Positions 1 through 64,000 of a stretch of DNA of 64,000 nt are shown here, one piece after another. Made by a program: the position numbers and the translations under genes. The notes below the pieces were generated by a model that was not told the DNA's origin, searched no databases, and saw only the letters and a program-made list of their open reading frames with translations. This stretch comes from an uncultured Actinomycetes bacterium. GTDB lineage: Bacteria; Actinomycetota; Thermoleophilia; UBA2241. The stretch is from positions 468,274 to 532,273 of the forward strand of contig CAWHYB010000007.1 in NCBI GenBank assembly GCA_963833555.1. The letters run 5' to 3'. Each line of letters begins with the position of its first letter. Position 1 is the stretch's first letter.

Positions 1-139
1 GATGAGAGTGGCGTCGAGGCGTTCGGCAGCCTCAAGCGGGCCTCGCTTCGTCGCCGGCCCGCATAGCCTCCGACTGACCGACGCGACCCTAGGGGAACGT
101 CGGCGGCGGCCGTCTGTCTGCGGGAGCGGGCCTAGGGGG

Positions 140-361
140 TCAGGCGTTCGGCGGCGTCGAACTCGGCGGCGTGGCATCGTCGGGCGGCTTGGCCTCGAGC
201 TCTTTGGGCTTCTCTTCGTCGTCCCCGCTCAGGGCCGACTTGAAGCCTCGTATGCTCTGCCCGACCGACTTGCCGAGCCCGGGCAGGCGCGAGGCCCCGA
301 ACAGCAGCGCGATGATCGCGAAGATGATAAGCAACTCGGGAGCGCCGATCATGGCAATCAT
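140..361 (-). CDS. tatA: Twin-arginine translocase TatA/TatE subunit
   Basis: GAPELLIIFAIIALLFGASRLPGLGKSVGQSIRGFK: TM helix, FG hinge, amphipathic helix ending FK. Confidence 0.92.
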   Translation of the reverse strand: MIAMIGAPELLIIFAIIALLFGASRLPGLGKSVGQSIRGFKSALSGDDEEKPKELEAKPPDDATPPSSTPPNA

Positions 362-618
362 TGGTTTCGTCTCATCTCTTTCGTCGACTCACGACAAGAC
401 TCCGCGCAGAGCGGAGGTGCCGTCGCGAGCCGCGGGTGCGCCGCCGCGACCGGCACTTTCATCACTGTAGGGTCTCGGGCAGGGCGAATCAACATCGGAG
501 CCGTCCGGACGGCACACTCACGCGGCTTCTTCTTCACCTGGTCTGGGAAGAAAGCCCTCGGCAGTGCGACCGCGAGTCGCAACGCACTCCTCAGATCACA
601 GGACGAGGGTAGGTCGCC

Positions 619-1936
619 GTGGCGGGATCACCTATACCACCACTAGAGCGCGTTGCGGTCTCTGCGCGGGGCCGACTTGGCCGGCGGGCGCTGGCGACCG
701 CTGCCGCGACGCTGTGCCTGGGCCTCATCGGCAGTGCGTGCAGCAGTGGCGCCCGAGAGGGCGCCTCTTCCACCCCCACGCCATCGCCGATCACGTCCAC
801 GGCTCGCCTATCGATCACGCCGGCCGTACGGGCGCCAGGAACGTCAAGCCGCAGAGCGGCATCACGGTCAGGGTGACCGGCGGGACGATCGTGCGCGTCA
901 GCGCAAGGACCAGCGGCGACCCCGTCACCGGCACGCTCAACGCCGACGCCACCGCCTGGCACAGCCGGTGGGCACTCGACACTTCCACGCGCTACACCGT
1001 CCGCGCGACGGCCGCTCGACCGGCGGGCCGGACGGTCACGGAAACGAGCACCTTCCGCACCCTCGCCCCGCATCAGACGTTCGCCACACAGATCTTCGAG
1101 GGTCACGGCCAGACCTACGGTGTCGGCATGCCCGTCATCCTCACGTTCAGCCGGCCCATCAGCGATCGCCGGGCCGTGGAGCGCTCGCTCCAGCTCTGGA
1201 CCTCGAAGCCGGTGGTCGGCGCCTGGTACTGGGACGGGGATTCGACCCTCTACTTCCGCCCGCGCAACTACTGGTCGCCGCACACCAGGGTCCGCTTCGT
1301 CGCGCACTTGAACGGCATCGAGGGGGCGCCGGGCGTCTACGGCACGCACACCCTTCAGGCAGAGCTTCGTCATCGGACGCTCGCTGATCGCCGTGGCAGA
1401 CACGCAGACCCACCACGTGCACATCTATCTCGACAGGCGCCTGTTCGCCGACTGGCCGATGAGCTCCGGCCGGCCCGGCGACGACACCCCCAACGGGACC
1501 TACCTCACGATCGAGAAGGCGAACCCGGTCGACATGAAGGGGCCGGGCTACAACATCGAGGTGCCGTGGTCGGTGCAGGTTCACCTGGAGCGGCGACTAC
1601 CTGCACGACGCCTACTGGTCGGTGGGCGCGCAGGGGTTCGCCAACGTGAGCCACGGCTGCGTGAACCTCTCCCCCGCGCACGCCCAGACCTACTACCAGC
1701 TCGCCGTCCCGGGCGACCCCGTGACGATCACCGGAAGCCCGCGGGGCGGGACCTGGGGCAACGGCTGGACAGTGTGGTTTCTGCGCTGGCGCGATCTTGT
1801 GCGCGGCAGCGCGCTTCACAAGGCGGTGCGGGTGGGCCCGAATGGAAGCAGGTTCGTGAATCCCGCATCACTTCGACCGTCGAGGGCCAAGCCGCCGCTC
1901 AGCGCGCCGCGACCGGGGAACGCCACCCCGGCGTAG
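619..1936 (+). CDS. L,D-transpeptidase lipoprotein (Ig-like + YkuD), split by several frameshifts
   Basis: Lipobox-like IGSAC; GQTYGVGMPVILTF and YFRPRNYW Ig segments; catalytic SHGCVNLS near 1650; pieces lie in three frames. Confidence 0.85.
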
Positions 1937-2076
1937 GCCACAGTGGCGTAGCACAGGTCCCCATGCGACGCTCACCGAGGCGACGGTTCGCTCGAGCCAC
2001 GGTCGGGTAAGGGCAGCACGTCGTATCCGGTGCGCCATCAGTGCACCGCGGATTGAGCACCTCAACGGCAGGAGGC

Positions 2077-3021
2077 ATGGTGGCCAGCGTCGATCTCTTC
2101 CCGGGTCAGTGGCAGCCGCAGGTCGTGCTCATGGCGGCGCTCGAGGTCGGCCTGATCGAGGCACTCCTTAACGATCCGCTGCCGCTGGCCGAGGTCGCCA
2201 AGAAGCTCGGGCTCGACGAGCGCGCCACTGCCCGCGTGGTGAGCGTACTGGTCGATGCCGACTACCTCGAACAACGAGAGGATGGCGTGGTCGTGGCACC
2301 CGAGGCCAGGGCACTCCTGGACCCGGCCGACCCCGCCTTCGTCGGCGACCGGCTGGGGCACCTCCACGATCTGCTCGGCCGCTGGGTGCAGCTGCCCGAG
2401 GTGCTGCGCGCCGGCGGCCCGGCTCACTTCGAGCGCACAGCGGGGTCGTTGCAGGCGTTCATCGGCTCGATGCGCGTCGGTGCTCGCCAACGGGCGCGAC
2501 CACTGGCGGAGCAGCTCGCGGTGCTGTTTCCGCAGACCAGGACCGTGCTCGATGTCGGAGGCGGGCCGGGCACGCAGGCGCTTGCATTCCAAGAGCTCGG
2601 CTGGCAGGTGACGGTGCTCGACTTCCCCGAGGTGATCGACCTCATGGCAGACGACCTGGCGAGGGCCGGCATCGCCGCCATCAAGGGCGACGCGACGCAG
2701 GGCATACCGGCCCGGGGTTTCGGCCTCGTCTTCTGCGGCAACCTCTTCCACTCGATGTCGCCAGGGGAATGCGCGCGGGTCGTGGTGAGCGCCGCCGGTG
2801 CCCTTGGCTCCGGCGGCGCCTTGGCCATCTATGACTTCGTGCGCGGCACTGGCCTGCCCTCCTCGCTCTTCGCCGTGAACATGCTGGTGGCAACGAGTGC
2901 CGGTGACGTCTACGACCAAGAGGACTATCGCCGCTGGTGCGAGGCCGCCGGCCTGCGAGACTTCGGCGTGCACGAGATGGCCGGACAGTCGCAGCGGCTG
3001 CTGACGGCCATCAAACGCTGA
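2077..3021 (+). CDS. SAM-dependent O-methyltransferase with N-terminal dimerisation domain
   Basis: VLDVGGGPG motif I, LDFPEVI, GNLFH; GGAGG RBS before ATG 2077. Confidence 0.88.
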   Translation: MVASVDLFPGQWQPQVVLMAALEVGLIEALLNDPLPLAEVAKKLGLDERATARVVSVLVDADYLEQREDGVVVAPEARALLDPADPAFVGDRLGHLHDLLGRWVQLPEVLRAGGPAHFERTAGSLQAFIGSMRVGARQRARPLAEQLAVLFPQTRTVLDVGGGPGTQALAFQELGWQVTVLDFPEVIDLMADDLARAGIAAIKGDATQGIPARGFGLVFCGNLFHSMSPGECARVVVSAAGALGSGGALAIYDFVRGTGLPSSLFAVNMLVATSAGDVYDQEDYRRWCEAAGLRDFGVHEMAGQSQRLLTAIKR

Positions 3022-3181
3022 ACGCGATGCGCTTCGGCCGCCCAGCCGGAGCACTCAGCCCGTGTATACCATTGCAGCTGAGTCCCCACCCGTCGGTCAT
3101 CGTGTGATCCCATCTCCAGCCAGACCCTCGTCGTGACCCGAGGGGCCGAGAGGGAGCCGGGAACACCAGGAAGGGCAGCAA

Positions 3182-3949
3182 ATGAGCGGCTACAAGGACG
3201 ACCTGGAGCGCGGCCCCTCTTTCGGCTCTGTGGCCGAGGACTATGACCGCTACCGCCCGTGGCCGCCTCGCGCAGCGGTGGAATGGATCCTGCCGCATCG
3301 CATCCCGGTCGTCCTCGACCTCGGCGCGGGCACGGGGGCTCTCAGCCGGAGACTCCTCGCCCGTGCCGACGAAGTGGTCGCGGTCGAACCCGACGAGCGC
3401 ATGCGAGCCGTGCTCGCCCGCAGCTTGCCGAGGGTGCACCTCCAGGCCGGACGAGCGGAGTCCCTGCCGCTACCCGACGCCAGTGTCAACGCGGTGCTGG
3501 TCTCCTCTGCCTGGCACTGGATGGACCCCGCAGGCGCGGTGCCCGAGATCGCCCGCGTTCTGCGTCGCGGCGGCATCTTGGGCATCCTCTGTACCGGGCT
3601 CGATTGGCAGGCCGCCTTGGGCTCGGCCGTGGGGCAGGCCCTGCGGGGCACGGGTGCCGGGGTGGCAGCAGACCGGCGGTCTCACGAACCCGCGGACGTG
3701 CGCCTGCCGCCCGGCGCGCCCTTCGGCCGCCCTGAGATCGTCAGACTGCCTTTCCACTGGCAGGTGAGCCCGGAGCGTCTCATCGGGTTGCTCGGCACCT
3801 ACAGCTCGATCTTCACACTGCCGCAGCCACAGCGGATGCGGGTGCTCGATCACGCGCGGGCATTCCTTTCGACAGATCCCCGCTTCGCAGGGCAGACGCG
3901 CGTGGATGTCGCGATGTCATGCCGCTGCTGGAGAGCAGTGCGCCTCTAG
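3182..3949 (+). CDS. Class I SAM-dependent methyltransferase (type 11)
   Basis: SFGSVAEDYDRYRP, VLDLGAGTG, VEPD, AESLPL, AWHWMD. Confidence 0.9.
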   Translation: MSGYKDDLERGPSFGSVAEDYDRYRPWPPRAAVEWILPHRIPVVLDLGAGTGALSRRLLARADEVVAVEPDERMRAVLARSLPRVHLQAGRAESLPLPDASVNAVLVSSAWHWMDPAGAVPEIARVLRRGGILGILCTGLDWQAALGSAVGQALRGTGAGVAADRRSHEPADVRLPPGAPFGRPEIVRLPFHWQVSPERLIGLLGTYSSIFTLPQPQRMRVLDHARAFLSTDPRFAGQTRVDVAMSCRCWRAVRL

Positions 3950-3966
3950 CGCTGCTATGGCGGCGT

Positions 3967-4302
3967 TCACCCCCGAGGCTGCTCTGAGAACCAGCCCGCG
4001 CGCTCCATCGCCTGCGCCGCCACGCGCGCGCTCCGGCTATCGCCTCTCGCCACGGAGACCGAGACCCCGTCCCCGAGCGCAGCGACGATGTGGGCCACAT
4101 CCTGGTGGGTGTTTCCCGGGCATAGAAGGACCGACTGCACACCCTCGTCGGCGACCAGCTCCCGACAGACGGCGACCGCCTGGTCTGTGTTCTGCACGAG
4201 GACGCTGAAGAGCCTGTAGAGATTGGTCTCCACGAGAGACCGGTCCCTGGTGGGGTCGGCATCAGGAACGTGGGCGATGAAGACGGCTGTGAACGGCATC
4301 AT
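3967..4302 (-). CDS. DUF6506-like small protein
   Basis: FTAVFIAHVPDADP...AVAVCRELVADEGVQSVLLCPG...VARGD pattern; family recalled, not searched. Confidence 0.65.
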   Translation of the reverse strand: MMPFTAVFIAHVPDADPTRDRSLVETNLYRLFSVLVQNTDQAVAVCRELVADEGVQSVLLCPGNTHQDVAHIVAALGDGVSVSVARGDSRSARVAAQAMERAGWFSEQPRG

Positions 4303-4452
4303 GATCCTTCCCTCGGAGGGTGCTGCCTCTGAAGCGGCCTGTCTCGTCATGGTGCAGACTGCAGGGCGGGCGCGCAAGGGCTGCGGAATGGCACCGGCGG
4401 AGTGTCACCCGCAGGCGCTCGACAAGTCCTGGTGCCCCTGACCGGCTCATCG

Positions 4453-6248
4453 TCAGTCCGGCGCTCCACCTTTGGCCGGATCCCCGGGTCGGCCGTGCGC
4501 CCACTTGGGCTCGTGACCGTGCACGGCTCGCGCCTCCTCGTGCACGAACTTGCCGCCGCGCAGCCACGAGGCGAGAGCGGCCACCAGGCACATGGCGGCG
4601 GCGAAGATGAGCACGTCGACGATGCCGTCCTTGAACGGACCGGCGATGAGCGAGGGGAAGAACTCCTTGCTCACGAGCGTGTGCACGTCGGTCGCCGGCA
4701 GCGCTCCCAGCACGTGCGGCCCGAGCAGCTCCTTGCAGCGGGTTGAAGCCCAGGAAGGCGGCGAACAGGTAGCCGGTCGGCGGCATGTGCGAGAGCGGCG
4801 TCGCGACCTGCGCCGGCACGTGGTGCGCGGTCAGGCCGCCGAACATGGCGGCCGGCACGTGGGTCGTGAGGCCGACCACCATGAGCGAGAAGAAGATGCC
4901 GATCGAGAGCGGCATGCCGAGCGTCTGGGAGGTGGCGCGCATGCCCGAGGCGACGCCGCGGTTGCGCGCCGGCACGCTGTTCATGACGGCCGCCGTGTTG
5001 GGCGCCGCGAACATGCCGAAGGCGATCGCCGTTCAGGAAGAGCACGCAGGGCGAAGAGCCAGTAGGCGAAGTTGGCCGGCAGGGCCATCAGCAGCAGGAA
5101 GCTGACCGCCCCGAGCAGCATGCCGGCGGTGGCGAAGGGGCGCGCGCCGTGGCGGTCGGAGAGCATGCCCGAGACGGGACCGGCGACGAGGAAGCCCAGC
5201 GTCAGCGGCAGCATGTAGATGCCGGCCCACAGCGGCGTCTGCTCGAAGCTGTAGCCGTGCAGCGGCAGCCAGATGCCCTGCAGCCACATGATGAGCATGA
5301 ACTGCATGCCGCCGTTGGCGATGGACGCAGAGCAGCGCCGCCAGGTTGCCGGCGGCGAAGGCGCGGATGCGAAAGAGCGCGAGGTTGAACATCGGCTCCG
5401 CGACGCGCAGCTCGATGAAGACGAACGCCACGAGCACGGCGAGGCCGCCGACGATCAGCACCCAGCACGAAGGGGTTCGACCAGCCCATGTTGGACGCGC
5501 CGTAGGGCTTGATGCCGTAGGTGATGCCGGTGAGCAGCACGGCGAGGCCGGCGGCGAAGGTGAGGTTGCCGAGCCAGTCGATGCGCGTGCGGTGGCGCTC
5601 GCCCGATCTCGCGCAGCTGCCAGAACGCCCAGACGATGCCGACGATGCCGATCGGCACGTTGATCAGGAAGACGAGCCGCCAGTCGACGGCGGCCAGCAC
5701 GCCGCCCAGGATGAGGCCGATGAACGAGCCGGCCAGCAGCGAGACGCCGTTGATGCCGAGCGCCAGGCCGCGCTGGTCGTGGGGGAAGGCGTCGGTGAGG
5801 ATGGCCGCCGAGTTGGCCATCATCATGGCGCCGCCGACCGCCTGCACCATGCGCAAGACGATGATCTCGATCGCGCCCGTCGCGCCGGTGCTCCACACGA
5901 GCGAGAGGCCCACGGCGGCGACCGTGAAGACGATGAAGCCGATCTTGAACATGCGCACGCGACCGTACATGTCGCCGATGCGGCCGGCGGTGACGACGAG
6001 CGCGGCCGAGACCAGGCCGTAGCCCATGAGGATCCAGAGCAGGTAGGTGAAGTTGCCGGCATCGAGCGGGCTCAGATGGATGCCGCGGAAGATGGCCGGC
6101 AGCGCGATCGAGCAGGCTCGAGGCGTTGATCATGGCCATCAGGACGCCGAGCGTCGTGCACGAGAGCACGATCCACTTGTACGGAACGCGCCCGTGCGTG
6201 CTCGTCCCCGGCTGCGGTCCGAGTGCCAGCTGGGCTACGCGACGTCAT
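4453..6248 (-). CDS. MFS transporter, DHA2-like (14 TM), frameshifted
   Basis: GRIGDMYGR motif [22 protein letters not shown] across frames. Confidence 0.85.
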
Positions 6249-7053
6249 GCCTTCACGTCCTCGGTCGTCGCGCCGGGCGCGGAAGACTGCGTGCCGGCGT
6301 CTGGCGCCTGGTCGCTGAGACTGGCGCTCAGCAGCTCGCCGGCTCCCGAGACCGCATAGCCGCCGTGGTAGCCGATGAAGCGCTCGAAGCCCAGGGCGGC
6401 GACCCTCCTCGCCGAGGCCAGCGCTTGGTCGGCGTCGGCGGCGAAGCCCGGCGGCGATTCGCGGATGACGACCGTCCTCGAGGCGCATGAGGTCACCGGC
6501 GATCAGCAGCGACGGCGCCGGCAGGTAGAGGCACAGGTGACCGGCGGTGTGGCCGGGGCTGTGCACGATCCGCACGCCCCCGAGCACGTTCAGCTCTTCC
6601 CCGCCGACGAGGCGCAGATCGACACGCGACGGGCGCGACCTCGCTCATCTGCTTCATGCGGGCTGCGGCGGCGGCGCGCTGCTCGACCGGAAGGGCGGCG
6701 AGCATCGCCTCCGACCCGCTCGGGCGGGATGCCGGCCGGCGGACGGCGCCCTCGATCACTGCAGCGTCGTCTCTGTGCGCCCAGACCTCCGCGCCGCTGA
6801 GCCTGACGATCTCGGGCAGCCCGCCGACGTGGTCGACGTGGTGGTGCGTGATGATCACGCGGCGGATGGCCTGCGGCGTCAGGCCGATCTCGTCCAGGTA
6901 GGCCAGGACGGCGGCCGGGCTTCCGGGCAGACCGGCATCGACCATGGTGACCGTGCCGTCCTCGACCAGCAGACAGATGTTCATGGCGCCACCGGAGGCG
7001 CCGGCCCCTTGGGCCAGCGTCACGACGTGGACGCCGGGCAGGATCTCAGGCAT
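6245..7053 (-). CDS. MBL-fold metallo-hydrolase, frameshifted
   Basis: THHHVDHVG, HSPGHTAGH, AGD, terminal YHG. Confidence 0.88.
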
Positions 7054-7073
7054 GGAGCGCTCCTTTCACTGCC

Positions 7074-8457
7074 TCACGACAGTGCGCGGGCCGGTCGCTC
7101 TGTGGCTACCGGCGGGCTGAGGGCGCCCACGCGCGCCTGTTCCGCACGGACCTGGCTGCTCGCCGCGGCGGAGCTCCGATCGCCGCTCGTCGGCGCGACG
7201 GCCACGCGGGTGTCGCGGATGCGACGCAGGGCAAAGCCCGCCCAGATGGCGATCAGCAGGGTCGCGACGCCGCCGACACCCAGCGCGAAGCGCGCGCCGT
7301 AGTGCCCGGCGAGGAAGCCGATCAGCGGCGCGCCGATGGGCGTCGAGCCCAGGAAGACGATGGCCCACAGCGCCATCACGCGGCCGCGCATGGCGCCGCT
7401 CGAGTTGAGCTGCAGCAGCGAGTTGGCCGTGGCGATGAACATCAGGCTGGCAGCGCCCATCGAGCACGAGCAGCACCAGGGCGAGCGGCAGGGTCGGCGC
7501 CGCCGCCACGGCGAGGATGAACACGCCGAAGGCGAGGCTGACGGCCACCAGCAGCCGATAGCTCGGTCGCCGCCGCGAGGCCAGGACCAGCCCGCCGGCC
7601 AGGGCGCCGACGCCCATGGCGACCGTCAAGGCGCTGTAGCGTCCCGGCGCCACGGTGGAAGACGTCGTGCGCGTAGAGCGGGAGGATCACGCTGAAGTTG
7701 TAGGCGAGCGTGCCGATGACGGCCATCATGAGCAGCGGCACGCGCAGCTCCCAGGCCTGCCAGGCGTAGCGCAGCCCGGCCCGGATCTGCCCCTTGGCGC
7801 GGGCCACCGGGGGCCGCCGGTGCAGCTCGGCGGGTCGCATCGCATACAGCGCACCGATCACCGCCGCGAAGGAGACCGCGTTGGCCAGGAAGGCCCACGA
7901 GAGGCCCACGGTGGCGATCAGAACGCCGGCGAGGGCCGGGCCGACGATGCGCGACACGTTGACGATGACGCTGTTCAGGGCGACGGCGTTGGCCAGGTCA
8001 TCGGGGCCGGCCATCTCCATGACGAAGCTCTGGCGAGACGGGTTGTCGACGACGTTGATGAAGCCGTAGAGCCAAGGCCAGCGCCCAGACCATCCAGAGA
8101 CGCACGGAGCCGCTCGGCGACGAGCACCCAGAGCACGGCGGCCTGCACCGTGAAGGCCGTCTGGGTGACGAGCAGCAGCCTGCGCTTGTCGAAGCGGTCG
8201 GCCAGCAGGCCGCCGACGGTCCCGAACACGAGCACGGGAGCGAACTGCAGCGCCGCCGTGATGCCCAGATCGAAGGCGCTGTGGGTGAGCTCGAGGACCA
8301 GCCAGTACTGGGCCACCGACTGCATCCAGGTGCCGCTCTGCGAGACGGTCTGGCCGAAGAACCAGAGGCGGTAGTTGCGCGTGCGCAGGGAGCGGAACAT
8401 GCGCGCAAGGAAAGCCGGCCCGCGGCGCCCGGCGCCTTTCTCGGGAAGGTCGCTCAA
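7074..8457 (-). CDS. MFS transporter (MFS_3/DUF894-like), frameshifted
   Basis: RNYRLWFFGQTVSQSGTWMQ, GLLADRFDKRRLL, MRGRVMAL. Confidence 0.87.
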
Positions 8458-8937
8458 CGATCGTCCTCGCAGCAGGCGCTCGAGGACCGGCAGCGCCTCG
8501 CGCAGGACGGCGAGCTCCGACTCGTCGAGCTTGCGCAGCCGCTTGGCCAGATAGGCGGTCTTGCGGGTGCGGGTGCGCTGCACCGTGCGCCCTCCCTCCG
8601 CCGTCAGGCTGACGCGCGCGATGCGACGGTCGGCCGGGTCTGCCTCGCGGCGCACAAGACCGCGCTCCTCGAGCGAAGCCACCATGCGCGTGACACTGGG
8701 CGGCGTGACGCGCTCGCAGATCGGCCAGCTGGCCCAGGGTGATCGGCCCGTGCAACTCGATGGTCACGAGGGCCGAGGTGAGCGACGGGCTCGAGGTCCC
8801 CGGGTGTCTGGCTGCGCAGCCGGCGAGCCAGCCGATTCAGCACGAGGCGCAGGCGCGCCGCGAGCTCGGGGTCGTCAAGGCGAGTGTCGCTGGCAGCGGT
8901 CGCCGGGGCGGTCGTGGAGTCGGACTTCTTCGGTCAT
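8454..8937 (-). CDS. MarR-family regulator, frameshifted
   Basis: ELAARLRLVLNRLARRLR...TRMVASLEERGLVRREADPADRRIARVSLTAEG; stop overlaps the MFS start. Confidence 0.85.
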
Positions 8938-8945
8938 GCAGAGTA

Positions 8946-8973
8946 GTTTACCATGCTAATTAGCTTTGTAAAC
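8946..8973. promoter_or_regulatory. Probable MarR operator (AT-rich palindrome)
   Basis: GTTTAC-cat-GCTAATTAGC-ttt-GTAAAC immediately upstream of the MarR start. Confidence 0.7.
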
Positions 8974-9106
8974 GACCGGCGGCGGGCAGCCTCCACAGAC
9001 GCGATACTGTCCCCGCATCCTGGCCACGTGACAAAGGGATCACGTGGGACCGGGCGCTACGAACCGATCCGCGCTCCTGCCGTCCATCGCGGCCGGGTGT
9101 GCTCCA

Positions 9107-10529
9107 CTACTCCAGGAAAGCCCGTGCCAGCGCCTCGAAGCGGTGCGCCTCAGCCGCGTCGATGGCGCGAGCAGAATAGCGCGCCAGCTCGTAGATGGCG
9201 GCGAGATCCGCGGCAGCTTGCGAGAGCGGCATTTGCGCGGCTGCGGGCTGTAGCGGCACCTCTGCGGTGGCCCGGTCGAGCGGTGCGACGACACCCGGTA
9301 CCCGCTCGTCATGCACCGCAACGGTCGGCGCCGCCGCCGCCAGGTAGTCGCGCACGGTCACGCCGGGCAGCCGCACCTTCCCGGCGCGTGACAGCCGACG
9401 CTCCAGCTCCGCGTAGCGATGTCGCACGAGCTCACCCGGCGTGCGCGGGTCTTGGCGGCGCAGCGCGGAGAGGCGGCGGCGGAGCCGCCGCCCAAGTCGC
9501 GCTGCGAACATCCCGGCCGCCGACCTGACCGAGGCGAGCGTCTCGCGTTCTTCCACGACCATGACCTCGGCGGGCAGGGCGCGACGGATGCGGCGCAGCG
9601 CCACCGCGACGAGCGCCGAGGAAAGACCGATTGCCACGAGAGCGGCGGCGGCCTCGACCATCAGCTTGGGCACATTCCAGACCTTCGGGCCTGCTGCGTG
9701 GCGGTGCACGAGCGCCGTCGGCCTCGGCGCGGGCTGCAGATGCCGGACAGAGCGCAGGGCGTGCAGGTGAAACACGCCCAACAGCCACGCGATCGCACGC
9801 AGGAAACCTGCCCCCGCATAGGCGATCAGGTAGGCCACGCCCGCGAGCGCGTAGCGCAGCACGCCGGCAAGGGCACTCATCCCCCAGAGCAACGCGTCCA
9901 CGCGAAGGACCTGACTCAGCAGCGCGCCGATGACGATGACGACCAACACGGCGCCGAGGACGGCGAGCAGCCAGGACCAGGCGGGCAACCGTTCGGCGGG
10001 GCCGACCAGGTAGGTGAGGTCCCGGTACCGCACCGTCGCGACGAGAAGCCCACCGGTGACGAGCGAAGCGACGACCGCCCCGGAAGCCCATCCCGGCACC
10101 GAGCCGGCCAAGGCGGTGCATACGAGGACGGCGCACAGCAGAGCGAACCCGCGTACCGCTCGCCGCATGGCCGCTTCCGGCGCCTGCGAGGCGCGACCCA
10201 GGTAGATCCCGAGGAAGACGAGCCCGCCGGCGTAGAGGACGTCCGCGCGCGCCGTGCCACACTGCGGATGGGTGCGCCCAGGCGCGGCCGGCGACGATCA
10301 GCAGGCCGGCCGCGACGAGGATCAGCGCCACCGCAAGCAGGCGTTCCGAGCGCCCTCTCCCATCGCCCGCTGCTGAAGCGCCGGGCGAGATGCAGCGCCG
10401 ACGCCTACCGTGACGCCGGCATAGACGATCAGAGCGGCTCCCGACGCTCCCGTCAGCGCCGCCGCCAGACCGCCGGACCAGATGCCCTCGGCCGCGGCGC
10501 CGAGCACGACTCCCGCGCTCTCAGGCCAT
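9107..10529 (-). CDS. DUF4129-domain membrane protein, frameshifted
   Basis: Multi-TM N-terminus; C-terminal VRHRYAELE...TVRDY...LAAIYELARYS; third gene of a MoxR-DUF58 operon. Confidence 0.75.
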
Positions 10530-11729
10530 GAGGGGGAGCGCATCGCTCGTCCTCCAGTCCAGGTCGTCGGGCACCACGATGTCGACGAGTTCGACTTCAT
10601 CCTCCGTGGGGCGGCCAATGAAGACCACCTTGGTCGGCCGCTCGGCGCGCAGCTGCGCCACGCGCGCACGGACCTCCGGCGGCAGCGCCGACGTGACGAC
10701 CACGCAGTCGGACCGGCTGCTCTCGTCGGCGAGCTCAGCGGCGAGCACCTCGCCAAAGCCGCGACCCGAGTACGGGAGCATGCGCGCCAAGGTCTCAAGC
10801 ACTTGAGGAAGGGCACCCTCGGCCGGTTCGACGTCCACGGCGCGCCAGTCGCGGGCCATACGCGCGTTCGAGGCCAGCCCGACGCTGAAACCATCGGCTG
10901 CGAACGCGGCCGCCAACGAGGCGGCCACGACACACAGGAGTTCCATCCGCTGGGGATCGATGGCCCGCCAGGAGCTGCGCAGCACCCCCACGTTCAGCAG
11001 CAGCCGCACAGCGGCAAGGGACGCGGGATCGAACTCGTTCGTGTGCAGCGCCCCGAACCGCGCCGTGGCGCGCCAGTTGATGGCTCGCATCGGGTCCCCC
11101 GCCCGGTAGACCCGAGTACCACGGAGCGCCGTGGGATCGTACGCCAGCGAGTGGGCCACGGTCTCCTCGACCAGGGGGTGACCGGTCAGCAGCTCGAAGC
11201 CCGGCACGTCGAGCACCTTGGGCAGCACGACGAGCTCCTCTCGGGCTTCGAGCGTGAGGGTCACGCCGGCGATCCCAAAGGGATCGCCGGCCTCCAACTC
11301 GACCGGCCCGAACCAGAACAGACCGCGCTCTTCGCATCGCGCGCGGTAGCGCCGTCGCAGGCGCTCGTACCAACGCACCGAGACGGTCCCGATGAATGCC
11401 TGTGTCCCGCGATGACTCACGGGCCGTAGTACGAATCCCACGGGCTCCAAGCCCGCCGGCCACTCGTCGCGAACGCGCATCCACACAAGCGGGAGGAGCT
11501 TGGCGTTGGTGACGCTCATTGTGATCTCGAGCTCGTTGCCCCACGAAACGACACGCCGAGAGAGAGTGCGCTCGAAGGTGAAGGCCGTGAACACGCGCCG
11601 CCGCGTCGTGACGACGAGGGCCGCCAGCGCCGACGCAGCCAGCGACGCGAACACCAACGCGTTGGAGCGCAGGAGCGCCGCTGCCGCAAGTCCGGCCAGG
11701 CCGGCCCACGCGATCGACCTCAGTCGCAC
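10521..11729 (-). CDS. DUF58-domain protein
   Basis: GDPFG, RVYRAGDPMRAINWRATAR, GLASN; GGAGG RBS. Confidence 0.88.
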   Translation of the reverse strand: MRLRSIAWAGLAGLAAAALLRSNALVFASLAASALAALVVTTRRRVFTAFTFERTLSRRVVSWGNELEITMSVTNAKLLPLVWMRVRDEWPAGLEPVGFVLRPVSHRGTQAFIGTVSVRWYERLRRRYRARCEERGLFWFGPVELEAGDPFGIAGVTLTLEAREELVVLPKVLDVPGFELLTGHPLVEETVAHSLAYDPTALRGTRVYRAGDPMRAINWRATARFGALHTNEFDPASLAAVRLLLNVGVLRSSWRAIDPQRMELLCVVAASLAAAFAADGFSVGLASNARMARDWRAVDVEPAEGALPQVLETLARMLPYSGRGFGEVLAAELADESSRSDCVVVTSALPPEVRARVAQLRAERPTKVVFIGRPTEDEVELVDIVVPDDLDWRTSDALPLMA

Positions 11730-11742
11730 GACCGCCTCCGGT

Positions 11743-12745
11743 TCAAGTGGCGGCCGGCTCGTCCTCGCGGGCTTCGGCCGGGACCGGCACGGCCGCCACG
11801 ACCTCGAGCAGCACGTCCTCGAGGATCCCGCCGGTCGATGACCGCATCGCGGGCGAGTAGCAGGCGGTGCGCCAAGCACCGCCGTGATGAGGTCCTGCAC
11901 GTCGTTCGGGGTGACGTAGTCGCGGCCGGCGAGAGCGGCAGCCGCCTGCGCGGCATGTTGCAGAGCGAGCGAGGCGCGCGGGCTGGCGCCGAGCCTCAGC
12001 GAGCGCTGTCTCGCGGGTGGCTTGGGTGATCGCCACGATGTAGCGGGCGATGTCGTCCGCGACGTGCACGGCACGGACCGCAGCGCGCGCAGCAGACAGA
12101 GTCTCCTGGCGACGGCCACGGCGCGCACCTCGGCCAGAGGGTCGCCGCGTGCGGAACCGCTCGAGCATGGCTTCTCTTCCTCAGGGCTCGGATACCCCAT
12201 GCGCAGGCAGAGCAGGAACCGATCGACCTGCGCCTCGGGCAGCGGGAAGGTCCCCTTGAGCTCGACTGGGTTCTGCGTCGCAAGCACCATGAAGGGCCGC
12301 GGCAGAGGGTGCGTGGTGCCGTCCACCGTCACCCCCCGCTCCTCCATCGCCTCCAGGAAGGCCGCCTGGGTGCGCGGCGTGGCGCGGTTGATCTCGTCCG
12401 CAAGGACGATGTTGGCGAACAGCGGGCCCGGGCGGAACTCGAACTCGTCGCGCCTTTGGTCGAAGACCATCGAGCCCGTGACGTCGGCGGGCAGCAGGTC
12501 CGCGGTGCACTGGATCCGTGAGAAGCTCAGGCCGAGGGCAGCCGAAAGCGTGCGCACCAGCAGGGTCTTGGCGACGCCGGGAACATCGTCGATCAGCACG
12601 TGTCCGTCGGCCAGCAGGGCCGACGGTGATCAGGCGCGTCTGGTCGGCCTTGCCGACGATGACGCGCCCCACCTGGTCGGCGACCGCGCGGCCCAACTCG
12701 AGCAGGCGCGGCACCGTAGGTGGGGGCGGTGGGGTCGATGCTCAC
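11743..12745 (-). CDS. MoxR-family AAA+ ATPase, frameshifted
   Basis: DVPGVAKT, RIQCTADLLPADVTG, LADEINRATPRTQAAFLEAM, ATQNP. Confidence 0.92.
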
Positions 12746-12810
12746 AATGAGCCTCCAGCGGTCGCTTGTCCGCGCGATGCTACACCAGGCGCGGCAGGCC
12801 AGCCCGACCG

Positions 12811-12861
12811 GAGGAGGAGGCGGCGGCGGCGGCGGAGGCGCTGATCGCAGGGCTGGTGTTC
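12811..12861 (+). repeat. Isolated copy of the tyrosine-integrase 3'-end repeat
   Basis: GAGGAGGAGGCGGCG...GCGCTGATCGCAGGGCTGGTGTTC (EEEAAAAAEALIAGLVF) matches the copies at 33.2-35.1 kb. Confidence 0.8.
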
Positions 12862-12914
12862 AGAGGACCGGAGACGACCACGTCAGCCTGCTCCGGCAAG
12901 AGCCGGTCCACAGG

Positions 12915-13565
12915 CCGCGCCGGTGGAGCTGTTGTCGAAGGGACCCCCGATGAGGGCGGTGTTGCCGTCTCCCGAGAGAGCGGCGCTCTCGCCGAACCAG
13001 CCGTTGCCGACCTCGTCGTTCGGAGTGAGCGTCGCCGTCTGCTGGGTCCAGGTCCCGTCCGGGGAGCGGGCCTCCACCTCGACCGAACCGCCGGAGCTGC
13101 TCGGTGCACCGACAAGAGCCGCGTTGCCGTCTTGCTCGCTCAGACGTTGAAGAAGCGGCTGAACACCCACGCGGCGCCGGTCCCGCCGGAGCCGAAGCCG
13201 GCATCCGGACCACCAACCAATGCGGTGTCACCGCCGGCCGATAGGGCGACAGCATGACCGAAACTGCCGCCCCCCGAACTCGGCGTCAGCTTCGGCCCCT
13301 GCTGCTTCCAGCCGGTGGCAGTGCGCGTGAAGACCCACACGGCGCCGAGGTTCTGGTCGTCGACAGGGCCGCCGAGGAGCAGTGTCTTGCCGTCCGCAGA
13401 AAGGGCTACCGACTGGCCGAAGCGAGGAGTGCCGGTCGCTCCGGCACCGATCAGCTTGGCCACCTGCTTGAAGTCACCAGTCGATAGTGCATGAGCGGCC
13501 GGCGCAAGCGTCACGACCAGCAGCATCCCGAGGACAAGCGGGACGAGCACGACGAGCCTCTTCAT
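12915..13565 (-). pseudogene. Secreted FG-GAP-repeat protein, C-terminally truncated
   Basis: Signal peptide MKRLVVLV..AHA; repeats FGQSVALSADGKT, FGHAVALSAGGDT, FGESAALSGDGNT; homology stops near 12915. Confidence 0.75.
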
Positions 13566-13697
13566 GGCGACACCCCCTCTGCGCCGCGAGGCGGAGGACC
13601 TCTTCAGACGCGACTCGCGACAAGCATCGGTAGGCCGCAACGATTGCTCGTCCCACGATCGCGGCTAGGATGAGGTGAGCGCGGCTAGCGGTGCGGC

Positions 13698-14156
13698 ATG
13701 GACGGCGTGATGGCGTTTCTGACGATGATGATCGGCGTGACTGTAGGGGTGAAGAACGGGCCACTCGATATGTGGCGCTCCTTTGGCCAGGCCGCCCAGA
13801 TAAGGCCTCTCGACCCGTTCGTCACGTCGCCGCTCTGGCTGGCGGCCACGATCTGCGCCTATCTGGCACTCGCTCCCTCTGTCTGTCGCGCAGCGCGAGG
13901 CAAAGCAGTCCCGCCGAACATGGCCGTTCTCCTTACGACTGCCGTCCTCGGCCTGGTCGTTGCGCTCGAACTCCTTGCGCGAGGCAGCGCCTTGCCGCTG
14001 CTGGTCTTCGTCTTGCTTGTCGCAGCCCGGGCCGCCGTGGCGCTGCGGCCCGGTCTGCGACGGATTCGCAAGGACACGACGCGCACGGCCGAGGTCGTCG
14101 ATCTGGCGCGGCGGCGCGAAGACAGAAGAGCGCGCCGTCGCGCCGGCTCACGCTAG
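13698..14156 (+). CDS. Hypothetical membrane protein
   Basis: 152-aa ORF with 3-4 hydrophobic segments; family not recognised. Confidence 0.5.
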   Translation: MDGVMAFLTMMIGVTVGVKNGPLDMWRSFGQAAQIRPLDPFVTSPLWLAATICAYLALAPSVCRAARGKAVPPNMAVLLTTAVLGLVVALELLARGSALPLLVFVLLVAARAAVALRPGLRRIRKDTTRTAEVVDLARRREDRRARRRAGSR

Positions 14157-14186
14157 AGGCGATGGGTTCTGAGCCGACCCGGGCCG

Positions 14187-15416
14187 TCACCGCTCGGTGC
14201 GCGAACGCAGCGCCCACGCCGTCCCCGGCGGCGCTGCTGCCGGGCGGGGCAGCAGGGCCGCGAGGGCAAGCACCGCCAGCGGCAGCACGGCGATCGCATA
14301 GAGCACCGCGGCCGGGCCGGCGGCATCGCCGAGCAAGCCGAGCAGCGCGACAACGAGGCCGCCGGCGCCGCTGCAGAGGCCGATCGTCAGGCCCGAGGCG
14401 AGACCCATGTGCCGCGGCAGGTACTCCTGAGCCAGCACCAGGGCGGTGCTCACGTTGGCGTTCATGGCGATACCGATGAGGACCACCAGGGGGATCATCG
14501 CGGCGTAGCCCAGGCTGGGCAGCAAGGCGATGGCCGGCACGAGCGCAAGCTGCGGAGCGAGCAGCACGAAGCGCCGCCCGAGACGCTGGGCAGCGATCGC
14601 CCCAAGCAGTGTACCGGCCGCCGCGGCGCCAAGCAGCACGCTGGTCATCAGGTTGCTCGCCGCGGGGCTCTCGCCGAGCGCGTGAAGCGCGAAGAGCGGC
14701 ACATAGATGATCAGGCCGGTCGTGACGCCGCTGGCCACGCAGTAGAGGGCGACCAGGCAAGCGAAGGGGCGCCACTCCGACTTGGCGTTCGCGGTGAGTG
14801 CCGGCATCCTGCGATCGTCCTTGGTCTCCTTGCGGAAGCGCTGCAAGGCGAGGACGACGAGGGCCGCCGTGGCCAAGGGCACGACCGCGATGAGCGGCGT
14901 GCCGTGAAGGCCGAAGGGAGTGAGGACGGCCGCCACCAACAGCGGTCCCACCGCGTAGCCGAGACCGCCGCCCACAGAGAAGACGCCCATGTTGGCGGTC
15001 ACGCGACTGCCTGAGGCGAAGCGGGCCCAGCGGGCGCCTTCGGGATGATAAGCGGCCGCGCCCACGCTGCAGACCACGGCGGCCAGCAACGTGGTCGGAT
15101 AGCTCGCGGTCCAGCCCACGGCAGCGATCCCCAGCGCAGCCAGGAGGAGCCCGACGGGCAGCAGCCAGCGAGCCTCACCACGGTCGCCGTGCGCGCCGGC
15201 GAGCGGCTGCACCAGCGCGGTCGCCAGACTGGCCACCAAGGCGAACACGCCGACCGCTCCGTAGCTGTAGTGGCGCTGCAGGGCCAGGAAGGGCGGCAGC
15301 GCCAAAAGGGCGCCCGAGCACATGTCGGCGCAGCCGTGGCCGAGGGAGAGAGCGAGGAGCGTGGTCCGCGAAGCGGGGCGGACAGTCGGTGCCAAGGTCG
15401 TTGCCCGTGATTCCAT
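14187..15416 (-). CDS. MFS transporter, Fsr (fosmidomycin resistance)-like
   Basis: LSLGHGCADM, QPLAG..GDR, AAYHPEG, FSVGG.LG, AQEYLP..GLASG. Confidence 0.85.
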   Translation of the reverse strand: MESRATTLAPTVRPASRTTLLALSLGHGCADMCSGALLALPPFLALQRHYSYGAVGVFALVASLATALVQPLAGAHGDRGEARWLLPVGLLLAALGIAAVGWTASYPTTLLAAVVCSVGAAAYHPEGARWARFASGSRVTANMGVFSVGGGLGYAVGPLLVAAVLTPFGLHGTPLIAVVPLATAALVVLALQRFRKETKDDRRMPALTANAKSEWRPFACLVALYCVASGVTTGLIIYVPLFALHALGESPAASNLMTSVLLGAAAAGTLLGAIAAQRLGRRFVLLAPQLALVPAIALLPSLGYAAMIPLVVLIGIAMNANVSTALVLAQEYLPRHMGLASGLTIGLCSGAGGLVVALLGLLGDAAGPAAVLYAIAVLPLAVLALAALLPRPAAAPPGTAWALRSRTER

Positions 15417-15605
15417 CTCACCGGACTCTAGCACCCTAGCGGCAGCAAGGCCGCCGCGACGACGTGTCGCACTCGCCGGCTGCCGCTCACCGACGCTCAT
15501 GAAGTGACCGGTTCTGCCGCTATCATGGAACGCGGATCGAAGAACGTGCAGCACTTTCACTCCGCACGGCGAGCCAGACTGATCGCCACAGGACAAGGAG
15601 CACCA

Positions 15606-16595
15606 ATGGACGCACGCAAGCTGGGCAAGACCGACGTCGAGGTCTCCCCGATCGGTCTCGGCTGCTGGCAGTTCTCGCAGGGCAAGAACATGACCGGGCG
15701 CATGTGGTCGGTCCTCGACCAGGGGACGATGGACGCGGTCGTGGACGCGGCGCTCGACGGGCGGGGTCACCTGGTTCGACACCGCCCAGGCCTACGGCAA
15801 CGGCGCCTCCGAGCGCGCCCTCAGCGCCGCCCTTCAGCACCGCGGCGTTGAGCCCGGCACGGTCGTGGTCGCCACGAAGTGGCTGCCCATCGCCAAGCCG
15901 GCGCGCGACATCCCGCGCACGATCGGCACGCGCATCGCGTGCCTGCAGCCCTACCCCATCGACCTCTTCCAGGTGCACTCGCCCGGGAGCCTCTCGTCGA
16001 TCCCGGCGCAGATGCGCGAGATGGCGAAGCTGGTGCGCGCCGGCACGGTGCGCGCCGTCGGCGTCTCCAACTTCTCGGCCAAGCAGATGGCGCAGGCCGC
16101 CGCGGCCTTGCGGGACGAAGGACTCACCCTCGCCACGCAACCAGGTGCGCATCAACCTGCTCGACCGCCGCGTCGAGTCCAACGGGGTGCTCGCCGCCGC
16201 GCAAGGGCTGGGCGTCACGCTGATCGCCTACTCGCCGCTCGCCCAGGGCGTGCTCACGGGGCGCTACCACGACGATCCGGCGCTCGCCCGCGCGCTGCCC
16301 TGGGGACGCCGCTCGCGCCTCAGCCCCTCGAGCCGCTTCCTCACGCCCGAGGGCCTGCGCGCGCACGGCGCCGCTGATCGCCGAGCTGCGCGCGGTCGGC
16401 GAGGCGCACGGCGCGTCGGTGGCGCAGGTCGCTCTGGCCTGGCTCGTGACCCACTACGGCGACACGGTCGTCGCCATCCCCGGCGCCTCGCGGCCGGAGC
16501 AGGCGACGGCGGCCGCGGCGGCCATGGACCTGCGTCTGACGGAGGCCGAGATGGCGAGCATCGACAGGATCTCAGCAGCGGTCGCGAGGCGCTAG
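15606..16595 (+). CDS. Aldo/keto reductase, frameshifted
   Basis: LGKTDVEVSPIGLGCW, DTAQAYG, ATKW, IDLFQVH, AVGVSNF, AYSPLAQG. Confidence 0.9.
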
Positions 16596-16607
16596 AAGCT
16601 CAGAGTC

Positions 16608-17829
16608 GTGACGCAGGAACCTAGACCGGCCCGCTATCGCGACGTCTTCCGCATCGCGGAGTTTCGCGCCGTCTTTGTCGCGCACGTCGTCTCCATGCTC
16701 GGCAACACGATCGCCGCGGTCGCCATGACCGTCTTGGTCTACGCGAAGACGGGCTCGCCGGCATTGGCCGCCCTGACCTTCAGTTCGGCCTTTGTGCCGT
16801 ATCTGTTCGGCGGCACCCTGCTGTCATCTGTGGTCGACCGCTTGCCCGCCCGCCGGGTGCTGGTCGGCTGCAACCTGGCGAGCGCCCTTGTGGTCGGCGT
16901 GATGGCGGTCTTCGCATTGCCCGTCTGGGCGCTGCTCGGACTGCTCTTCGTGCTGGGCCTGATCGCCCCGGTGTTCTCCGGTGTACGGGCAGCGACCCTC
17001 ACCGACATCCTCGGCGACGGGCCGGCCTTCATCCTCGGCCGCTCGCTGATCCGCCTCGTGGCCCAAGTCAGCCAGGTCGCCGGCAACCTCGCCGGCGGCC
17101 TCGTGCTGCTCGCCTTCTCGCCGCGCGCCACACTGGGTTTCGACGCCGCGGCCTTCGCCCTCTCGGCGCTGCTGCTGCGGCTGGGCACCCGTGCGCGACC
17201 ACGGCGCGTGTCGGGAAGCGAACTCTCCTTGCTGCGCGACTCACTCTCCGGGCTGCGCGAGGTGTTCGCCCAGCCGCTGCTCGGACGGCTCTTCGCCTTC
17301 GGCTGGTTGCTGCCGGCCTGCACGGCGGCACCAGAGGCACTGGCGGCGCCCTACGTCCACGGCATCGGCCGCGCAGCGGGCGCCGTGGGCCTCTACCTGG
17401 CCGGCTTGCCTGCCGGCACGGCTCTCGGCGACCTCTGGGTCGCGCGCACCGGCTCCGCCGAGACGCAGCGACGACTGGTCGTGCCCGGCGCCCTGCTCAC
17501 CTGCCTACCGCTGCTGGCCTTCCTCTGGCAGCCCGGACTGGCCGGGGCGGTCGCCCTGCTGTTTCTGGCCGGACTGGGCAGCGCCTACATGCCGGGCTAC
17601 GACCAGACCTTGCTGTCGGCGAGCGACGAGCGGCTTCGCGGCCGCACGCTGGCCACCCAGACGGCCGGGTTGATGTTCGCGCAGGGAGTCGGCTTCGCTC
17701 TCTGGGGCCTGATCGCCGAGTTCGCCGCACCGCGGCTCGTCATCGCTCGCCGCGGCCTGTGGGCTCGTGGTGGTCGCCGCGTGGCGACCCCGCCGCGTCC
17801 GCGCTGGGGAGACGAGCGCGTTGGCGTAG
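16608..17829 (+). CDS. MFS transporter (3' end frameshifted, end approximate)
   Basis: YRDVFRIAEFRAVF, VVDRLPARRVLV, about 12 TM, RLRGR. Confidence 0.82.
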
Positions 17830-18055
17830 GCACAGTCGCTGTTCCGCGGTCGCGACCGTCGAAAGCCGCATGTGCCAGTTCTACTGCCAGTGTGCGCGAC
17901 GAGAGGGAGCCCGGTGCTCTGATCTCTGAGAGCCGGTCGGCGGCCAGACGCCTCCCGCAAAGCAGAGGCGTCCTCGTATCAGGAGCCAACGCCCGCCCCC
18001 TCGCCAGACCGCACCGCGGTTTCGGTCGCGGGCAAGGGCACGTGCTGCCCGCGCG

Positions 18056-19526
18056 TCAGCGAGGCGAGCGCGCCCGACGAGGGCGAGCCCGGCGCCCGTC
18101 AACATCGCGTAGCGGTAGCCGTGCGCGTAGTGATGCAGCACGATAGGCGGCGGCCGCCAGCGCGGCAGCGCGGCTCTGGCCGGGCACCGGCGTGCCCAGG
18201 GTCAGCAGCAGGCGACCGCCCGCCGGCCCCAGAGTGCTCGCCGCGATGCCGCCCAGGACGGCCACGCTGAGCGCCTGCCCGGTGACTCGCATGGTGCCGA
18301 CGAAGGCGCTCGCCAACCCGAGCTGCCGCTTCTCCACGCTGCCCATGATGGCGCTCATGTTGGGGGCGCTGAAGGCGGCCATGCCGAGCCCGACGACCGC
18401 CGAGACTGGCCATGACCCGCAGCGAGCCCCGAGGAGGTCGGCATCGTCGCCAGCAGCAGCATGCCGAGCGCCACGATGACCATGCCGCCGCTGGCGAGCA
18501 GCCGCGAGCCGACCCTGTCGCTCAGGCGTCCGCTGAAGGGGCTCAGGGCGGCCATCACGGCCGGCTCGGCGAGCATCAGCCAGCCGGTGAGGCCCGCCGA
18601 GCGCCCCTGCACGACCTCGAGGTAGACCGCCGTCAGGATGCGTGATCGCGCCGAGCGCCATGTAGTTGAGCAGGGCGGCGGTGTTGGCGGCCGCGAAGAG
18701 GCGGTTGTGAAAGAGCAGGTCGAGGTCGAGCAGGGGATCGGCCGCGCGCCGCTCGACGAAGATGAAGGCCGCCAGGCCGACGGCGGCGACGGCGAGCAGG
18801 CCCAGGGTGCGCGGCGACGTCCAGCCCCACTGCGCGGCGAAGGTCAGCGGCACCAGCAGGCAGACGAGGGTCAGAGCCCCCAGAGACCTGTCCCGAGGGG
18901 GTCGGGGCGCATGGCCCGCTCGTCGCCGCGCTTCGTGGCGCGGCAGAAGCAGGTAGCCGCAGGCCGCGACGGCGATGCCGATGGGCAGGTTGACGAGGAA
19001 GATCGAGCGCCAGCCGAAGTGGTCGGTGAGGAAGCCGCCCAGCGGCGGCCCCACGCTCAGAGCCGAGGTAGACCGCCATGACGTTGATGCCCAGGGCGCG
19101 GCCCCGCTCCTGGGGCGGGAAGACGGCCGTGACGATCGCCGCCGAGGTGGCCACGAGCAGCGCCGCGCCGGCTCCCTGCACGGCGCGACTGGCGATGAGC
19201 CAGGTCACGTTCATGCTGAGCGCCGAGAAGAGCGAGCCGACGGTGAAGATCGACGATGCCGGCCAGGTAGTAGTGCACGCGGCCCGCGCTGGTCGGCCAG
19301 GCGCCCCAGCGGGATGAGGAGCACCGCCATGACGAGCAGATAGGCCGCCTGGACCCAGATCGAGGCGGTGAAGCTCAGGTGCAGACTGCGGCCCATCTTG
19401 GGCAGCGCCACCGACGACGATGGAGCCGTCGAGCGGGCCCATGAAGGCGCCCACCGAGGTCAGGGCGAGCAGTTGCCAGCGTCGCGCGTAGAGCTGCTCG
19501 GGGCTGATGCGGCTGATCAGGGGCAC
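18056..19526 (-). CDS. MFS transporter, DHA2-like, frameshifted; probably leaderless
   Basis: GAFMGPLDGSIV, GRLAD, RAVQGAGAA, QERGRALG; TATACT -10 lies 6 nt before the GTG. Confidence 0.85.
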
Positions 19527-19599
19527 GAAAGCAGTATAACGCGAGTGACAATGTGGCATTGACTCACCGCCATGCACGCGACTCGATGGTAGCTGTCCC

Positions 19600-19718
19600 A
19601 CCCACCGCGGCCCGTCGTCCCAGCCGACGATGATGTTGCCGGTGCCCGAGGTGCCGCTCGTGTCCGTTCGCCCCGAGCCCGAGAGAAGTGCAAACGGGCC
19701 ACGCCGTGACTGGACCAA
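19600..19718 (-). pseudogene. Fragment of a Gly-rich surface/tail-like protein
   Basis: SGSGRTDTSGTSGTGNIIVGWD resembles the SGSGxTD...GxGNLIVGY pattern; no complete ORF. Confidence 0.35.
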
Positions 19719-19883
19719 GGACCGCTGCCACGCCAGGGGGAGTGTCGAGCCTCCGACCCAGGCTTCCCGCCCCTGCGTCTCTTCACCCTCATCGCTACGG
19801 TGATCGAGGGAGTCTACCTGGCCGAGATGGCAGCCGTGACGGCGACCCCGTTCTTCCTCTTCAGCGACGGCTCACCGTGACGA

Positions 19884-20140
19884 TCATTGCGAGGCGAGGT
19901 TCACCTTCGTCGGTGTCGTCCTGTTCACCGTGTCGCCCAGGCCGAGCTGCCCAAGGCCGTTGTGGCCCCAGGGCCAGAGCGTGTCGTTCGTCTTCGGTGC
20001 GAGGCTGAAGAAGTCGCCGCAGGCCACCGTTGCCCAGGTGGAGGCGCTGCCCACGCGTCGGCCGAGTCCTCTTCGAGAGATCGCCCAGGCCGAGCTGGCC
20101 GCCACCGTTCTCACCCCAGGACCAGAGCGTGCCGGCGGCA
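19884..20140 (-). pseudogene. RCC1-repeat protein 3' fragment
   Basis: TLWSWGENGGGQLGLGD...WATVACGDFFSLA...TLWPWGHNGLGQLGLGDTVNRTTPTKV; no 5' part. Confidence 0.8.
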
Positions 20141-20318
20141 GCGTTTCGTTCCAGTCTTCTGCGCCGTCGCCAACCGGGCCTGGAGAGTTGGACTGCCGGA
20201 CCGCGAGACCGCACTTGAGAAGGCATGAATGCCCCATTGCGTAGAGGCATCGCATCGGCCCGACGCGAGGTACTGTCAGCTACGTAGTAAATACGTTGAT
20301 TTGCAGGGAAGAATACGC

Positions 20319-20347
20319 TTGACATTGCTCGCACGGGGACCTATACA
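20319..20347 (+). promoter_or_regulatory. Sigma70-type promoter
   Basis: TTGACA-N17-TATACA preceded by an AT-rich tract. Confidence 0.7.
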
Positions 20348-20718
20348 GCTGTCCTCACGTCGGTGACGAGACGCAGCGCGGTTCGGGCAGAAGGGGTTCA
20401 CCACAAGCAGACCAGTGCGGCTGCTTCTCCATGTCTCCCTGTTCGCGATCGCGCGTCACGCGACGCCAAGCAAGGGAAGGGGAGCCGCCTCTGGGACATT
20501 CGACCAACCCGACTCACGGAGCATCCGGTCGCTCTGGTACCGAACCGTTCTCCATTCTCTGCTCGACGTCCGACCTGCTCCCACGAGTTCGCGTCAGAGC
20601 CGACCAGACAAGGGGGTCCATGGAGTAAGCGAGCCGTCTCTCTTGCACCGCGGCCGCTGTGCGACACGCACTCCTGAGCTTGTCCGCACGACCGCCCGAT
20701 CCCAGTGAAGGAGTCATC

Positions 20719-23700
20719 ATGCGCAAAGTGGTTATCGACGCTGCTGGCACTCGGGTTCTGACGCTCGTCGTCGTAGCGCCGGCACTAGCCGACCCATTGT
20801 CGCCACCATGGAACGGCCAACCTGTGTCGCCCGGCATCGGGCCCACCTACGGCGAGACCTTGGCCGGTACCTGTCCCCTCCACCGAGGCGGTCTCCAACC
20901 TCCAGGGTCCACCGCACGATTCGTCGACCCTGGCGGTGATGCCGTACGTCGACATCGCCCCCGAGCTGGCCAAGTTCCAGGCGGAGGCGAAGGCGGCGCA
21001 CCTGCCCGACCGCATGACCTGGTGGGTATCGGGTAAGTCGGCCGGCGGCCGCGACATGTACGCGGTCGTCATCAACGATCTCGAGACGGCCGCCCAGCGG
21101 CGCGACTACTCGCGCTGGCAGAGTCCTGCGCGTCGATCGAGCTGACCGATCCCAGCCTGGCGCAGCAGGCTTCGCCGCTGGGAGCGACAACGTCAAGATG
21201 CCCGATCTACGTCGAGGCCGACATCAACGGCAACGAGTACGAGGGCACCGACGCCATGATGCAGGTCATCCGTGACCTGACCGAGACGCGCTACGGCCAG
21301 AACGCGACGGTCGACAAGCTGCTCGATCACGCGATCCTCGTGGTCGTGCCGACCTCCAACCCCGACGGTCGCGTGATGGGCACCCGCGGCAATGGCGGCG
21401 GCGCCAACAACGTGCCCGGCGTGGCCGACACCAACCGCGACTACTTCTCTGCAGTCCCAGCCCGAGGAGCAGATCGACTCGGCCATGCAGCAGGAGTGAC
21501 TTGGCGACGGGCGCCCTGCACCTGCACGGCTACGAGCGGCCCATGCTGGTCGACGGCGACACGAAGCCCCTCAACCCCGGGCACAGACGCCGTCAACTAC
21601 TACACGTGGAACACGAAGCGGGTCACGCAGACCAAGGCCGACTTCGCCGCCGCCGGCATGGGGCTTCAGAGCCCCGTACTTGATTGGAACGCGAGCGGCA
21701 ACTTCCCGACGACCTACACCATCGCCACCGCCCCCGGTGGCGCGACCGAGTCGGGCACGACCGCTACGATCACCACGACCGCGTCGAACAGCTCGCAGAT
21801 AAGCGTGGGCTATACGGTCGTCATCTCCGGTGTCGCGGAGGCGGGCTACAACGGCACCTTCGTGGTCACCGGCAAGCCCTCGAGCACGACCTTCACCTAC
21901 ACTGCGGCCACCTCGGGCCTCCCCGCCTCCGGCGGCGGCACGGCGGTCAGTCCCGCGGGACCGTCGTACGCCCAGACCTGGGACGGCTGGGGACCCTTCT
22001 ACGGCCAGACCTACATGGAGTTCCTCGGCGTCGACAGCTCCACCTCCGAGATGGACGACTCCACCGCCGACGGCGGCCGTCTGACCGCCAAGACAGGGCA
22101 GTACCTCAACTTCTACTCGTCGGCCAACTACTGGCTCGACAACCGTCAGGCCATGATGAGCGACCAGCTCAAGATGTTCCTGAACGGCGTCGCGAATGCG
22201 CCGACGGATATGAACGCCTTCGCCGACAGCCCGTACCTCACGGGCCTGGGCTTCACGGACTACGCCAACAATTGGATGGTCCAGTATCCGACGGCCTACA
22301 TCATCCCGTTCGGGGCGGGTCAGCGCAGTGACGCCGAGGCCAACCGCCTCGTCCAGTGGCTGCTCCACAACGGCGTCCAGGTGCAGGTGGCGAAGAAGGA
22401 CTTCACCTGGAACGGGCACGACCTACCAGGCGGGCTCCTACATCGTGTCGATGAGCCAGGCGCTACGCGACATCGCCTGGAACGCGCTCGCCGCCGGCAC
22501 CGACATCGAGAGCAAGATCACCATCCTCTACGCGTCGCCCGCCGCCTGGAGCCACGGGCTCCTGTGGGGCGCCGACACGGTCGAGGTGCCGCGCGGCGAC
22601 ACGACCTTCGCGCCGAAGACCAGGCTGGTCATGGCGCCCAACACTCTCGACCGGCGGCATCGCGGCGGCGTCAAGGCGCGGGCCAACTGGTACGCCGTGA
22701 CCCTGAAGGGCGTCCACGAGGATCAGGCGATCCTCGGCGTCCTGCGCAGTGGCATCCACGGCGGCATGGCCGAGACGTCGCTTCACGAGCACGACGGGCG
22801 GCACGATGCCGGCCGGCATCGCTCGTCTTCGCGGCCAACGCCACCGCCGCCGCTCGCGCTCGACGCCGCCGGCAAGCAGTCCGGCATGTGTCGAGCGCAG
22901 CGTGGCACCAGCGCCCAGCCGCAGACCACGCCGGTCGACGAGGACCCGAAGGTCGCGATGCTGGTCAGCAGCGTGCCTAACCCGGCCGGCTCGAACGCCG
23001 ACTCGGCCGGCGTGCCTGAACATCCTCTTCGGTTCCGACGCCCAGTACGTGGCCACCGTGACTGGAGCGGACTCGCTCGAGAACTCGACGACCGATCCGC
23101 TCGCCGGCGAAAGCGTCATCTACAACATCGGCGCCGCCTGGCCCGGCACTCGTCCACATCGCGGCCTCGTCGACAACGGGCGCCACCGAGACCGACAACA
23201 CCGTCACGATCACGACCACCAGCACGGCAACAATCTGGCGGTCGGCGCCAGCGTCACCATCGCGGGCGTCGGCGCGTCCGGCTACAACGGCACCTTCCAG
23301 GTGAGCGGCGATCGACTCGACGACCAAGTTCGAGTACACGAACACGACCTCCGGGCCTCGCGAACGGGGGCAATCCGAATCGCGGCAATGCGACCGCGAC
23401 CGGTGCCACCAGAACCCGGTCGCGCAGAGCCGGCTCCATGACTTCGTCGCCGGGGGCGGTGGCTACATCGCCGCCAACGCGTCGACGAACAACTTCTCGT
23501 TCCTGAACGCCAGCGGTCTCGTGATCGGGCACACTCACGCAGGCCAGCCAGAACGCCTACGGCGGCATCGCGCAGTGGGTCAACGAAGGTGGCACGAACA
23601 GCCCGATCTCGGGCGCCTACCCGGGCATCGACTTCATGTTCCTGCCGTCGAACACGACCTACTTCAGCGCCCTGCCGAACGGAGCGATGGTCGACGGCCG

Positions 23701-23930
23701 GTACCCGGCCAGCATCGCCACCGTCGGACCGTCCAACGGCTTCGTCTCCGGCATGTGGCTCAACCGCGACCCGGCTGCCAACAACGCGCCCGGTGCTCAT
23801 CCACGGCACGACGACGGCCGGCAGCCGCTACGTGGCCTATGCCACAAATCCGTTCTCACGGTACGACGCCGAGAGGGAGTGGCCGCTCGTAGTGCAGGCC
23901 GCATTGTGGTCCGATCTGACCGACAAGTGA
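20719..23930 (+). CDS. Secreted M14-family zinc carboxypeptidase-like protein with two inserted beta-rich domains, multiple frameshifts
   Basis: Signal peptide; GKSAGGRDMYAV, NGNEYEGTDA, NPDGR, NRD, LHGY, PTAYIIPFG..QRS; AAGGAG RBS. Confidence 0.82.
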
Positions 23931-23972
23931 GCCCTGGTCGTCGTTCCGGCTGAGCGCTGACCGAGGTCAGCC

Positions 23973-24008
23973 AGCGGGGCGGGCCGCCGCAAGGCGGCCC
24001 GCCCCGCT
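23973..24008 (+). terminator. GC-rich hairpin terminator
   Basis: AGCGGGGCGGGCCGCC-GCAA-GGCGGCCCGCCCCGCT, perfect 16-bp stem, 42 nt after the stop. Confidence 0.8.
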
Positions 24009-24112
24009 CTCCGCACATTTGCAGACGCGACGCCGGCACTCCACCCCAAGGTCGCCCGTGTGCTGCAATCAAGGCCTATGCGTTCGGTTGTCTGGTCGGT
24101 GATTTCAGCGAC

Positions 24113-24680
24113 TTGACCCTCGCGCTGTGCCACAACCAGATGTCGTGCGACGCGGGCGAGACCTTCATGCTTTGGCAGGGCTTCGAGGCTGCCGTCAACA
24201 ACGACGACACTTCCCTGCTGCCGCCGCAGCCGGCGCCCCACTATCTCATCAGCGACAACCACCCACTCGCCACCGGCGCCGCCGGCGGCGAGTGGATAGA
24301 GGACGATTCTCCCTACTGCAACGACCCCACCATCGCCTCAACGCAACCATCGCCGACAACACCATCCACCTCGACAGCGGCAGGTTCGACGGCGGCATCG
24401 ACGGGTACTACGCGCTTGGCGTCCAGGTCTCGCAGGCCCGCATCTGGGGGACCGGGCTCGCAGGTATCGACGTGGGAGCCTTCCCCTATCTACATGGCTC
24501 CAGTATCCCCGGATCCGACAGCGGCCAGCAGATCAGCGGCAACGACGTCAGCGGCCTCACGGCCACGGACGACCAGTACGGAGTGTCGACGGCGCAGATC
24601 TGGCTCGGTCCCGACGCCGACCACTGTCGGGTCGTCGGCGGCGCTACACCGAGAGGGGCGGGCGGCGCCAATGGCGCCAC
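24113..24680 (+). pseudogene. Fragment of a beta-helix-like secreted protein
   Basis: ISDNH, IADNTIHLD, ISGNDVSGL, IWLGPDADHCRVVG repeats; no start, frameshifted. Confidence 0.45.
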
Positions 24681-24738
24681 CCGCCCCTCACCGACTGGGT
24701 CAGAGCAGGCGCCCAGACCCGAATGCGATCAGGAGCGT

Positions 24739-25623
24739 CTACCGCAGACTGAGTTCAGCTTCCTGCACGACCTGCGGTACGAGGTCATCCCAGCCCAGGG
24801 GCATGATGTGGACTCCCTCGCAGTACGGCTTGACCTGCCGGATGATCCGGGCGCTGATCTCCACCGCCTTCTTCTTGCGATCTTCCTTAGGGGTCTCTTC
24901 CATCTCCTGGATGATGGTCTCGGGAACCGTGATGCCGGCCACGTTCTCGTTCATGAACTTGGCCATGGCGGCGCTCTTGAGGATCACGATCCCGGCGATG
25001 ACGGGTACTTTGAACCCCCGTACCTGGTCCATGAAGCTCTCGAATGCTTCCGGCTCGTACACGGCCTGGGTCTGGAAGAACCTGGCGCCGGCCTCGATCT
25101 TCTTCTTCATCTTGATGATCTGCGGCTCGATGGGATCCGCAGCCGGCGTCACGACTGCCCCCAGGAAGAATGCGGGAGCGCTGTCCAGCTCGTGGTCCGC
25201 CATGTCATGACCCTCGTTCAGCGAGCTGGCCGCCTTCAGGAGTTGCACCGAATCGAGATCGAAGACGGGCTTCGCTTCGGTGTGGTCGCCCAGGATTGGG
25301 TGGTCCCCGGTAAGACACAAGACGTTCTCTATGCCTAGCGCCCAAGCGCTCAGCAGGTCGGACTGCAGCGCCAGGCGGTTCCGGTCGCGGCAGGTGAGCT
25401 GGTAGACCGGCTCCAGGCCTCGTTCGGCCAGTCGCACAGAGACGGCCAGCGAACCGACGCGCATGACCGCACTCTGCAGATCGGTGACGTTGATAGCGGT
25501 CACCTGGTCTCGCAGCATCTCGGCATCCTGCAAGCAGTGATCCAGGCTTGCTCCCTTGGGAGGACCGACCTCCCCAGTGACCACGAATCGTCCGCTTTCC
25601 AGTGCGTGCTTGAGTTCACTCAT
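24739..25623 (-). CDS. metF: Methylenetetrahydrofolate reductase, anaerobe-type (MetV-associated)
   Basis: FVVTGEVGPPKG, NVTD, QLTCRDRNRLALQSDL, LTGDH, KKIEAGARFFQTQ, GVHIM. Confidence 0.92.
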   Translation of the reverse strand: MSELKHALESGRFVVTGEVGPPKGASLDHCLQDAEMLRDQVTAINVTDLQSAVMRVGSLAVSVRLAERGLEPVYQLTCRDRNRLALQSDLLSAWALGIENVLCLTGDHPILGDHTEAKPVFDLDSVQLLKAASSLNEGHDMADHELDSAPAFFLGAVVTPAADPIEPQIIKMKKKIEAGARFFQTQAVYEPEAFESFMDQVRGFKVPVIAGIVILKSAAMAKFMNENVAGITVPETIIQEMEETPKEDRKKKAVEISARIIRQVKPYCEGVHIMPLGWDDLVPQVVQEAELSLR

Positions 25624-25659
25624 GGTTCCCTCTGCTCCTTGTCGAGGTCAGACGGTCGT

Positions 25660-26376
25660 TCAGACGCGGCTGGAGACCGTTCGATCGCCGGAGAGTGACT
25701 TGAAGGTCGCTTCGCCTTCGCCGAGCGTGAGGGAGCGCGGCCGGCTCCACCGGGCGTTGTTCTTGGGCGCCACATACGCGTCCATCTGGCCTACGCGCCC
25801 GAGCACCTTGAGCCGGTCGTAGATGAGCTGCCAGCCGCAATCACGCTCTCGGTCCACCTCGCACTTGCCGTCCTTGGCGCCGCCACAGGGACCGTTGAGG
25901 AGACTCTTGGCGCAAAGCGTGACCGGGCAGAGCCCGCCGGTGGCCTCCACGACGCAATCGCCGCAGAGAGAACAGAATTCCGTGATGAAGTTGTCGGTGA
26001 CCGTCTCGCCCCCGAAGATGGTGTCGCATCCGGGATGGACCGCGCCTCCATCGGTCGCGTCCATCACAGCGTGGATGCCCTGACCACAGGCAAGGATGAG
26101 GAACGAGTCCGCCCGCTCAGTCTCAGCCTCGTGAGCTTCGTTCAACATCTTCTGCGCGATGGCGAGCTTGCACAGGCTCACCCCGCTATCGGTGCAGGCC
26201 CACCCGGCAACGTCGACACCCCTTCGCCCGAGCCGTTCCGCCATCTCCCTGGTCTCCGGTTCTCCGCCGGAATGGCACTTGGCGGCGCAGTTGCCGCAGC
26301 CGACTACGAACACTCGCTCGTCTGGCTCGAGATGCCCCAGGATCTCGTCGATCGGCTTCTGGATCGTTGCGTGCAT
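25660..26376 (-). CDS. metV: MetV (MTHFR C-terminal-like Fe-S/Zn subunit)
   Basis: GCGNCA..CHSGG, ACGQG, CSLCGDC, CPVTLCAKSLLNGPCGG...CEV...CGW; directly upstream of metF. Confidence 0.88.
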   Translation of the reverse strand: MHATIQKPIDEILGHLEPDERVFVVGCGNCAAKCHSGGEPETREMAERLGRRGVDVAGWACTDSGVSLCKLAIAQKMLNEAHEAETERADSFLILACGQGIHAVMDATDGGAVHPGCDTIFGGETVTDNFITEFCSLCGDCVVEATGGLCPVTLCAKSLLNGPCGGAKDGKCEVDRERDCGWQLIYDRLKVLGRVGQMDAYVAPKNNARWSRPRSLTLGEGEATFKSLSGDRTVSSRV

Positions 26377-26631
26377 AAGACACGACCTCCGATGCGCTTG
26401 TTGAATCTACTGGCCTGATCCCGTGCGTTGGTCAACCTTCGGCGACGGTCCCATGACCGTCTCCGCCTTGCCGATCTCGCGTCTAGTCGGCGCAGATCGA
26501 GTCGGGCGTGGACCTGCCACTGAGCAGCGTGACGCCCGCGGCGACGACCAGGCCGAACAGCAGTGAGCATGGCGCGACATGCGTTTCGTCGTTCGCGTGG
26601 TCACGATCACCTTCTCCGCCATTTCCGGCGT

Positions 26632-27015
26632 CTAGTGCTGGCAGGCTCCTTCGAGACCCACCACCGGCAAGGCTCCCTGAAGATACGCGGACACGGTCGT
26701 CTGAACGTCGGCGCCTACACCGGCGTGCACGGCGATGCCTACCTGGTTGAAGCCCATCAGCGGGCGGCCACCGATGCCGTCGACCACGATCGCATCGACG
26801 AGGTTCTCTGCAAGGGCGAGGACCGGCGTCATACAGCCGCCGTCCACGTGCGGCGCGTTGGTCAACACCTCGACGCTGTCGATCTTGCCGTCGACCACGT
26901 CGACGAGGGTGAAACACTCGCAGCGGCCGAAGTGGCCGGAGCGCGGGGCTTCGAGACCTCCCGGGAGCTCTGAGGGGATCGCAACGCGGGTCTTCGTGGA
27001 TGTCTGTCCAGTCAT
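26632..27015 (-). CDS. NifB/NifX-family cofactor-binding protein
   Basis: RVAIPS...HFGRCECFTLVDV...GIGGRP. Confidence 0.88.
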   Translation of the reverse strand: MTGQTSTKTRVAIPSELPGGLEAPRSGHFGRCECFTLVDVVDGKIDSVEVLTNAPHVDGGCMTPVLALAENLVDAIVVDGIGGRPLMGFNQVGIAVHAGVGADVQTTVSAYLQGALPVVGLEGACQH

Positions 27016-27066
27016 GGTGCTCGGTCTCCTATCGAATCGGTAGTCACTATTGAGAGGATTGGTCTG

Positions 27067-27615
27067 TCAGGCTGTTGGGCGGCGACCGCTCTGGGCGCCG
27101 CGGCCCTCGCCGCCACCGCGGCCGCCGCCACCGCGGCCGCAACCGCGCCCGTGCGGACCGGGTCCCTGGCCCGCCCCGGAGCCCCATCGCCGGCCACAGC
27201 GTTCGCCGGCGCCCCAGCACATGCCCACATCGGTGGACCCGCAGGAGGGACACGATGCGACGTGGCCCGCCTCAGGCTCGGCGATCCAGCGCGTCTGGCA
27301 CGAGAAGCAGCGCCACTGTTGGGGTTCGACGCGATACTGGCCGCCCCCGATCAGGATCGCCTTGCCGGCGACCAGCGCCTCAGCCACCTTGGCGCGCGAG
27401 CGCTCCAGGACGCGGCCGACGGTCTGACGGGAGACCCCCATCACCTCAGCCGCCTGTTCGTGGCTCAGGCCCTCGAGATCGACGAGCCGTATCGCCTCTA
27501 GTTCGTCGACCGCCAGCTGGAGGTGCTCGAGGTCGCGGGCCGGCACTCCGGCAGGCTTGAAGAGCGTGACACGCGGTACGCCTGCGACCGCGCGCTCGAT
27601 GGGGGGACGGGACAT
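27067..27615 (-). CDS. DUF134-domain protein (HTH + Zn ribbon + Gly/Arg tail)
   Basis: FKPAG..DELEAIRLVDLEGLSHEQAAEVMGVSRQT; CFSC...CPSC. Confidence 0.9.
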   Translation of the reverse strand: MSRPPIERAVAGVPRVTLFKPAGVPARDLEHLQLAVDELEAIRLVDLEGLSHEQAAEVMGVSRQTVGRVLERSRAKVAEALVAGKAILIGGGQYRVEPQQWRCFSCQTRWIAEPEAGHVASCPSCGSTDVGMCWGAGERCGRRWGSGAGQGPGPHGRGCGRGGGGRGGGEGRGAQSGRRPTA

Positions 27616-28029
27616 ACGTTTCCTTCCTGGTTCTTAGCGTATGCTCAGTATAGGGGCGGCGCACGTCTCATTCAAATCTGCGCCTCGCCCTCCCGGGCGC
27701 GGCTCGGCGTCCTCTGGTCTCGCCGCCTCCACGCTCGGTCCGACACGGTAGCCGCCCGCCTCGCCGTCAGGGGAATAGGAGTCACCCACGCGCTGGCGGG
27801 AACCCTCGAGCCCACAAAACGCGTGCACTGGGCCGTGCCGCCGCCGTCATACCGGCGTCGGGGGACACTCGCGGCCACTCACTTCCGTGCTGTGGCGCGA
27901 CGGCCCACTTCACCAAGCACCGTGAAGTAGTGGTGCCGGTCTTGTCGCCAGGTCGGTGATCAGGCGTGGCGGCTGGTCCCGCCAACGAGACTCTGCAGAC
28001 CGCCGCCGACTGCTCGACAGCGGCAACGC

Positions 28030-29055
28030 TCAGTCGCCGCCGACGCGCACCAGCATCTTGCCGAGGTTCTCGCCGCGCATGAGGCCGATGAACGCACCGG
28101 GGGCGTTCTCGACGCCGTCGACGATCGTCTCGGCCAGGCGGATGCGACCGTCGGCCAGCCAGCCGCCGACCTCGCTCGAGAAACGCCGACCGGCTGTCGA
28201 CGTGGTCGCCCACGAGAAAGCCGCGCAGCGTGAGCCGCTTGCCGACCAGCAGCGCGAGGTTGCGCGGGCCGCGCCGGCGACTCGACGGCGTTGTACTGCG
28301 AGATCGCCCCGCATAGGGCCGCCCGGCCGTGCGGACGCAGGGCGCCGATGGCCGCCTCGAGGTGCTCGCCGCCGACGTTGTCGTAGTACACGTCGATGCC
28401 CTCCGGCGCGGCTTCGGCCAGACGCTCCGGCCACGGGGCCCTCGTGATAGTCGAAGGCGGCGTCGAAGCCGAGCTCGTCGCGGAGATAGCGCCACCTTGG
28501 CCGCGGAGCCGGCGCTGCCGACGACGCGGGCCGCGCCGCGCAGCTTGGCGATCTGGCCGGCGAGACTGCCGACGGCGCCGGCGGCACCCGAGACGAAGAC
28601 CGACGTCGCCGGGCTTCAGCGCCGCGATCTCGAGCATGCCGACCCAGGCGGTCAGGCCGACCATGCCGAGGACGCCGAGCCAGGCGCTGAGCCGGCGCCT
28701 CGCCGGCCGGCACGCGGCGAAACGCAGCCGCCGCGCCGAGGGCGTACTCGCGCCAGCCGAGGTCGTGCACGACGATATCGCCGACGACCAGGTCGGCCGA
28801 CTGCGACGCGACGACCTCGCCGACCGCCATGCCGGTCATCACCTCGCCCAAGCGCAAAGGGCGGCACGTACGACTCGGCGTCGCGCATGCGTCCACGCAT
28901 GTAGGGGTCGACCGAGAGGAAGCGATTGTGGACGAGGACCTCGCCCGGGCCGGGTCCGGCACCGCCACTTCGACGACGGCAAAGTCGCTGGGCGCGGCTC
29001 GCCTTGTGGGTACGAGACACGAGGTGGACCTCTTTGCTGTGTGCGAAGTCTGCAT
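28030..29055 (-). CDS. NADP-dependent oxidoreductase (PTGR/CurA-like MDR), frameshifted
   Basis: FLSVDPYMRGRM, GLTAWVG, GIDVYYDNVGG, LCGAISQYN, GENLGK. Confidence 0.9.
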   Translation of the reverse strand: MQTSHTAKRSTSCLVPTRRAAPSDFAVVEVAVPDPARARSSSTIASSRSTPTCVDACATPSRTCRPLRLGEVMTGMAVGEVVASQSADLVVGDIVVHDLGWREYALGAAAAFRRVPAGEAPAQRLARRPRHGRPDRLGRHARDRGAEARRRRSSSRVPPAPSAVSPARSPSCAARPASSAAPAPRPRWRYLRDELGFDAAFDYHEGPVAGASGRSRAGGHRRVLRQRRRRAPRGGHRRPASARPGGPMRGDLAVQRRRVAGAARATSRCWSASGSRCAAFSWATTSTAGRRFSSEVGGWLADGRIRLAETIVDGVENAPGAFIGLMRGENLGKMLVRVGGD

Positions 29056-29433
29056 GCGGGACGCTCCTGGTCGGGGGATGACGACTCAGCTTGCCTGGCC
29101 GGTCGGCCTAACGAAGTTGCGATCTTGTCCGTCGCGAAACCAGGGCGTAGCGAAGGCAAGCGAAAGCCCGCCGCAACCTCGAGGGCGCTGACAAGTCAGC
29201 CGTGCTGAGACGTGCCTGTCTTGTCGCGCTTCAGACGTGTCACGCCAAGCCGCTAGTTGGTTTGTCGTGCCACGCCTTGCCATACCGAGTAGCTGCGGCG
29301 GGCACTATTAGTATCCGCGCCACGGCCCGGTTCTACACGCGTTGCGGCCGCCGGCTGCCTCGCTGGACACGGCCACCGCGCCGACCCGCTGCCGCCGGGC
29401 AGTACGGCGCTCGCGGCCGAGTCCACCTGGCAC

Positions 29434-29478
29434 TTGACAGGGAGCCGTTCTCACTTACGATGACTGATTGTCAGTCAT
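29434..29478 (+). promoter_or_regulatory. Promoter with overlapping TetR operator
   Basis: TTGACA-N16-TACGAT; perfect palindrome ATGACTGA-ttg-TCAGTCAT at 29460-29478. Confidence 0.8.
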
Positions 29479-29516
29479 TTACGTGCCCAAGCCGCCCCTC
29501 TGCCCCTGGAGTGCGC

Positions 29517-30113
29517 ATGCCTCGCGTCGTCGACCGTGAAGCCCGCCGAGCCGAACTCGTCTCGGCTGCCGCAGCCGTGTTCGCGGAGCACGGCGTCGCC
29601 AACACGGCCGTCAGCGACATCGTCGGGGCGGCCGGTGTCGCGCAGGGCACGTTCTACCTCTACTTCGGCTCCAAGGACGATGCAGTGCTGGCCGTCGCGG
29701 AGCGCTTTGGCGACAAGATGATCGAGGGCATCGAGCAGGCTGTGGCTGTACCGCAGATGCCGGCGATCAGGAAGCTCCTTGCGCTCCGCGACGTCTTTGG
29801 CGACTCCACCGCCATCGCCGGTGCCTCCGAGCTCATCGAGGTCCTGCACCACCCTGGGAACCGCGCGATCCATGACCGCCTCGCGGAGCACCTCACACCG
29901 CGGCTCGTAGCGATTGTCCAGGGCATCGTCGAGCAAGGCGTGGACGAGGGTGTGTTCGCCGTCCCCGACATCCATGCCGCCGCCTGGTTCGTACTCGGCG
30001 GGCTGCGGAGCGCCGAGCTTTCGGGAGTCCCGCTCCCTGAGCTGCCCGCGGCGATCGCCGCAGCGACCGCGCTCGCCTTGCGCGCCCTGGGCTGCACGGA
30101 GTCATCCGCGTGA
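29517..30113 (+). CDS. TetR/AcrR-family regulator
   Basis: RRAELVSAAAAVFAEHG...DIVGAAGVAQGTFYLYFGSKD. Confidence 0.92.
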   Translation: MPRVVDREARRAELVSAAAAVFAEHGVANTAVSDIVGAAGVAQGTFYLYFGSKDDAVLAVAERFGDKMIEGIEQAVAVPQMPAIRKLLALRDVFGDSTAIAGASELIEVLHHPGNRAIHDRLAEHLTPRLVAIVQGIVEQGVDEGVFAVPDIHAAAWFVLGGLRSAELSGVPLPELPAAIAAATALALRALGCTESSA

Positions 30114-31021
30114 GCGCCAGCCCCGCCATCGCCACGCACAGGCTCAGCAAGCGCTACGGCGACCTGCTCGCCGTCGACGGCCTCGATCTGAACGTGCGGC
30201 GCGGCGAGATCTACGGCTTCCTGGGCAGGAACGGCGCCGGCAAGACGACCACGATCCGCATGCTCCTCAGCCTCATCCGTCCAAGCGCAGGCGAGGTCGA
30301 GGTTCTGGGCAGGCGCGTGCGGCCGGGCACGAGCGACGTGTTCGCGCGCGTCGGCTACCTCGTCGAGAGCGCGACCGCCTACCCGAATCTGACAGTGCGC
30401 GAGAACCTCGAGATCCAGCGCCGCCTCACTGGCGCGACCCACTCGGCGGTCGCCGATGCCATCAGGCTCATGCGCCTCGAGAACAACGCGGAGCGGCGCG
30501 CCGGCGTACTCTCGCTCGGCAACCGGCATCGGCTCTCGCTCGCGCGGGCGTTGCTGCACCGCCCCGAGCTGCTGATCTTGGATGAACCGGCCAACGCGCT
30601 CGACCCGGCAGGCATCGTCGAAGTCCGTGAGTTGCTGCGATCGCTCGCCAGCGCGCAGGGCCTCACCGTCTTCATGTCGAGCCATATCCTCGCCGAGGTC
30701 GCCCACCTCGCCGACCGCATCGGCATCGTGCACGAGGGCCGTCTGCTCGAGGAGCTCGACCGCGGCCAGCTGCGTGAGAAGGAGCGCCTCTACGTGGCCG
30801 TTGGCGCCTCGTCACCCGGGCAAGCCGCGGCACTGCTCAAGGCTGCCGGCTTTGCCCGGCTCGAGCGGGTCGACGGCCAGCTGCGCGTCTTCGACGCCGA
30901 GCAGCGCACGGCGGAGATCGCCCGCACGCTCGTGGGCGCCGGCCTCGACCTCACCGAGCTCACCGCCGTGCGCGAAGACCTTGAGTCCTACTTCCTGCGA
31001 CTCACCGGAGGCGGGCAATGA
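30110..31021 (+). CDS. ABC transporter ATP-binding protein (BcrA/lantibiotic-immunity type)
   Basis: GRNGAGKTT, LSLGNRHRL, LILDEPANALDP, SSH. Confidence 0.93.
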   Translation: MSASPAIATHRLSKRYGDLLAVDGLDLNVRRGEIYGFLGRNGAGKTTTIRMLLSLIRPSAGEVEVLGRRVRPGTSDVFARVGYLVESATAYPNLTVRENLEIQRRLTGATHSAVADAIRLMRLENNAERRAGVLSLGNRHRLSLARALLHRPELLILDEPANALDPAGIVEVRELLRSLASAQGLTVFMSSHILAEVAHLADRIGIVHEGRLLEELDRGQLREKERLYVAVGASSPGQAAALLKAAGFARLERVDGQLRVFDAEQRTAEIARTLVGAGLDLTELTAVREDLESYFLRLTGGGQ

Positions 31022-31803
31022 TGTTCACGCGAGTGCTCGCGACGGAGCTACTCAAGCTGCGCCGCAGCAAGGTGACGTGGTTCTCATTGGCGGCGCTCTC
31101 GATGGGGCCGCTCGCCATCGGCTTGTTCATGTGGATCGTGCGCTCACCGGGCCGCGCCGCCCAGCTCGGCCTGCTGGGCAGCAAAGCGGACCTCTCTGGA
31201 CTGGCCGCGACCTGGCCCTCGTACTTCGCGACGCTCACCTTGGTGGTCGGCATGGGCGGGCTGCTGCTGCTCGCCTTCATCGTCGCCTATCTCTTTGCCC
31301 GTGAGTACGTCGAGGGCACCGCCAAGAACCTCCTGGCGCTGCCCGTGGGTCGTCACTGGTTCGTGCTCGCCAAACTCGTTGTGGCGGCGCTGTGGTGGGC
31401 TCTGCTCGTGGTGGCGGTGGTCGCCGAGACGTTCCTGATCGGGCTGGTCATGGCGCTGCCGGGCTTCTCGGTGGCCGTGGCCGAAAAGGGCGTGCACGAC
31501 GTCGTGATCGTAGCTGCCATCGTCTACCTGCTCTCACCGCTCGTCGCCTGGATCGCCACGCTCGGACGCGGCTACATGGCGCCGCTGGGCTTCGCGCTGG
31601 CGATGCTTGCGCTTGCCCAGGTGTTCGGCAAGACGGGCTGGGGGCCGTGGTTTCCCTGGTCGATCGTCGCCACGTTCGTCGGCTCGGTCGGCCAGCGGGT
31701 GACGGCAGTCACGCCCGGCAGCCTAGTCGTTGTCGTGCTGGCCTTCTTCGCGGGCATCGCGGCGACGATTGCGCAGCTGCGCTTCGCCGACAACACGCAG
31801 TAA
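31018..31803 (+). CDS. ABC-2 permease (BcrB/LanE-G-like)
   Basis: ELLKLRRS, FAREYVEGTAKNLL.LP, AKL, FPW; 6 TM. Confidence 0.88.
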   Translation: MMFTRVLATELLKLRRSKVTWFSLAALSMGPLAIGLFMWIVRSPGRAAQLGLLGSKADLSGLAATWPSYFATLTLVVGMGGLLLLAFIVAYLFAREYVEGTAKNLLALPVGRHWFVLAKLVVAALWWALLVVAVVAETFLIGLVMALPGFSVAVAEKGVHDVVIVAAIVYLLSPLVAWIATLGRGYMAPLGFALAMLALAQVFGKTGWGPWFPWSIVATFVGSVGQRVTAVTPGSLVVVVLAFFAGIAATIAQLRFADNTQ

Positions 31804-31851
31804 GGGGTGCCGCTCAGCGCAGGTCACCCAGACCTGTTCAGCACCAGGGTG

Positions 31852-33033
31852 CTACTCGAGTTCTGTCCCCCCACGCGGGTCGGTCGGCAGCAAGGAGCAG
31901 ACGGCTTCGTCACTGCGCTCCTCGCCGCGCCGCACGAGCCCGTGTAGGGTGCCCTCGCGCCGAAAGCCGATCTTCGCGGCGACCCGAAGTGAAGCAGCGT
32001 TGCGCGTATCGGCGCCGAGATCGAGCCGCGCGAGACGGAGCCCCTCGAACGCCCACGTGACCGCGAGGCCGAGCGCGGCGGTCGCGACGCCCCTCCCGCG
32101 GGCGCCCGGGTTCACGCGGTAGCCGATCTCGCCGATGGCATGGGGCAGGTCGATGTCGATGTTGAGGCCGCCCAGCAGCATGTCACTCGCCGCGTCAGCG
32201 ACCGCAAAGTGGGCTTGGTGCGCCAGCCACGAGCCGGCGGCGAACTCGAGGAACCCGCGACCGGCCTCCACGCCGTAGGGCCAGGGCACGTGGCTGAGCC
32301 AGCGAACGGTCTCCTCGTCGATCGAGGCGACCAGCGTGTTGAGGTCGTCGGCGCGGTAGGGACGCAGGCGCAGACCGGGTGCCTCGAGGACCGGGAGCTC
32401 GGCTGGCAACTCGATCTCTGCAGTCGGTGGGCGCTCGTCCTGCGCCTCGACCTCCGCCTGCAAGACACCGTCCTCCCAGTCTGGACCAAGGAGCCAGGAG
32501 GTCATCGGCAGTGCGTAGAGGAGGTAGTCGGTGCGATGCTCGCCAACCTGCCGGTAGCTGCGATAGATGGCTTCGGGAAGGAACCCCGCGGCCTCTGCGA
32601 CTCCGCGTCCGCCGGGGTTGCCGACCGCCACGGCCGCCTCGAGGCGCTCGAGACCGAGATCATCGCGGGCCCAGGTCGCCATCAGTGCCAGTGCGTGCCT
32701 CGCGAAGCCGCGCCGCCGGTGCGCGCCGCCGACCCAGTAGGTGAAGTGACCCTGCGCCTCGGCGGGGTCGACGCCGCGCAGGCCGATCGCCCCGACCACC
32801 CGTCCCGTGGTCGCCTCGTCGACGGCCAAGTGGGCGTCGTGGCCGTCGCTCCAGGCAGCCTCGGCGTCACCGATCCAGGTGATGGCGTGTCCGAGGGTGT
32901 AGGGCGACGGCAGACTGAACCAGCGGGCGATGTCCGGCTCCCGGCAGCCGGCCATGAGCGCGGGTGCGTCGTCGATCTTCCAGGGACGCAGGACCACGAC
33001 ATCGTCGGCCAGGTGCGGAAGTCGCCGGCTCAT
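31852..33033 (-). CDS. Tandem-domain GNAT (RimJ/RimL-type) acetyltransferase
   Basis: Two repeats of LRP...YW/YR V...RxRGxA...N.xxxxVAxxxGF. Confidence 0.88.
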   Translation of the reverse strand: MSRRLPHLADDVVVLRPWKIDDAPALMAGCREPDIARWFSLPSPYTLGHAITWIGDAEAAWSDGHDAHLAVDEATTGRVVGAIGLRGVDPAEAQGHFTYWVGGAHRRRGFARHALALMATWARDDLGLERLEAAVAVGNPGGRGVAEAAGFLPEAIYRSYRQVGEHRTDYLLYALPMTSWLLGPDWEDGVLQAEVEAQDERPPTAEIELPAELPVLEAPGLRLRPYRADDLNTLVASIDEETVRWLSHVPWPYGVEAGRGFLEFAAGSWLAHQAHFAVADAASDMLLGGLNIDIDLPHAIGEIGYRVNPGARGRGVATAALGLAVTWAFEGLRLARLDLGADTRNAASLRVAAKIGFRREGTLHGLVRRGEERSDEAVCSLLPTDPRGGTELE

Positions 33034-33173
33034 CGCGTCCGGCAGTTGCTCGAGGTCCCTAACGGGCCGCCGTCCCGATTCCTCATCACTTTCGTCTCGT
33101 TCGTTGGTCTGCAGCCCCTCGGTGCGGCTTCCGACAGCTGCCCGAGCCGGGAGCTCGACTGACGCTCAATGTC

Positions 33174-33278
33174 GTCACCGCCCTCTCGACCACGCTCGGC
33201 GCCTATTCGGACGCCATCCCGGCGAAGCAAGTGGAGGCGGCGGCGCTGATCGCGGGGCTGGTGTTCGCGGGGAAGTAG
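33174..33278 (+). repeat. Tyrosine-integrase 3'-end remnant, copy A
   Basis: STTLGAYSDAIPAKQVEAAALIAGLVFAGK*. Confidence 0.85.
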
Positions 33279-33330
33279 CAGCTGCACGGGCTCCGTCCTT
33301 GCGGTCTTTGCGGTCCCCTCCCTTGCCGAC

Positions 33331-33957
33331 TCAGTCCAGCCAGGTCGTGGCGGCGGCGACGTCGAGCACCGGGTGCACCTCGGCCGCCTGCGCCGGCACG
33401 CCGATGGCGCAGCCGTTGAGGGCATACTCGGCGACCGGCAGGCCGAGGATGCGGCAGAAGCCGGGGTCGTCGCCCATCGTCGTGGTAGCGGAGACCAGAT
33501 GCATGCCGAGTCCGAGCGCGGTCGCCATCAGCCACATGTTCTCGAGCGCGTGAGCGAGGGACTGCTGCTGGACCGGCATCAGCGACCCATGCTCGGCGAC
33601 GACCACGTAGTAGGGGGCCGTGCCTACCCCGGGGATGCGCCCCTGAGAGACTGGTTCGAGCCGGGAGCGCAAGGGCGGCGGCGCCGTCCCGGCGGAGAGC
33701 ACCGCCGCCGCGTGCGCCTGGATCGCCGCCGCGGCGGCCGCCAGCGCCTCACTGCCCCGCGGCAGCACGAAGAAGCGCCGGTCGAGGGTGGCCCCCGGCG
33801 TCATCGCCGCCGCATAGGGGGCAGCGAGGCCGGCGCTGAGGATCTGCTCGAGGGCTTCAGGGGACGGCACCTCGCCTCCGAAGCTGCGCACCGAACGGCG
33901 CTCGCCGATGACCTGCGCGAGCGCCGCGACGCGCTCCTGGCGAAGAGTCCCTTCCAC
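33331..33957 (-). CDS. Nitroreductase-family protein
   Basis: RRSVRSF, LAAP, ENMWLMATALGLG; GAGGAGG RBS. Confidence 0.9.
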   Translation of the reverse strand: MEGTLRQERVAALAQVIGERRSVRSFGGEVPSPEALEQILSAGLAAPYAAAMTPGATLDRRFFVLPRGSEALAAAAAAIQAHAAAVLSAGTAPPPLRSRLEPVSQGRIPGVGTAPYYVVVAEHGSLMPVQQQSLAHALENMWLMATALGLGMHLVSATTTMGDDPGFCRILGLPVAEYALNGCAIGVPAQAAEVHPVLDVAAATTWLD

Positions 33958-34032
33958 GTCTGCCTCCTCCGCTTGCCTGCTGCCTTCTCCGGCACTCCGG
34001 AGGGCCGCGCCAGTATACCGGGAGGCGGCCGT

Positions 34033-34068
34033 CAGGCGGCGGCGTTGATCGCGGGGCTGGTGTTCGCC
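34033..34068 (+). repeat. Tyrosine-integrase 3'-end remnant, copy B
   Basis: CAGGCGGCGGCGTTGATCGCGGGGCTGGTGTTCGCC (QAAALIAGLVFA). Confidence 0.85.
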
Positions 34069-34139
34069 CAAGCTCCAACGGCGCCTACGCCTTTGGCCGC
34101 TGGGGTATGGTCTCGTCCATTCACAACCAGGAGGTCACC

Positions 34140-34346
34140 ATGCTCATGACCATTGCGACGCTCTCGGCCCACACGACGAGACGTATCTTCGAGGTCGGCA
34201 CCTTGCTCGGTTTGCTCGGCGGAGTTGCCCTTCTGGTCGGGGCGTTCCCCTTCTTTCGCAGGCCGGGTCAGATCATCGCCGGCATCCTGATCGCCGTGGG
34301 CTTCGCGCTCATGATCTACGCCGTGCACTTTGGCGGTCGCATCTAG
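34140..34346 (+). CDS. Small 2-TM membrane protein
   Basis: AGGAGG RBS, 68 aa, two hydrophobic helices. Confidence 0.7.
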   Translation: MLMTIATLSAHTTRRIFEVGTLLGLLGGVALLVGAFPFFRRPGQIIAGILIAVGFALMIYAVHFGGRI

Positions 34347-34406
34347 CGGATAGGACGGCCAGGCCGGAAGCTCCCGATCGTCGCGATCACAGAAGCATCC
34401 TGCATG

Positions 34407-34608
34407 CACGCCGTCCCGGCCATGCGGGAAGAGGCGGCGGCGCCGATCGCGCGACATTGGCGCTCCAGGCCGGCTCCACCCCAAAGTCGTCTCAAAACGC
34501 CTCGGCCACGCCACTGTCTCGATCACGCTCGACACCTGCTCGCATGCTATCCCTACCATGCAGGAGGAAGCGGCGGCGCTGATCGCCGGGTTCGTTTTCG
34601 CCGAATAA
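34407..34608 (+). repeat. Tyrosine-integrase 3'-end remnants, fused copies C and D
   Basis: C: HAVPAMREEAAAPIA (34407-34451). D: ATLALQAG/HPKVVSKRLGHATVSITLDTCSHAIPTMQEEAAALIAGFVFAE*, with catalytic Tyr changed to Cys and a 1-nt deletion. Confidence 0.9.
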
Positions 34609-34643
34609 TCCGGAATCGAGGCCGCGGCTCGACGTGCCTCGCC

Positions 34644-34838
34644 TCAGGGGACGTCCTTCATGCGCTCGTCCATCTGGCGCATCATCTCGGCCTTGTCCTG
34701 CTCGCTCATGGCAGCGAGCATCTCGGAGTGCGCCTCTTGGGCGTGTGCCAAGAGATCGTCTTTGACTTCCTGGGCCGAGGGTTTGGTCGAGACGTGGTCG
34801 CACTCCACTCCCATGTCTTTGCACGCAAGCGTTTTCAT
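34644..34838 (-). CDS. DUF1059-family small metal-binding protein
   Basis: MKTLACKDMGVECD...HAQEAH. Confidence 0.88.
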   Translation of the reverse strand: MKTLACKDMGVECDHVSTKPSAQEVKDDLLAHAQEAHSEMLAAMSEQDKAEMMRQMDERMKDVP

Positions 34839-34937
34839 GGCTGGCCTTTCCTCGCGTCTTCGGGACGATGTGTCCGCAGTGCTGTGCGTAGTACCCATAT
34901 GCCACAGTGCGGAGCCGACGCTCGCCGTTGCGCACAC

Positions 34938-35132
34938 CATGACCTGCCCCACACGCACGCCACCCTGACTCTGTAGGCCGGCATCCACCCCAAGGTCGTC
35001 TCCGAGCGCCTGGGCCACGCCACCGTCTCGATCACGCTCAGCACCTACTCGCACGCCATCCCGGCGATGCAGGAGGAGGCGGCGGCGCTGATCGCGGGGC
35101 TCGTGTTCGCGACGTACGAGGCGACGGGATGA
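34938..35132 (+). repeat. Tyrosine-integrase 3'-end remnant, copy E (longest)
   Basis: HDLPHTHATLTL*AGIHPKVVSERLGHATVSITLSTYSHAIPAMQEEAAALIAGLVFA: box II HxLRH (R changed to P), LGH...Y, internal stop. Confidence 0.92.
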
Positions 35133-35234
35133 TTCGAGAGCTCAACCGGCGGCAGGGCCGCGGCGCGTGGTGCAAATGCGAATGTGGATGCCGGACAGAT
35201 GCTGGCAGCAGATCCGAGATAGCATAGTTGCCAG

Positions 35235-35423
35235 ATGGCAGACTGGATCGTGCAGGCGAACCCCAAGATGTACGACGTTCACGCGGCGATCGAGAAGTCG
35301 CGCGCGGACTGGTGGAGCACGCCCAAGTATCGCAAGGAGATCTCCGTCGGCGATCGGACATGGCTCCAGATCGTCGGACCTACCTTCATCTCGACAGTCG
35401 AGGGCCATGACGAGAACGGCTGA
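35235..35423 (+). pseudogene. EVE/PUA-like domain 5' fragment
   Basis: WIVQANPKMYD...W...EISVGDRTWL; similarity is lost after about residue 49. Confidence 0.6.
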
Positions 35424-35478
35424 GATCAGCAGAGGCATAATCAGGCTGATCGCGCCGCCCGGTTGACCGGCCCTGTCG

Positions 35479-36237
35479 ATGTCCGTCACCGACTTCCTGA
35501 TCATCCTGCTCGCTGGCATCGGTGCCGGGACCATCAACACCATCGTCGGCTCCGGCTCGCTCATCACGTTCCCCACGCTGGTGGCACTCGGCTACCCGCC
35601 CCTGCTGGCCAACGTGTCCAACAACATCGGCCTCGTCCCCGGTTCGGCCTCGGGTATCCACGGCTACCGACGGGAGCTGGTGGGTCAGTCGAAACGTTTG
35701 CAGCGGCTGGTACCCGCGTCGATCATCGGCGCACTCACCGGGGCCACGCTGCTGCTGGTGCTACCGAGCAGCGTGTTCGGCAAGGTCGTCATCGTCCTCA
35801 TCGGGGTCGCGCTCGTACTCGTCGTGGTGCAGCCGACGCTGTCGCGGCGGCTCGTCGCTCGGCGTGCCGCACGTCCGGAAAGGCATCACGACGCGACGCT
35901 GGGCGTGCAGGTGCTGGTGGCACTGGCCGGCGTGTACGGCGGCTACTTCGGCGCCGCGCAAGGCATCATCCTCATCTCGATCCTCGGGATCATGATCGAC
36001 GACCACCTGCAGCGCCTCAACGCCTGCAAGAACGTACTGACCGGCTCGGTCAACGCGACGGCGGCGATCGTCTTCATCCTGACCACCGATGTTGACTGGA
36101 AGGTGGTTACAGCCATTGCCGTGGGTTCCACCATCGGCGGCCAGATCGGCGCCCGGTATGGCCGCCGGCTCAATCCCTTGGCCCTGCGCGCCGTCATCGT
36201 GATCGTCGGCCTTGTCGCGATCATCCGCCTGCTCTGA
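35479..36237 (+). CDS. Sulfite exporter TauE/SafE (TSUP) family
   Basis: AGTINTIVGSGSLITFPTL, ANVSN, GVYGGYFGAAQG, NACKN. Confidence 0.92.
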   Translation: MSVTDFLIILLAGIGAGTINTIVGSGSLITFPTLVALGYPPLLANVSNNIGLVPGSASGIHGYRRELVGQSKRLQRLVPASIIGALTGATLLLVLPSSVFGKVVIVLIGVALVLVVVQPTLSRRLVARRAARPERHHDATLGVQVLVALAGVYGGYFGAAQGIILISILGIMIDDHLQRLNACKNVLTGSVNATAAIVFILTTDVDWKVVTAIAVGSTIGGQIGARYGRRLNPLALRAVIVIVGLVAIIRLL

Positions 36238-36360
36238 CGCGTCGGCGGGAGAGCACAGGAGCGCCACCGAGTGATTGCTGACGGTGCGCCGAACGGGCAA
36301 CCAGCCGAATCGTTGCGCTGCCGAGGATGCCGATCGATGCCCGGCCGTGACGACGCCTCC

Positions 36361-36425
36361 TGCCGATTCTCGTCGGCAAATGTCGGCCGGAATTGCCGAC
36401 TCGGAAGTAAACGGCACGTCGGCAG
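36361..36425. mobile_element. Putative integrase arm-type binding repeats beside the att core
   Basis: GTCGGC at 36372, 36382 and 36418; inverted GCCGAC at 36395; directly 3' of the tRNA fragment. Confidence 0.5.
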
Positions 36426-36458
36426 GAGAATCGAAAATCGCCATATGCAGGCAGATCG

Positions 36459-36505
36459 TGGTGCCCCCGGCTGGAATCGAACCAGCGACACCAGGTTTAG
36501 GAAAC
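36459..36505 (-). tRNA. 3' half of tRNA-Arg(CCT), non-functional att remnant
   Basis: Minus strand GT-TTCCTAA-ACCTG-GTGTC-GCTGG-TTCGATT-CCAGC-CGGGGGC-A-CCA; D-arm and 5' acceptor strand absent. Confidence 0.85.
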
Positions 36506-36672
36506 ACGCAGCAGGCGTGACGGGCGGTGGTCAGCCGTGCGCGATTGTGCTGCACAGTCCAAGGTTCTGAGCGGGGTCGGTGGTCGGCTGTGCTTAGCCG
36601 TCTTGGCCGTGGTGAGGCGTCTCGTCGGCATCGCGTCGGCAGGCGAGACGCCGCTCGCCCACGTACAGTTGA

Positions 36673-37830
36673 TCAAGCTCCAGAGGAATCCTCGAAGTCC
36701 AGCTGCAGTTCGCGATACTCGCTTTGGCAGGGGTTCCCAGGAGCAAACCACATCTTCCTCATGGTCAGATCCATGATCAGAGAGCCGATGGTGGCCGAGC
36801 GCAGGAACTCCGTCTCATCCTCGTGCTCATGCGCACAGATGCCGTCCGGATGGTTGGCGTGATCGCGCAACACGTGCTGAAGCAGCGGCAGGGAGACTCT
36901 TCGCCCGCCCAACAACTCGTCCAGACGCTCCTGTCGAAAGAAGCTGTCGGGAATGAGGACCATACCCAAGTCGCGGGCCGGATCGGGCTTGCACTGAAAG
37001 TGGTTTGCGTGGGTGAACACGCCATGACGGGGCGCCTCGACTGTAACGCGCCCCGAATCGCCGGGGAGGCATTCGAGATTGGCGGCAAGGCCGTCGCCGC
37101 TCGCAAGCAGGTAGTTGGCCGATGACGAGCGGGTGGCCGAGACGACCTTGGCCAGAGCCTCACTCACGCTCCTGGACTCGAGGATGGCGCGCAGCACGAC
37201 GTGGTAAGGCACGCCGGGATCGCCTCTGTCCAGACTGCTGACGAGGGTGTTGGTGACGAGGCCCAGGCCATGTTCGTTCATGCCGACCTTGGCCAGCAGC
37301 CCAGCCTCCACCAGCGTCACGAACGCCGGACCGCTGTCTGGCTCCATTTCGAGCAGCAGCACCGTCTCGCGGGTGTGGGTCTTCCAGTCCCAATTCTGGG
37401 CAAGCAGCGTGTGACCGTCGCTCGTCGCTCTCGGCAAGGCAACGACGGCCGTGCATTCTCCATCGCCGGGCGCCACCACGTTGGGCTCGAGAGCCGAGAG
37501 CTCGGCAACTGGGCCGGCGTAGCGGAGCTCACTGCGCACGTTGAGCGTCACGATGTCCTCGAAGTCGCAGCCGGCGCCCTCCGCGATACCGGCCATCTCC
37601 TCAAGAAAGTCGGGACCGTAGGCCTCGATGGCCGGCGCATAGCGCATGGCGCGTCGCCGCGCCTCGGGCCAGTCGATGTGAGAGTAGTGGCTGAAGAGCG
37701 CTTCGTACGCGGCGAGCGATCTGTCGATCGCGGCGCTCGCCGCCCGGCCGTACTGGCGCCCTCGCTGCACGGGAGAGCCCACTGCGTGGACGCGAGGGAT
37801 TCCCTCGTCCCGCAAGGGCTTCCGGCTCAC
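36673..37830 (-). CDS. C45-family Ntn hydrolase/acyltransferase
   Basis: RGRQYG, LNVRSEL, GEC/TA nucleophile, AQNWDW, GMNEHGL, HANHF. Confidence 0.9.
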   Translation of the reverse strand: MSRKPLRDEGIPRVHAVGSPVQRGRQYGRAASAAIDRSLAAYEALFSHYSHIDWPEARRRAMRYAPAIEAYGPDFLEEMAGIAEGAGCDFEDIVTLNVRSELRYAGPVAELSALEPNVVAPGDGECTAVVALPRATSDGHTLLAQNWDWKTHTRETVLLLEMEPDSGPAFVTLVEAGLLAKVGMNEHGLGLVTNTLVSSLDRGDPGVPYHVVLRAILESRSVSEALAKVVSATRSSSANYLLASGDGLAANLECLPGDSGRVTVEAPRHGVFTHANHFQCKPDPARDLGMVLIPDSFFRQERLDELLGGRRVSLPLLQHVLRDHANHPDGICAHEHEDETEFLRSATIGSLIMDLTMRKMWFAPGNPCQSEYRELQLDFEDSSGA

Positions 37831-38672
37831 GACACCTCCGCCTCGGCCCGAGCCCGAGTGTGATAGGCCACCTCGCGCGCCGTCGCCACCCACACGTCCT
37901 GCAGCGATGTCACCAAGTCGATGAACTCCTCGAGGAGCGGCAGCCGGCCGGGCCGACCGATGATCTGCGGATGGTTGGTCAGGACGCACAGGCCACCCAG
38001 GTCGTGGATGCCACGCAGCTCGGCCTGCCAGATCTCGCCGACCTCACGCGGCGAGCGGATCGTCTTCTCCCAGCTTGCGTTGTCGAACATGAAGTGGGGC
38101 GCGTCATCGAGAATCCACTGCACGGGCAGCTCAACGATCCCGGACGGCCGATGCACGTAGGGTCGTATGTCGTCCATCATGTTCGACGAGTAGACGACTC
38201 CACGCTCGGCGAGCAACTCGAGCGTCCTCTCTCCAAAGTCCCAGGAGGGTGAACGAAAGCCCACCGGCTCGGCTCCCAACGAATGCAGGACATCGAGGGA
38301 GCGGTCGAGCTCGGCGATCTCCTCATCCACCCCCGAGAGCCGTCCAGGTCCGCGATGCGTGTAGCCGTGCAGGCCCACCTCGTGACCAGCGCCGAGGATC
38401 TCCCGCACGAGTACTGGATAGCGCTCCGCAACGCGACCCGGGACGAAGAAGGTGGCCGTGACCTCGCGGCGCTCAAGCAGCGCCAGGAGGAGCGGCAGAC
38501 CCACCTTGGCACCATAGACCCCCTGCGAGAGGACGCCTGGCCGTGAGGCGTTCTCCGGGTCCATTCCGATCCACACTTCCTCGGCGTCGAAGTCGAACGT
38601 GAATGCGACCGCCGAGCGTTTGCCATGGGGCCAAGGAACGTCCGCTCGTCCGCCTTGACTGGTCTGCGTCAC
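37827..38672 (-). CDS. Polysaccharide deacetylase (CE4, PuuE/PgdA-like)
   Basis: FTFDFDAE, ATFFVPG, HEVGLHGYTH, GFRSP, LDDAP, HPQIIGR. Confidence 0.92.
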   Translation of the reverse strand: MTQTSQGGRADVPWPHGKRSAVAFTFDFDAEEVWIGMDPENASRPGVLSQGVYGAKVGLPLLLALLERREVTATFFVPGRVAERYPVLVREILGAGHEVGLHGYTHRGPGRLSGVDEEIAELDRSLDVLHSLGAEPVGFRSPSWDFGERTLELLAERGVVYSSNMMDDIRPYVHRPSGIVELPVQWILDDAPHFMFDNASWEKTIRSPREVGEIWQAELRGIHDLGGLCVLTNHPQIIGRPGRLPLLEEFIDLVTSLQDVWVATAREVAYHTRARAEAEVS

Positions 38673-38690
38673 GCCAGGACTCCCTTGTTG

Positions 38691-40418
38691 CTAGGCGATC
38701 CAGTAATGCATTGGGTCGTAGGTGAAGACCTCGTGCAGGTAGAAGCCACCCACCCGCTTGCTGCACATGGTCGTCATGACGGGCGAGTAGAGAGTGACGT
38801 AGGGCGCCTGTTCCATGATGTAGGCCTGCATCTGCTCATAGAGGGCGAGTCGTGCCTGGGCATCGGTCATCGCCTGCGCCTGCTTGACCATCTTCTCGAT
38901 CACGGGGCTCCACCAGAAGGCGTTGTCCTGGGCGCCGGTTACGGCGGCCGCCTTGGTGAACAGCGAGATGATCCAGTCGGAGGGGTCGGGGTAGTCCATG
39001 TACCACAGCTCACGGCCCATGGGACACCTGCGACTGGTCGAGGACAGCGTGTAGAAGGTGCTGTTGCTCGTGATCTTGAGATCGGCTTTGATGCCCACCG
39101 CGGCGAGGTCGTTCTGGATGGACTGGAAGAGCTTGGGGTAGGGATCGACGTTGTCGGTGTAGAGCTCGGTCTTGAAGCCGTTGGCGAAGCCTGCCTCGGA
39201 CAGCAGTTGCTTGGCCTTGGTCAGGTCATAGCCATACCATTTCTTGTCGGCTTGATAGCCCGGCATGCCGGGCGGATAGACCTGGTAGAGAGCCTCTGCC
39301 TGGCCGCCCACCAGCTTGACGAGCTTCTCGCGGTCGATCGCCCAGCTGATCGCCTGGCGCACCTTGACGTTGTCCAGCGGCGGGAACTGCCCGTTCAGGA
39401 ACATATAGATGGTCCCGATGACCGGCTCCGTGTAGACGTACTTCTTCTGCGCCGGATTGTTCATCGCCATGACGACATCGCCCGGCGGCACGTTGTTGCC
39501 CAGCACGTCGACCTCGCCTCGCTGAAGCTGAAGGAAGGCGGTCTGGGCATTGTCGGAGAGCTGGAACTTGATGCCGTCGAGGTGGACCTGGGCGGCATCA
39601 TGGTAGTCGGGGTTGCGCTTGAGCACGATCTCCTGGCCCTGTGTCCAGTGGTCGAACATGAAGGGGCCGGTGCCCAGGGGATGGTGGCCGAACGCCTTGT
39701 TGCCCAACTTCTCCACCCACTCCTTGGGCACGACGTCGCAGAACTCCATGAGTGACTTGGTGAAGGCGAGGTCGGGCTTGATGAGGTCGACCTGGATGGT
39801 GTGGGGATCGAGGACCTTGTAGCCGGAGACGTGAGCCGACTTGCCCTGCTGATAGGCGACAGCTCCGACAATGTTGGTGTAGAAGTAAGTGCCCGGCGCG
39901 GTCGGCAGCTTCATCATGCGCTCGAAGCTGTACTTGAAGTCGTCGGCCGTGACCTCGCGTCCGACAGGTGCCTGGAACTTGACACCGGACTTGATTGGGA
40001 TCGTGTAAGTCGTGCCGCCGTTCGTGACAGTGGGCATGGCGGCGGCGATGTTGGGGATGAGCTCAGTGCCCGCCTCGCCTGGCTTGGGCACGTAGTTGAA
40101 CAGGCCCTCGAATACGGCTCGGATGACCTGCACATCGAGCAGGTTCCAGCCAATGGCAGGATCGATGGTCTGGGGCTCCGAGTCCCACGCGAAGACGAGG
40201 GTGCCGCCCATCTTCGGGGAACCACCAGCGGTGCCGGTCGATCCACTGGTCGAACTGCCGCTCGAGCCGCCACAGGCGGCAAGAAGCGAGCCGATCGCGG
40301 TTGCGGAGAGTCCGAGAGCAGACGCTCGCAGCAGGAACTGCCTGCGACTGAGCCGACCCCCGGCGAGCTCCTCCATGAGTCGCTTGCCATCCTCCGGCAC
40401 CGACCATTGCTCAGCCAC
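38691..40418 (-). CDS. Family-5 ABC substrate-binding lipoprotein with Tat signal
   Basis: SRRQFL..LLAAC; TADDFKYSFER, GTGPF, KVRQAI; AAAGGAG RBS. Confidence 0.92.
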   Translation of the reverse strand: MAEQWSVPEDGKRLMEELAGGRLSRRQFLLRASALGLSATAIGSLLAACGGSSGSSTSGSTGTAGGSPKMGGTLVFAWDSEPQTIDPAIGWNLLDVQVIRAVFEGLFNYVPKPGEAGTELIPNIAAAMPTVTNGGTTYTIPIKSGVKFQAPVGREVTADDFKYSFERMMKLPTAPGTYFYTNIVGAVAYQQGKSAHVSGYKVLDPHTIQVDLIKPDLAFTKSLMEFCDVVPKEWVEKLGNKAFGHHPLGTGPFMFDHWTQGQEIVLKRNPDYHDAAQVHLDGIKFQLSDNAQTAFLQLQRGEVDVLGNNVPPGDVVMAMNNPAQKKYVYTEPVIGTIYMFLNGQFPPLDNVKVRQAISWAIDREKLVKLVGGQAEALYQVYPPGMPGYQADKKWYGYDLTKAKQLLSEAGFANGFKTELYTDNVDPYPKLFQSIQNDLAAVGIKADLKITSNSTFYTLSSTSRRCPMGRELWYMDYPDPSDWIISLFTKAAAVTGAQDNAFWWSPVIEKMVKQAQAMTDAQARLALYEQMQAYIMEQAPYVTLYSPVMTTMCSKRVGGFYLHEVFTYDPMHYWIA

Positions 40419-40440
40419 GAAGACTCCTTTCCCCCAGGGA

Positions 40441-40504
40441 CCAAACGTACGTAAACGTATGGGCACGAGTCCAGACTCTATCAGCAGAGCATTGACTGTC
40501 AATG
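40441..40504 (-). promoter_or_regulatory. Promoter and candidate operators for the SBP operon
   Basis: Minus strand TTGACA-N16-TAGAGT; palindrome CATTGAC-T-GTCAATG over the -35; imperfect palindrome CCAAACGT-N6-ACGTATGG downstream. Confidence 0.65.
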
Positions 40505-40559
40505 ACCGTGGGCCACGCAGTCGTCGTCGTGCCTGAAGGAGTCATCGTCCGGAGTCAGC

Positions 40560-41330
40560 CTACTCGTAGACCGGGCCCGCGATGACGACCGGGGACAGAC
40601 TCCGCGCTAGACTCATATCGAGCATGACACGATCACCGCGGTAATGCCCGAGCATGTGCTCGACAGGCTGCCCCTCGGCCGAGAAGGCGAGACGTTCCAC
40701 CATGAGAATCGGGTGAGACACGCGCACGAGGAGCACCTCCGCGAGGCGGGCAGATGCACTGGTGGCAGCCACACGCTGCTCGGCCCTGCCAAAGGCGATT
40801 CCCGCCTCCTCCAGGACGTGGTACGTCGACTTCGTCAGCAGAGTCTCGACATCCACGCGCTGCTGGACCCAAACGGGTAGCGCAAGGCGGTCCACGCCCA
40901 CCGGATTGCCCTCCACCACGTGCAGCCGTTCGAGGAGAAGTACCTGTTCGCCGTCCTTCAGGCGCAACTGCTCACGGATACGCGGTGTGGGTTGTGCAAG
41001 CTCCGATGAGAGGGGCCGGATATTGATGGTGTAGCCCTGCTCGCTCATACTCTCGGCGAAACTGCTCAGCTCGTGAAGAGGCTGGCGCAGAGCTGTCAGC
41101 GTGACGAACGTGCCCTTTCCCGAGGTGCGGGCTACCATCCCTTCCCCAGTAAGCAGTGCAAGGGCCTTGCGCAAGGTCGAGCGACTGACCGCGTATGCCA
41201 CGGTGAGCTCGTCCTCAGTCGGTAGCTGGTCGCCCAAGGCAAACTCGCCCTCCTGAACACGTGCACGCAGGTGTTGAGCGATCTGCTCGTAGATGGGGAC
41301 ATGAGAGTGTCGGTCGACTTCCGTCCTCAT
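40560..41330 (-). CDS. GntR-family regulator (HutC/UTRA)
   Basis: PIYEQI, LPTEDEL...VSRSTLRKAL, GKGTFV, UTRA C-terminus. Confidence 0.93.
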   Translation of the reverse strand: MRTEVDRHSHVPIYEQIAQHLRARVQEGEFALGDQLPTEDELTVAYAVSRSTLRKALALLTGEGMVARTSGKGTFVTLTALRQPLHELSSFAESMSEQGYTINIRPLSSELAQPTPRIREQLRLKDGEQVLLLERLHVVEGNPVGVDRLALPVWVQQRVDVETLLTKSTYHVLEEAGIAFGRAEQRVAATSASARLAEVLLVRVSHPILMVERLAFSAEGQPVEHMLGHYRGDRVMLDMSLARSLSPVVIAGPVYE

Positions 41331-41388
41331 GGGGCCCTCCCCCGCTGGCGTTGGTCCGAGCCGAGAAATATGAGACGTGTTCTGCCGA

Positions 41389-42243
41389 TCATTCACTGTG
41401 CGTACCTGCTGCTCTTGCACTCTGGCTCACCCAGCAAGCTGCCACTGATGTTCGGGCAGCTATCAGTTGCCTGTATGCCTCCATGGCCCGGTTTGTGGCC
41501 TCTCCCGGAGAATCGGGAAACCAGCGGTCATCGATTGCCGCCACGGGCTGGATCTCCTTGGTCGTGCCGGCAAGAAAGGCCTCCCTGCACGTGATGAGCT
41601 CTGAGGGTGGGCAGCGACGCTCCAAAACGTCGAGCCGGTCAATCACGAGCCTTCGAGTGATTGAGTCCAGGATGGGCTCCGTGAGCGGAGGTGTGCAGAG
41701 CTGACCTTCAGCCGAGACCCAGAAGAAAGCGGCAGTCTGGGCCTCCAGGATGTAGCCGTCGGCGCTCACCCACAGAGCGTCATCGTAGCCCTCCTCCAGC
41801 GCCAGCCGCTTCGACAGCATATTGCCAGCATAGGAGAGCGACTTGACGCCTGCCAAGAGAGGCTGCGGATGGTTCTCGATCGACCGTAGCCGGCATGGCC
41901 CCGCCGGCGCAGTCCACGGCTCGCCGAGCAGGATTGTGCGGCGGCCCTGGGTCAGCAGGATCCGGACGGCGTAGGAGCGCGGGCCCGAAGCATCAACCAG
42001 AGTGAGAAGGTCTCTCTCCACGCGCCGCCTGGAGCACTCCAGAAGCAAGGCCGCGCAGGAGCGCTCAAGCCGATCGAGGTGTTCGCCTGCAGCGAACGGG
42101 TGTCCTCCATAGACGAGGATGACCTCGAAAGCGCCGTCTCCGCGGAGAAAGCCCTGATCCTGGACCGGTATGGTCGCGGCGTCGGCGGGCAGGAGCGCGC
42201 CATCTACGACAGCCCAGAAGCGTTCTCCGCATATATCGCTCAA
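41389..42243 (-). CDS. Class IV PLP aminotransferase (IlvE/Dat/PabC-like)
   Basis: DQGFLRGDGAFE, HLDRL, KSLSY, ILDSITR, EAFLAGT. Confidence 0.9.
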   Translation of the reverse strand: MSDICGERFWAVVDGALLPADAATIPVQDQGFLRGDGAFEVILVYGGHPFAAGEHLDRLERSCAALLLECSRRRVERDLLTLVDASGPRSYAVRILLTQGRRTILLGEPWTAPAGPCRLRSIENHPQPLLAGVKSLSYAGNMLSKRLALEEGYDDALWVSADGYILEAQTAAFFWVSAEGQLCTPPLTEPILDSITRRLVIDRLDVLERRCPPSELITCREAFLAGTTKEIQPVAAIDDRWFPDSPGEATNRAMEAYRQLIAARTSVAACWVSQSARAAGTHSE

Positions 42244-42517
42244 GCCGCACCCCCGGTTCCAGTTCCTTATGATGGCGAAGCGCGGGTAGACATTAGCAGA
42301 CGTTTGCCAGGATGAGTACTGTGAGCTTCGCTACGGGCCTCCCGTCGAGCGCTCGCCTCGCGCGCCAGCCCTCGGGCTCGTGCCCGGACATCTCAAGCTC
42401 TTCGGCGATCGTCTCGACGGGACGTCTCATGCGCTCGATCTCGGCTCGCAGCTGGGTGACCTCCCCCTGACCGGCAAGTAGCGCGCCGGCGCTAAGCTCC
42501 TTCGTCTTGAATGACGA

Positions 42518-42638
42518 AGCCGGCTCGGGCCGGCACCGCTCAGTGCGCGATCGCAGCGCCCACGCCGTCCCCGGCGGAGCCGCTGCCGGGCGCGGCAGCA
42601 GGGCCGCGAGGGCCGGCACCGCCAGCGGCAGCGCGGCG
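42518..42638 (-). repeat. Diverged copy of the 3' end of the Fsr-like MFS gene (14172-14292)
   Basis: 121-nt ungapped match with about 11 mismatches counted by eye; stop TGA changed to TGC. Confidence 0.85.
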
Positions 42639-42739
42639 CCCTTCGCGACGACACAGGTCTTCAAGACAGGTCGTCGCCCAGCAGCAGGCTCGTTAGCAGC
42701 GCCTCACGCCGCTGCCGATACCGATGCCGTACCGGCTGG

Positions 42740-42964
42740 CTACTCGTCGAGCAGCCGCACCTCGTCCCACTTGCTCTCCGGCAGGACTATCTGGAACGCA
42801 GGCTGGCTTCCAGGCGGAGCGGCCTCGAGCAGCAGTGTCGCCTGCAGCTCGTCGAGCGGCACGATCGTGTCGCGTTCTCTGCGGAGCGCATGGTGAGCAA
42901 GACGAGTCACTCGCCACCTCTTGCCCTCGTAGAGGACGAGGTCTCCGACCCCTAGCTTCGCCAT
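42740..42964 (-). CDS. Small hypothetical protein
   Basis: GAGGAG RBS; MAKLGVGDLVLYEGKRWRV (KOW/SH3-like start). Confidence 0.55.
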   Translation of the reverse strand: MAKLGVGDLVLYEGKRWRVTRLAHHALRRERDTIVPLDELQATLLLEAAPPGSQPAFQIVLPESKWDEVRLLDE

Positions 42965-43144
42965 CGATCTCCTCTCGCTCTCCTGGAAGTATCGGTCGGG
43001 CAGCCGCCCCCCACGCTGGGTGATTCGTCTAGCTTCGTGACGGACCCGCCGACGAGGGGGTGTGTTCACCGGCATAATGCCGAGGCAAGCGCACTTGAAT
43101 GCCGACACGTGTCTAGGAACGAGCGACGGCCGTCGCTTCTGCAC

Positions 43145-44150
43145 TCAGCGGATGTCGGCGAGTTCGACGGCTCGGCCCGAGGCGGCACTCTCGATGATCG
43201 CCTCGAGCACGGCGGCGACCTCCAGGGCCTCCGCAGCCCCGGTCTCGGGCTTCGTCACCGCTGCGCGACGCAGCGCGCGAACTCCGCCAGCTCGTCCGCC
43301 ACCGTGTCGAGGCGTTGCCACGTCGAGCTGGGTTCGGCCGACCTCTCCGGCCCTCTGCACGAACAGGCTGGCGCCGTCGTCTTCGTTCCAGGCGTTGCCG
43401 TCTGTGCCGTAGACGCCCAGGGAGACGACCGCAGGGCGAAGTAGGACGTGGTGATCGACCCGACGGGGCCGCGCTCGTACTCGATGAGGACGGATGTCGC
43501 CTCGTCGAGCTTCGTGCTTGCCCATGATCTGCTTGCTGAAGGCGACGACGCGCTTGGCGGGCCCCGCAAGGTAGTGGAAGGTGTCGACCGTGTGGATGCC
43601 GAGCGCGGTCATCGCGCCGGCGGGGCACTCCGCCGGGTCGAGTCGCCAAGGCGCGATGCCGCCCGGTTCGTCGCCGCCGGGTTGGTGTGCACCCCGTCGA
43701 GCTGCAGCACGGTGCCCAGCTCTCCGCCGTCGATCATCGCCTTGATGCGACGATTGGCCGGCTGACGGCGGCGGTTGTGGCCCACCTGAAGGACGACTCT
43801 TGGCCTTCTCCGTCACCTCGGCCGCCCGTTTCGCCTCGGCCACCGTGAGCACAAGCGGCTTCTCGACGAAGATGTGCTTGCCGGCCGCCGCCGCCTCCTC
43901 GACCAGCGCCAAGGTGGGTGGAATGCGGAGTCGCGATCAGGATGGCCTCCACCTCCGGATCGCCGAGCATCGCCGCGAGGCTCTGCGCCGCCCGACAGCC
44001 GTGCTCGACGGCGAAGGCGTCCCGCCGCTCGGGGACGAGGTCGAAACACGACACGAACTCGGCCGCGCCGCTCTTGCGCGCGCCGGCCACCCGCACGCCG
44101 CCGAACCACCCGACGCCGACCAAACCGATCCGGACCTTCTCTTCCTGCAT
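43145..44150 (-). CDS. Gfo/Idh/MocA oxidoreductase, frameshifted
   Basis: RIGLVGVGWFG, IATPHSTH, GKHIFVEKP, GIHTVD. Confidence 0.9.
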
Positions 44151-44297
44151 GTCGACCGACCTCCTCCGCCGACTTCGACTTCCTCTCGCGCTCGCTTGCC
44201 TGTCGGACCCCCGCCCTGTCGTCGGCAGTGGACCATTCCTCATCTCTTCTGGCGCCCGCCCACGGCGAAGGTGGGTGCCAAATGCGGCCAGAGGCAT

Positions 44298-44315
44298 TGC
44301 ATTGTATATGATGCA
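44298..44315. promoter_or_regulatory. Candidate GntR-type operator
   Basis: TGCATTGTATATGATGCA, AT-rich imperfect palindrome upstream of the oxidoreductase. Confidence 0.5.
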
Positions 44316-44546
44316 CGATATCATTGGCCTGTCGGACTGGAGCGAGCCCGCTTGAGGCGCGCTCCTGCTACACCATGCCCTCAAGGATGAAGACGGCTGG
44401 GAAACGAGCCCCCCGTGGTTTCCCGGCACGAAGCGCGAGGATGGCTCCCTGAGCTACGACCCCTCAGGCGGGTGCCCAGAACCCTTGCGCGCGAGCGCCG
44501 GCCGCCTGCCACCAGACAGGCGGCCGGTCTCGTTCAAGATCGATGC

Positions 44547-44762
44547 GACAGTCAGCAGACGGTCCTCAAAGGACCGTGAGGGCACGTACCGCACCCGCTG
44601 GCCGCCGCCGGCCTGTCCGGCCAGTGCCGTCGGGGTGTCCAAGGCGACGATTCGTCCCTCGTCAAGCAGCGCCACGCGATCACAGAGCCGCTCGGCCTCA
44701 TCCATGTAGTGGGTCACCAAGACGACGGTGACGTCCCGATCGCGTACGCCCTCGATCAGTTC
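44547..44762 (-). pseudogene. Internal fragment of an ABC ATPase
   Basis: VTVVLVTHYMDEAERLCDRVALLDEGRIVALDTP; no Walker A or B. Confidence 0.82.
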
Positions 44763-44960
44763 CGCGGCCTGGCCACCTCGACCCCCTGTCCCCTGGGACG
44801 CTTGCCTTCGAACGGTACCCGAGGGGTGTTAGTGGACCGTTAGTCGTGTCGCGCAAGACCCGCGCAGAGGTCTGCGAAACAGGTGCAGGGCGTCGTCCAT
44901 GCGCACGTGCAGCGACTCTTGGTGAGCAGCCGACACAGAGCCGACGCCGGGTCAGGCTGT

Positions 44961-44994
44961 GGGCGGGGGTGAGGCGAACGCCTCACCTCCGCCC
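44961..44994 (-). terminator. Hairpin terminator of the FG-GAP gene
   Basis: GGGCGGGGGTGAGGCG-AA-CGCCTCACCTCCGCCC, 10 nt past the stop. Confidence 0.7.
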
Positions 44995-45004
44995 TGTGGC
45001 TTCG

Positions 45005-48000
45005 CTAGTCGCGGCGATGCACCCTGCGGGCCGAGTTGCGCAGGGGGGCATGCAGGGCCCGTACTCCCGAGCTCCCGCCGCCCGAGATCGTCACCTGACA
45101 GACGCGGTAGCCGACCTGCACGTTGCCGGCGGCGTCGATCGCGTAGTAGCGCAGGGTGTGGGAGTCTGCGCCGGCGATCGTGACCGGCAGGCCGGCGCCC
45201 CCCGGGTAGGGCGCCGACACCCAGGTCGAGCCGTCGAGCGAGTACCAGATGGTGGCCACCCCGGAGAAGGCGTCGGTCCCCAGGAGGTGCACGGTCACGG
45301 GACCTGTCTGTGGCGTGGACGCGGCGTCGTCCGAGGAGGTCGGCGCGGAGCTGTCGATCAGCACTGTGGCGCTCTCGGTCGCCTCGAGGTTACCGGCCGC
45401 GTCTGTGGAGCGATAGAGCACCCCATAGCTTCCCGAGCCTCCGCCCCGCTTCCAGGCGGCGAAGGGAACACTCGTGCCCGTCACCCAGGTGGTGCCACCG
45501 TCGGTCGAGTACTGGGTGGTGGCCGCACCGCCGCTCATGCCCGAGTGGCTGCCGTCGGCGCCCAGGGGGTCGATCGGGGTCAGCTGCAGGGTCCAGGGAC
45601 CGGGGTGCCAGGTGGCGACCCCGCCAGGGCTGGCGTTGTCGGTAGTCACCGGCGCCATGGCGTCGATCTTCACACCGATGGTCTGAACTTTCTCGACGTT
45701 GCCGGCATTGTCGGTCGAGCGGTAGGAGATGCTGTGGATGCCGTCGCCGCTCACCGCCACGGTGGTTCCGCTCGACCAGCTCGTGGCGCCGTCGACCCTG
45801 TACTGGGTGGAGGCCACTCCCGAGCCGCCGGGATCCGACGGCGTGAGGGTGACCGTCAAACCCGAGGCCTGCCAGTCGGCGGGGGCGTCATCGCTGGTGA
45901 CGGGCGCAGTCGTGTCCAGGGTGATCGAGTCAGCAAGGTCGAGCAGCTGTCCGGAGGCGTTACGATACTGGGCCTGGACGGTCTTGGAGCCGTCGCCGGC
46001 AGGCAGCGTCCACAGGGCCCGATCGGAGTAGGCCTGCCAGGAATCCCAACTAGCGCCCGAGTCGCGGAACCGCATCTGCGTAGCGCCGCTGACTGTCGAG
46101 TCGATCTCTGCCAGCCTCGAGTTCGTGGCGTCAGCGCCGCCAAGAAGCAGCATCGTACCCACTGGCCCAGGCCCTTGGTTGAGTAGCACGGAGACCGTGT
46201 TGGCATTGTAGTTTGCCGTCACCAAGTCGAGTCTGCCGTCGTTGTTGACGTCGCCGACGGCCACGCCGTAGGGGTTGGCGCCCGTGAGAAGGTCGGTCTT
46301 GGCGCCGAAACTGCCGGTGCCGGTTCCCAGCAGCACGCTGACTGTGTATGAGTTGGTGTTCGAGGTGACCAGGTCGAGTTTGCCATCGGTGTTGACGTCG
46401 CCGAGGGCGACGGAGATCGGATTGGAGTCGGTGGCGAAGTCGGTCTTGGCCGCGAAGCCGCCGTCGCCGTTGCCGAGCAGGACGCTGACAGTGTTGTCGT
46501 TGAAATTAGCCGTCGCCACGTCGAGATTGCCGTCGCTGTTGAGGTCACCGACGGCAATGGCGTACGGGTTGGCGCCGGTGACAAAGTCGCTCTTGGCAGC
46601 GAATCCGCCGTCGCCGTTGCCGAGCAGAACGCTGACAGTGTTGAGGCCGCGGTTGGCCGTCGCCACGTCGAGCCTGCCGTCGCCGTTGAAGTCGCCGACG
46701 GCCACACCGAACGGGTGGCTGCCGGTGGCGAAGTCGGTCTTGGCGGCGAAACCACCGCTGCCGTTGCCCAGCAGGACGCTGATCGTGCTGTCGCCCCAGT
46801 TGGCCGTCGCCACGTCGAGCGTGCCGTCGCCGTTGAAGTCGCCGAGAGCGACCAGACAGGGGGCTGTGCCGGTGGCGAAGTCGGTCTTGGCGGCGAAGCC
46901 GCCGTCGCCGTTGCCCAGCAACACGCTGATCGTGGCGGAGTGTTGTTGGCCGTCACCAGGTCGGGCTTGCCATCGCCGTTGAAGATCGCCGACCGCCACG
47001 ACGTAGGGGTTGGCGCCGGTTGGCGTAGTCGGTCTTGGCGACGAAGCCGCCATTACCCTTGCCCAGCAAGGACGCTGACCGTGCTGGCGGCGATGTTCGC
47101 CGTCGCCAGGTCGAGCTTGCCGTCGCCGTTGAAGTCGCCGGACGGCGACCGACCATCCTGGCCCCGCGCCGGTGGCGAACTCGGATGGGGCGACGAACCC
47201 TCCGGCGCCGTTCCCCAACAGCACGCTGGCCGTGGCAGCGTTGAAGTTCGCCGTCGCCAAGTCGAGCTTGCCGTCGCCGTTCAGGTCGGCGAGGGCCACG
47301 GACGCTGGAACGCTGCCCACGGGGAAGTCGGTATTGGCGGCGAAGCTACCGGCGCCATTGCCCAGCAGCACGCTGACGCTGCCGTGGTAATCGGAGTCCG
47401 ACGTCACCAGGTCGAGCTTGCCGTCGCCGTTGACGTCGCCTACGGCGACCGAACTCGGCTCCGTCCCGGTGGCGAAGCCGGCCCTGGCGGCGAACGTCCC
47501 GTCGCCGTGGCCCAGAAACACGCTGACGGTGCCGCTCGAGTATTGGTCGGCGGTCACGATGTCGAGCTTGCCGTCGCGATTGAAGTCGCCCACAGCCACG
47601 GAATCCGGGTTGATGCCCGCGGTGAGATCCACGGCGTCGGTGAAGCCGCCGGCGCCGTCGCCGAGGAACACGCTGACGGTGCCGGAGCCGTTGTTCATCA
47701 CCGCCAGATCCTTCTTGCCGTCGCGGTTGAAGTCGCCTTCGGCCACGGACACCGGGTAGCGGCCGGTGGCGAAGTCGGTCTTGGCGGCGAAGCTGCCGTC
47801 GCCGTGGCCCAGCAGCACGCTCATGGTGCCGGAGTAATCGCGGTTCGCCGTCACCAGGTCGAGGCTGCCGTCGCCGTTGACATCGCCGACGGCGACCGAC
47901 CACGGGCTCGTTCCGGTCGCGAAGTCCGTCTTGGCGGCGAAGCCGCCGGCGCCATTGCCCAACAGGACGCTGACCGTGCTGGCGTCGTTCGTCGTCACCA

Positions 48001-48316
48001 GGTCGAGCTTGCCGTCGCCGTTGAAGTCGCTCACGGCCACGCTGCGCGGACCCGAGCCGGTCGCGAAGTCGGTCTTGGCCGCGAAGCCGCCGGCGCCGTC
48101 TCCCAGCAGCACGCTGACCGTACTGAAGGCTGCGTTCGCCGTTACCATGTCTGGCTTGCCGTCGCCGTTGAAGTCGGCCACGGCCACGCAGTACGGGTTG
48201 CCGCCGACCTTGGGCGGTTGCCCCGAGAAGGCGAGCGCCCACGCGCTCGATGGAACAGCGCAGACGGCGGCCAGGCAGATCGCAAGCGCGAGCAGAGCGA
48301 CGAGACGACGAGACAT
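45005..48316 (-). CDS. Secreted FG-GAP/VCBS-repeat protein (14 repeats) with C-terminal Ig-like domains
   Basis: Signal peptide; 14 x VAVGDFNGDGKLDLVT, two of them in a compensated frameshift at about 46.95-47.15 kb; D..APVT/YRSTD.AGN.E modules. Confidence 0.9.
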   Translation of the reverse strand: MSRRLVALLALAICLAAVCAVPSSAWALAFSGQPPKVGGNPYCVAVADFNGDGKPDMVTANAAFSTVSVLLGDGAGGFAAKTDFATGSGPRSVAVSDFNGDGKLDLVTTNDASTVSVLLGNGAGGFAAKTDFATGTSPWSVAVGDVNGDGSLDLVTANRDYSGTMSVLLGHGDGSFAAKTDFATGRYPVSVAEGDFNRDGKKDLAVMNNGSGTVSVFLGDGAGGFTDAVDLTAGINPDSVAVGDFNRDGKLDIVTADQYSSGTVSVFLGHGDGTFAARAGFATGTEPSSVAVGDVNGDGKLDLVTSDSDYHGSVSVLLGNGAGSFAANTDFPVGSVPASVALADLNGDGKLDLATANFNAATASVLLGNGAGGFVAPSEFATGAGPGWSVAVRRLQRRRQARPGDGEHRRQHGQRPCWARVMAASSPRPTTPTGANPYVVAVGDLQRRWQARPGDGQQHSATISVLLGNGDGGFAAKTDFATGTAPCLVALGDFNGDGTLDVATANWGDSTISVLLGNGSGGFAAKTDFATGSHPFGVAVGDFNGDGRLDVATANRGLNTVSVLLGNGDGGFAAKSDFVTGANPYAIAVGDLNSDGNLDVATANFNDNTVSVLLGNGDGGFAAKTDFATDSNPISVALGDVNTDGKLDLVTSNTNSYTVSVLLGTGTGSFGAKTDLLTGANPYGVAVGDVNNDGRLDLVTANYNANTVSVLLNQGPGPVGTMLLLGGADATNSRLAEIDSTVSGATQMRFRDSGASWDSWQAYSDRALWTLPAGDGSKTVQAQYRNASGQLLDLADSITLDTTAPVTSDDAPADWQASGLTVTLTPSDPGGSGVASTQYRVDGATSWSSGTTVAVSGDGIHSISYRSTDNAGNVEKVQTIGVKIDAMAPVTTDNASPGGVATWHPGPWTLQLTPIDPLGADGSHSGMSGGAATTQYSTDGGTTWVTGTSVPFAAWKRGGGSGSYGVLYRSTDAAGNLEATESATVLIDSSAPTSSDDAASTPQTGPVTVHLLGTDAFSGVATIWYSLDGSTWVSAPYPGGAGLPVTIAGADSHTLRYYAIDAAGNVQVGYRVCQVTISGGGSSGVRALHAPLRNSARRVHRRD

Positions 48317-48772
48317 GACTCCCCCTAACCGACGGACGCAACGCCCTGGTGCCTTGATGATACAGCTACGAAGAGGCGAAGCTAGGACCGGGTCACCCGT
48401 CACGGGTTCCCGTGTTGTGTCTCGGAGCGCTAATTGCGGCGGCTGCAGGGAGTTATGCGGGGTGGCCGACAGCCTGCCGACGAGCCATGCGACAATCTTG
48501 AGCGTTGTGTGGGCTCGCGAAAGAGTCACGGAGCAGTCGCCGCCATCTCGCCGGCTGGGTCATTGAGTCCAAGGGCGATCTCGGCGAGCCCGCCCGCCGC
48601 CACTTCTGCCCCAGCGCGGCCGGCGACCCGCGCTCGCGACCGCCACGACCGCGTCCCCCTAGTAGTGTCATAGAGGACTTTCAGTTCGCATGCATGACAC
48701 GACGGCCCTCTGGGAATCTGCGGGACACACGTCGTCACGAGGAAACGGCGACACGGCAGCAGAGGTAGGGTC

Positions 48773-49096
48773 ATGGGCAGCAACAGACGCCATCCGTTCA
48801 CCACTCCCGTCGCGACAGCCGCAAGAGCAGGCAGCCGGAACTGGCATCGCGCAGGACGGGAGCAAGAGGCCTTGTCGCGCCTCTGGGGCATCGAGACCTG
48901 CGCCCGCTGCGGCACCACGATCATGCTGGGCGAACGGGGCGTGCGCCTGCGGCGTGGCGAGCGCACGGCCATCGTCTGCCCGGAGTGCCTCGATCCGGCG
49001 CCGCCCGTCCCCACCTGGGTCGCGGCACCACGGCGCCTCAGCTCGATTCCCGTTCGCATCGGTCAGGCCGATGGCGAGGTCACGCGGGCGGCATAG
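48773..49096 (+). CDS. Small CxxC...CxxC (Zn-ribbon-like) protein
   Basis: ETCARCGTTI...IVCPECL. Confidence 0.6.
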   Translation: MGSNRRHPFTTPVATAARAGSRNWHRAGREQEALSRLWGIETCARCGTTIMLGERGVRLRRGERTAIVCPECLDPAPPVPTWVAAPRRLSSIPVRIGQADGEVTRAA

Positions 49097-49241
49097 GCAT
49101 GAGGCCAACGCTCGACCTCAGTGCACGACCCGGTTGGCAGGTGGGGACTGCCGGCTGTTCAGACTCTCACGCCGTGAGAAGCGAGGACAGGTAGTCCTGT
49201 CGTCGGAGCCAACGAAGACGGGCTGCTAGGTTTCGACGCGC

Positions 49242-49508
49242 TTGACCGAGAAGTCGCCGGACGAGCGCCCGCATGGCTTGGTCGTCGGACTCGACAAGCT
49301 CGGCGTCGAGGCCTTGTTTGACGATCTCATCATCGCGAGAGCAGCGCCTTCCTCGGCCAAGCTGACCGAGGTGCTTGGCGCGGCACCGCGCTACGGGAGC
49401 GTCAGGGTGGCGCGCCTCCTGGAGCACTGCCGCGTGAGCCCCACAAAGACCATCGGCGGCCTCTCGCCGCGCCAACGCCGCGAGCTCGTCGCAGCACTCG
49501 AGGAGTAG
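49242..49508 (+). CDS. Actinobacterial integration host factor (mIHF)-like H2TH protein with divergent N-terminus
   Basis: AKLTEVLGAAPRYGSVRVARLLEHCRVSPTKTIGGLSPRQRREL resembles the mIHF C-terminal half. Confidence 0.68.
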   Translation: MTEKSPDERPHGLVVGLDKLGVEALFDDLIIARAAPSSAKLTEVLGAAPRYGSVRVARLLEHCRVSPTKTIGGLSPRQRRELVAALEE

Positions 49509-49576
49509 CCTGACGCGGCAGCCTGGGGGTCCGACCTTCACGCCGGCGCCAGGGTCCATCGAAAAGGAGAAGCGAC

Positions 49577-49750
49577 ATGGAACCGCTGCGGGTGACGATG
49601 TGCCGCGCCAGGGAGACCAAGAACACGGTCCGCTACGAGGAACCGGAGAGTGACCAGCCCCTCGTGATCGGCACCCTCTACCTGCAGAAGTGGGCCGCCC
49701 ATCGCCTCGAGGATCCGGAGACGCTCACGATCACCATCGCGGGAGCCTGA
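49577..49750 (+). CDS. 57-aa conserved-looking small protein (below ORF-track cutoff)
   Basis: AAGGAG RBS; MEPLRVTMCRARETKNTVRYEEPESDQPLVIGTLYLQKWAAHRLEDPETLTITIAGA*; next gene starts 3 nt later. Confidence 0.75.
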   Translation: MEPLRVTMCRARETKNTVRYEEPESDQPLVIGTLYLQKWAAHRLEDPETLTITIAGA

Positions 49751-49753
49751 GAG

Positions 49754-50062
49754 ATGAACGCTGACGTGTCCGCAGGCGAGAGCGGGGTCGGCCTGCAGTT
49801 CTCCGTCTACCCGCTGCGGCAGGAGCATCTCCACGCAGCCATCGAGGCCGCTGTCCGAGCGGCCAGCGGAGCCGGCCTGGGCGTCACCGTGGGACAGCTG
49901 AGCAGCTTCGCCCCGGGGGATGAGGAGTCGGTCTTCGCCGGCGTGCGGGCGGCCTTTGACGCCGCCAGGTCGTTCGGACCGACCGTGATGGTCGTCACCC
50001 TCTCGAGCGGATTGCCGAGTGCCGCGACGGTCGCCGAGATCCAGGACGCTGCCACGACCTGA
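49754..50062 (+). CDS. YkoF-like thiamine/HMP-binding (ferredoxin-fold) protein
   Basis: QFSVYPLRQ...IEAAV...G.MS-like...GDEESVF...VMVVTLS. Confidence 0.75.
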   Translation: MNADVSAGESGVGLQFSVYPLRQEHLHAAIEAAVRAASGAGLGVTVGQLSSFAPGDEESVFAGVRAAFDAARSFGPTVMVVTLSSGLPSAATVAEIQDAATT

Positions 50063-50388
50063 GCGCCGCCCAGACAGGTCACCCGAACTGTGCGCCCTGG
50101 GAAACTGCCGCACAGGGCACCTCGCACCGACGCGCCGCCGACCAGGCGTCGGCCCTTCGTCTCCGCTGCTTTGACAGGCTCGTCCTCACCATGGTTCACG
50201 CCCGGGGGTGGACGTTGCTGCTGCGCTCAGGTTGGGCAGCGAAGGGCAACTCGGGGAGCTCGGGCTCCAAGAGGGCGGCAACCGCAGATCCCCATACCCC
50301 TCTGTCGGCTCAACGCCGGTTGAGCTCGACCGAACCGGGAGCCGGGGCTAGACTGCCCAGGGTGACGCCCTCAGGGTTTCGCGAGTGA

Positions 50389-52663
<2,275 letters not shown>

Positions 52664-52859
52664 TAGCTTGGCGACTGCGGATGTGGGCGGCTCCAGGCCG
52701 GGAGCCGCCGCACGAGGAGGGCACAAATCTTCGAAACGTGTCGGGAGCCTTCATTGTCGCCCGCTGCAGGCACTCCTTGCTTGGCGCCGACACGGCCGAC
52801 GGCAGACTCTGTGAAGCGGGCCCGAGGGGCACGCCACCCTCACCCCTGCACCCTTTGCG

Positions 52860-53166
52860 CTAGCGCCGCCGGTGTCCTGCCCGCCCGGTGTGACGCACCG
52901 CATGACGTCCATGTTGGCCGTGCGGGGTCAGGTGGGACCCCACGGTCGGAAGGTCGCTAGCTGCCTTCAGCGTGGCGCTCTGGCCGTCTGCGGCGATCGT
53001 CACCAGGCGGACGCTGTAGCCCGCCTGCGTGTTGCCGGCGCCATCGACGGCGTAGTAGCTCAGCGTGTGCGCGCCGACGCCCGAGACGGTCACGGCCAGG
53101 CCCTGGCCGCCGGGGTAGGCGGCCTGGGTCCAGGTGCCGCCGTCCAGGGAGTGCCAGATGTAGGCC
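52860..53166 (-). pseudogene. 3' fragment of an Ig-like surface protein paralogous to the 45 kb gene
   Basis: IWHSLDGGTWTQAAYPGG.GLAVTVSG.GAHTLSYYAVDGAGNTQAGY versus IWYSLDGSTWVSAPYPGG.GLPVTIAG.DSHTLRYYAIDAAGNVQVGY; internal TAG. Confidence 0.8.
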
Positions 53167-53167
53167 G

Positions 53168-53422
53168 CACCTCGAGCACATCCGCACCCGCCACTACGCC
53201 CCCGAGACCAACGGCGTCGTCGAGCGCTTCAACCGCTCGCTGAAGTACGAGTACCTCTGCCAGCGCGAGATCGCCACCGCGGCCGAGCTCGCCGAGGAGG
53301 TCGCCGCCTACCAACGAGATCAGGCCCCATCAGGCTCTCGGACAGTGCCGACCCCTCCTCGTTCACCGTGGAGACTCACACCTATATTCGGGCTAAGTGT
53401 CCAAGAAGCTTGACACCATACA
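53168..53422 (+). mobile_element. IS3/IS481-type transposase 3' remnant with probable terminal IR
   Basis: HIRTRHYAPETNGVVERFNRSLKYEYL...NEIRPHQALG; end AAGTGTCCAAGAAGCTTGACACCATACA. Confidence 0.82.
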
Positions 53423-53580
53423 CGCCGTAGTGAGGCGTCGTGTCAGCATTACGTCGGCGGCGAGAGTGACCGTTCTGGATCGACGGGCCCGAGCTCTTTG
53501 CGACCATGTTGAGCCGCGACTGCCCGAGCGGCAGAGCCGCGCGGCCTGCTCGCGAAACGCGTGCGGCGTGTAGCGGCCGC

Positions 53581-54171
53581 TCAGCTCCAGGCCTTGAGCG
53601 GTGCGCGCGCGACGCCGTAGTTCGAAGGCCAGACTCCGGTCGGGCAGAGCGTGAAGCACTCCTCGCACTGCGGGCACTCCTCCGCGGCCGCATCGGGCAG
53701 GAACATCACCTGCCGATCCACCCCTCTGCCGATGAAGCCGATGGCGTGCTTCCCCATCACTTCCGCGCAGTAGTTCACGCACAGACCGCAGAGGATGCAG
53801 AAGCTCGCGTCGACATCGAACTTGGTGCTGTCGACACCGTATCTGCTCCCGTATTCCCTGAGCACCTGCGCGTTCGGCGCGCAGGCCAGCAGCATCTCCA
53901 GGATCAGCTTGCGACCCTTCACCACGCGCTCGGACTCGGTCTGCACGACGAGTCCCTCTTCGACAGGGTAGGCGCAGGAGGCGACGAGTCGCAAGCGACC
54001 ACGTTTGGCAATCTCCACGGTGCACAGCCGGCAGGCGCCGAACGCACCTACCTGCTCATGGTGACAGAGAGTGGGAATGTCGACCCCCGCCTGCCGTGCC
54101 GCTTCGAGGATCGTCGTGCCCTCCTCGGCGGAGACGTCACGTCCATCGATGACCAGAGTCACATCACTCAT
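53581..54171 (-). CDS. HoxU/NuoG-N-terminal-like Fe-S subunit (no catalytic domain)
   Basis: IPTLCH...GACRLC..ASC 2Fe-2S; CILCGLCVNYC; CPQCEECFTLCPTG. Confidence 0.88.
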   Translation of the reverse strand: MSDVTLVIDGRDVSAEEGTTILEAARQAGVDIPTLCHHEQVGAFGACRLCTVEIAKRGRLRLVASCAYPVEEGLVVQTESERVVKGRKLILEMLLACAPNAQVLREYGSRYGVDSTKFDVDASFCILCGLCVNYCAEVMGKHAIGFIGRGVDRQVMFLPDAAAEECPQCEECFTLCPTGVWPSNYGVARAPLKAWS

Positions 54172-56130
54172 TTGCGCTGCCTTCCTTCTCCGAGCCGCCC
54201 GCCATGGCGTGCGACCGTCCCCGTCGGAGCACCCGCTCTTCCTCTTGAAGAGGTTCGGGCACCGGCACGCCCGAGAGCTTGACGACGGCGTCGAAGCGCG
54301 ACGGGCAGACCTCCAGACACGTCCCGCACTTGGTGCACTTATCCTGGTCGACGATATGGATCAGCCCCTTGCCCCCGATGATTGCCTCGGCCGGGCAGTT
54401 CCTGAGACAGATCATGCAGGCCTGGCACTTCTCGGGCGCGATGTAGTAGGAGATGAGCTCCTTACAGACGCCGGCCGGACAGCGCTTCTCGCGCATGTGC
54501 GCCTCGTACTCATCGCGAAAATGGGTGATGGTGCTGAGCACCGGGTTCGGAGCCGTCCCCCCAGCGCACAGAGCGACCAGTCCTTCACCACCTCGGAGAT
54601 CTCCTCCAGGAGCTCGATGTCGCCTTCCCGGCCGTCCCCGGCGCAGATCCTGTTGAGGATCTTGAGCATCTGGGAGATGCCTTCCCGGCAGGGGGTGCAC
54701 TTGCCGCACGATTCCTCGGAAAGGAAGTCCAGATAGTACCTGGCCGTGTCCACCATGCAGGTGTCCTCGTCCATCACGATCATGCCGCCGGATCCCATCA
54801 TCGATCCGGCTTCGGCGAGCTCGTCGAAATCCACGGGGAGATCGAGGAACTCCTCGGGGATCACGCCGCCGGAAGGACCACCCGTCTGGACGCGCTTTGA
54901 ACTTCTTTCCGTTGGGAATGCCGCCGCCGATGTCGTAGACGATCTCCCTGAAGGCTCCGTGCCCATGGGGACCTCCACCAGACCGGTGTTCTTAACCTTG
55001 CCGACGAGGGAGAAGATCTTCGTCCCCTTGCTGTGCTCCGTACCGATGCCGCTGAACCACTCAGCACCTCTGTCGACGATGAGCGGCACCGTGGCCCAGG
55101 TCTCGACGTTGTTCAGGTTGGTGGGCCGTCCCCAGATGCCGCTCACGGCCGTCCGCACGTACTTCGGCCGCGGCTCGCCCACTCTTCCTTCGATGGCACA
55201 CATCAGGGCGCTGGATTCGCCGCTCACGAACGCGCCGGCACCGCGGTGGACGCGGACGTCGAAGGCGAAGCCCGAGCCCAGCACGCTCGGGCCGAGCAGA
55301 CCGTACTCACGCGCCTGCTCCAGCGCGACGGACAAGTTCTCGACCGCGATCGGGTACTCCTGGCGGACGTAGACGAAGCCCTGGTGGGCGCCGATGGCGT
55401 AGGCGCCGATGGTCAACCCCTCCAGGACGCGATGGGGATTGCCCTCGAGCAGGCTCCTGTCCATGTAGGCGCCGGGGTCGCCTTCGTCGGCGTTCACGAC
55501 CACGTACTTGATATCGCCCGGCGCGTCCTTCGTCGTCTGCCACTTCACACCGGCGGGGAAGCCGCCGCCTCCCCTTCCTCGCAGCTGAGCCGCTTTCACT
55601 TCGTCCAGCACCTGCTGCGGGGACATCTGGAACAGCGCCTTGGCCAACGCGCTGTAGCCGCTGCGCACGATGTAACTGTCGATGTTCTTGGGGTCGATGA
55701 AGCGGTTCAGGCCGAAGACGAACGGGCTCTGATGCTTGTAGAAGGGGATCTCGTTCTCCTGCGGGACCCTCAGCCCGTCGGCGTCCTCGTAGAGCAGCCG
55801 GTCGATGACCTCGCCCTGCAGAAGAGTCTTGGCGACGATCTCGGCGACGTCGCTCGGCTTGACCTGAAGGTAGGTCACGTCTTGGGGCAGAATGCTGACG
55901 ATCGTGCCGCGCTCGCAGAAGCCGTGACACCCCGTCCTGCGTATCTCTACTCGGTCGTCAAGCCCCCTCCGCTTGAGTTCGTCGACAAAGGCCTCGTTGA
56001 CCTGGTCGCTGCGCAGGGCATGGCAGCCGGTACCGGAACATATGGTGACACAGGGCCTGTTCTCATCCTGAGCGGCGACAAGCTCGCCTCTGTACGAGTC
56101 GAGATCGGCAACTGAATTCAGTCTGGCCAC
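54164..56130 (-). CDS. HydB/HoxF/NuoF-like NADH-binding flavoprotein with extra Fe-S domains, frameshifted
   Basis: N-terminal CSGTGC..GCHGFC; LRGRGGGGFP, NADEGDPGAYMDR, GGPSG, ESCGKCTPCREG; C-terminal 2x[4Fe-4S]. Confidence 0.92.
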
Positions 56131-56154
56131 GCTACAATCCTTCCGGTCGCCCTG

Positions 56155-56613
56155 CTAGTCGGCAGCAGCAGCTAGCTGCACCAGCTCCTTCTTGGACGGC
56201 TTGCTGTAGTACTCGCCATCGGCCTGCATCACAGGCCCCAGAGCACAGCAGCCGAGGCAGTTCACCGTGTCCACGCTGAATCGCCTGTCGGCGGACGTGC
56301 CGCCCGGTCTCGCCCCGAACGCCTCCACGACCCTGTCCAGGAGGAGGGCGGCGCCACGCACGTGGCAGGCGGTGCCGAGGCACACCGAGATGGAGTGCCG
56401 TCCTCTGGGAACGAGGCTGAAGGCCTTGTAGAACGTGGCCGCGTGGTAGACCTGGGCCAGAGGGACGTCCAGCCGGTGGCTCACCCGCTTGAGATCTTCT
56501 TCGGGAAGCCAGCGCTTCTGACGCTGGATCTCGAGCAGGATCTGGATCAGGTTGGACTTGTCACCTTCGTACTGGTCCACCACAGCATCGGCATCGGCGA
56601 CTTCCTGGACCAT
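56155..56613 (-). CDS. HydC/HoxE/NuoE-like 2Fe-2S subunit
   Basis: ATFY, VCLGTACHVRG, CLGCCALGP; AAGGAGG RBS. Confidence 0.92.
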   Translation of the reverse strand: MVQEVADADAVVDQYEGDKSNLIQILLEIQRQKRWLPEEDLKRVSHRLDVPLAQVYHAATFYKAFSLVPRGRHSISVCLGTACHVRGAALLLDRVVEAFGARPGGTSADRRFSVDTVNCLGCCALGPVMQADGEYYSKPSKKELVQLAAAAD

Positions 56614-56883
56614 CTGCTTGTGGCCTCCTTGCATCGACATCCATGACTCCCGGTCTTTGGGGTGTCGCGAATCAGCCTGCGTCTGAACGGGGCACGCCCT
56701 CCGTGACGTGACTCGGGGGCGAAGCCTCGATCAGCCGGGGCGACACGGCGGCAGATGGCCCCTCACACCCGGCCGTAGTACCGGCCATGTCGACCAGACG
56801 TGCGGTGACTTCCAACGACTCAAGCGACGTCTCGCCGGTACTGGCGACAGTGGTGGCCTGGAAATCAGGGGCGCGCGCATGTT

Positions 56884-56896
56884 TGGTACTTTACCA
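56884..56896. promoter_or_regulatory. Candidate FadR/GntR-type operator
   Basis: TGGTA-CTT-TACCA in the region upstream of the NuoE-like gene. Confidence 0.35.
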
Positions 56897-56962
56897 CACT
56901 CCGGACGGTGGTTTCGATGCTGTCCTGCTGATAGGCGCATGTGGCCTTGAGCACGAGAGGAT

Positions 56963-58094
56963 CTAGACCCGCCACCGACGAGAGCCGTAGCGAGCCCGAA
57001 CCCGGTCGATGGCCTCGTCGCAGGCATGGTCACGCGCGGAGTCGTCGAGCGCGCTCTGGCGGGTCTCGGTGAGGCCGCTCACGGTGAGGCCGACCAAGCG
57101 GAGGAGGCGGCCGGGCTCATGCAGATCGGCAAGAAGGGCCAGGGCGGCCTCGTAGATGAGCTGCGTCGTGTTCGTCGGAGCGGGCAGCGTGCGCTGCCTG
57201 CTCACGGTGTGAAAGTGCGCGTCGCGAAGCTTGAGGGCCAGCGTGCGGCCGGCGTAGCCCGCGCGCCGCAGATCGCCCGCCACCCGGTCGGCGAGATCGA
57301 GGACGGTCGCCTGCAGGAACTCGGGCGCCGCGGTGTCCTTGGCGAAGGTCACCTCGTGGCCCATGGACTTGGGCGCCGGGCGTTCGGCGCGCACCGGGGC
57401 GTCGTCGCCGCCGAAGGCGAGCTCCTTGAGCGAGGCGGCGCCCCTGGCGAACGAGGTCTCGAGCAAGGGAAGCGGCGCGTCCTGCAGCTCGCCGATGCTC
57501 GTGATGCCGAGGGAACTCAGACGCTTGACCGTCACCGGCCCAATGCCGGAGACGGCGCCGACCGGCATGGCGCGCAGGCGGCCGTACACGTCGTCACGGG
57601 TGAGGGTCGTGAGGCCGCCGGGCTTGTCGAGCTCGGCGGCCAGCTTGGCGAGCAGCCTGGTGGGCCCGATGCCGATCGAGCAGGAGAGGCCGAGCTCGTC
57701 GCTCGTGAGCCGCTGGATCTGGCCGGCGATCTCCTGCGGTGAGCCGAAGAGCCGCCGGCTGCCGGTCACGTCGAGGAAGGCCTCGTCGATCGAGACCGGT
57801 TCGACCAGGTCGGTGAAACGCCCGTAGAGGGCAAGCAGCTGCTGCTGGACCGCCTTGTAGGCCGCCATGTCGACGGGCAGGAAGACGCCCTGCGGGCAGC
57901 GGCGCTGAGCCTGCGACATGGGCATCGCTGTGTGCACCCCGCAGGCGCGCGCCTCGTACGAGGCGGTGCTGACGACGCCGCGGCTCTCGGCCCTGCCGCC
58001 GACGATGACCGACTGTCCCCGCAACTCGGGACGGCGAGCCTGCTCCGCCGAGGCGAAAGGCGTCCATGTCGATCAGCAAGATGGCACGGGGCAT
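56963..58094 (-). CDS. dinB: DNA polymerase IV (Y family), 5' frameshift
   Basis: IDMDAF, STASYEAR, SIDEAFLD, LAKLA, KP.G, GIG, KSMGHE.TF. Confidence 0.93.
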
Positions 58095-58447
58095 GGCCCC
58101 ATCCTGCTGCGCGAAGGCAGTCCTGTCGAGCCCGGGTCGTGTGGCGAGAGGGCATGAGCATATCGTGGCCCTGCCGAAGCCGCTGGCCTCAGCGCCAGTG
58201 ATAGGCTGGCGCCCGGCCACATCTCGTGGAAGAGACATGGAACCGCCGTAGGTGACCCTACACTGGGCCAAAGAGACCAGGACCCCTGGCGATCATCGTC
58301 ACCATCGACCGGTCCCTGGCCGCAACTCGGTCACTGCGGCTCCCGATGGATTAACGAGGGCAGTACTGTCTGGGCAGCCGCTGCGTCCGCCGCAACCTGG
58401 GTGCGCGGGTCGCGACGGCGCACGATCTTTGTGAGAAAGGACCTGAG

Positions 58448-59367
58448 TTGAAGCGAGCGGATGGGTTCCGGTCGTCGTTTACGGCGCCGCTGCTCGTGGT
58501 CGCCGTCGCCTTCTCTGTTCCAGAGCGGCTCGGCGTTGGCCACGCGCCTGATCGCTTCGGTCGGCATCGTCGAGGCGCTGTGGCTCAGGACCGCGATCGC
58601 GGCCGCCGTCTTGGTCCTGGTGCGGCCGCGATCGCTGCGTCTGCCGGCACCAGGTCACCGCCTGCCCATCGTCCTGCTGACGCTCTCGCTGTTCGCCATG
58701 AACCTGAGCTTCTACGGCGCCATCTCCAACGCTCCCTTGGGTGTGGTCGTGGCAGTCGAGTTCCTCGGCCCGCTGGCCGTGGCCGTGTTGGGTTCGCGCC
58801 GGCGGCTCGACTTCGTGTGGGTCGTTCTCGCAGCCGCCGGCGTCGTGCTCTTGGCCGGACCGACGAGCTCGGTGAGCGCGCTTGGCCTGGGGCTGTCGCT
58901 GCTCGCGGCGTGCTGCTGGGGCACCTTCATCTCCCTTGCCAAGCGCGCCGTCACGCACGCGGAGCCGCTCAGCATCACGACGCTGATGCTCTTGGGATCG
59001 AGCGTGTTGCTCACCCCGCTGCTGCTCATCACCGGGCCACGGTCGCTCGATCAGTCGTCGGTGCTCGCCCTCGGCGTGGCGGTGGCCCTGCTGTTCGGCG
59101 CTGCCGTACCTCGTCGAGCTGTTCATCATACGGAGGCTGCGCGCCTCGACCTACGGGGTGCTGTTGAGCCTCGAGCCGGCGGTCGCAGCCGTCACTGGTT
59201 TCCTCATCGCCTCACAGAGCCTCAGCCCGTTCGAGATCATCGCGATCGTCGCCGTGATGATCGCCGCTGCCGGCGCGAGCTGGACCAGCGGCGAAGCCCG
59301 GGCCGAGATGCCCCCTGAGGTGCTTGCGGACGTGCTCGTTGAAGAACACCCGGCCAGCGAAACATAA
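58448..59367 (+). CDS. EamA/RhtA-like DMT transporter, frameshifted
   Basis: QSGSALA, MNLSFY, PLGVVVAVEFLGPL, LLSLEPAVAA. Confidence 0.88.
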
Positions 59368-59395
59368 GGGCGTCGGGTAGTTTCATCACGAAGTC

Positions 59396-59652
59396 TGGAG
59401 TTGCCCCGCTTCGATGGACAGTTCTCGGCTAGCAATGCTAGCCCCTCATGAACTGGCCGCTGCGGCGGCCAACTCGTAGTCTATCGGGCTCATTTGACCG
59501 AGCGTCGAGTGGCGGCGCAGCGGGTTGTAGAAGCGTTCGATGTAGTCGAAGATCGCGAGCCGCGCGGCGTTTCTTGTCTTGAAGCGCTGGCGGTGGATGA
59601 GCTCGGTCTTGATCGTCGCCATGAAGCTCTCAGCGGCGGCGTTGTCGTAGGC
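59396..59652 (-). mobile_element. IS3-family transposase 3' remnant with probable IR
   Basis: AYDNAAAESFMATIKTELI...IFDYIERFYNPLRRHSTLGQMSP; IR-like TGGAGTTGCCCCGCTTCGATGGACAGT. Confidence 0.88.
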
Positions 59653-59693
59653 GACGACGAGTCATAACCCTTGCGGCCGAAGATGAGCTTCAT
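59653..59693 (-). pseudogene. First 13 codons of an Nmad3-like gene cut off by the IS remnant
   Basis: MKLIFGRKGYDSS resembles the recalled MKIILSRKGFDSS start. Confidence 0.5.
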
Positions 59694-59732
59694 GGCCGAC
59701 GCCGACCTGCCACCGAATCGATCATGCTCCGT

Positions 59733-61959
59733 TCAGCGTGCGCCAGCGAGGGTGTTCGAGAGCTTGCTCCGTACGGTCTCTGCCGCCCAGGTGGCGTCCT
59801 CTGGGTACTCGCTGCCCAACGCTCCTGCGGCCTTCGTTACCGCTGCGGCTTCGACGGGGCCGAGTGAATATCGCGCCTGTACCTGCTCTGCCAGCTCGGC
59901 ATCGCTTGGCAGCCCGACTCGAGCGAAGAGCTCGCAGAACAGCTGGAGCACCTGCACCATGTCGCCGGGCCCGGCGGACGGGTCTCCCGCAAGGACGGCG
60001 GCCGTCCCGAAGTCCAGGGCCTTGAGCCACTCCTCCTTCCAGGTGTAGTAGGAGGACAGCCTGGCCAGCACGTAGCCCTTGCGGCGGCACCTGAGCAGGC
60101 CGTCTGCCAGGATGGAGACATCGGCGTTGGCGTGGTCTTCGCTGCGGGTCGGGTAGGCCGCTCGCACGTAGGCGATGTCGAAGTCGGGGAAGCGGCGCAC
60201 ATCGTCCATGAACGCCTCCCGGTCATAGGCTTCCCCCGGCGTGCGGCCGAGGATGGAGAAGTCCCTCGGTTCTGCGAGATCCTCACAGCCGGAGGCCCGC
60301 AGCGCGGCGATCGCCTGCCTGCGCACGGCGTGGTCGTCATCGAGCAAGGAGGCGTACGCGGCATCGACGGTCATCACAGCGGCCGGGGCTGGCTCGGTGA
60401 GCGGCTCACTCACCGGAGATGCCGCGGACGGCTCAGGGAGCATCGCCAGAGCCTGCGAGAAGTAGCCCTTGACGACGGGGTCGCTCTCCGCCTGCAGCAG
60501 TCGAGCGATCGGCTCGGCCGCCCGCGGCTCCTTCAGTTCTCCCAGGGAGAGCGCCGCCAGGCCGCGGACGTTGCGCTCTTGATCGGAGAGCGCACCCAGG
60601 AGGCCCTCCCTGACGTTGGGAGTGGTGTCGAAGTGGGCCAGTGCCGCTGCGGCATCGCAGCGGATGGCAGGATCGGCGTTGGTCAGACAGCGAAGGAGCG
60701 GGTCGACGGCGCGGGCGTCCCGCAGTTCGCCGAGGGTCGCGATGGCGTTGCTGGAGACGCGCGCCTCGCCGTCGGACAGCACGCCGATCAGCGGCTCGAC
60801 GGCTCGCTCGTCGGGGACGTCGCGAAGCAGACGAGCCGCCCAGGAGCGCAGCTCGGGGTTGGCGTCATGGAGCGTATCGATGAGGGGTCGCACGGCAGGC
60901 CGGCCGATCTTCTTGATCGTGTCCGCCGCCAGGAGGGCGGCCTTGGGATCCCCGCCCAGAGCGGGGATCAGCTGCCGGACTCTCTCGACCTCGGGGTCTG
61001 CCGTCTTCGTCTCGGCGTAGAGAGGGTCCGTGGACTGCTCGCCGGCATCGGCCACGTGCACAGTCCAGGCCGCGCCGTCCCAGTAGCGATACTCGTGGCG
61101 CCCCATGGGGTCCGCATACCAGGCCGGCGGCGCCGTGGCGGCAGAGACAGGGGCCGCGGCGGCTGCGTCTGCGGACTCCACTGCCGCCGCAGTCGGCAGC
61201 GGGTAAGTGCGCGCGAGGCGCTCGGCCGTCGCCGGGGAAGGACTCTCGCCGGAGAACTTGCTCCAGGCGGCGGCATCCGGACTGGGATTGGCGAGCACTG
61301 AAGCGGCGTAGTAGGGCATGGCGTCAGCGATGCTACGTGCGTGCTCGACCCTTACGCCGTAGAACCAGAAGAACGCGCATCGCAGCCCCGCAGGCCAACC
61401 ATCGATCCCCTGGACGTAGTCACCGATGAACTCGAGGGCGTACTCGCCGGTCGAGTCCTTGAGCATCTTCACGGTCTGTTCCGGCGCGAGGGGGATCCGT
61501 GCCCCCATCGTGCGCGCGAGACGACAGAGCTCTCCCAGGTTCGCGCCCCTGTGTGCCACGCACGGTCCGTTCGCCGCCGCCACGATCCCGGGGAGAAGAT
61601 CCGCATAGGGGGGCTTGCAGATCCCGAGCGCCTTAATGACGGGCTCGTAGAAGCCGGAGTACGGCAGATCGGTGTTTAGGAGGTTTACCAGCTCTGCGCG
61701 GGATCCGGGCGTGTCGATCGCCCCTAGGATCATCAGGCAGTCCTCGACCGCCCAATAGGAGGCGGTCTTCTCGTGGGAGAGGTCCTCCGCCTCGATATAC
61801 GCGCGCATGCCTTGCCAGATCGCCGTAGATCAGAGGTTGGACGGCATCATCGCCGGCGTGGATGAGTGCCTCGTGCTCCGGACGCGCGGGATCGAACGGT
61901 CCCTTCTCCGCGCGAGACCTGGCGAAGACCGCTGAGATGTTGGCCTCGGTGTCGCCCAT
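59733..61959 (-). CDS. HEAT-repeat protein with central DUF2510 domain (5' frameshift)
   Basis: PPAWYADPMGRHEYRYWDGAAWT; repeated AVEPLI..L.D....R..AA..LG; AGGAGG RBS. Confidence 0.85.
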
Positions 61960-62210
61960 CACTCCTCCTACGACAGCACGTCAATCAGCCCGCTCCTGAC
62001 GCGGGAGTGCTGGAATGCTAGCGCATATCTACCAAAGGAGGGCGCTGACAGGTGATGAGTCGCACAGGTCTAGCTAACCTGAGTGGCAACGCGACATGGG
62101 CTTTTTGCAGTCATTTCACGGAAGACGCCGACACGTCGCCGATTAGCCGGCGAAGGGCAGTCCGAGACGACTGGCCCCGCTCCCAGGAGACGGTCCCCGG
62201 CGGTTGGTTC

Positions 62211-63947
62211 TCAGGGGACGGGATTCGGACGACGCCCAGACGAGGCCGATGCTTCTGCGTCCGAAGCCAGCATTGCGACTGTTCGGCTTGCGATGTACGC
62301 CCTGAAGGCAAGCTCAAACGGGAGGACGGAGATCGGTACTACCCGCCTTCCCAGCCGTTCGGCGCGGGCTGGAGCAAGACGGGCCGCGCCGCGGAGGACG
62401 CGTTTCCATGCCAGCCCCGTGTCAGAGGAGCGAGCCGCCATCCCGGCAAGCAAGAGCTCGAGTGCGTCCTGCGAGAACACACGAGCCGCCGTCTCAGACG
62501 ATAGCTCACGAACGACCTCCTGGGCGACGGGTCCTTCACGTACGCAGCGCTCGACCGAGGCGAGCGCCGAGGCGCTGGCGAAAGACAGACTCGGTCCCTC
62601 CTGCACCACAAGGTCTCGCATCACCGGAATCGCCCGTCCCGTGAGCATGATCCGCCTCGTCACCTGCGCGAGAGAGCGCGAGAGCAGCGGCTCGGCAACC
62701 TCGACATAGGCACACTTCAAGTGGTTGAGCGCGGCGAGCACTCCGGGCAGGCGGATCTCGAAGTACAAGCGATCGGCGTGCTGTTGCGCCGTCTCGTCCG
62801 GCTGCTGTCGGAGCCTTTCAGGCCAGAGTTGGGCGGGAAGGTCTAGTCGCCGAATGACGGAGTGCCCCGCGTAGTCATCGAGGCTGGGCGCTATGGCCCG
62901 GCGACCCTGGTTCGGCGCTTGGACCTCATACCAACCCATGGCCACTTCACCGCGAATGACGCCGACCACTCCGGACGCATACAGCGCACGCCACATGTCG
63001 AGGCCGTCGAGGTACGCGTTCACGTTGTCGGTCAGACCTTCAGAGGCGGCGATGTACCTACCGAGCGCATCGATCTGAGACTCGCTAGTCCTGTCCACCA
63101 CGAAGTACTCATGCTCGACGCCCATCGCTTCGGCGACGCGAGGCGCGATGTGAGCGTCGCTGTCCTGAGCCAGGCGGGATGGCTCCATGCCCCAGGTGAT
63201 GCACTTCGGCCCATGGCCCGCGCGTCGCAGGTAGATCAGCAGGCAGCGACTGTCTTTGCCCCCGGAGAGGGGCAGACGCCAGTCGGCCACGCTCAAGTCG
63301 AGCGCCTCACATGTCTGCGCGATGGTCATGCCCATCGCAGCGACCCGATCGGTCTCACTGATGGGCACCGTTGGCACGTCGTCCAGGGATGTGGCATGAG
63401 AAGCGGTGAGCACCCAGCTGTGTCGATCGAGGGCCAGGCGCGTGCCCCGGGGCACGCGCCGCAGACGGTCATCCCACGACTCCTCGGGACCGAGATGGCC
63501 CGCGGACAGCATCCACGACACGGCCCGCTCGTTGAGTCTGAAGTCTCCGAGTATGCAAACGATGGCGCGCTGTGAGGTGGAGGCCAGGAAGACGTCGGTG
63601 GTCTGCACGTACCAGATCGGTCGCGAACCGAAGTCGTCGGTCAGCAGTTCGATGCAGTCGTCGTTGGAGCGACAGAGCGCGTAGGACCCGTCTGGAGAGT
63701 CCAAGCCCGCCTTCCACCAGTCCGCCCTTGAGTCCAGCAACATACCGAGGCAGACACAGCCCTCAGTCACACGCACACTGGAGACGGGGTTCAGGACGGC
63801 CAGCGTCAGTCCGGGGGACTCCTGGACGATGGGACGATTGGGCACGATGTTCGAAGGGGCCAGCGAGTTGGCGAGCTCGAGCAGGCTCTCTGCGGCATAT
63901 CGGCGGACCGAACGGTCCCGCCAGGAGGCGACCACGAATCCCGACAT
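62211..63947 (-). CDS. Asparagine synthase-related protein
   Basis: DGSYAL, TDDFGSRPIWY, PP-loop LPLSGGKDSR, RGE, EPLL. Confidence 0.82.
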   Translation of the reverse strand: MSGFVVASWRDRSVRRYAAESLLELANSLAPSNIVPNRPIVQESPGLTLAVLNPVSSVRVTEGCVCLGMLLDSRADWWKAGLDSPDGSYALCRSNDDCIELLTDDFGSRPIWYVQTTDVFLASTSQRAIVCILGDFRLNERAVSWMLSAGHLGPEESWDDRLRRVPRGTRLALDRHSWVLTASHATSLDDVPTVPISETDRVAAMGMTIAQTCEALDLSVADWRLPLSGGKDSRCLLIYLRRAGHGPKCITWGMEPSRLAQDSDAHIAPRVAEAMGVEHEYFVVDRTSESQIDALGRYIAASEGLTDNVNAYLDGLDMWRALYASGVVGVIRGEVAMGWYEVQAPNQGRRAIAPSLDDYAGHSVIRRLDLPAQLWPERLRQQPDETAQQHADRLYFEIRLPGVLAALNHLKCAYVEVAEPLLSRSLAQVTRRIMLTGRAIPVMRDLVVQEGPSLSFASASALASVERCVREGPVAQEVVRELSSETAARVFSQDALELLLAGMAARSSDTGLAWKRVLRGAARLAPARAERLGRRVVPISVLPFELAFRAYIASRTVAMLASDAEASASSGRRPNPVP

Positions 63948-64000
63948 CGTGCAGGCGAGTTTAGCATCGGACTGTCGGGCTGTGTCTCGCATCGCTCGTT

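What the first reader, a model, noticed from the sequence alone, without database searches (positions are those of the whole stretch)
33174..36505. Cassette-like array: repeated tyrosine-integrase 3' tails alternate with single cargo genes up to a tRNA att site
Seen: five same-orientation, independently decayed copies of one integrase C-terminus (A 33174, B 34033, C 34407, D 34451, E 34938). They are separated by unrelated small genes in either orientation: nitroreductase (-), 2-TM protein (+), DUF1059 (-), EVE fragment (+), TSUP (+). The 5' ends are ragged (36-195 nt), but A, B, D and E lose similarity at the same point, right after GT(G/T)TTCGC (codons VFA). No intact integrase is in the window, and catalytic residues are mutated in D and E. 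Known: HxLRH and LGH..Y mark tyrosine recombinase box II; integrons build gene arrays at repeated sites; some phage attP sites lie inside int. Inference: the int 3' end itself may be a recombination or anchoring site at which single genes are captured and stacked, giving an integron-like array without attC hairpins. The alternative is serial island integration followed by deletion.
Basis: partly seen in the sequence, partly recalled or inferred. Interest (0 to 1): 0.86.

Follow-up and report, generated by a model that had tools for sequence, protein, structure and literature searches.

The report
Integrase-tail-bounded gene modules beside tRNA-Arg
A soil actinobacterium carries a row of small accessory genes separated by leftover 3' ends of one integrase gene, a pattern repeated up to some thirty times in related genomes, which hints at a gene-collecting platform different from classical integrons.

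Summary
Five same-strand copies of one tyrosine-integrase 3' end lie at 33181-35132, separated by single small genes. Next comes a displaced tRNA-Arg(CCT) 3' half (36458-36505).

The shared 3' "breakpoint" is the natural gene end. Full-length relatives end ...GLVFA, two variable codons, then a stop.

The pattern is systematic:
- 62 of 89 genomes of the family carry such tails, and one array has 26 or more.
- Of 74 partial copies examined, 68 keep the 3' end. None is an N-terminal piece, and no start or promoter remnant exists.
- Tails cluster downstream of intact integrase genes, between them and the tRNA-type att site.
- The same gene-plus-tail modules recur in other genomes with different neighbours, with junctions at the tails.

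Against a true integron: the integrase is an ordinary phage-type enzyme, there are no attC-like hairpins, nothing is conserved beyond the stop, and the tails show signs of decay.

My best reading (0.5) is that tRNA-Arg islands accumulate and reshuffle gene modules by recombination at the tails, probably driven by homology. Passive decay (0.28) and integrase-catalysed capture (0.15) remain open. I found no description in print. Interest 0.7.

The parts
12810..12862 (+). Isolated sixth remnant of the integrase tail, with an expanded GGC run, about 20 kb upstream of the array
   Evidence: 31 of 33 bases match the 35-mer core.
31852..33033 (-). Double GNAT acetyltransferase gene, left neighbour of tail A
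   Evidence: PF13302, E 4e-47, two stretches.
33181..33278 (+). Tail A: last about 97 nt of the integrase gene with its native end (VFA-G-K-TAG). The 5' part is decayed and the last 35 nt are intact.
   Evidence: model 1151-1247. In L148 a full-length integrase holds this place before the same nitroreductase.
33331..33960 (-). Nitroreductase gene, convergent with tail A. Its stop lies about 50 nt from the tail.
   Evidence: PF00881, E 3e-18. Homologues in 13 of 88 other family genomes.
34033..34068 (+). Tail B: only the last 35 nt, without the native stop. A decayed copy sits at the same place in L148 and L146.
   Evidence: (model 1205-1239).
34107..34346 (+). 79-aa ORF with hydrophobic stretches (small membrane protein?)
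   Evidence: GC3 0.85. One search gives only a weak DUF7134 hit, below the cut-off.
34375..34450 (+). Tail C: decayed, cut about 15 nt before the common end and fused directly to D
   Evidence: (model 1148-1224).
34451..34608 (+). Tail D: about 155 nt with a 1-nt deletion, catalytic Tyr changed to Cys, and native-type end (VFA-E-TAA)
   Evidence: (model 1087-1244).
34644..34841 (-). DUF1059 gene, convergent with tail D
   Evidence: PF06348, E 2e-6. Homologues in 5 of 88 other family genomes, none near a tail.
34938..35132 (+). Tail E: about 195 nt from HDL(R>P)H onward, with an in-frame TAG and an end extended to VFATYEATG*
   Evidence: (model 1066-1242).
35235..35423 (+). No family match here.
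   Evidence: 0 families.
35479..36237 (+). TauE/SafE (TSUP) membrane transporter gene, the last cargo before the att site
   Evidence: PF01925, E 2e-40. Found in 18 of 88 other family genomes, and next to the same tRNA or att in L167 and L170.
36338..36457 (-). Conserved flank downstream of the tRNA (P' side of the att repeat)
   Evidence: att model 1-303 at 36338-36642.
36458..36505 (-). Displaced 3' half of tRNA-Arg(CCT), from the anticodon loop to CCA
   Evidence: alignment with the intact tRNA of G004; 48 of 48 identical to the intact tRNA in L167. It is not a whole tRNA.
36506..36642 (.). Conserved arm on the other side of the att repeat (start of the next island segment). The whole roughly 300-nt unit recurs at the contig end, about 28 kb further on.

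Best explanation
The stretch is the decayed end of a gene-module array inside an island hot spot at tRNA-Arg(CCT).

A family of ordinary phage-type tyrosine integrases in Thermoleophilia-like actinobacteria integrates islands into the 3' half of this tRNA. The integrase gene points toward its att site.

Between the integrase stop codon and the att site, small accessory genes pile up. Each is followed by a short 5'-truncated copy of the integrase 3' end (a 'tail'). The tails are natural gene ends. They serve as portable direct repeats at which modules are lost, swapped and, I infer, gained.

The inferred way of gain is a single crossover between the tail of a circular or duplicated [gene + tail] piece and the 3' end of an intact integrase gene. 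This inserts the piece just behind the gene and leaves the gene whole. Only the 3' end of the gene can serve this way without breaking it. That would explain why only 3' tails, never other pieces, are propagated. The crossover is most simply homology-driven; help from the integrase is not excluded.

The window has lost its intact integrase and shows five such tails in various states of decay.

Shown: the anatomy, the polarity, where the tails lie, the module mosaics and the tRNA att repeats. Inferred: the way of gain and the kind of recombination.
For: (1) The tails are natural gene ends. The 24 full-length relatives end ...GLVFA plus about 2 variable codons and a stop. A stop stands at that exact place in 14 of 24 full genes and 36 of 68 tails.

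(2) Truncation is polar. In the window, two whole arrays and 30 loci there are 24 full and 74 partial copies, and 68 of 74 keep the 3' end. None is N-terminal only. A model of the gene start and promoter finds only the 24 full genes at E up to 1. Tail lengths are 35 to about 1083 nt, median 120, and 51 of 68 are 200 nt or less.

(3) Scale. 62 of 89 family genomes have tail matches, and 13 have 10 or more. G004 has 26 tail ends on one strand in about 76 kb, ending at an intact tRNA-Arg(CCT).

(4) Position. Of 13 full integrases with at least 3 kb on both sides, 7 have tails within 3 kb downstream (10 tails) and 1 has a tail upstream (1 tail). In all, 16 tails lie between 11 full genes and their next att. 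Simple serial integration at the tRNA followed by ageing predicts the opposite order.

(5) No att remnants between modules. Only 2 of 66 tails have any within 250 nt upstream.

(6) Mosaics with junctions at tails:
- The nitroreductase module follows a full integrase in L148, a 308-nt tail in L146 and the 97-nt tail A here. After tail B its neighbour differs.
- The next module of L148 and L146 recurs in L066 and L067 behind other neighbours, with the same tail 5' edge.
- Four duplicated pieces within G004 begin or end at a tail. One is 97% identical over 739 nt and stops exactly at TTCGC.

(7) Tails are no more diverged from the consensus than intact genes. The tail-to-full mismatch ratio is 0.71-0.84 in the last 90 nt and about 1.0 further in. 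In tail A there are 8 changes in the first 45 nt and none in the last 35.

(8) Cargo is integron-like: small stand-alone enzymes. 17 of 20 G004 module ORFs have Pfam hits, including glyoxalase, nitroreductase, SnoaL, YCII, cupin and others.

(9) Peat and soil contigs pile up on the tails and the tRNA half, and run on unlike the window right after 35110/35111.
Against: - No gain event was seen. Every context difference found could be made by tail-by-tail deletions from larger ancestral arrays.
- Tails are short (median 120 nt) and about 85-97% alike, which is poor substrate for RecA-type recombination.
- Tails do decay. 28 of 66 have indels. The ratio of non-synonymous to synonymous differences is 0.96 and 0.68 in tails, against 0.56 and 0.49 in full genes.
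- Tail B is well kept here but about 70% decayed at the same place in L148 and L146.
- Most homologues of the window's cargo genes lie elsewhere without tails: 9 of 12 nitroreductase loci and all 5 other DUF1059 loci.
- Many loci come from a few related genomes, so the counts are not independent.
- The gradient of conservation along the tails is weak.
Confidence: 0.5

Rival explanations
1. Passive decay. Many whole islands integrated one after another at tRNA-Arg(CCT). Deletions then removed the att sites and most of each integrase gene. The tails are inert leftovers, and the mosaics arise only by later deletions.
For: - Tandem integration at this tRNA is shown by repeated [flank + tRNA half + arm] units: 7 in 80 kb of G024, 4 in G004, and 2 in the window's contig.
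- Tails carry frameshifts, stops and catalytic changes.
- The common 3' end is the gene's own end.
- Fragmented integrases and partial tRNAs in tRNA-linked islands are described for Prochlorococcus (passages). Tandem AICEs at an Arg-tRNA are described too (passages).
Against: - Random deletions should leave N-terminal and middle pieces and att remnants. The counts are 0 of 74 N-terminal pieces, 0 start or promoter remnants, and att remnants beside 2 of 66 tails.
- 51 of 68 tails are 200 nt or less out of a 1245-nt gene.
- Tails sit downstream of intact genes, on the side where newer arrivals should lie.
- Tails are not more diverged than intact genes.
- The same truncated tail edge travels with its gene into different contexts.
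Confidence: 0.28
2. The tail is a true att-like site that the integrase itself recognises. Circular [gene + tail] cassettes are excised and inserted site-specifically at the end of the integrase gene. This would be an integron-like platform without attC hairpins.
For: - The polarity, the position behind intact integrases, the cassette size (typical spacing 0.7-1.4 kb) and the cargo type all fit.
- One 97%-identical duplicate ends exactly at TTCGC.
- Tail B lacks the native stop in all three genomes, yet is followed by different DNA.
- The last 35 nt are the best-kept part of several decayed tails.
Against: - The last 35 nt show no dyad symmetry or second binding half-site, and nothing is conserved after the stop.
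- No hairpins: 8 folds give z from -1.29 to +1.67.
- Synonymous identity in this stretch of intact genes (0.66-0.69) lies within the range of the rest of the gene (0.53-0.77).
- The integrase already has a classical att with tRNA core and arms.
- The 5' ends are ragged.
- The only likeness between tail end and tRNA core is a shared 7-mer. By my own estimate that has about a 14% chance of arising at random.
Confidence: 0.15
3. The tails are kept because they are expressed as small C-terminal integrase peptides. These might interfere with related integrases and so stabilise the cargo or exclude incoming islands.
For: - Several tails lie in open frames of 57-60 codons with high GC3.
- In G024 and L133 an ATG stands in frame at the cargo/tail joint of two different-length tails.
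Against: - 28 of 66 tails have indels.
- The non-synonymous to synonymous ratio rises toward 1.
- Tails can be as short as 35 nt.
- Open frames are the default in GC-rich former coding DNA.
Confidence: 0.03
4. Assembly artefact: a dispersed repeat was wrongly chained in the MAG.
For: - The tail is highly repeated in peat and soil metagenomes.
- The genome is a 52%-complete MAG.
- The contig ends inside the att repeat.
Against: - The same architecture appears in dozens of genomes.
- Module order around the nitroreductase is shared by three genomes at 77-79% identity.
- A 100%-identical contig bridges the C/D joint.
Confidence: 0.02

Closest known systems
Integrons (IntI, attI, attC cassettes)
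   Same: Arrays of gene-sized modules carrying small accessory enzymes, separated by a repeated element and linked to a tyrosine recombinase gene. The same module occurs in different contexts.
   Different: - The integrase is not an IntI: TIGR02249 scores 41.5 bits against a cut-off of 265.
- The repeat is a conserved coding sequence, not a folded attC.
- The array lies 3' of the integrase gene, not divergent from it.
- About 70% of the genes that follow a tail are convergent with it.
- No site-specific reaction is shown.
- The same genome also has a true integron integrase elsewhere.
tRNA-linked island hot spots built by serial integration: Prochlorococcus tycheposon islands, and tandem actinomycete integrative and conjugative elements at an Arg-tRNA
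   Same: A tyrosine integrase targets the tRNA 3' half, partial tRNA repeats lie inside the island, fragmented integrases occur, and attP lies downstream of int (passages read).
   Different: The integrase remnants here are exclusively 3' tails. They far outnumber the tRNA repeats, lie between intact int and att, and bound single-gene modules. No conserved replication or transfer genes were found next to int, though only one element's five ORFs were tested.
Accretion and cis-mobilisable elements (CIMEs) of streptococcal ICEs. Recalled; a 2026 paper on phage-ICE tandems was seen only as a search listing.
   Same: Int-less cargo units persist in tandem with an element that has the integrase.
   Different: CIMEs are bounded by true att sites, whereas these modules are bounded by integrase gene ends.
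pdif (XerC/XerD) modules of Acinetobacter plasmids (recalled, no paper read)
   Same: Modules were defined by comparison: the same gene unit in different contexts, bounded by a short repeated site, with no recombinase of their own.
   Different: pdif sites are 28-bp dyad sites in alternating orientation. The tails are 35-300 nt, all direct, and have no dyad.
Displaced 3' ends of target genes, such as the icd 3' copy left by phage 21 and e14, and SSV-type split integrase genes (recalled, no paper read)
   Same: Repeated gene 3' ends with a constant 3' limit left by integration.
   Different: Those have a fixed 5' limit at the crossover. The SSV type also leaves an N-terminal fragment at the other end. 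Here the 5' ends are ragged and no N-terminal fragments exist.

Membership tests
Integron | Integron-type integrase (IntI; NCBIfam TIGR02249) | tested here: not met
   A full-length relative of the tails (L061:5640-6938) scores 41.5 bits against a cut-off of 265. Pfam gives PF00589 plus PF14659.
Integron | attC sites: imperfect palindromes that fold as hairpins at cassette ends | tested here: not met
   8 folds (4 boundaries, both strands) give z from -1.29 to +1.67. No inverted repeat lies at the boundaries. IntegronFinder's attC model was not run.
Integron | Array next to attI, divergent from intI, with cassettes mostly co-oriented behind a common promoter | tested here: not met
   Tails and arrays lie 3' of the integrase gene on the same strand. 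17 of 24 genes that follow a tail in G004 are convergent with it; this is my count from the map.
Integron | Cassettes move as circles by site-specific recombination | not testable with these tools
   Only contigs of public runs were available. The joints seen were ambiguous repeat mappings.
tRNA-targeting integrative island (serial integration hot spot) | Tyrosine integrase of the phage type | tested here: met
   PF00589, E 2e-21, plus a SAM-like N-terminal domain. At most 33% identity to phage integrases.
tRNA-targeting integrative island (serial integration hot spot) | Direct repeats of the tRNA 3' part, with an intact tRNA at one end | tested here: met
   - Window 36458-36505 equals the 3' part of the intact tRNA-Arg(CCT) of L167 (48 of 48 bases).
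- G004's array ends at the intact tRNA.
- The repeats are listed.
- No intact copy was found in G000, where the contig ends inside the second repeat.
tRNA-targeting integrative island (serial integration hot spot) | int adjacent to and pointing at its att site | tested here: met
   In all 11 cases with an att downstream, int points at it. The closest are 292 nt (L070) and 486 nt (L082) away.
Actinomycete integrative and conjugative element (AICE) | Conserved replication, transfer and excision modules | tested here: inconclusive
   The five ORFs upstream of one intact int have no counterparts near other ints, apart from two single-gene matches. No family scan of these ORFs was made.
SSV-type integrase (attP inside int) | int split into N- and C-terminal fragments at the two ends of the element | tested here: not met
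   0 of 74 partial copies are N-terminal, and there are no start or promoter remnants. Tails are not preceded by tRNA fragments: 2 of 66 have any att remnant.

The most novel reading that the evidence does not exclude
The 3' end of the integrase gene is itself a working attachment site. Small circles of [gene + integrase tail] are captured just behind an active integrase gene, by the integrase or by a short-homology pathway, and can leave again. tRNA-targeting islands of Thermoleophilia would then carry an attC-less, integron-like gene-capture platform in a phylum where integrons are rare.
Probability: 0.2. Interest if true: 0.9.

Novelty: new variant of a known kind. Interest (0 to 1): 0.7.

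Why it matters
Integrons are the only well-understood system that stacks single genes at a recombinase-linked site, and how their cassettes arise is still unknown.

Here a common soil and peat actinobacterial lineage shows arrays of up to about thirty single-gene modules. Each is bounded by the 3' end of an ordinary integrase gene, and the arrays ride on tRNA-targeting islands.

If the tails are active recombination substrates, this gives a simple route to cassette formation: a gene plus a piece of the neighbouring integrase gene. It would also be a second, independent way to build mobile gene collections.

Even under the dullest reading, the strict polarity of the remnants is unexplained. It bears on how genomic islands decay.

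It also has a practical side. The tails are highly repeated in peat and soil metagenomes, and the window's contig ends inside the att repeat.

Tried and rejected
- **Rfam scan of 32500-37500:** nothing beyond one chance-level hit at E 0.97. ARAGORN finds no tRNA at 36458-36505.
- **Parent integrase in the own genome:** only Xer-like genes and an integron integrase, none with the tail.
- **DNA-level constraint on the tail in intact genes:** synonymous identity is not raised, so this gives no support for a site.
- **Left-hand remnants:** a model of the gene start and promoter, and a model of the att unit run on the 250 nt upstream of tails, found none and 2 of 66 respectively.
- **Shared motifs upstream of tails:** none, apart from a few shared modules.
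- **Conserved mobility genes upstream of int:** none found.
- **Likeness of the tail end to the tRNA core:** a shared 7-mer, CTGGTGT. By my estimate this has about a 14% chance of arising at random, so I dropped it.
- **Idea that deletions begin at the int start codon** (joint in G024 and L133): the joint does not resemble int starts, so I dropped it.
- **Public runs:** 15 runs, none holding more than 0.10 of the sampled words. When laid, the joints from tail ends to 36435/36447 and from tail to tail have short sides (21-37 nt) with 'between: not known'. I read them as repeat mappings from other organisms, not as excision products. Parts of the window without cover say nothing.
- **First frame choice** was off by one and gave meaningless counts. 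One search replaces it.
- I did not use the search for homologous proteins, the search of protein representatives, structure prediction, complex prediction or the protein atlas, because they would not bear on the question.
- **Literature:** four searches found no description of polar integrase-tail arrays. They were: integron and truncated-integrase terms, integrase fragment/remnant terms, Thermoleophilia with integrase and genomic island, and tRNA-Arg, tandem and island terms. Supplements are closed and were not seen. Subscription journals are not covered.

Full report
**What is in the window**

On the + strand between 33181 and 35132 lie five copies of the 3' end of one tyrosine-integrase gene.
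- The repeat finder gives a 34-nt family with five members at 100, 97, 71, 85 and 97% identity, and longer families of 71 and 127 nt.
- A profile of the full-length gene places the copies at model positions 1151-1247 (A), 1205-1239 (B), 1148-1224 (C), 1087-1244 (D) and 1066-1242 (E) of 1248.

State of the copies:
- A ends VFAGK-TAG.
- D carries a 1-nt deletion and Tyr to Cys in DTYSH, and ends VFAE-TAA.
- E has HDLPH, an in-frame TAG and an extended end.
- C is decayed and fused to D.

Between the copies lie a nitroreductase (-), a 79-aa hydrophobic ORF (+) and a DUF1059 gene (-). After E come an unassigned 62-aa ORF and a TauE/TSUP gene. A double GNAT gene precedes A.

A sixth, isolated remnant lies at 12810-12862.

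**The tRNA site**

Positions 36458-36505 (- strand) are the 3' half of tRNA-Arg(CCT), from the anticodon loop to CCA. They are identical over 48 of 48 bases to the intact tRNA of a relative (L167) and aligned to the intact tRNA of G004. It is not a whole tRNA.

With about 120 nt of tRNA-downstream flank on one side and a conserved arm of about 135 nt on the other, it forms a roughly 300-nt unit. That unit recurs at 93% identity at the very end of the contig, about 28 kb further on. It also recurs many times in relatives' arrays. This is the signature of repeated integration into the tRNA.

The genome is a 52%-complete MAG with nine contigs. It has no integrase of this family.

**Relatives**

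The tail peptide finds matches in 25 of 41 related genomes and in 62 of 89 genomes of the family at E up to 1e-8. Thirteen of those genomes have ten or more matches.

The closest full-length genes lie in records titled uncultured Thermoleophilia or Actinomycetota MAGs (the best 16 loci).

I fetched 100 kb of G004 and 80 kb of G024.
- G004 has 26 tail ends on one strand. Typical spacing in the dense zones is 0.7-1.4 kb. The array ends 4.3 kb before an intact tRNA-Arg(CCT) that faces it.
- G024 has 10 tail ends and seven att units.

**The common 3' end is the gene's own end**

The 24 full-length genes in my set end ...EEAAALIAGLVFA, followed mostly by two variable codons and a stop. A stop stands at exactly that place in 14 of 24 full genes and 36 of 68 tails. 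Downstream of the stop nothing is conserved.

In intact genes the synonymous-codon identity of this stretch is 0.66-0.69. That is within the range of the rest of the gene, 0.53-0.77.

**What does need explaining is the polarity**

My set comprised the window, the two arrays and 30 further loci. The profile found 24 full-length and 74 partial copies.
- 68 of the 74 reach the 3' end. Window copy C, which stops 15 nt short, is counted among them by my threshold.
- Of the other six, three are the front parts of tails with an internal deletion or duplication, one is cut by a contig end, and two lack the end.
- None is an N-terminal or middle piece.
- A few of the long partial copies sit in short loci and may be cut by the locus end.
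- A separate model of the start region (-90 to +150) found only the 24 full genes at E up to 1.
- Tail lengths run from 35 nt up, with a median of 120. 27 are 100 nt or less, 24 are 101-200, 7 are 201-300 and 10 are longer.
- The 5' edges are truly ragged.
- Remnants of the att unit lie within 250 nt upstream of only 2 of 66 tails.

Random deletion of whole islands should leave other gene parts and att pieces as well.

**Position**

The integrase points at its att site. The shortest distances are 292 nt (L070) and 486 nt (L082), as in actinomycete integrative elements, where attP lies directly downstream of int (passages).

Tails lie in between: 16 tails between 11 full genes and their next att. 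Among 13 full genes with at least 3 kb on both sides, 7 have tails within 3 kb downstream (10 tails) and one has a tail upstream.

If islands simply arrived at the tRNA and aged, decayed integrases should lie on the far side of intact ones, not between an intact gene and the att. These loci come from few genomes, so the counts are indicative only.

**Modules move, or at least change neighbours, at the tails**

The window's nitroreductase has homologues in 13 of 88 other family genomes. In two of them the context is shared:
- L148: full integrase, 53 nt, nitroreductase, decayed 35-nt tail, membrane-protein gene, 67-nt tail.
- L146: a 308-nt tail in place of the full gene, otherwise the same.
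- Window: the 97-nt tail A, nitroreductase, tail B, and then unrelated DNA.

Hence A is the remnant of the integrase that precedes this gene. B is an old tail shared by all three, and the junction to the next module lies exactly at its end.

The membrane-protein module recurs in L066 and L067 behind other neighbours, with the same tail 5' edge. L077 and L148 carry the same sequence and count once.

Within G004, four duplicated pieces begin or end at a tail. One is 97% identical over 739 nt and stops at TTCGC.

G024 and L133 share 3 kb of cargo at 98.9% identity, but carry tails of 226 and 67 nt and different DNA beyond them.

All of these differences could also be produced by deletions between tails. 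I saw no unambiguous gain.

**State of the tails**
- 28 of 66 have indels.
- Among the rest, the ratio of non-synonymous to synonymous differences from the consensus is 0.96 (last 12 codons) and 0.68 (upstream). In full genes it is 0.56 and 0.49. Constraint on the protein is therefore relaxed.
- Yet tails are not further from the consensus than intact genes. The mismatch ratio is 0.84, 0.71 and 0.81 in the last three 30-nt bins, and about 1.0 further in.
- In tail A the first 45 nt carry eight changes and the last 35 none.
- This fits young tails, or tails refreshed by exchange with intact genes. The gradient is weak.
- B shows that a tail can also decay: it is about 70% alike at the same place in L148 and L146.

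**Not an integron**
- The integrase is PF00589 with a SAM-like N-terminal domain and a zinc-ribbon insert. It scores 41.5 bits on the integron-integrase model against a cut-off of 265. It is at most 33% identical to phage integrases.
- The four tail boundaries do not fold better than shuffles on either strand.
- About 70% of the genes after a tail are convergent with it. Their stop lies roughly 50 nt from the tail (my count).

Cargo resembles that of environmental integron cassettes. 17 of 20 module ORFs of G004 have Pfam hits, to glyoxalase, nitroreductase, SnoaL, YCII, cupin, epimerase, ferredoxin, HTH, dehydrogenase, arginase and FAD oxidase families, among others.

**Public reads**

No run holds more than a tenth of the sampled words.

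Contigs of three peat and soil runs pile up on the tails and the tRNA half. Summed depth there is in the hundreds to thousands, against 0-50 on most cargo. Eight to ten contigs per run diverge right after 35110/35111 with 'two codons, TAG, then anything'. These contigs come from many organisms. They show that the tail is a common repeat in such habitats and nothing more.

One 151-nt contig identical to the window bridges the C/D joint. It may stem from the source sample.

**Reading**

The facts fit best a platform in which gene modules accumulate between an integrase gene and its att site and are reshuffled by crossovers in the integrase tails.

A single crossover between a piece carrying a tail and the 3' end of an intact integrase gene would do three things:
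- insert the piece,
- duplicate the tail,
- and keep the gene whole.

No other part of the gene could do this. That would account for the polarity, the position, the missing att remnants, the native spacing to the convergent downstream gene, and the travelling tail edges.

Whether the crossover is RecA-type, short-homology or integrase-assisted cannot be told from sequence. The tail has none of the marks of a tyrosine-recombinase core site. I therefore give the homology version 0.5, passive decay 0.28 and integrase-catalysed capture 0.15.

**Known or new**

Serial integration at tRNAs with fragmented integrases is known (passages of the tycheposon preprint). Tandem actinomycete elements at an Arg-tRNA are also known (passages of the AICE review).

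I found no account of integrase remnants that are exclusively 3' tails, that bound single-gene modules, or that lie between an intact integrase and its att.

I file it as a new variant of a known kind, with a 0.2 chance of being a categorically new capture system.

Noticed in passing
G000 contig C2:668994-670055 (locus L022:1084-2145), outside the window: The same genome encodes a true integron integrase (NCBIfam TIGR02249, 471.8 bits against a cut-off of 265). This is unusual for an actinobacterial MAG. Its surroundings were not searched for attC sites.
   Followed up: partly
window 36506-64000 and on to the contig end (C7:532460-532643): About 28 kb is bounded by two copies (93% identical) of the roughly 300-nt [flank + tRNA-Arg half + arm] unit. 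It holds no integrase or tail, so it is an att-bounded island segment without a recombinase. Its genes include AAT/peptidase C45-like, polysaccharide deacetylase and ABC binding-protein genes. The contig ends inside the second repeat.
   Followed up: partly
window 47177-47268 (-): ARAGORN calls a 92-nt tRNA-Arg(acg) here. It lies inside a 1174-codon ORF (45005-48529) made of roughly 147-nt tandem repeats, so it is probably a false call.
   Followed up: no
window 12810-12862 (+): An isolated remnant of the integrase tail with an expanded GGC/GAG triplet run lies 20 kb upstream of the array. The island zone may therefore reach much further left than the finding.
   Followed up: partly
G004 array, my working coordinates 31627-31776 (within L059): One tail is preceded by an inverted copy of its own 5' part, forming a palindromic joint. 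This was the only such inverted joint seen in the arrays of G004 and G024; one inverted tail lies in L133.
   Followed up: no
upstream of full-length integrase genes (e.g. L068:9911-10000, L074:5297-5386): Many full-length genes share a conserved motif of about 60 nt upstream, with an inverted repeat (agacgcgcgtct) just before the ATG. It may be an operator or promoter.
   Followed up: no
G024 arrays (L061-L064), e.g. 12447-13770 and 53596-54917; 62893-64501 and 75314-76921: Two pairs of 1.3-1.6 kb segments are more than 99% identical, one pair inverted, inside the array. They may be insertion sequences.
   Followed up: no
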